Of a stretch of 21,714 nt of DNA, positions 1 to 21,714 are shown one piece after another. The notes under the pieces were generated by a model. That model searched no databases. It was not told the origin of the DNA and was given only the letters and a program-made list of their open reading frames with translations. Position numbers and translations under genes: made by a program. The DNA comes from Rhizaria sp. SCN 62-66. Its lineage: Eukaryota. Numbering within the stretch: position 1 is the first letter of the stretch; every line of letters starts with the position of its first letter. The stretch is taken from the NCBI GenBank assembly GCA_001724265.1, contig MEDY01000275.1:62001-83714 (forward strand), written 5' to 3'.

Positions 1-1
1 A

Positions 2-1921
2 CTGCGCGGTGTGCGCCGCCGTGGCCGCATTGATAGTGGCCGCCTCGCCGGCCGCCACACGCACAAGCGCCGCGGCGAGGCAGCCCACGACGTCGGCAAG
101 CTGCGCAGGCGACAGCGCATGGGCCGCAACCAGTCCCGCGATCGAGGCCGCGGGGTCCGTCAGTTGCGCCTGCGTGAAGAGCACGGCCGGCGCGGCACCC
201 GCCGCGGCGCCGCGCCGCCCGCCCGCGCCCGCGCCGCCCAGCCCGCCCAGCGGCCCGCCGACGGCGGCGCCCGCGTCAGCGTGGCTCATCATGCCGCGCG
301 CGCCGGCGCCGTCGAGAGCCAGCGCGCCGCGGCGGCCGTCGCGGCGGATCTTGCCACCGTCCCCGCTGGCCACGGCCACAGCGGCCGCCAACGAGACGGC
401 ACTCCCGTCCTCGTCGCCCCCCGCGGCGCCCCCGCTGCCGCCGGCCGCGGCCGCTGCCGAGGACGCCGAAGCGGAGGACCCGGCGGCGGCGACGTTGTGC
501 TGCTGGAGCAGCTGCTGCTGCAGCGCCGAAAGTGGCGCGCCCGAGGCCGCGGCGACAGTGGCGGCCTTAAGCGCGGCGATCGTGGCCGCGTGCTCCAACA
601 CCGCGACGCAGAGCCCGAGCGGCGCGTCCAGCGGCGGCTGGTCGTCGACCGCGCCCGAGGCACCCGCCGCCGCCACCAGTTTCGCCGTCGCGGATGACAT
701 CGTGGGCGCAGACGCAGATGACGCGGCATGGGTACCTGTGGCACCAGTGGGGGTCGCGAGGTCGGCGTCGTCGGTCATGGCGGACGCGGACGAGGGGAGC
801 AGCCCGTCGTCCTCGCTCTTGGCGCTGCCGCTGCCGTCCGCGGCGCTGAGACCGCCGCTGCTGGTGCCGTTAGGGTCGGCTTTGCAGCCGTGGCCGCCGT
901 CGAGCGCGAGCGCGGTGGTGACGATGCCGCCGCAGCGGGCCAGCGCCTCCTGCATCTGCCCGGCAGCACGCGCGTGCTGCAGCTGCTTGGCTGCCGCGCC
1001 GGGGCTAGCCACGGCGGCGGCCGCGGCGGCGGCAGCCGCGGTCTGCGCCTGCACGTGGCGCGACACGCGCGAGCCCGCCAGCGTCAGCGGCGCCGCGGGC
1101 TGCGCGGGCGCCGCGGCAGCAGCAGCGGCGGCGGTGGCGGCGGTGGCGGCGGTGGCGGCGGTGACGATGGAGCGGCGGTGCAAAGCAGGGGACGGGCCCT
1201 CGCTGCCGGAGCCAGGGCCGGGTGTGCCCGCGCCCGCGGACAGACCGGCGCTGTTGCCGTTTGTATTAAGGTGTCGGTGGCCAGCGGCGGCGGCGGCGGA
1301 GGCAGAGCCAGGGGTGTGGCGGGTGAGGGCGGCGGCCGCGGCGGTGGCCGTGACGCTCGCCAGCGCGGGCGACACGCCGTGGTCGTGACCGTGACCGTGG
1401 CCGTGGGCGCCGGTGCCGGTGCGGGAGGCGGAGAGCATGGCGGCCGAGTGTGACGCGAGCGCGATCGCTGACGCGGGCGCGCCGTGACTGTGTGCGAGCG
1501 AGTGCGCGTGCGCGGCGGCATGGAGGCCGTGCGAGGACTGGCGCGAGGGCGGCGTCACGGCGGCGGGCGCGGCGCCGGCGACGAGGAGCTGCTCGGGCGG
1601 GGACGGCGCTCTGCGGAGCTCACCAGCCAGCAGCAGCCCGGCTGCCGTCTTAAGGTACCCGGCGCTGGTGAAGGCCAACGACGAGTGCGGGCTGGGCGGG
1701 TACGTGTGCGAGTCTGCGGCTTCGCTCGCGGCGGAGGACGACGGCGGCGTGGCTGTGCCCGGGACGGGAGCAGAGAGGCCGTTGCTGGCGTGCTGGGCTC
1801 CTGTCGCGGGGGAGAGCTGAACTTGGTGGTGGCTGTTGAAGTCGCCCTTTGAGTAGGGGCGTTTCACTACCGGTTGGACATCACCAGGACGTCCGGAGGA
1901 GGAACCTGAAACTTCCGACAT
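2..1921 (-). CDS. Ala/Ser/Gly-rich hypothetical protein, 5' part only (at least 640 aa, runs off the left edge)
   Basis: Manual translation from ATG at 1921 (MSEVSGSSSGRPGDVQPVVKRPYSKGDFNSHHQ...) is open to position 2 (...TINAATAAHTAQ). It is absent from the ORF track because there is no stop in the window. GC3 is high, and a pyrimidine-rich leader precedes the ATG as in neighbouring genes. No family recognised. Confidence 0.8.
   Translation of the reverse strand, partial: MSEVSGSSSGRPGDVQPVVKRPYSKGDFNSHHQVQLSPATGAQHASNGLSAPVPGTATPPSSSAASEAADSHTYPPSPHSSLAFTSAGYLKTAAGLLLAGELRRAPSPPEQLLVAGAAPAAVTPPSRQSSHGLHAAAHAHSLAHSHGAPASAIALASHSAAMLSASRTGTGAHGHGHGHDHGVSPALASVTATAAAAALTRHTPGSASAAAAAGHRHLNTNGNSAGLSAGAGTPGPGSGSEGPSPALHRRSIVTAATAATAATAAAAAAAAPAQPAAPLTLAGSRVSRHVQAQTAAAAAAAAAVASPGAAAKQLQHARAAGQMQEALARCGGIVTTALALDGGHGCKADPNGTSSGGLSAADGSGSAKSEDDGLLPSSASAMTDDADLATPTGATGTHAASSASAPTMSSATAKLVAAAGASGAVDDQPPLDAPLGLCVAVLEHAATIAALKAATVAAASGAPLSALQQQLLQQHNVAAAGSSASASSAAAAAGGSGGAAGGDEDGSAVSLAAAVAVASGDGGKIRRDGRRGALALDGAGARGMMSHADAGAAVGGPLGGLGGAGAGGRRGAAAGAAPAVLFTQAQLTDPAASIAGLVAAHALSPAQLADVVGCLAAALVRVAAGEAATINAATAAHTAQ
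1128..1163. repeat. 9-bp tandem repeat (gcggcggtg)x4, encoding (Thr-Ala-Ala)x4 on the - strand
   Basis: Four perfect copies read directly from the sequence. Confidence 0.9.
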
Positions 1922-3343
1922 GGGAAGATCCGAGGCTGGAGAGAAAAGCGGGGAACGAAAGGGCGGGGAAACGGCGGCATACAAACGGAAGGTGAGGGGA
2001 GAGTTGACGGCAGCCGAAGACGAGGGACAATTTTGGCGCATATGACGAAGCTCTCAGGAAAGTATAAATCGTGTTCAAATAGTACTGGACAGTAAGAAAC
2101 ATCAGGGTGACGTCATTGTTTCAATATAGGTCTTCTTTGAGCGGCGAAGTCCGCGGAAAAAAGGGGGGCTCTGCGGACGAGGGGGGGGTTGTTCGTGCAC
2201 TTTGTCGGGAGACCGCCCGCCCACTACCGTGGGCGCGCCAAATCAAAGTAGATGTGGGAGAACTCACAGCACAAAAAGACGCCGGAAAAAAACTCTATAG
2301 CTGATGATGGCATTCTCTATGGCACCTGAGAGATCAAAACAACTTGCTCCCCAGATGGCTGAGAGCGCCTCTCGAGCCGGTGGTGCGGCTGGCAGCTCGC
2401 TACTTACACGAGAAAGGCATTTTTTTGTGTTTGTATACTTGCAGTCATGCACGCACTATTGGTTTTAAATAGAGCGCACTAACTACTTATGTATATAACC
2501 AGTCATATGGTTAAACCGTGTGGCTTAATGGAATATCAAGTCTGTTTAAGCATCCATCTCGGTCGAACGTCACTTGCTGATGCTGGTTGTCCACAAATGC
2601 AAAATTACCCCACGTATGTTCCGTGCAAAAAATGGTTTTCGAGGTTTCTATAATTTGTTTTCATATATGAGCGATGTTGAAATCCTTTTGAGTCACCGTG
2701 GTGGCTCATATGTCCCATCTTGGCCTGACTTGCAAGGTTCTTCATGTCTCTTCCTGATCGGATTTCCGGTATAGTACACCAGACGCATAACCAAACGGCA
2801 CGGGTGCGCTATAGTATCACATTTACGCTATTTCAAACGAATGGTGCTTGCTATGAGTTCTTAGCGTTTACTTTTTCAACGCTCATCAGCCCTTAAAGTG
2901 CAATCCTAACTCGAAATGACCGTGAGCACATGCGAAGGAGAGAGATATCTCATCTAAGCAGCCAGACTGACTAATACTACGCTAACAGCTGTGTATGCCA
3001 CAATGAAATCGCTCTAATCGTTGGAGGATTACGTGCGACTCGTTGTCTAACCTCTCATGTATCTGGATTTGACTAATTTGAAGGGTGACAGGCGCTGCTG
3101 TTGTCAAAATAGTCCAGCAAGCGTTCGTGGTGGACATCAATCTCAATGTTAAGCTCGCTGATGTCACCGCGAATCGACATTTGGACTATGGGAGTGGCGA
3201 TGTCTTGCTGGTAAAACCTACCTGCGCTAATAATATCACCTCAATCCCTGTCTATCCTGCCCATTTCTTCCCCCTTCAGACACACCACTTCTCACCAGCG
3301 ACGCGATCACCACTCTCAACGAGCCGCCTGTGCCTGCGTCACA

Positions 3344-5521
3344 ATGGGCCAGAGCTTATCCTTTGATGTTGAGGATCACCGCGGTGAGTACTATATTGCG
3401 AGCTCTCTCAAGTCCGCCCTCATTGCGAAGATTGCGGACACACGCTGCTCCTTCGCTCCCAAGGTTCGTCCCTTGCTCCCCTCGTTATCCATCACCTCTC
3501 TGCCCACAATTACTTCAATCAACTCCGCGCTCACTGCTCTTTTGTCCTAACACTGCCTCGCCTTGTTTCTACTTTAAACCGCGTCGATCCACTCTGATAC
3601 CACTGACGCGCGCTGCTCCAGGGCTCCCGCGACCGCGCGCGCAGCCTGATCACGACGCTGCCGCAGCTCTACGCCGACGTGGCCTACCTCAACACGCACC
3701 TCGCGCCGCTCTTCACGGACCCGCATCACTCCCACGAGCCTGTCTCCGCGCAGAACCCCGTGCCCGCGCGCCGCTGGTGGTTTGAGGTTGCGTGCCGCGT
3801 CCCCGCGCGCGCCGCGCTGGCCATGGCCCGCGCCGAGGTGACCGACGAGGGCGAATGTTGGCATCGCTGCAACACGTTCGTCGTCACGGCCGCGCTCATC
3901 CCCGTCGCCGCCGCCGCCTCCGCCGCTACTGCCGCGGCCGCCGTCGCCGCAGCGTCCGCGGCTGCGGTCGCCAACGGCAGCGGCAGCGGCGTCCGTCCGG
4001 CCTACTCGAACAGCAGCTCTCTCGCATCTCCCAACAACAACAACGGTGGCGGCAGCGACGCGGCGGTGTATGCGCTGCGGCCCAGCGAGTTCTACGCCGT
4101 GTACCTCTTTATGCTGGACCAGTCCGTTGTCGTTGCCAGCCCAATGCACACGCCCGTCGTCGGCGCCACCGCCGCGCACGCGCCCGTGCCGCCCGAGTCC
4201 GCACACGCGACTGCTCATGAGTCTGCTCATGCCGCTGCTCATGTCGCTGCTGACGCGACTGCTGCGAGTGCGGGCGCTGGGAAGTACGTCGCCAGCTCTG
4301 CGCCCGCGGCTGCCGGCGCCGCGGCTGCGGAGGCTGACCAGGATGCGATCGCCATCATTCCCAAGTCAAGCGCTCTGGAAGAAGTGGAGGAGGAGGAGGA
4401 TGGTGCCAAGGCTAACGGCAAGGGCCAGAGCAACAACAAGAACAGCGGCAAGGACAAGGGCAATGGCAAAGGTAAGGGCAAGGGTGGCAAGGGCGGCAAC
4501 ACCAACAGTCAGGGCAATACGGACAGCGACGAAGGCAAGGACAAGAAGACTGAGTCTGCCGCCTCCGCCACGACGGCCACTGACGCAACGCCGGCGCAGC
4601 CTGAGCCCGCCGCCGAGCCCGCCGTTGCGTCGCCGTCGGCGTCGTCGGTCGTGCTGACGGCCGAGGAGGAGGAGGCCGCCGAGCTGTGCGCGATCTGCTT
4701 TAACAACAAGGTGTCGACCGTGCTGCCATGCTCGCACGCCTTCTGCAACGACTGCCTCGACGGATGGTACGAAACAGACTCAAACAACCCAAAGACACCC
4801 GTGTATCAATGAATATAACGCTTTGGCATATTATGTTGTTTTGATGCATCTGAAAACTCTCTCACATTTTTAATCTTTTCCGAAATTGTCTCCTTTTTGC
4901 GCTGTGTCACACAGGACCAAGAGCAACATGAACTCATCTAACAGCAACCGCAGCGCCCCCCTTGGCAGCGACCCCGGCGGCGCCGGCGACAGCGAGGCCG
5001 CGGAGGAGACCTGCTGCCCGATGTGCCGGGACCCCACGGCTGGCTCAGCGCACCGCTACGACCTCGTCGACAAGGACGACGGCCGACAGGTACGCGGGGA
5101 AACCAACCATGTTAAACGATCATATTTACGTGATTTGACGCTTTTATATTGAATTGTGAAACTGTTTTTACTTGTGTATATGTATCACACTTGCCAACGC
5201 TATTATGTCCATTTGTTTTCCTTTTTTATATTCCTGTTTTAGTTCGTGATTGACAACCTCATCGCCCGCCTCCGCGCCTTCATCAAGAAACGCCCGACCG
5301 TCGCCCTGCGTCCCGAGCCTGCGCCCGCGCCGAAGCCTGCGTCCATGCCCGCGCCCGCTGCTGCTGCGGCTGCTGCTGCGTCTGTCCCCGCGGCTGTGCC
5401 TGAGGCCGCCTCTCCGCCAGCGAAGCCCGACTCAGAGTCGGCGGTCGCTGCTGAGGATGTCAGTTTTTCCATGGATAACGACAAAAGCAGTGGGAGGGCT
5501 CCTGAGAGCGACACCAAGTGA
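3344..5521 (+). CDS. RNF141-like C3HC4 RING-finger E3 ubiquitin ligase, 4 exons (3344-3463, 3622-4766, 4915-5089, 5243-5521), 572 aa
   Basis: Three GT-AG introns join the ORFs in frame. N-terminus MGQSLS fits Gly2/Ser6 myristoylation, and RNF141 begins MGQ. Segments LYADVAYLN...WWFEVA...LRPSEFYAVY resemble the RNF141 N-domain as I recall it. RING is CAIC-x11-CSHAFCNDC-x37-CPMC. Ends in TGA. Confidence 0.8.
3464..3621 (+). other. Spliceosomal intron 1 of RING gene (158 nt, phase 0)
   Basis: Donor AAG|GTTCGT, branch-like CACTGAC at 3601-3607, acceptor CTCCAG|GGC. Splicing keeps the frame. Confidence 0.65.
4767..4914 (+). other. Spliceosomal intron 2 of RING gene (148 nt, phase 2)
   Basis: TG|GTACGA...ACACAG|G rebuilds the conserved RING Trp codon and joins the two halves of the RING. 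AT-rich. Confidence 0.85.
5090..5242 (+). other. Spliceosomal intron 3 of RING gene (153 nt, phase 0)
   Basis: CAG|GTACGC...polypyrimidine tract...TTTTAG|TTC. AT-rich and frame-preserving. Confidence 0.85.
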
Positions 5522-6046
5522 AAAAGTTAACATGTATTGATGTTTTACCTGACCATATCTGTCTCTGTGTCAATGTCTGTGTGACTCGACGTGTCTGTGT
5601 CCAGTGTACCATACCTATCAGGCCAGTGTAATTGTTACCGTCACAAAAGCTCAGAAATTCTGCGAATATGTTGCATGCGCGCTCAATTTTGACGAATTTA
5701 TTTTTTATTTTCCTCTGTAATACCGCATTTCAAGCAAAAGTACAATACTTTTTTTGTTATGATGCTGTTGTTTCTTTTGCTATGATTTTTTTGTCAAGTT
5801 TTTTTGTCAAGATCAAGAAACTTTTCATTTTTAAAAATTCTTTACTCATAGACCATCATAATTTCAAAATAAAACTTTGTTATTTTGCATAGATAATAGT
5901 ATATTAAGATTACCACATATATTACAACTCATATTGTATCATGTTCACGCAACGAATACTCAAAAAGCACTGTTCTATTACATTCCTGGCCAGCATTCGC
6001 TCTCACCTCCAGCCACTTACAATCCATCACTCTGTCAGTGATCTGC

Positions 6047-8398
6047 TCAGTTGTCCCACTCGGAGCCGTCAAAGCCGATGAAACCGGTGGCGAGGAAGAG
6101 CGGGAAGAAGTGCTTCTCGGGCAGCTGGTTGCACCAGTTCCATGCCGACGTGAGGCGGCCATCGATGCAGCTGCCGGCCTCGAAGTAGTTGTCGCCGCCC
6201 GATCCGTCAAATGCGAACTTAAAGAAGTCCGAGAGGATGACCCGGCGCGCTTGCTTGCGCGAGCCGTAAGCGGTGTGGATGAGCACCGGAAGGCGCTTGT
6301 TGGGGATGCTGTCCTCGTCCAACACGCGGTCCAGCCCCTTGAGGCACAACACCACGGGGGCTAGGATCTTGGCCACCTGCGGAGAAACAAAACAAACAAT
6401 AAAGAACCAACGAAAAGGAGAATTGAAAAAATATATGTGAGTCTGTAGCATAAATGTTTGTTGGCAATTGAGTGTTGAATGTGTCAATGATGTCGGAACG
6501 AAAATGTCTAAGAGTCATTTGTTTGCGGTTTTCAAGAGTGCTATAATATAACCATGACGTACCTGGTTGTACTTGTCAATGAAGGCGTATGCGTTGGGCA
6601 CGTTCTTGTCGCCCAGGTGGATAACCGAGGACCCGACCCAGTTGCCGGCCTTGACCTGGGCCGCGTTGACGAGACTGCGCATGGCGCGGTCGGTGCGCGG
6701 CGCCTGCTGCAGCCGGTGCAGGCCCTGGCCCGTCTGCGTCAGCGTGTACGGGTTCGGCGCCGACAGCCCCCCCAGCTCGCCGGTCACGTCCAGCAGGTCC
6801 AGCTCGGCGAGGGACCAGAAGCGGAAGAAGTCGTCGAGCAGGTCGCGCCAGAGGCAGAGCGACTGCAGCACGAAATGGTACTGCGCAGCGTGCGAGTGCG
6901 TCAGGCGCGCGCCGTCGGCGCCCTCGACGATGGCCAGCGATGTCGTCTCGTCGTTCGGGTCTGTCTGCACGGGCGAAAAGAGCGACTTCAGGTAGTCGAT
7001 CAGCGTGTTGCAGTGGTCGCGGCTGTCGTGCAGGAACGAGTGGTTGTCGGTGATCGAGTAGAGCGCCATCGACAGCGTTTCGCGGTCGATCTCGCGCGAC
7101 GTGTACCGGTCCAGCAGCTCCTTCATAGCACTGTCGCGGCACGTCTTGTCCTACTGAATCGCGATGCGGTCGCGCCCGTGGTGCGCGATGATCTGCGTCG
7201 CGACGGCCAGCAGCGGGTCCCTCAGCACGCCCAGCGCCTTGCGCTCCTCCAGCAGCGAGTACACCGTGCGCACAGGGCGGATGCAGGAGAAACCCAGCTG
7301 CTCGCGGACCTCCTCCTGCTGCGTGTCCTGGAGGAAGAACATGAGCTGCGCGTAGCTCAGCCGCATCTTCTCTGGGTTGCGGATCTTGTGGCGCCGTCCC
7401 AGCTCGAAGATGTTCTGGAAAAAGGGCGCGAACACAGTCAGGTCGGCGCCCGCGAGCACCTCGCGGCCCACGCGCGTGTCGCCGCCCGCGACGAGCGCGG
7501 TCAGCACTGACACAACCTCGAGCACGCACGCGCGGGTGCGCGCCGGCTTGCTCTTGAACTCCTTGTCGACGCGGTCGGCGTACGAGGAGGAGCGCAACAC
7601 ACCCTGCAGCAGCCGCAGCAGCTTGCGCTCCTCGTGCGTCAGCCGGAGCGGGATGAACTTGGACCGCTCCAGAAACCACTCCGGCTGCGGCATCTCGCCG
7701 CGCCAGAAGGCCGGGAGCGAGCCCGCGTCGGCGGCGATGCGCTCGGCGTGGCGGAGCGATTCCTTCTCGCTCATGGCGTCCACCGCGGCGGTCGACGCCG
7801 CGTCCTGCGCCGTCGTCAGCGCAGAGATCGCGGCCGCGGAGGCGGAGCTATTCGAGGTCGTCACCGCGCCGCTGCCGTCCGCCGCGTCGGCGTCGGCCTC
7901 GTCCACGGCGGCCGCCGCGCCGGGGGCGGCCGCCGCGCCGCCGAACAGCTTGGCAGGGACGGGCCGGGAGGCCGAGACCGGGAGCGGGCGGTGCAGCGCG
8001 CGACGACCCTTGCGGTGGTTGATCTCAAAGCAAAGCACGCAGAAGGCGTCGCCGCACTCGCCACACAGGGCGTCCGAGGGTGCAGCCTCGCACTCGCAGC
8101 AGACTGCGTGGTCGACGGCGTCGACGGCGCCGACTGAGGCTGCGGCAGCAGGGGCGGCGGCCGAGTCCGTCATGGGCTGCGAGCCCAGTAAGGAGACGCT
8201 ACCGGTCTCAGCGTCCTCGTCGTAGGCGGGCTCGGTGGACTGCAGGATGGCGTCGAGCGTGCCGCCCTGGCTATTGCTGTTCTTGGAGTTCTTGAGCAGG
8301 AACTTGAGATCGAAGTACTGCTGCTTGACGTTCATGTAGTCCGTCGCGCCGAACTGGCTCGGTCCGGAGCCGCCGTAGAAGGAGAATCCCCCAAACAT
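6047..8398 (-). CDS. UPF0652/DUF2009 family protein with N-terminal B-box zinc finger, 2 exons (8398-6563, 6376-6047), 721 aa with in-frame TAG at codon 416
   Basis: Family motifs ERSKFIPLRLTHEERKLLRLL, RRHKIRNPEKMR, GARLTHSH, WVGSSVIHLGDKNVPNA and FDGSGGDNYFEAGSCIDGRLTSAWNWC. ORFs 7151-8398 and 6515-7126 share a frame and are separated only by TAG plus 8 codons. Ends in TGA. A possible acceptor AG at 8409-8410 leaves the true start slightly uncertain. Confidence 0.9.
6377..6562 (-). other. Spliceosomal intron of DUF2009 gene (186 nt, phase 0)
   Basis: On the - strand CAG|GTACGT...TTGTTTCTCCGCAG|GTG, giving FIDKYNQ|VAKIL, which matches the family motif. AT-rich. Confidence 0.9.
7991..8101 (-). 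other. B-box-type zinc finger within DUF2009 gene
   Basis: CCECEAAPSDALCGECGDAFCVLCFEINHRKGRRALH. Confidence 0.85.
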
Positions 8399-9265
8399 CC
8401 GCGGGGGTCTGCAGTAAAGAGCGCAGGCAAGTGGTTAGGAGGAGTTCGGAGGGATGAGCGAAGTGAAGCAAACTTCGGTGGTGCATGAGATTGGTGAGTG
8501 CGCTTAAAGAGACTCTGTAGACAGATAACCGCAGGAGTTTGCGGGTTTATTCACTAGTTTATATAAAAAACCACAATTTAACCCAGATTCAGTTCGGACG
8601 TTTCATATAACGACGAGTGTCTCCCATAATGGCGCGTCTACGAAAGTCAACATCTCGTTCGTCCTCTTTGTACGCCAACCACAAACTGCACAGCTTCACT
8701 GTGATTATACTTTTTTTCACATGTATACACACCAGGATCATTAAAGATCATGCTTATTTCGAGATATAATATCAAAAACATAATTTCCTTGGTTAAAATA
8801 GATAATTTATTTCAGACTCATGTGGTTGTAACATGTCGGGCTTGTCGAGGAACCCAAGTGCGACGCATCAGTAACGAGCAGTCGCATGGAGAGAAACAAA
8901 CAAAGACACACAGACGCAGCCCCTGTAAAGATCAGATACTGGACGTGCTTTGAATAGCAGTAGAAACAATCAGGATAGCTGATATACATAGAAAACAACA
9001 GTGACAAGGCATTGCACAAATTGGCACCAACATGTACACATCAAAGCAGTTTGTTCACATGACAAGAACTACTCCCAACAAAACATTCCAAGACAGAACA
9101 AAGGATATAACAAGGAGAATCAAAGCAAGAAAGGACGACTTCGACGAAAAAGAGGTTTGGATTTTAGATAACAGTGACACTCACGATGGCAAGCACGGGC
9201 AGCGACTTACCTCGTCACAGTGCACACACATGCCTTCGTTCGTGACGGACGACGACGTGCGCCGT

Positions 9266-12200
9266 TCAGTCCCACAGGAACGAGATGATGACGCGCATGC
9301 CGTTGCTCCAGTAATTCCTCTCGCTGACGGACCGCGCCTGCAGGTCCAGCGTACGCTCGGCCGTGATGATTGAGAAGCACAGGTCTTCATCGACGTCCTT
9401 GGCGCTCTTCTGCATCACCTTGGTCTTCTTGCCGTCGACGACACGCACGAGCTGCTTCGTGAACACCATCTTGCCCGTACCCCAGTCAATCGACACGGTC
9501 CGGTTGTCCTGCATGATGCGCATCACGACCATACGTTCGTGCGGTTTGCCCAGGCGCCCGTGCTTGAGGAACATCTCGCCCACGAGGGCCGCGCGTACGA
9601 ACTCAGTCGCAATCTCCCAGTTGTTCCGCTGCTCCTCCTCCTCGGCCGTCAGAATCTCGCCATCCTCCTCATGCTCCTCCTCGGCCTCGCGCTCCGCCGC
9701 GGCGGCCGCGGCGGCGGCGGCGGCGGCGGCCGCGGAGGGCGCGGGCAAGTTCTCATACTCGAGCTCACGATGCCCGGCGTCGTGGTGCCCCTCGTCCTCA
9801 TCCTCGTAGTCGCCCTCGCCGTCCTCGTCCTCGTAGTAGCCTTCGTCGTCGGCTTCGTCCTCACCCAGCGCGGTCCCGTGCCGGGGCCCGCGCTGCGGCG
9901 GCTGTTGCTTGCCGCCGCGCAGCTCGTAGTCGATGGGGGCGGCCGCGTCGGCCTCGGTCCGCGGGTCGCCCAGCCGTGCTAGGTGCGCGCGCTTCTCCTC
10001 GCGCTCCGCCGCAGTCTCGGGCGCTACACCGCCGTTGACGCCGTTGACGCCGCCGCGTCTGCCACGGTTGGCGTTGGCGTTGTGCAGCATGTCGTCTTCG
10101 TCCACCTCGGGCTGGTGGGCGCCGGCGCGCGACAGCGAGTGCTCGCGGTCACCGTCCTCGCCCAGCGCCTCGGCGATCGCGCTCGCCGCCGCGGCCGCCG
10201 CGGTCATCAGCGCGTAGTCCTGTCCGCGCGCGGGGGGGCGATCGCCCGCGCTGGGGCTGCGCGGCGCCGGCTGCTGCTGAGTCTGTTGCTGCTGCTGTTG
10301 TTGCTGGTGCTGGGTGGTTTCGAGCACGGGGATGTTGTCGAAGCTCTCGTCGAAGCTCGAGTCGTGACCGCCCACGGCGGCGCCCGCTCTCGCTGCGGCG
10401 GCGGCGGCGGCGGCTGTGACCGGAGAGCGCGCCTGCGGCCGCGGGCCGAGCGCCTGGTGCTGCTGCGGCAGCGGAGGCGACTCGCTGCGCCGGGCGCCGT
10501 CGCCGCCGCCCGCCGCGGGCTTGTCGCCGTGGCCGTGGCCGTGGTGCTGCTGCTGCTGGGGCGTCTGGGGCTGCTTCTTGGGCTCCATCGTCATGTTCAT
10601 GTGAGGTCGGCGCGGGCTCGCGATAGTCACCGCGGGCGCGAGCTTGAAGTGCGCGCCCGCGCCGCCCGCGCCGTCGGCGTCGTCGTCCTCGCAGTCGCCG
10701 CCGTCCTCCTCGTCGTCCGAGAGGCCCTGGATGAGCGCGTCGACCTCGCCCAGGATGTCCATGTGCCGTTGTGCAGCCGCGGACTTGACGCCCCCCCCGG
10801 CGTGCGCCGCGCCGCTCGCGTGGCGCGCCTCGGCGGCGTCCTGCATCGCGTGGAGGTCGCGCTCCTGGCGCAGCCCGCGCAGCCGCGCGTCCGCTTCAGG
10901 ATCCGCAGCGGTGGTTGCACCAGGGGTAGGCGCAGGCGCAGCAGCGGCAGGAGCGGCGGCAGCGGCTGCAGGAGCGTTGGCGTGGGAGCGCGGGGCCAGC
11001 GCGGCGGCGGCGGCGGCGAGCGCAGCGCCAGTGGCCGCCGCGGCCGCCGCGGCCTCCGAGGTCGCGACTGCGGCGGGCACCGCGGGAAAGACAGGCGCTG
11101 GCGGGCGATATACCGAGAAGGCGACGGTGCCCGCGGGGACGGTGGCGACGAGCTTGGGTAGCAGCGCCGTCAGCGCGGGCTCGCGCGGGAACGCGGCAGC
11201 CGCGGCGGCCGTCAGCGCGGGGTGCGGCACGTTGCGCACGGCGCGGAGCTGGTCCGCAGCGGCCTGCTGCACCGCGGCGACCGCGGCGGTCAGCCACCCC
11301 GCCTCAGGCAGGAACGGCGCCGCGGCGGCCAGCGCGGCGGCGACCGCGGCCAGCGCGGGCAGCACGTGCTGCGCGGGCGCGCTCGCCGCCGCCGCCGTGG
11401 GCTTGCCCGTGATGGTCACGGCGAAGGGCGCCGCGGGCACCAGCGCCAGCGCGGTGAGTGTGGCCGCGACGAGCGTCTGAATGTAGGCCGCCTCCAGGTG
11501 GTCGAGCGGCTCAAAGCCCAGCAGCGGGCGCTGCGACCACGACGCCGGCGAGCGGGCCGCGGCGTAGGCGCGCGCGGACTCGGCGAGGGCGCCGAAGACG
11601 GCGGCGGCGGAGGACGTCGACAGCAGATGACATTGCGCGGCGCCGGCCGCGGCGGCGAGAACGGCCGCCTCGGACCCCGCGGCGGCAACCGGGATGCCCA
11701 CGGTCGCCGTAACCACGTCGCCCCCCGCGCCCGCGGCGGCGTCCCCAGCGGCGGGGAGCAGCGTGCTGCGGGCCGTGGCGAGCACGCGCGCGACGGCCGT
11801 GGTGGGGTCAAGCGGCCACCCCAACGCCGCGGCCTGCGCGGGCGCCGCGGCGTGCGCAGTGGCCGTGGCGGCGGCGCCGCGCAGCGCGGCGGCGGCCTGC
11901 AGCAGCGGCAGCCAGAGCGGCGCCTTGGCGGGCCCAAGCGCGGCGGCGGTGCACGCGGGCAGGCTCTCGGCCAGCGCGGCGGCGTCGTTGAGCGCCAGGT
12001 CGCACAGCGCGAGGCCGACATGCGCGTCCGCCGAGACGGCCAGCGCCACGGGCGCCGCCGCGTCCGCCGCCGCCGCGCCCGCCGAGGCCGAGCTGGCCTT
12101 GGCGGCAACGTACTTGACGGCCTTGTCGAAAACCTTGCGCGCCTTGTCGTGCAGGCGCAGATGGTGTTGCGCCCAGCCGATGGCCACCACGGCCGAGATG

Positions 12201-13531
12201 TCGTTCTTGACGGCCGCGAGCGTCTGTCCGACCAGCTTCAGCACGCCGGCGCCGGGCACCGCTGCGGGAGCTGCTGAGTCAGCAGCGGCCGCGGCCGCGG
12301 GCGGGAGGACTGTGAGCACGGTGGCCGTGGTGGCGAGCCGGGCGGCCCGGACCGTGAGTGCGGCCGACGCGTTCTCGGTGTCCGCGACGGCCTCGATCAC
12401 GCCGCGGAACGCGCCCTGCACCGCGGTGACATACGCCTCCGCCGCGCCGCTGCTGCCGGCGCCGCTGGCGTGGCTGGGGCGGGCGAGCGCGTCGAGGAGC
12501 AGGATGGAGCGCGAGGAGACGAGCGAAAGCGCAGCGGCCTCGCGCCCCGGACCCGGCGTGGCGGCGTCGGCCTGCGCGAGCGCGCGCGCCTTGTCCCACT
12601 GCGAGAGCCCCGAGGCGAGCAGCACGCGTGCCTTCTCCTCGGCGTGCGGCGTGAAGCCCGGCGCGGCGAGCTGGATGCGCTTGAGGTCCTTGAGCGCGTC
12701 GACCCACCCGCGGTCCACGGCGTGCAGCCGCGCGCGCAGCAGCAGCGCGCCCGCGTCGCGCGCCTTCGCGGACCCGCGCGTAAGCGCCAGCGCCGTCGCC
12801 ACGTGCGCGCGTGCAGACGCCACGTGCGCGGCGGCGGCGGCGGCGGCGGCGGTCGTCGCGGGGGTCGAGGCGGCGCCCGCGGCGGCGGCCGGGTCGGTGA
12901 GCGAGATGGCGGGCGGCAAGAAGGCCAGCGCGGGCAGCGGCAGCGCCTCGCACGCGAGTGCAAGCGCGACGTCGGCGGCGAGCGCGGGCGCGGACGCGTC
13001 GGTGGCAGGCGACTTGGCCGCCACGCGGTCCGCGCACTGCTTGGCCTTGTCGAGCTTGCCCGTGAGCAGGAAATAGCGCGCCACGAGCGCGAGGCCCTGC
13101 AGCGAGGCCGCCTTGAGCTCGCGCTTGAAGGCCTCCTTGTGCGCGGGCGTCGCCGGGAGCGTCTTGTCGCGCGTGGTCGACACGGCGGCCAGCGCGGCGG
13201 CGCGGGCGCTGGGGGCCGCGGGCGCGTCCGCGACCAGGGGCGCGGCCGGGTCGGCCATCGTCCTCAGCAGCTGGCGCGACTGCAGCGCGTCCGGATGCGC
13301 GAGCGCGCGCCAAAACCGCAGCGCATCCGTCTCGGTTGCGGTCAGCGGCGCCGTGGCGCCGTCGGCGGAGGCTGCCACGGAGCCCGCCGCGGCGGCAGCG
13401 AGAGCTGCGTCAGCGACCGAGTAGGCGGCCGCCTTCATGTCGTGTGAGAGCCAGTAGAACGTCTCGACCAGCGCCGGGTGGGTCAGCGTAGGCACCACGA
13501 CGGCGGACGGGTCCACAGCTGACGTGGCCAT
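9266..13531 (-). CDS. TPR protein resembling the N-terminal half of IFT139/TTC21, fused through a disordered acidic/Gln-rich linker to a C-terminal PH domain (1421 aa, no intron needed)
   Basis: Uninterrupted ORF with first ATG at 13531 (MATSAVDPS) and TGA stop. Helical blocks such as ARYFLLTGKLDKAKQCADRV, ALLLRARLH...WVDALKDLKRIQLAAPGFTPHAEEKARVLLA..QWDKA, IGWAQHHLRLHDKARKVFDKAV and AHVGLALCDL follow the order I recall for TTC21B. PH domain at the C-terminus. Confidence 0.75.
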   Translation of the reverse strand: MATSAVDPSAVVVPTLTHPALVETFYWLSHDMKAAAYSVADAALAAAAAGSVAASADGATAPLTATETDALRFWRALAHPDALQSRQLLRTMADPAAPLVADAPAAPSARAAALAAVSTTRDKTLPATPAHKEAFKRELKAASLQGLALVARYFLLTGKLDKAKQCADRVAAKSPATDASAPALAADVALALACEALPLPALAFLPPAISLTDPAAAAGAASTPATTAAAAAAAAHVASARAHVATALALTRGSAKARDAGALLLRARLHAVDRGWVDALKDLKRIQLAAPGFTPHAEEKARVLLASGLSQWDKARALAQADAATPGPGREAAALSLVSSRSILLLDALARPSHASGAGSSGAAEAYVTAVQGAFRGVIEAVADTENASAALTVRAARLATTATVLTVLPPAAAAAADSAAPAAVPGAGVLKLVGQTLAAVKNDISAVVAIGWAQHHLRLHDKARKVFDKAVKYVAAKASSASAGAAAADAAAPVALAVSADAHVGLALCDLALNDAAALAESLPACTAAALGPAKAPLWLPLLQAAAALRGAAATATAHAAAPAQAAALGWPLDPTTAVARVLATARSTLLPAAGDAAAGAGGDVVTATVGIPVAAAGSEAAVLAAAAGAAQCHLLSTSSAAAVFGALAESARAYAAARSPASWSQRPLLGFEPLDHLEAAYIQTLVAATLTALALVPAAPFAVTITGKPTAAAASAPAQHVLPALAAVAAALAAAAPFLPEAGWLTAAVAAVQQAAADQLRAVRNVPHPALTAAAAAAFPREPALTALLPKLVATVPAGTVAFSVYRPPAPVFPAVPAAVATSEAAAAAAATGAALAAAAAALAPRSHANAPAAAAAAPAAAAPAPTPGATTAADPEADARLRGLRQERDLHAMQDAAEARHASGAAHAGGGVKSAAAQRHMDILGEVDALIQGLSDDEEDGGDCEDDDADGAGGAGAHFKLAPAVTIASPRRPHMNMTMEPKKQPQTPQQQQHHGHGHGDKPAAGGGDGARRSESPPLPQQHQALGPRPQARSPVTAAAAAAAARAGAAVGGHDSSFDESFDNIPVLETTQHQQQQQQQQTQQQPAPRSPSAGDRPPARGQDYALMTAAAAAASAIAEALGEDGDREHSLSRAGAHQPEVDEDDMLHNANANRGRRGGVNGVNGGVAPETAAEREEKRAHLARLGDPRTEADAAAPIDYELRGGKQQPPQRGPRHGTALGEDEADDEGYYEDEDGEGDYEDEDEGHHDAGHRELEYENLPAPSAAAAAAAAAAAAAEREAEEEHEEDGEILTAEEEEQRNNWEIATEFVRAALVGEMFLKHGRLGKPHERMVVMRIMQDNRTVSIDWGTGKMVFTKQLVRVVDGKKTKVMQKSAKDVDEDLCFSIITAERTLDLQARSVSERNYWSNGMRVIISFLWD
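9275..9600 (-). other. PH domain (Mcp5/PLC-like subtype)
   Basis: GEMFLKHGRLGKPHERMV...IDWG...VVDGKKTKVM...CFSIITAERTLDLQARSVSERNYWSNGMRVII, with the invariant C-terminal helix Trp and a basic beta1-beta2 loop. Confidence 0.9.
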
Positions 13532-14259
13532 CGCTGTGGGAAAGCGCGGTATGGGCAGGGAGTGGACGGAACAAAGTTGGACAGAGAGCAAGGCGTGACA
13601 GTGAGAGGAGGAGTTGAAGAGGCAGATATGACCAGGTTTGGCGAGCTCTGTAGGAACATTATTAAAAATTTGGATATTAATTTATCACGGTCCAACCGAA
13701 GAAATGCACTGATTCACAACTTCATGAGCAGGTGACGTGGAATGACACGCTTAAAATCGTCGATTGATGCCTAGGCGCCCAGTCGCTGGCGCAGTGGCCT
13801 TGCGGCCAGCTAATATCACACCCGAGAAGGTGATCTTTAACATGCAGCAGCGCACTTCTTTGACCGTCTTTATCTTAGTAAGCCACGAATTTCATTATGC
13901 TCGTTTGTACTATAACTGCCATTTTACTCCACACTTTATCGTATATTGTTGTATTGCTCTGTCCGTGTTCTTGCAAAGCTGGATTTCAACGGGCATGCTA
14001 CGTATGGTCTGCCCCAGACCTAGACCCAGAACTCACACTCAACACTTATTTTTACTATTTTTGCACGGACCCTAATCTAGAGCACTTACTTACAAAACAT
14101 CTGAACTGCACTATTACACTTGAATCGCCTCGAAACCCCTCCAGGTCCATCGCCGCAGTGCCCGTGCGACCCCTTTTCTGGCGCGTCAGTCGCCCCTCGC
14201 TCCCGCCCTCACTCTCCCTCCGCTGTGACTGCCCTTCTCTGCCTGCTGTTGCCTGATTC

Positions 14260-15864
14260 ATGTCACAGCCGAACAACGCGCGCTCCGGTGCCCCGCGGCC
14301 GGCGCTCGAGGATGACGACGACGACGTGCCGTCTTTCATCGCCATCTTGTCGGAGCAGGGCACTCTGCCACCCCGCCCTGCGCCCGCCCCCGCGCCCACC
14401 GCGGCGTCGGTCTACGCACCCGCGACTGGCGCCGTGGAGGGCGCGTTCACGGCGCCCGCGGTGACGCGCGCGTTCTCGGCGTTGTCCGACGCAGACTACA
14501 CGTCCTCACCCACCTACGGCAACAAAAACGGTCACCTGCACGCCTACGGCAGCCCTGGGGGTAGAAACGCTGCCGGCGCTGCTGCCGGCGGTGGCGCGAG
14601 TCTGTCCCCGCCCCGCCCCGCCCCCGGCCGCGCCCCGCGGTCCCCGCGCGGGCTCACGCCGCGCTCGCCGCCGAGCGACCGTGAGCAGCTGGGTGACCGT
14701 GAGCAGTTGGGTGGGGTGGTCGGCAGCGGCGCCGCGGTCAACCCCGACGACGGCGCCAGCGCGGCGTACCCCAACGCGGCGGGCAACATCAACGTGAACC
14801 TCTTCGGCGGCGGCAAGCCCGCCCGCGCCCGGAGGGACGATGACGACGACGGCGTGCCCGCGTTCATCCGCATCATCTCCGACGATATCCCCGCTGCGGC
14901 GGCTGCAAAAACGACTATGAAGGCTGCGGTTGACGATATCCCCGACTCAAGCTCGCTCGATGGCTCTGGCAACGGCATCCCGACCCTCCCCGGCCTCACT
15001 GCCACTGCCGCTGCTTCCGCAACTGCGACGATCGTGGCCGCGACCGCCGCTGTGCCGCCGCTGCTGATCTACGCGCCCGCGCCGGCGCCGCTGCCGAGCG
15101 ACTACGCCGCGCCGCTGGTGTCCTACCACACCTCCGCTCCGCGCCGCCGTGGCAGGCGTTCGGACCCGGCCTCGGCGTCCTCTGCGGCCTCCCTCAACGG
15201 TGACGACTTTGGCTCCGGGTCTAGCGCGGCCGCGGCCGTCGCCGAACACATTCCACCGGCGCAGCTGCTGCTGCCCGGCGCGCTGCCCGCGCAGCCACGC
15301 GTTGCGCTCGCCTTCCCACCCTACACCGCGCCCGCGGTCTCCGTTGGCGGCGGCAGCGGCGGCGGCAACGGCAACGCGCAGTCCGCCGCGTCGGCCGCGT
15401 CGGCCGCCGCCGCCGCCGAGGCTGCCGCGGAGGCCGCCGAGCGCGCGGAGCCGATCGTGGTGTACTCGAGCGCGGGGCTGCGCGGCGATGAGGTCCGCGG
15501 GCGCCGCCTGCGTGTGTGCGCGCTGTCCATCTTCCTCCCGCTCCACATCCTCCTCGCGCTCATCGTCTTCTTCTTCCTGCCCTACTCCATGGACGCCGGC
15601 GGCGACGCGCGCTACGACGACCTGGCGCTCGCGGCGTGCGGCATCGGCGTCGCGGCCGCCGTCGCCGTCATGTGGCTACAGTCGCCGCTGCTGCTGGGCG
15701 TCTTCGTCGTGGCATACGTGCTCGACGCCCTCATCAACCTCGTCCGCTTTGTCAATATCGTCCAGTTCCTCGGTGTGCTCGTGCAGCTACTTATTTGCTA
15801 TCTAATTGCGGGGTATGGGGCAACGTTGCAGCCGTCTTGGGTCAAGCTGTAGCCCGCTGCATGA
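14260..15864 (+). CDS. Membrane protein with long disordered N-terminus and about 4 C-terminal hydrophobic helices (534 aa if TAG 15850-15852 is read, otherwise 530 aa)
   Basis: ATG at 14260 after a pyrimidine-rich leader. Hydrophobic segments ALSIFLPLHILLALIVFFFLP, LALAACGIGVAAAVAVMWL, LLLGVFVVAYVLDALINLV and IVQFLGVLVQLLICYLIAG. End reads CTG TAG CCC GCT GCA TGA. Confidence 0.8.
14677..14712 (+). repeat. 18-bp tandem duplication encoding DREQLG x2
   Basis: gaccgtgagcagctgggt followed by gaccgtgagcagttgggt (one synonymous mismatch). Confidence 0.9.
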
Positions 15865-16737
15865 GCTAACTGTGTTACTGTACTAGTTAATGCCGGATAG
15901 CAAGCACGGCGCGCACGACTTTTGACACCTTTGTTGCCTTTAAGTTTACGTAGTTTTAAAAAAGTTTTTCAGTTTCTCTATGTTGTTTTGTTAAGTACCT
16001 TTTTAGATTGTCTTTCTAGCCATTATTCGCCTGACTATCTCTTTCCACAGCAGTGCGCATCATTATTGTGCACTTTGTGTCAACCTTGTTTCTTCTTTCC
16101 TTAAGTGACTTGCGCACAGTGCTGCAGGCCAGCTTGATGTTTGACGCCTTGAGGAGTCTGCATACGTGCTACGCACCCCGTCGGGTTGCGTGGGTTTATC
16201 ATTTGTTACCTAGTTTCGTTCTTGCAGCAGTGCAGCGAGGATGGTCATCTCAAGTGCACTAACTCAAGTTACTACCTATAGACCAGGATAATACACAGTT
16301 ATAACTTCACTATACACACTTTGAGAGTAAATACACCATAAGAAGTACTATTGTGCAATATTGGTGCGATCGCGGTAATTTGACGCCCGGTATAGTGCAA
16401 ATATGCGGTGCGGTGAGGCGCGACTGTGAGCAGGCGCAGTGCCCACCCATCATCATCCGCGTTGAGAGGACTGTTGTTCAACACGGTCCTTTGACGTACA
16501 TGTAACGGAAAAGTCAAATGTATAACGCTGGCCAGTGAGTTTACTTATAATTGTCTTTATATTTTAAATTAAACTTTCCTCACACTTCTTATTACCATTG
16601 TGCACCCACGGTTTCAGGTCTCTTTGTCTGCTTGTGCGACCGTCCGTGTATCTCCTTGCGCAGAGCCAGTTTCACGCCACCACAGCTTTCCTGCTGCTGG
16701 TTTCTTTCACCCTCTCGGAACCCCATCTGCTAACATT

Positions 16738-19700
16738 ATGTCTGCGTTGGGATTTGCTTCAAGGTCGAGTAGCTCTGCTCGCGCCCGCCCACCAGGTGCG
16801 TCTACCTCGCCAGTTTCGCCTGCGAGTCATACGGTGGCCCGCGCTGCGGCTGACTCTTTCTTCGTGTCGTGCCTTGCTGACACGCTATCTGCCGCTGCTG
16901 AGTACATCATTGACAGCCGCAAGCGTTATACGCCCCTTGAAGCCATCAATGCTGCCCTGACCTCGCTCCCGGCCTCCGCAGCAGCCCCTGCACAAGTCAC
17001 GCAATCTGCCCCCGCCGTCTCTGCCGCCCTCGTCTCTGCTCCTGCTTCTGTCCCGGCTCCTGCGCATGTCGCCGCCTCGGTGCCGGTTTCTATTGTTACT
17101 GCTTCTTCTGTCCCAACCACTGCCTCCGCCTCTGGGCTGTCGTCCGCGGCCACGGGCTCCGCCGCGGTCGCCGCGCTGGCCGCGCTGCCGTGGGACGCGC
17201 TACTGGACCCAGCGACCTACGGCGGCGCGCGCGGCGGAGGCGGGCTCGACCCCGAGACCGCCGCGCTGCTCACTCTGCTGCGTGACGAGGCGCAGGCCGC
17301 CAACGCATCTCCTGATGCGAAGACTGCGCAGGCTGGCACGAGCGCGGGCACAAGCGGCAACAAGTGGAGCAGCAAGAAACATGATGACGTGCCTGCGTTG
17401 CTTGCTGCGGCGCCTGGGAGCGACGTTCTGCCCGCGCCCGCGTTTGTCCCTGCCAAACCCACTTTGCTGGCGTCCTACGACGCTTCTCTCCTTGCCCTCA
17501 TCAACAACAACGACGGCAACGCCAACGTTCGTAGCAGCAACAACAGCAGCACCGCTGCGTCGGTCGCCGCTTCTGCGGCTCTGCCGCTGCCGCTGCCGCC
17601 GCTGCCCCCCGCGGCGGGCACGGCGGCCGCCACGCTGGCGCGCGCAGCGCTGACCGCGGCGGACTCGGCCCTGGCGGCCGCAGGCGTGCAGCACGCCACC
17701 GACGCGGCGCTTCTGGCCGAGGCGGCACGCCGCGCGGACCGGCTTAACGCGCAGGTCGCCGCGCTCGCCGACGCGCAGGCCGTGTGGGACGACCGCGAGG
17801 GACTGCGCGGCGTCGAACGTGGCGCCGCGGCGGAGAGCTGGGAGGCCGCACTCGCCGCCGCCACCGAGGCCGGGGCGCGGCTAGCTCGGTCGGAGGCGCG
17901 GGAACGCGAGCGGCTTGCGCGCGCGCAGGCGCGGGACCAGCTGGGCGGCGAGCGCGCGCGGTGGCGCCGCGAGCGCAGGCGCGTGCGCGCGCTGGTGAAG
18001 CGGGCGAACGAGGCGCGCGTGCTGCTCGTGGCGGGCGGCGACGCGGCCGAGGTGCTGGCCGCGCTCGATGGCGTCGCCGACGACGCGGCCGCGACCGAGG
18101 CCGAGGACGCCGAGCGCAGCAACGGCTATGAGGCCAACGAGCACGATGATGCTGAGGAGGAGGACGACGGTGACGCCGACGGCGACGACAGCGGCGACGA
18201 CAGCACGCTCGAGGAGACGGCGGCCGCCGTGCCCGGGGTGCCTGCGCGCGCGCCGCGCGTGGCTCGGCTGCAGGCACGCATCCGCGTCCTGCTCTGCGAG
18301 ATCGCGCGCCTGAACCACGAGGACGTGGCTCTGCCGTACAGCGAGTACGACGCGCTGCTTGCCTCGCTCACGCCGGCGGGCTCGACGCAGGCACTCGCCG
18401 CCGCCGCGGCCGCCGCGGGCGCTGCGGGCGCGGGTAGCAACGGCTCCGCGGACGACGCCGCGAACGAGACGCTGACCCGGGCCGCGAACGGCGAAGGGTA
18501 CTACGGTGTGCTGCCGTTTGCGGTGCTCGAGCTGGCAGAGGAGGAGGCCGCGCTGCTCACGACGGCGACCACAGCTGCGACGCTTAGCAGCGGCAACGAC
18601 GCCGACGAGGAGGCCGCGCAGCTCCTCTCTGCCGGTGGCCTCTCCGAGGAAGTTCTCGCCGTGTTTGCCCACCTTAACGCGCAGCGCGCTGCTGTCGCCG
18701 CGGTGCTCGATGCCGCCGACGCTGCACCGGCCACGTTTCCCGCGGCGCACGGCGGCGCCGCGGCGCTCCCGGCACTGCCCAAGGTCACCCCGCCACCCCG
18801 CATCGGTCTGCGCGCGCAGAACACGCTGCTGCGGCTCGCCCTGCGCGCCGTGCAGCGCCGTGGCGGAGACCTGGCCGCCGTCGCCGCGACCACCGCCGCA
18901 GTCGCCGGCCGCAGCGGGCGGTTCGCGGCCTCCGAAGCTGAACTGCGCCGACGGCTGCACAAGAGCCAGGCCGCGCTTGCGCGGTCCGTGTCGCGCGAGG
19001 CGATCGCGGCCGCCGCGGCCGAGGCCGGCGCGATTGCGGCCGCGCGCGAGCCGCGCCTGCTGGCGTCGCTGCGCACGTGGCGGGCCCGTGCGCGCGTGAT
19101 GCACGGCGATCGCGCGCGGCTGTGGGCAGTGGTGGACTCGGTGCTGGGCGCGCAGGGCGCCGTGTCGACCGCGAGTCAGCCCGCGCTGACCACCGCCGCG
19201 GGCCTGCGCAAAGCCGTGCAGGGCGGCTGGGACGCGCTCGCGAGCCTGGGCGTCGCGCTGGGCACCGCGGACGCGGCGTTCCCCGGCGTGCGCGACCCCG
19301 TGTCCGCGGCCAAGTTCGCCGCCGGCACGGTGCGGCCCATCACGGGCGCCTGGGGCGGCGGCGTGGGTGCCAAGCGCAGGCCCGTCCACATTGCGGAGAG
19401 CGCAATTCCGGGTACGCACATGGCCATGACAGCTGCTGATGATCCGGGCGAGTATGCTGCATACGGTGATGAGTATGAGGGCGACTACGATCTCGACGCT
19501 GAGGCCGCTGCGGACGCCGTTGCTGAGGCGGAGTACGAGGCGTATCAGGCCGATCTCAATGCCACCGTGGCCAGCAAGCCCGTTGCCAAGCCTGTCCCTG
19601 TTGCGCTCGCTGCTGGCGGACCGGCGACTGCCGCTGTTGCCGTCGACAGCACCACGAAGCGCACTCCCAAAGCGAAGACTCCTCACGGCAAGGTCTCAAA

Positions 19701-21261
19701 GGACGCTGCAGAGGCGGATGGCCTGGACGAGATGGACTCGTACATTGACTCACTGCTCGCTTACAACGTTGACGGTGATGCTGATGAGGAGCACGCTAAC
19801 GCCGACGCAGCACATGATGATGACGGCGGCATTGAGGGCACCGGCGACGGCAGCGAGAGCGACATTGATGCTGGCATTGCGTTCGACGCTTTGTCCCCCA
19901 TCATCACGCGCAACCCGCTGATGCCACGCTCTGCTGTTCGCTCGCCCCACCACAGCACTGATAGCTACCACACCTCTGTCGCGCCTAGGAGCAGTACTAC
20001 TGACGGCGGGTTCAAGCCGCTGACTCCGCGCGAGGCCAATATCATCTTGTTTGGCACTGCGACCCCCGGCGGCTCCCCCAGTCACCGCAAGCAAGATGAG
20101 TCCGAGTCCGCGCCGGCGCCGGCGTCGCTGTCAGCCGCTGACGTCGGTTTCCCCGCTACGTCCGCGCAGCCGCGGTCCACGGCGTCGCTGCTGCGCACGC
20201 ACCCGCGCACCGCGGCCACTGCGCGCAGGGCTGGACAGACTTCGCTCACGATCACCGAGGCGATCATGGCGCAAGATGAGGCCGATGCAGCTGGGTAGTC
20301 ACAACGTGCCACCAGTGGTGTGCGTTCGCGCGGTCGCAACGAAGCTGACTCGCCCCGCGTCACTTCTCGCTCTGCTGCGAGTCAACAGCAACAGCAGCAG
20401 CAGATGCAGTCACCGCAACAGTCGCAGTCTCCGTCGCGCCCGCGCTCGCGCTCTCGCCTGCGCTCCCCGTCCGCCCACTACGACCTCACCAGCGCCGACG
20501 CTGGGGATGGCGACGTGTCGGACGCTTGCACCAACGCGGCAGTAACGGCTGCGGTCGAGTCCACGCTGGTCGTGCACACGATGCTCGCGCCGACGCCGCC
20601 CGGCTCCGCGCGCCGCAGCCTGCGCGACGTCTCTCTCAGCGAGCTCGCCGCCGCGCAGGCCGCCTCGACCCGCTCACACGCGCGGTCGCTGTCGCCATCG
20701 TACTCGCAGCGCGCAGCGCTCAGCGCCGTGGGCGGCGCCGCGGCGGCCCCTGTGCGCCGCGTCTTCGTCGGCCCGCCCGGCGCCGCCACGCTCGTGACTA
20801 TGGACCCCGCGGACAGCCGCAGCATGTCGCCCGCGCGCGGCACACATGGCCGCCCCGGATGGGCCTCGGGGCCGCCCACGCCCGCGGCCGCCGCAGCCGC
20901 TGCAGCCGCCGCGACGGCCACGATGGGCTCCAGCAGCGCGCGCGCACGCAGTCGCAGTAGCAGCCGCGAACGCTCCTACGGCGCGGCTGCGAGCGCCAGA
21001 GTCGGTGGTGGAGTCAACGACACGGGCGAGAAGGGGTATCTGAAGACGACGTCGGCGTTGCGCACGCGTGCTGAGGAGAACGTGGCGCTGATCGAGGATA
21101 TGAAGCGACGCGAGGCGAAGCGTATCACGTCCAGCAGTCGGCGCTCGCAGTCTCCGGCTACTGCTGCTGCTCATGGTCACAGTCAGCAAATGGCCGTGAC
21201 GGCAGCGAGCAACCGTACAGGAACACCTCTCAAGCAGCAGCAACCGATGTATTGGTGGTAA
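16738..21261 (+). CDS. Large Ala-rich hypothetical protein with predicted coiled-coil segments and Ser/Arg/Pro-rich tail (1507 aa with in-frame TAG at 20296-20298)
   Basis: First ATG at 16738 (MSALGFASRS). ORFs 16600-20298 and 20320-21261 are in the same frame, separated by TAG plus 7 sense codons, with no AT-rich spacer. E/R-rich helical stretch at about 17700-18030. Ends in TAA followed by an abrupt drop in GC. Confidence 0.75.
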
Positions 21262-21323
21262 AGATACGCTAAATTTAACAAAATTAACCTAACTACGAAC
21301 GTAACCATTTATTTACCCGTGAT

Positions 21324-21329
21324 AATAAA
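21324..21329 (+). promoter_or_regulatory. Possible polyadenylation signal AATAAA for gene 16738-21261
   Basis: AATAAA about 60 nt after the TAA, in the 263-bp spacer between convergent genes. Could be chance in AT-rich DNA. Confidence 0.3.
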
Positions 21330-21524
21330 CAACTAGCAACACATTCATGCTCGCACAAATCTTGCATACGCGTAATCGGTAGATGAAAGGAGTAGGAATT
21401 TTCTAATTGCAATCAGAATGTATTAGAGAGAAATGTACAAGCACGAACACGCCGCGAGGCGCGTTTGGCGGTGACCGAGGTCAACACCGTACGACTGCAG
21501 GTTTCTAAGAGCAGGTTAGGGCAC

Positions 21525-21713
21525 TTAGAAGCACTTGCGGTGGACGATGGTGGGGCCGGACTCGTCGTACTCCTGGCGGGTGACCCACATGGTCTGGAAG
21601 GTAGAGAGGTAGGCAAGAATGGAGCCACCGATCCAGACGGAGAACTTGCGCTCCGGGGGCGCGATGACCTTGATGTTCATCGACTGGGGAGCAAGGGCGG
21701 TGATCTCCTTGGA
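21525..21713 (-). CDS. ACT: Actin, C-terminal 62 aa (gene enters from the right edge)
   Basis: Manual translation: [62 protein letters not shown] followed by TAA (21527-21525). Confidence 0.97.
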
Positions 21714-21714
21714 C

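Follow-up and report, generated by a model that had tools for sequence, protein, structure and literature searches.

In the window analysed here (the whole stretch of 21,714 nucleotides), UAG alone is probably read as a sense codon, and UAA and UGA remain terminators; we give this reading a probability of roughly 0.7. The first-pass annotation of the same DNA had proposed TAG as sense, and the proposal is supported by the present analysis, in which none of the contrary signs named by that annotation turned up and whose evidence is a pair of internal TAGs within a single 21.7-kb stretch. One of these TAGs interrupts a gene for a DUF2009 protein, whose features are as follows.

6563 to 8398, minus strand: exon 1 of the DUF2009 gene, starting at ATG 8398; PF09418 match, E=1.4e-120
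About 8104 to 7988, minus strand: putative B-box-like zinc finger in exon 1; Cys/His columns, sub-threshold PF22586 match
About 7666, minus strand: start of the DUF2009 domain (PF09418) in exon 1
7151 to 7153, minus strand: in-frame TAG, residue 416; one ungapped alignment column, kept in spliced cDNA
6377 to 6562, minus strand: sole intron of the gene, 186 nt, GTACGT..AG, GC 0.35; removed in a cDNA contig of run X4
6047 to 6376, minus strand: exon 2 (6376-6050) and stop codon TGA (6049-6047); PF09418 match, E=1.5e-40

When spliced and read through the TAG, the gene encodes a protein of 721 residues. In a Pfam search, the PF09418 match runs unbroken across the TAG, with residues 257-627 aligned to profile positions 1-359 (403.9 bits, E=1.4e-120); exon 2 accounts for positions 355-455 of the profile (140.1 bits, E=1.5e-40). 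Both matches exceed the gathering cut-off of 25 bits and together they cover the whole profile. On these matches, the gene product belongs to the PF09418 family of non-canonical E2 ubiquitin-conjugating enzymes. A characterised member, PF3D7_0811400, is described as having its catalytic cysteine, C572, 36 residues before the end of the domain (domain 118-608; PMC12007708). The window protein is like E2s of this type in its full-length PF09418 match and in having, close to its C-terminal end, the conserved cysteine motif AGSCIDGRLTSAW, which is encoded in exon 2 and whose cysteine is kept in all nine full-length homologues aligned; it is unlike them in being interrupted by a TAG codon. By its position, the cysteine of this motif would be the equivalent of C572. 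Because the putative catalytic residue is encoded 3' of the TAG, a protein ending at the TAG would be without it. The TGA at 6049-6047 coincides with the homologous C-terminus in the homologue alignment. Fungal and oomycete DUF2009 members carry an N-terminal B-box zinc finger, and the N-terminus of the window protein may likewise be B-box-like, although its match to PF22586 reaches 24 bits against a cut-off of 27. Eight positions, C112, C115, C124, C127, C132, C135, H140 and H148, hardly vary in the alignment of DUF2009 homologues.

The minus-strand codons around the TAG are CGC ATC GCG ATT CAG TAG GAC AAG ACG TGC CGC GAC AGT GCT ATG AAG, and the surrounding peptide is RDRIAIQ*DKTCRDSAMKELLDRY. 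The first-pass annotation had located the codon at 7127-7165. The TAG, at 7153-7151, does fall inside this range, but the 39 nt quoted with it lie at 7159-7121, an offset of 6 nt. The frame from 8434 to 6515 contains this TAG as its single stop, and the frame of exon 2 is free of stops up to the TGA. Downstream of the TAG, exon 1 contributes 196 residues and exon 2 a further 109, 305 in all; with the GT..AG intron at 6562-6377, this agrees with the earlier estimate of about 300 conserved residues and a clean intron. The TAG is also the sole lesion, as had been claimed: the 305 codons after it are free of a second one, and splicing of the intron persists.

In the alignment of 119 homologues, the TAG occupies exactly one column, with zero gaps at the TAG or within 15 columns downstream of it; the gap columns nearby are only those 8 and 10 columns upstream. 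The alignment and the unbroken PF09418 match agree with the earlier view of the TAG as one gap-free residue position. Residues in this column are R in 52 of the 119 homologues, K in 48, A in 8, S in 5, Q in 3, and E, G and H in one each. The column had been expected to be polar or charged, which is true for the family; in the nearest relatives it is mostly Ala, the five nearest, all of them metagenome sequences, having A, A, A, A and E. The two closest relatives, L002 and P0008, have Ala at this column in a DUF2009 gene without the TAG, which counts against the sense reading, and the codon in L002 is GCG.

Evidence from other assemblies and from RNA came from the contigs of four runs (X3, X4, X6 and X8), which were aligned to positions 1715-21714 of the window. 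X4 is a cDNA library, and its record 11 has a joint at 6374/6561 ('cut +2') that leaves out 186 nt bounded, as read on the plus strand, by CT..AC. The contig is continuous over 6561-7542 and unchanged at 7151-7153, and it differs from the window at five sites (7163-7165, 7169 and 7231), all within 80 nt of the TAG. Record 19 of X6 has the same five differences but retains the intron, and the intron-less X4 contig is therefore spliced RNA and not an intron-less allele. Four intergenic bins that are covered in the DNA runs have almost zero depth in X4; with its depth on genes and nearly none between them, it behaves as RNA. UAG is thus present in the mature, spliced DUF2009 mRNA. A check of RNA across the TAG had been set beforehand, and the spliced cDNA contig carries the TAG with neither a mini-intron nor editing. 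The records listed for X8, a polyA RNA run, do not reach 7151-7153.

All four assemblies with coverage of the site carry the TAG: X3 record 3, which is identical to the window there, X4 record 11, X6 record 19 and the metagenome contig L001. The X3, X4 and X6 contigs are independent and come from three studies, and two DNA haplotypes carry the TAG. A base-call error or a heterozygous nonsense allele, raised as possibilities in the first-pass annotation, would be at odds with this distribution, as no sense variant occurs among the covering assemblies. The run data are contigs, from which minor variants drop out and from which the amount of full-length protein cannot be gauged.

The haplotype shared by X4 and X6 has further peculiarities. 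At 7163-7165, plus-strand GAT is replaced by ATC, which in the gene changes ATC (Ile) to GAT (Asp) 10 nt upstream of the TAG; such a substitution of three adjacent nucleotides is unusual between strains. The other changes are one synonymous and one from Gly to Arg. The X6 haplotype also has small indels in spacers at 21398, 16447 and 16646, including a 15-nt insertion after 21398, and all of the indels listed lie outside coding stretches.

Selection on the gene was gauged by comparison with L002, at dS values of 0.8-1.0. The dN/dS ratio is 0.235 over the 304 codons downstream of the TAG and 0.238 over the 171 domain codons upstream. Measured against seven more distant homologues, p-distances downstream of the TAG are 0.369-0.495 for the window, 0.372-0.497 for L002 and 0.389-0.509 for P0008, so the window lineage is not accelerated relative to the other two. 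The approximately 305 residues after the TAG are under purifying selection equal to that before it. Relaxed selection downstream, which had been named as evidence against a sense TAG, is not found: the ratios are alike on both sides, and distances to the outgroups match those of the sisters.

Stop codons elsewhere in the window bear on the meaning of all three triplets.

20296 to 20298, plus strand: second internal in-frame TAG, in gene 6, an orphan low-complexity gene running from ATG 16735 to TAA 21259-21261
15850 to 15852, plus strand: third in-frame TAG, in a membrane-protein gene with its start near 14260; it lies at the gene's 3' end, and TGA 15862-15864 follows 4 codons later
21525 to 21714, minus strand: C-terminal 62 codons of an actin gene and its TAA (21527-21525), placed by homologue ends
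5519 to 5521: TGA stop codon of a RING gene, from a model made by eye

The 320 codons that follow TAG 20296 form the only open frame among six and have the top codon score in all four sub-windows. Their GC content is 0.707, compared with 0.714 upstream of the TAG and 0.33-0.50 in noncoding DNA, and the TAA of gene 6 sits exactly at the turn to AT-rich DNA. A contig of polyA RNA from X8 covers 20162-20517 unchanged, including the TAG at 20296-20298. A phmmer search across this TAG against 1.84 billion representatives returned only the two pieces of gene 6 itself, P0133 and P0134. As gene 6 is without homologues, TAG 20296 has no alignment column; the support for it as a second sense TAG consists of coding statistics, whereas the DUF2009 TAG has an aligned column; the window contains no further conserved genes. 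Coding-type composition stops exactly at the third TAG, 15850, which may be either sense or a terminator; a word-based search with the C-terminal region of gene 5 found nothing at E<=0.01.

Aligned with two full-length actins, P0197 (384/384) and P0204 (375/375), the actin fragment finishes at their final residue. As the homologue ends confirm, TAA in the actin gene and TGA in the DUF2009 gene are genuine terminators here. From composition shifts or from the gene models themselves, TGA also ends gene 4 and the RING gene, and TAA ends gene 6. Counted from gene coordinates, there are 2 internal TAGs in about 5,400 codons. The contexts of the three TAGs are TAG GAC, TAG TCA and TAG CCC, with no shared downstream motif, and to our knowledge none of them matches the classical readthrough contexts. 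A tRNA scan and an Rfam scan of the 21.7-kb window gave zero matches each; like the small number of internal TAGs and the position of TAG 15850, this counts against the sense reading.

Several other explanations of the DUF2009 TAG have to be weighed. That the codon is an artefact, or is hidden from the ribosome by processing, is extremely improbable. A base-call or assembly error would have had to occur in the independent contigs of X3, X4 and X6 and again in L001, and a mini-intron over the TAG or editing of the UAG would have left a joint or an altered letter at 7151-7153, where the spliced cDNA contig follows the DNA without a break (6561-7542); excision of 7131-7154 would also cost 8 aligned residues. 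It is very unlikely, too, that the TAG is an ordinary stop created by a nonsense mutation, making the DUF2009 gene a recent pseudogene or a gene for a truncated protein of 415 residues. Standard-code predictions do stop at residue 415, both in P0016 (4 contigs) and in P0128 (1 contig), a one-residue variant of P0016 that represents a third haplotype, and the nearest relatives have a sense codon at the site, as with the GCG of L002. Against a nonsense mutation, the TAG turns up in samples from three or more studies and is shared between haplotypes that later came to differ at 5 sites close to it. The 305 downstream codons have no second lesion, the intron is still spliced, downstream dN/dS remains at 0.235 in a lineage without acceleration, and the same pattern recurs in a second gene within the same 21.7 kb. 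The first-pass view that the gene is not a pseudogene is thus upheld by equal purifying selection on both sides of the TAG, by continued splicing and by the absence of another lesion.

We also consider it unlikely, though less so, that UAG is still a stop codon and is merely leaky or dual in function, being read through internally by a near-cognate or weak suppressor tRNA and terminating translation near 3' ends, or that readthrough is programmed in particular genes. The position of TAG 15850 at the end of coding composition, backed up by a TGA 4 codons on, would fit such a scheme, as would the rarity of in-frame TAG (only 2 internal instances among about 5,400 codons). TAG is a true stop in a relative at 57% identity, which makes the change a recent and possibly unfinished one. 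With weak readthrough in the middle of a catalytic domain, however, most of the product would be truncated and lack the C-terminal cysteine motif, whereas selection is as strong after the TAG as before it; nor do the three TAG contexts have a downstream motif in common.

If UAG is a sense codon, a residue would be inserted at UAG by a tRNA, either one whose anticodon is the cognate CUA or a strong near-cognate, and eRF1 would have lost UAG recognition or have it weakened, with the outcome that the full-length E2-like enzyme would be made. The inserted amino acid cannot be read from the alignment, as there is a single TAG column and it is variable; assignment from that column (R or K family-wide, Ala in the nearest relatives) was rejected. 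By analogy, our guess would be Gln, then Leu. The time of the change is limited by L003, the contig that encodes P0010, which is 57% identical in protein sequence. On it, a gene for a tail-anchored, syntaxin-like SNARE ends at a TAG right after the membrane helix, and since this relative stops at TAG, the code change would be younger than the split between the two. The SNARE gene lies at L003:13992-15533, and an earlier TAG at 14310 is probably intronic. A more specific version, in which a UAG-only reassignment has been caught early on a GC-rich background in a hitherto unsampled lineage of wastewater reactors, is speculative and rather doubtful. In it, UAG would be either ambiguous (sense within genes, terminator at 3' ends such as 15850) or would encode a residue new for UAG in nuclear codes, given Ala in the nearest relatives and Arg or Lys in the wider family at the aligned column.

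Nuclear codes in which UAG alone is sense are described for the rhizarian exLh (UAG=Leu) and for Iotanema spirale (UAG=Gln; PMC5304391), and further for phyllopharyngean ciliates (Leu or Gln), Protocruzia (Gln) and Scotinosphaera (Ser; PMC11687900). The window is like those codes in having in-frame UAG in conserved genes, UAA and UGA as stops, rare UAG, a change that looks recent, and close relatives with the standard code. It is unlike them in evidence, with 2 internal sites here and hundreds published, and in its host, an uncultured GC-rich eukaryote with coding GC of 0.62-0.77, in which one TAG may still terminate. In the accounts given by the same sources, nuclear codes that separate UAG from UAA were unknown before 2017 and are still few (PMC5304391; PMC11687900).

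Codes in which both UAA and UAG specify Gln are described for Amoeboaphelidium protococcarum, hexamitid diplomonads, many ciliates and ulvophytes (PMC5304391; PMC11687900). These share with the window the reading of a stop codon of the standard code as sense in nuclear genes. A code of this type (NCBI table 6) was rejected, because TAA terminates in the window, ending actin at its canonical C-terminus and gene 6 at the turn to AT-rich DNA. Ambiguous codes, in which a codon is both stop and sense, are described for Condylostoma and for UAA in Blastocrithidia (PMC4967479; PMC12153298). A possible likeness to these is that the internal TAGs would be translated while TAG 15850 stands at a gene end; the difference is that the ambiguous codons are frequent there, as far as these sources describe them, whereas TAG is rare here. 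TAG 15850, with a TGA 4 codons later, is no evidence of termination at TAG.

Literature searches turned up no report of a UAG-only code in a GC-rich eukaryote of wastewater or activated sludge. The kind of code is already known, and the lineage appears to be new. If the reading is true, a further independent UAG-only case would inform how code changes begin, and its value would come from the GC-rich eukaryotic host and from the relative at 57% identity, in which TAG remains a stop. A practical consequence concerns gene calling. On this reading, use of the standard code already truncates proteins of this organism in public collections: P0016 has 415 of the 721 residues, and gene 6 appears as two pieces, P0134 and P0133. 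The code of such metagenome bins should therefore be checked when they are annotated.

The stretch recurs in runs from wastewater, bioreactors and activated sludge, in 11 studies, 6 of which have at least half of the sampled words. The DUF2009 protein of the window is 72% identical to that of L002 over 622 columns. In a tree of 63 rows, drawn from 120 listed matches with the window and L002 added (quick method, LG+G4), the window, L002 and P0008 group together (SH-aLRT 100) and are joined next by P0009-P0011 (100), among the matches listed. This clade of six metagenome sequences falls outside the sampled fungi and oomycetes; other supergroups are absent from the matches listed. The L002 orthologue (L002:189-2300) is intron-free where the window gene has its intron, and it ends in TGA. 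Actin was tried for taxonomy and rejected: the best match, the metagenome protein P0197, is 95% identical over 62 aa, and the named matches are scattered among animals, plants, fungi and alveolates, which gives no placement. In the cDNA run X4, summed contig depth over the actin at the window edge is in the hundreds to thousands.

Composition in the window is bimodal, with GC of 0.62-0.77 in ten coding segments and 0.33-0.50 in nine noncoding ones (introns and spacers). The encoded proteins are very Ala-rich and of low complexity, and Pfam gives no match for three of the seven gene products. The introns at 6562, about 4767 and about 5090, some of them predicted, start with GTACGT, GTACGA and GTACGC; all three are AT-rich and 148-186 nt long, and cDNA confirms only the one in the DUF2009 gene. 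One more gene was noted.

9266 to 13531, minus strand: Ala-rich protein of 1,421 residues with a weak TTC21/IFT139-type ARM match at the N-terminus (30 bits, cut-off 40) and a weak PH-like match at the C-terminus

The ARM match, if real, would be a hint of a flagellated organism.

Follow-up and report, generated by a model that had tools for sequence, protein, structure and literature searches.

In the window (the whole 21.7-kb stretch of DNA that was analysed), UAG is probably used as a sense codon, with UAA and UGA still serving as stops. The organism is a GC-rich, uncultured wastewater eukaryote. The evidence comprised three in-frame TAG sites in this one window (Table 1). Judged from the alignments, UAG evidently stands for an amino acid at the two sites that are backed by homologs, in the DUF2009 gene (site 1) and in gene 5 (site 2). 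At both, homologs carry a residue at the TAG position and conserved coding sequence is intact downstream. The TAG in gene 6 (site 3) is probably internal.

The window organism would be a further instance of an already known, rare type of nuclear code change that affects UAG only. Members of this type need in-frame UAG codons aligned to sense residues of orthologs, and these were seen at sites 1 and 2. A tRNA with a CUA anticodon would decode UAG, and recognition of UAG by eRF1 would have been lost or weakened. The window itself contained no tRNA genes (ARAGORN 0; Rfam 0), no ncRNA detected with Rfam and no eRF1 gene.

Gene models and terminators

Gene models comprised 5,396 codons and were built with three GT-AG introns (4767-4914, 5090-5242 and 6377-6562). 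Internal stops in these models were 3 TAG, 0 TAA and 0 TGA, and no frameshifts were present. In-frame TAG was found at a frequency of 3 per approximately 5,390 codons, on par with TTA, ATA or TGT in the same models. A preceding sequence-only reading had counted approximately 5,460 codons without a frameshift or an internal TAA or TGA; these absences were borne out and the codon count was revised to the figure above. Every coordinate in that reading was correct on re-check, including two internal TAGs and a third TAG four codons ahead of a TGA, and the terminators that it gave for the other complete genes (TGA at 5521, 6047 and 9266; TAA at 21261 and 21525) were verified. Six 3' ends were complete, of which four were TGA, two TAA and none TAG. 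The absence of TAG from six terminators is not significant, the ends being too few.

Table 1. Genes, in-frame TAG codons and terminators in the window.
Feature	Position	Strand	Details
RING-finger gene	3823..5521	+	two GT-AG introns; ends TGA
DUF2009 / B-box gene	6047..8398	-	exon 1 8398-6563, GT-AG intron 6562-6377, exon 2 6376-6047; ends TGA
In-frame TAG, DUF2009 gene codon 416 (site 1)	7151..7153	-	context att cag TAG gac aag
TPR/TTC21-like + PH-like gene (gene 4)	9266..13531	-	1,421 aa; ends TGA; no internal stop
Gene 5, membrane protein of a conserved but unnamed family	14260..15864	+	ends TGA 15862-15864
In-frame TAG, gene 5 (site 2)	15850..15852	+	four codons ahead of TGA; followed by CCC GCT GCA TGA
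Gene 6, Ala/Ser-rich orphan protein	16738..21261	+	1,507 codons if TAG is read; ends TAA
In-frame TAG, gene 6 (site 3; probably internal)	20296..20298	+	followed by 320 stop-free codons, then TAA 21259-21261
Actin 3' end	21525..21713	-	terminated by TAA 21527-21525
Terminal TGA codons	5519-5521, 6047-6049, 9266-9268, 15862-15864		
Terminal TAA codons	21259-21261, 21525-21527		

UGA was found at conserved C-termini in two genes. The DUF2009 gene ends ...GFDGSEWDN-TGA, the stop following the family motif ...GFDG.., and its C-terminus ...GFIGFDGSEWDN aligns with the homologous C-termini. In gene 5, the TGA matches the end of P0041, the closest homolog. UAA closes one conserved C-terminus, that of actin, which ends HRKCF-TAA at the same residue as P0123 (59/62 identical) and has a second in-frame TAA two codons beyond; the gene 6 TAA is additional to this.

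GC3 was 0.85, and 757 of 1,064 single-step nonsense paths (71%) yielded TAG. The finding that only TAG occurs internally had been offered as evidence in the sequence-only reading; it is without discriminating power, because 71% of nonsense paths yield TAG anyway. The argument from missing internal TAA codons also failed. A-ending codons made up approximately 10-13% of purine-ending pairs and only 4% of codons overall, and the lack of in-frame TAA is uninformative because fewer than 0.5 would be expected even were UAA a sense codon too. The decoupling of UAG from UAA is carried by the two TAA terminators alone. Reassignment of UAG only, as proposed in the sequence-only reading, was partly upheld: UAG is evidently read at two homolog-backed sites, and conserved C-termini are closed by UAA and by UGA; its third site is only probable.

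The three in-frame TAG codons

The Pfam DUF2009 match (E 6.7e-162) spans site 1. Fifteen homologs were aligned to the gene and showed no gap at the TAG or on either flank. Past the TAG, homology continued ungapped for approximately 300 codons, over the GT-AG intron, to the usual family C-terminus and the TGA; the remainder of exon 1, starting at the TAG, comprised 196 residues and was 77% identical to P0035. The exon sequence after the TAG had the top codon-usage score of the whole window. The signal at this site is far beyond chance. An intron enclosing the TAG was considered and rejected, since homologs show no alignment gap there and splicing would remove residues that they keep. The database ORF calls for this gene, P0001 (on 4 contigs) and its one-residue protein variant P0034 (on 1), both stop at residue 415. 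No full-length allele or intact paralog of more than 65% identity was present among the 33 database matches.

For gene 5, 21 relatives were found at E<=1e-3. Its tail, ...WVKL-TAG-PAA-TGA, was compared with that of P0041, ...WTELRPAT, which ends at this point and places Arg opposite the TAG. The BLASTP alignment of the two proteins crosses the TAG and stops one residue short of both ends. The tail match continues across the TAG, and the TGA at 15862-15864 is therefore the true stop. By comparison of the two sequences, such a match would be hard to get by chance.

Database searching with gene 6 gave a single match, P0039, which is the ORF call of the window itself, and no homologs. Stop-free runs of at least 320 codons were found at 945 of 25,328 off-frame positions (3.7%; p 0.037). 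The codon-usage score of the frame after the TAG was 0.067, which is ambiguous, 3 of 45 non-gene ORFs scoring higher. This frame was the best-scoring of the local frames by codon usage, and an antisense frame over the gene 6 tail had a higher GC3 than the gene 6 frame. The TAA falls exactly at a boundary from GC-rich to AT-rich composition; every other intergenic gap in the window was AT-rich and spanned no less than 263 bp. Support beyond chance is weak at this site.

Alternative readings and candidate residues

The TAG codons were retained across several assemblies, one strain variant and RNA-library contigs. A JGI metagenome contig (L001) was identical at 3094/3094 positions across the DUF2009 TAG. 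Contigs of X3, a DNA run from another study, covered all three TAGs with 0 differences, record 3 covering TAG 7151. X5 contig record 19 represented a strain variant with exactly 5 differences, all within 7163-7231, and TAG 7151 was intact. This contig breaks at 6561, the DUF2009 exon/intron border, and suggests a spliced cDNA; the RNA status of X5 is a guess ("probably DNA") and a second piece was not among the matches listed. A contig of the polyA-RNA run X7 (record 32, 20162-20517) spanned TAG 20296 with 0 differences. Strain-variant contigs of X4 cover TAG 7151, 15850 and 20296 and were left out of the confirmations, 18 difference rows not being among those listed. The run evidence consisted of contigs, not reads, and contigs lose rare variants. 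Looking for other bases at the TAG positions had been proposed in the sequence-only reading; TAG was unchanged in the independent assembly contigs and in the polyA-RNA contig. With identical letters in L001, X3, the X5 variant strain and X7, it is extremely unlikely that the TAGs arose through mistakes in sequencing or assembly, or that editing or splicing takes them out of the RNA. Splicing is further opposed by the ungapped DUF2009 alignment, and no observation in favour of error or editing was found.

A standard code would be compatible with the three sites if they were unrelated events: a young, shared nonsense mutation in the DUF2009 gene (making it a recent pseudogene or leaving a truncation that is tolerated), harmless loss of four C-terminal residues from gene 5, and a gene 6 that stops at its TAG, the open frame behind it being fortuitous or belonging to another gene. 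A pattern of TAG only fits ordinary nonsense mutations, given its share of the single-step paths, and the gene 6 tail lacks homologs and has equivocal statistics. The two strains differ by only approximately 0.5-1%, too little for a young shared nonsense mutation to show decay yet. Such an account is nevertheless quite unlikely, as three events would have to coincide independently within 7 genes. Against it stand the agreement of the gene 5 tail with its homolog both in sequence (P-A) and in end position, the strongest codon bias of the window in DUF2009 exons after the TAG together with an intact intron, the want of an intact DUF2009 paralog or allele among the 33 matches, and the end of the gene 6 frame exactly at the composition boundary, set against gaps elsewhere that are AT-rich and of at least 263 bp. 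UAG may alternatively still be a third stop, leaky or of dual meaning, through a natural suppressor or near-cognate tRNA that acts efficiently enough for a few genes to carry in-frame UAG; the code would then be ambiguous, at an intermediate stage, or dependent on context, and not a completed reassignment. The extreme rarity of in-frame TAG is what would be expected early in reassignment, and the layout of gene 5, with its TAG four codons ahead of TGA, resembles that of a readthrough extension backed up by a second stop. Leakiness is judged unlikely, since most of the DUF2009 product would come out truncated unless its TAG, in mid-domain, were suppressed almost completely, none of the six window genes with a complete 3' end terminates in TAG, and the three sites share no common 3' context (TAG-G, TAG-C and TAG-T). 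A code in which both UAR codons are reassigned or context-dependent, as in Blastocrithidia or Condylostoma, with UAA stopping only near mRNA ends, gains from the fact that missing in-frame TAA is uninformative with only 4% A-ending codons. It is very unlikely in view of the conserved actin end with its second TAA, the TAA closing gene 6 at the composition boundary and the 0 in-frame TAA in 5,396 codons.

If UAG is a sense codon, its residue may be approached from the homologs. At site 1 the homolog residues (n=33) were R 15, A 7, K 6 and one each of E, Q, F, H and T; at site 2 the residue was R in the sole close homolog, P0041. Ranking with BLOSUM62 over these two informative sites gave R > K > Q > E; L, Y and W came last. 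The alignments favour a basic or polar residue, Ala also being possible from the closest relatives, and the two informative sites speak against Leu, Tyr and Trp; two sites are too few to decide. Gln, the guess of the sequence-only reading, gained no specific support, as homologs carry R, A or K at the TAG positions. Assignment of UAG to Arg or Lys, both basic, within a possibly stramenopile-related group would be a long shot; it is suggested because Arg is the most frequent residue at both sites (15/33 at site 1, the sole close homolog at site 2). We know of no nuclear code that assigns UAG to Arg or Lys and, to our knowledge, no nuclear code variant has been described in the possibly stramenopile-related group of the window organism.

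Affinity, significance and comparison with known codes

In a quick single-gene tree of DUF2009, the window clade grouped with metagenome sequences, weakly next to Phytophthora (SH-aLRT 83); an affinity with Phytophthora is only a hint. Searching with the 62-aa actin sequence gave 7,995 matches (best P0123, 95%) and no lineage signal, and in the Atlas search gene 4 matched only TPR/TTC21 clusters of a generic kind, below 0.9. Scanning of JGI metagenomes for DNA of relatives gave only the window-identical L001, and scans of GTDB genomes and IMG/VR gave no relative. No description of the window organism was found among the papers searched on wastewater protists with reassigned stops and on surveys of eukaryotic codes.

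If UAG is indeed a sense codon here, the window would provide an independent UAG-only case in a GC-rich, intron-poor wastewater eukaryote. The extreme rarity of UAG could reveal an early stage of stop-codon capture, and the organism would offer a test of the idea that UAG and UAA uncouple more readily at high GC content, where UAA and A-ending codons are scarce. Gene callers cut the proteins of the window organism at TAG, as seen in the database ORF calls P0001 and P0039, each of which ends at its TAG; annotations of such metagenome contigs would therefore be wrong.

Nuclear codes that split UAG from UAA in meaning were, by the account in PMC5304391, first known in 2017, and are, according to PMC11687900, still on record for no more than a handful of lineages. 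In the fornicate Iotanema spirale, UAG encodes Gln and UAA and UGA are stops, an assignment drawn from many genes with a likelihood test that gave Gln (PMC5304391). The window resembles this case in having UAG in conserved genes and UAA and UGA as terminators. Unlike it, the window has 3 sites, its homologs carry R, A or K and not Q, and it has no shown kinship to fornicates. The rhizarian exLh (Sainouroidea) reads UAG as Leu and retains UAA and UGA as stops, its 71 genes with UAG in frame hold 384 such codons, at positions where Leu is conserved; in that organism UAG is rarer in highly expressed genes (PMC5304391). The window organism shares the UAG-only change from stop to sense with exLh and differs from it in that UAG is very rare (3 per approximately 5,390 codons) and Leu ranks near the bottom of the candidates for the two informative sites. 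Further UAG-only codes are listed for Scotinosphaera (Ser), Protocruzia tuzeti (Gln) and phyllopharyngean ciliates (Leu, Gln) (PMC11687900). As in these lineages, UAG and UAA would be decoupled in the nuclear genome of the window organism; those lineages are green algae and AT-rich ciliates, and the window clade was placed in the quick DUF2009 tree with metagenome sequences, weakly next to Phytophthora. Codes in which both UAR codons encode Gln are given for ciliates (code 6), Amoeboaphelidium protococcarum, ulvophytes, Hexamita and Streblomastix (PMC5304391, PMC11687900). The window organism would be like these in using UAG as a sense codon; those codes also have UAA as sense and UGA as the sole stop, whereas in the window 2 of the 6 genes with a complete 3' end, actin included, end in TAA.

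Gene models and composition of the window

The window is eukaryotic nuclear DNA, with a GC content of 70-80% in the coding stretches, AT-richer spacers between them, and three GT-AG introns in two genes. The introns (4767-4914, 5090-5242 and 6377-6562) are AT-rich, 148-186 bases long and all start with GTACG; the exons are otherwise 70-80% GC. Exon and gene borders are well marked in this genome by the sharp contrast in composition. The right edge of the window holds the end of an actin gene, and no RNA genes were found in the window by ARAGORN or Rfam. The gene models totalled 5,396 codons, with three internal TAG, no TAA and no TGA codons. All coordinates in the sequence-only reading were correct when checked against these models.

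Gene models, in-frame TAG codons and terminators
Gene	Coordinates	Strand	Description	In-frame TAG	Stop
g1	2041-2	-	partial		outside window
g2	3823-5521	+	RING finger, two introns		TGA
g3	8398-6047	-	B-box + DUF2009, intron 6562-6377	7153-7151	TGA
g4	13531-9266	-	TPR/TTC21-like		TGA
g5	14260-15864	+	membrane protein	15850-15852	TGA
g6	16738-21261	+	low-complexity orphan	20296-20298	TAA
actin	21713-21525	-	3' end only		TAA

Window sequence was present in public runs of bioreactor, wastewater, activated-sludge and microbial-fuel-cell metagenomes, in 12 rows that span 6 studies; one of these is possibly the source. A variant strain in run X4 had indels in intergenic spacers at 2180, 15954, 16447, 16646 and 21398, including a 15-base insertion (21396-21400). 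Its coding regions carried substitutions only, a pattern that fits purifying selection on the modelled genes.

In-frame TAG codons in three genes

Residues 257-627 of the g3 translation match Pfam DUF2009 (E = 6.7e-162, 540 bits), so the TAG lies inside this match. No gap was present at the TAG in an alignment of 15 of the 33 database relatives, and between the TAG and the end of exon 1 (196 residues) identity to the relative P0035 was 77%. Beyond the TAG the frame passes a clean GTACGT...CCGCAG intron and ends ...GFIGFDGSEWDN-TGA, the homologs terminating ...GFVGFDGADFDG; codon bias in the post-TAG exon was the strongest of the window. Residues in the alignment column at the TAG vary (R 15, A 7, K 6, and E, Q, F, H and T 1 each; n=33, with P0009 and P0035 in one 90% cluster). 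No allele with a sense codon at this site was found among 33 hits.

An exhaustive HMMER search returned 21 relatives of g5, the closest being P0041, on a 1,617-bp JGI contig. P0041 ends ...AQPAWTELRPAT and g5 ends ...LQPSWVKL-TAG-PAA-TGA. The BLASTP alignment of the two crosses the TAG, reaching residues 533/534 and 368/369, respectively. The TAG therefore stands opposite Arg, and the TGA four codons on is the real g5 stop. This site, previously taken as neutral, is instead a second comparative support.

The g6 TAG is probably internal to its gene. It is followed by 320 open codons, closed by TAA exactly at the turn from GC-rich to AT-rich sequence, and is spanned by a polyA-RNA contig covering 20162-20517. 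The post-TAG frame outscores other local frames. Off-frame open runs of at least 320 codons occurred at 945 of 25,328 positions (3.7%), the codon score of the tail (0.067) was exceeded in 3 of 45 non-gene ORFs, and a GC3 test did not discriminate the tail frame. The database search returned no g6 homologs, only the ORF call from the window itself.

A JGI metagenome contig (L001) was identical to the window at 3094/3094 bases, the DUF2009 TAG included. Contigs from run X3, of another study (records 3, 6 and 8), covered all three TAG codons with no differences. X4 contigs also span the TAG sites and were left out of the confirming set, as only part of their differences was listed. Two ORF calls stop at residue 415: P0001, present on 4 contigs, and P0034, present on 1 contig and 414/415 identical. 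Public protein collections thus carry shortened products that end at the TAG codons, namely P0001 (415 aa) and P0039 (1,154 aa).

Record 19 of run X5 (6561-7542) is a strain variant with the TAG intact and exactly five differences (7163, 7164, 7165, 7169 and 7231), which would read as two replacements (Ile by Asp, Gly by Arg) and one synonymous change. Its aligned part ends at 6561, the exon/intron border, with 119 letters beyond that have no placement there. Spliced cDNA would give such a break; the partner piece was absent among the matches listed, and X5 was guessed to be probably DNA. Five differences in the X4/X5 variant are thus packed into 70 bases (7163-7231) just upstream of the DUF2009 TAG and include a three-base codon swap (coding strand ATC to GAT). 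Elsewhere the 980-base X5 contig matches the window exactly, and the density of changes beside this TAG is locally unusual.

Terminators and competing readings

TGA closes the DUF2009 gene and g5 where their homologs end. The last actin residue is the same as in P0123 and is followed by TAA, with a second in-frame TAA two codons further on. The actin C-terminus is unusual, its nearest database match being P0123 (95%), a metagenome sequence. Depth of run X5 on actin was very high (bin mean 572), a figure that also sums the actins of other organisms.

UAG is probably decoded as sense, completely or nearly so, while UAA and UGA serve as stops. A tRNA-CUA would read UAG, and a change in eRF1 would accompany this. 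Under the standard code, which is very unlikely, the TAG codons would require three coincidences among seven genes. The sequence-only reading had drawn support from TAG being the only internal stop, but at a GC3 of 0.852 ordinary nonsense mutations give the same result (757/1,064 single-step paths, 71%, lead to TAG). The lack of internal TAA is uninformative as well: A-ending codons make up only 10-13% of the CAR, AAR and GAR pairs, and fewer than 0.5 in-frame TAA codons would be expected even with UAA as sense. The case for separating UAG from UAA is therefore made by the two TAA terminators, not by codon counts. Leakiness or a dual meaning of UAG is unlikely, though somewhat more probable than the standard code.

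Amino acid at UAG and known UAG-only codes

BLOSUM62 scores at the two informative sites, too few to decide, ranked R > K > Q > E, with Leu, Tyr and Trp near the bottom; Ala came second when only the four closest relatives were used. The earlier guess of Gln gains no specific support from the data. Gln is nevertheless plausible on prior grounds, as one anticodon change is enough and precedents exist.

In a quick DUF2009 tree the window grouped with metagenome sequences, weakly adjoining Phytophthora (SH-aLRT 83). No such organism was found in literature on wastewater protists with a reassigned stop or in eukaryotic code surveys, an absence that is not proof. Among the nuclear codes in which UAG alone is reassigned, PMC5304391 describes those of Iotanema spirale (Gln) and of exLh, a rhizarian (Leu), and gives precedents for UAG as Gln. 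PMC11687900 adds Scotinosphaera (Ser), Protocruzia (Gln) and phyllopharyngean ciliates. The window organism would be a further member of this group, in an unplaced lineage.

Follow-up and report, generated by a model that had tools for sequence, protein, structure and literature searches.

An in-frame UAG in a flagellate protist points to a variant nuclear code in which UAG is probably read mainly as glutamate

Introduction

The window analysed here, a stretch of 21,714 nucleotides (G000:C275:62001-83714), contains two adjacent open reading frames on the forward strand that are separated by a single TAG. This raises the question of whether they are two genes or one and, if one, which residue is inserted at the TAG. 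An earlier note on this DNA had joined both frames into one gene and proposed glutamine as the decoded residue. To our knowledge, UAA and UAG are nearly always reassigned jointly.

The host assembly is eukaryotic and comprises 34.9 Mb in 714 contigs. It belongs to a flagellate protist with spliceosomal introns and 18 matches to dynein heavy chains, spread over about 11 loci. The runs in which the genome is best represented are labelled as bioreactor and wastewater metagenomes, while runs X6-X13 contain small shares and are uninformative for habitat.

Results

The frames on both sides of the TAG belong to one gene

The bases quoted in the earlier note occupy 20287-20325, and the in-frame TAG lies within them as reported (Table 1). 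Beyond the TAG the frame stays open for exactly 320 codons, where about 320 had been claimed, so that the TAG is 960 nt short of the gene end. A contig from another study (X3, DNA) covers 18796-21547 (2752 bp) without a single difference, and a contig of a poly(A) RNA library (X5) agrees over 20162-20517 (356 bp) with neither differences nor gaps. The contig of a divergent strain (X4; 19501-20569, 1069 bp) differs at two positions, one at 19872 and the other unlisted; thus, the TAG at 20296 is not proven for X4. The evidence from X5 and from a further run, X6, consists of contigs, in which DNA carry-over is possible and which cannot prove a single transcript.

Table 1. Positions of the features discussed; bare coordinates refer to the window.
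Feature	Position	Strand	Remarks
RING-finger gene	3346..5521	+	with introns, stop TGA
Exon 1 of B-box + DUF2009 (PF09418) gene	6563..8401	-	PF09418 residues 257-627, E 6e-121
In-frame TAG within DUF2009, residue 428	7151..7153	-	PF09418 match spans the TAG
Intron-less gene, 1421-aa protein	9266..13531	-	weak TPR/ARM and C-terminal PH-like matches, stop TGA
TAG four codons 5' of TGA 15862-15864, end of membrane-protein gene	15850..15852	+
Target gene, intron-less, 1507 codons	16738..21261	+	ATG 16738 to TAA, read through TAG
In-frame TAG, codon 1187, sense (Glu most likely)	20296..20298	+	residue from genome-wide evidence, not from the site
True stop TAA of target gene	21259..21261	+	followed by 264-bp spacer, GC 0.42
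Actin stop TAA	21526..21528	-	gene end set by homology
eRF1 gene, in-frame TAG in N domain	L039 / G000:C63:103370-103699	-
tRNA(CUA) gene	L136:1489-1561, G000:C84	-	pattern search, ARAGORN, Rfam 58 bits
tRNA-Tyr(GUA) gene	L016:2709-2793	-	11-nt intron
Thg1 gene	L163:990-2600	+	in-frame TAG
18S rRNA gene	L042:1501-5945		four group I introns
1198-codon frame	L132:3-3596, G000:C681	+	GC3 0.49, internal duplication

The composition of the region argues against a gene boundary. Between the genes of the window lie six spacers of 264-1299 bp with a GC content of 0.34-0.50, whereas GC never falls below 0.54 in any 50-nt window from 19900 to about 21250; the observation that AT-rich spacers mark the gene boundaries and that none occurs at the TAG therefore stands. 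GC3 of the target gene is 0.78 on the 5' side of the TAG and 0.67-0.89 on its 3' side. A codon model, seeded on the genes of the window (the target gene included) and refitted on about 400 kb, was applied to six blocks near the TAG and favours the target frame in five, namely four distant ones and the one just before it. The 60 codons right after the TAG, rich in Gln, Ser and Arg, score -12.4 in frame versus -7.1 in one antisense frame.

Neither a spacer nor a donor site is found at 20296. Among 164 donor-like sites GTACG accounts for 50, and GTAGT, the sequence at the target TAG, for one. This count and the ungapped X5 contig speak against splicing of 20295-20315, named beforehand as an outcome that would refute the joined gene. 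Programmed read-through would likewise produce a C-terminal extension past an in-frame UAG, but the host differs from such systems in several respects: comparison of the 3' contexts across TAG sites yields no common motif, a search at three TAG sites gives no stable 3' hairpin, folding of the 3' context of the target TAG shows no gain in stability over shuffles (z -0.40), and a cognate tRNA is present. We therefore do not regard this as programmed read-through, in line with the earlier remark that the 3' context matches no known read-through motif.

The product of 16738-21261 is Ala-rich and of low complexity, with acidic patches and a C-terminal part rich in Ser, Arg and Gln, and the 1507-aa protein is probably largely disordered. 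Its Pfam scan returns no family at E<=1. When searched against 1.84 billion representatives, the C-terminal 466 residues match only their own two public fragments, and the protein is an apparent orphan. Public gene calls cut the gene at the TAG into P0258 (1154 aa) and P0257 (285 aa).

The ungapped contigs, the lack of a donor at the site and the genome-wide use of TAG as a sense codon described below support the union of the two ORFs. Since UAG is sense genome-wide, 16738-21261 is read as one protein with a decoded residue at position 1187, and the UAG at 20296 is almost certainly translated as an amino acid. The target TAG itself carries no regulatory marks; its value is that of a pointer to the code.

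TAG is a rare sense codon throughout the genome

In-frame TAGs interrupt intact eRF1, Thg1 and DUF2009 genes that are collinear with their homologues, and further ones are located in five kinase exons, a CIMR repeat, a PARP zinc finger and a ubiquitin domain. DUF2009 aligns without a gap to 119 homologues, with R 53, K 48, A 8, S 4, Q 3 and E 1 in the TAG column. Contigs of X3, X4 and X6 all carry the TAG at 7151-7153, despite five differences that X4 and X6 show within 80 bp. Moreover, the X6 contig crosses 7151 unchanged and departs from the genome at the exon edge, as spliced RNA would.

Among 142 kinase matches, nine contain a lone TAG, one a lone TAA and four mixed stops. Five of the nine lone TAGs are exonic and four are intron acceptors, while all TAA and TGA triplets in kinase matches are intronic. 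The TAGs of the kinase matches on L116, L117, L121 and L122, the dynein hits on L128 and L130 and the 'RYVPF' site on C660 were dropped as intron sequence. A first filter for in-frame stops based on GC3 was also dropped, as it picked mostly antisense frames.

Among 85,401 confidently coding codons, TAG occurs 11 times, TAA twice and TGA never. The underlying 853,898 fetched bases overlap in part and include loci picked for holding TAG, which makes the TAG rate an upper figure, and both TAAs and perhaps two of the TAGs resemble wrong-frame calls. TAG thus represents at most about 1 in 8,000 codons, similar to ATA (9) and rarer than TTA (23), and it is missing from dynein frames of 4,500-5,100 codons.

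TAG is depleted at gene ends, which were called by the codon model and mostly not by homology. A strict filter leaves 18 TAA, 17 TGA and no TAG (n=35), and a relaxed one 47 TAA, 42 TGA and four TAG (n=93). After removal of 44 relaxed ends with a nearby donor-like motif, 26 TAA, 22 TGA and one TAG remain (n=49; P=1.3e-4 versus the 21% share of TAG among stop triplets of AT-rich DNA). This single TAG end, on L121, has an in-frame TGA downstream. Overall, TAG precedes an in-frame TGA by fewer than 20 codons in two genes versus about 0.24 expected, namely at 15850 of the window, which is not among the called ends, and on L121 (minus strand, near 4400).

These two cases, together with the rarity of the codon, speak for a dual role as in Condylostoma or Blastocrithidia, in which UAG is sense inside genes and a stop near the 3' end. 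We regard such a role as highly improbable, since 48 of the 49 filtered ends are TAA or TGA, an in-frame TGA lies 4 and 17 codons downstream of the two near-end TAGs, respectively, and the target TAG lies 960 nt from its gene end. The TAG at 15850 is either a sense codon near the gene end or a stop still in use, and both near-end TAGs represent either relics of former stops or dual use. Some termination at UAG possibly persists.

Under the standard code, the TAGs would have to be assembly errors, nonsense alleles, hidden introns or two-gene boundaries. Random substitutions in a GC3-rich genome would be expected to generate TAG more often than TAA or TGA, and four of the nine lone kinase TAGs are indeed intron acceptor sites. 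However, the same TAGs recur in further runs and in a strain with differences close by, the affected eRF1 and Thg1 genes are intact and collinear apart from the TAG, the genome has a CUA tRNA gene, TAG is scarce at gene ends, and 20296 has neither spacer nor donor. The standard code is therefore hardly tenable, and the evidence supports a genome-wide code change rather than gene-specific read-through or splicing as the cause.

The release factor eRF1 is altered in its stop codon recognition motifs

The TAG in the eRF1 gene recurs in a JGI contig (L167). With residues numbered by offset to the human motifs, the protein displays GSS instead of GTS (T32S) as well as G57S and T58K, while L69 is kept. 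T32S and G57S are absent from all 118 eRF1 homologues, and T58K is present in one, the closest relative P0129 (84% identical), in which GTS and G57 are intact. A metagenome scan for further relatives yielded four loci, one from the same organism and three about 61% identical. According to the cited sections of two reports, Thr32 touches the G of UAG, and the Iotanema reassignment goes along with T32G (PMC5304391; PMC9161772). T32S and G57S, with T58K, may thus weaken the recognition of UAG. As the TAG lies within the eRF1 gene itself, the release factor is made only if UAG is read through, which would constitute negative feedback if any UAG termination remains.

The only CUA tRNA gene found resembles tRNA-Glu

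Pattern search of the genome revealed a single tRNA gene with a CUA anticodon, which was missed by Rfam scoring of 63 of 506 candidates and by two tighter patterns (gap, D-loop). ARAGORN labels it Pyl on the basis of the anticodon alone, and Rfam gives a full cloverleaf. The gene has no encoded CCA, a T-run downstream, an intron-bearing gene on one side and a formin-like gene on the other.

tRNA(CUA) is identical to host tRNA-Glu(CUC) at 47/73 positions, to the next host tRNA at 40/73 and to the host Gln tRNAs at 33/73 and 29/73; host tRNA-Glu(UUC), a partial pattern match that by eye is unlike tRNA(CUA), was left out of this comparison. tRNA(CUA) and tRNA-Glu(CUC) have the T stem and acceptor pairs one to five in common. 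At position 32-38, tRNA(CUA) has C32-A38 and Glu(CUC) has C32-C38. In the cited part of a human suppressor study, C32-A38 boosts UAG suppression by an engineered tRNA-Glu more than 20-fold, while U31-A39 and A30-U40, both present in tRNA(CUA), are less favourable (PMC12204705). The same source reports that in human cells GluRS charges tRNA-Glu(CUA) and the native tRNA equally well, and that the optimised form inserts about 95% Glu, the other residues reported being Lys and Met (PMC12204705). The D-arm marks described for E. coli tRNA-Glu (U11-A24, U13-G22, no base 47; PMC9976931, cited section) also occur in host tRNA-Gln and are therefore not diagnostic for Glu. A CUA derivative of tRNA-Gln, sought by BLAST and patterns, did not appear; BLAST returned only five identical CUG copies.

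The D and T arms of tRNA(CUA) are nearer to bacterial tRNA-Glu than to the host Glu tRNAs, while its acceptor stem is of the host Glu type. Its identity to five bacterial tRNA-Glu, chosen by BLAST and hence biased upward, is 45-54/73, with the best value for a Paenarthrobacter plasmid tRNA-Glu. Judged by these similarities, the gene may be of horizontal or organellar origin. The tRNA-Tyr(GUA) gene is the only clear intron-bearing tRNA gene seen.

Conserved columns favour glutamate at UAG

The TAG sites under the strongest constraint fall in Glu columns. In Thg1, whose gene is otherwise intact, the TAG stands in place of the E in the SDE motif, a column occupied by E in 4/4 PDB sequences and in 9/9 homologues covering the site (13/13 in total). 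This site corresponds to the conserved carboxylate E77 (PMC6471195, PMC3701042, cited sections); E77 does not bind Mg (PMC3701042), so that Gln might be tolerated here. The TAG column of eRF1 (n=118) holds E 106, D 11, V 1 and Q 0, with V in the closest relative. Summed over ten Pfam domains, with five of the 20 residues scored, the bits are E 631.9, K 626.7, Q 626.0, Y 609.5 and L 605.5. The lead of Glu over Gln is thus 5.9 bits, of which 3.9 come from Thg1 alone, and Lys is best at five of the ten sites. An invariant-Gln column with a TAG is absent among the ten sites.

Leu and Tyr were discarded, as they score 26 and 22 bits below Glu, respectively, in the ten domains. The columns of Thg1 and eRF1 make Trp via A-to-I editing unlikely, and the RNA-library contigs are unchanged at the TAGs. 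PDB alignments of CaMK and the PARP zinc finger, with K/Y and S/G at the site, respectively, were uninformative.

The sequence surroundings of TAG are more Gln-like. A model of sequence context, with 2965 Gln and 4250 Glu sites as its training set, was applied to 31 hand-picked TAG sites, one further site being excluded because of a coordinate error. The mean log-ratio is +0.49 for TAG, compared to +0.42 for Gln and -0.34 for Glu sites, and none of 20,000 pure-Glu resamples reaches the TAG mean. This mean is carried by four Gln-rich sites, the other 27 averaging about 0, and a mixture fit gives 91% Gln-like contexts with an interval of 41-100%. Further, CAG stands opposite TAG in three paralogue or repeat comparisons, many TAGs lie within poly-Gln tracts, and NEK1 has Q at the TAG site of NEK. 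With contexts that are Gln-like on average, Gln or mixed decoding retains some probability. Thus, the Gln-like context described for the target TAG holds on average genome-wide, whereas the residue deduced from it does not agree with the tRNA body and the Thg1 and eRF1 columns, which favour Glu.

CAG is converted to TAG by a transition and GAG by a transversion. In a rough count that includes off-target contigs, the strain differences of X4 comprise 49 CG-TA transitions versus 14 CG-AT transversions, an excess of about 3.5 to 1, while the codon counts are 2766 for CAG and 3895 for GAG. If UAG encodes Glu, about half of the TAGs would then be expected at former Gln sites, given that one third to one half of Gln-to-Glu changes are tolerated, and a share of about one half falls inside the fitted interval, 1.8 bits under its peak. 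Many TAGs may therefore have arisen by C-to-T change from CAG at sites tolerant of Gln to Glu, an origin that would explain the poly-Gln contexts. The reverse works less well, as decoding as Gln requires both that a tRNA with a Glu body be charged with Gln and that Gln stand at an invariant Glu position.

Gln is thus probably not the residue at UAG, contrary to the earlier proposal. A code of the translation table 15 type, as in Iotanema, would account for the poly-Gln contexts, the three CAG paralogue sites, the context model and the Q in NEK1, and it is a recurrent outcome of UAG-only reassignment in the cited part of the literature (PMC11687900). We nonetheless consider it very unlikely, because the sole CUA tRNA is Glu-like (47/73 versus 33/73 and 29/73), the searches found no CUA derivative of tRNA-Gln, Q is absent from the Thg1 and eRF1 columns, and none of the ten domain sites is an invariant Gln.

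Alternatively, UAG might be ambiguous, with Glu inserted via tRNA(CUA) and a sizeable share of Gln added, either by GlnRS charging of tRNA(CUA) or by first-position wobble of tRNA-Gln(CUG); the target gene would still be one ORF. This would suit a TAG that stands both at an invariant Glu column and in Gln runs, and a codon under such strong avoidance (no more than 11 occurrences in 85,401 coding codons). Moreover, the five-copy host tRNA-Gln(CUG) has U28:A42, which according to a preprint raises read-through of UAG in yeast as well as in trypanosomes (bioRxiv 10.1101/2023.06.19.543857), and E. coli amber suppressors derived from other tRNAs can accept Gln (PMC9976931, cited section). On the other hand, a cognate tRNA should beat a near-cognate one, the engineered human tRNA-Glu(CUA) inserts about 95% Glu with Lys and Met reported for the rest (PMC12204705), and pyrimidine:purine and other 28:42 pairs stand at 1:1 in Gln(CUG) of standard-code ciliates (bioRxiv 10.1101/2023.06.19.543857). 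Transition bias (49 versus 14 in X4) can account for the Gln contexts by itself. Ambiguous decoding is accordingly unlikely. A more specific form, an undescribed code in which a tRNA-Glu(CUA) with a bacterial-type D arm, possibly of horizontal origin, reads UAG ambiguously as Glu and Gln, appears quite unlikely.

Further features of the host genome

The Thg1 gene encodes an Ala-rich stretch of about 170 residues that is inserted between palm region and C-terminal motif. Because the tRNA-His genes carry A at -1 and A73, G-1 must be added enzymatically, which suggests that Thg1 is needed. The 1198-codon frame on L132 combines ubiquitin and Peptidase_S74 (phage tail chaperone) domains and contains two in-frame TAGs, both opposite CAG in a repeat or paralogue; it is possibly derived from a mobile element or virus. 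Tandem single-ubiquitin genes at L106 (G000:C3:11235-14019), L107, L109 and L110 are divergent from canonical ubiquitin and carry an extra N-terminal Met-Ser and a three-residue C-terminal tail. Some Rhizaria have single-Ser insertions at polyubiquitin junctions (PMC13746701, PMC12930898, cited sections); the Met-Ser start would fit such an insertion, the loci read holding no assembled junction. The 18S rRNA gene on L042 is divergent and lies on a separate contig, its link to the host being assumed; its first insertion holds a stretch of about 500 bp with a candidate homing-endonuclease frame.

Discussion

The best explanation of the TAG at 20296 is, with good probability, a variant nuclear code in which UAG stands mainly for Glu while UAA and UGA are stops. 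This reading draws on TAGs in conserved genes, the near absence of TAG from gene ends, the CUA tRNA gene and the altered eRF1, all of which are genomic observations. With its tRNA-Glu acceptor and T stem and C32-A38, tRNA(CUA) would be charged by GluRS, and UAG would be decoded and UAA not. The position of UAG among the rarest codons may result from very GC-rich coding DNA and from one tRNA gene serving it.

Known codes share parts of this arrangement; published statements refer here to the cited sections. In Oligohymenophorea sp. PL0344, UAG is likewise Glu and tRNA-Sup(CUA) is most similar to tRNA-Glu; in contrast, UAA is Lys, UGA is the retained stop and there are ten CUA genes (PMC10553269), compared to UAA as the commonest stop, one CUA gene found and very rare UAG in our host. 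The peritrich and Blastocrithidia codes (tables 30 and 31) also read UAG as Glu, but they read UAA as Glu too, and in table 31 both codons also serve as stops. UAA is not Glu in the host, where it is the commonest stop at gene ends.

Iotanema spirale, Hartmannula sinica and Trochilia petrani reassign UAG alone and keep UAA and UGA as stops, as seen here (PMC5304391, PMC11687900, PMC9161772). Iotanema eRF1 is altered at the same threonine of GTS, T32G there and T32S here (PMC5304391). These table 15 cases differ in that UAG is Gln and the cited sections report no cognate tRNA found (PMC5304391, PMC11687900, PMC9161772), and UAG is present in about 80% of genes in the two ciliates, compared to at most about 1 in 8,000 codons here. 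The rhizarian exLh (Sainouroidea), possibly of the same supergroup, also shows UAG-only reassignment with UAA and UGA stops (PMC5304391). However, its UAG is Leu (PMC5304391), a residue 26 bits below Glu in the host, and its eRF1 carries L69A with intact motifs (PMC5304391), whereas the host eRF1 keeps L69 and is changed at T32, G57 and T58.

In the sections cited, UAG-only reassignment to Leu is described for exLh and three ciliate MAGs, to Gln for Iotanema, Hartmannula, Trochilia and Protocruzia, and to Ser for Scotinosphaera (PMC5304391, PMC11687900), while UAG=Glu appears only where UAA is also reassigned (PMC10553269; tables 30 and 31). None of the 27 tables of Biopython 1.87 combines TAG=E with TAA and TGA stops, and we found no report of this combination in the open-access literature, supplements aside. 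It seems to be an uncatalogued genetic code.

A practical consequence concerns annotation, as genes with in-frame TAG are cut short or split in public calls (P0007, P0253, P0257 and P0258). If the ambiguous Glu/Gln reading were true, UAG would be tolerated in poly-Gln tracts and at invariant glutamates alike, and the release factor's own gene would depend on ambiguous decoding. For the code favoured here, with UAG read mainly as Glu, one genome offers a candidate cognate tRNA together with eRF1 changes at T32 and G57 that are absent in the closest relative. The rarity of the codon suggests that the reassignment may be recent or poorly tolerated. The organism thus provides a direct test case for the discrimination between UAG and UAA by eRF1 and for codon capture versus an ambiguous intermediate.
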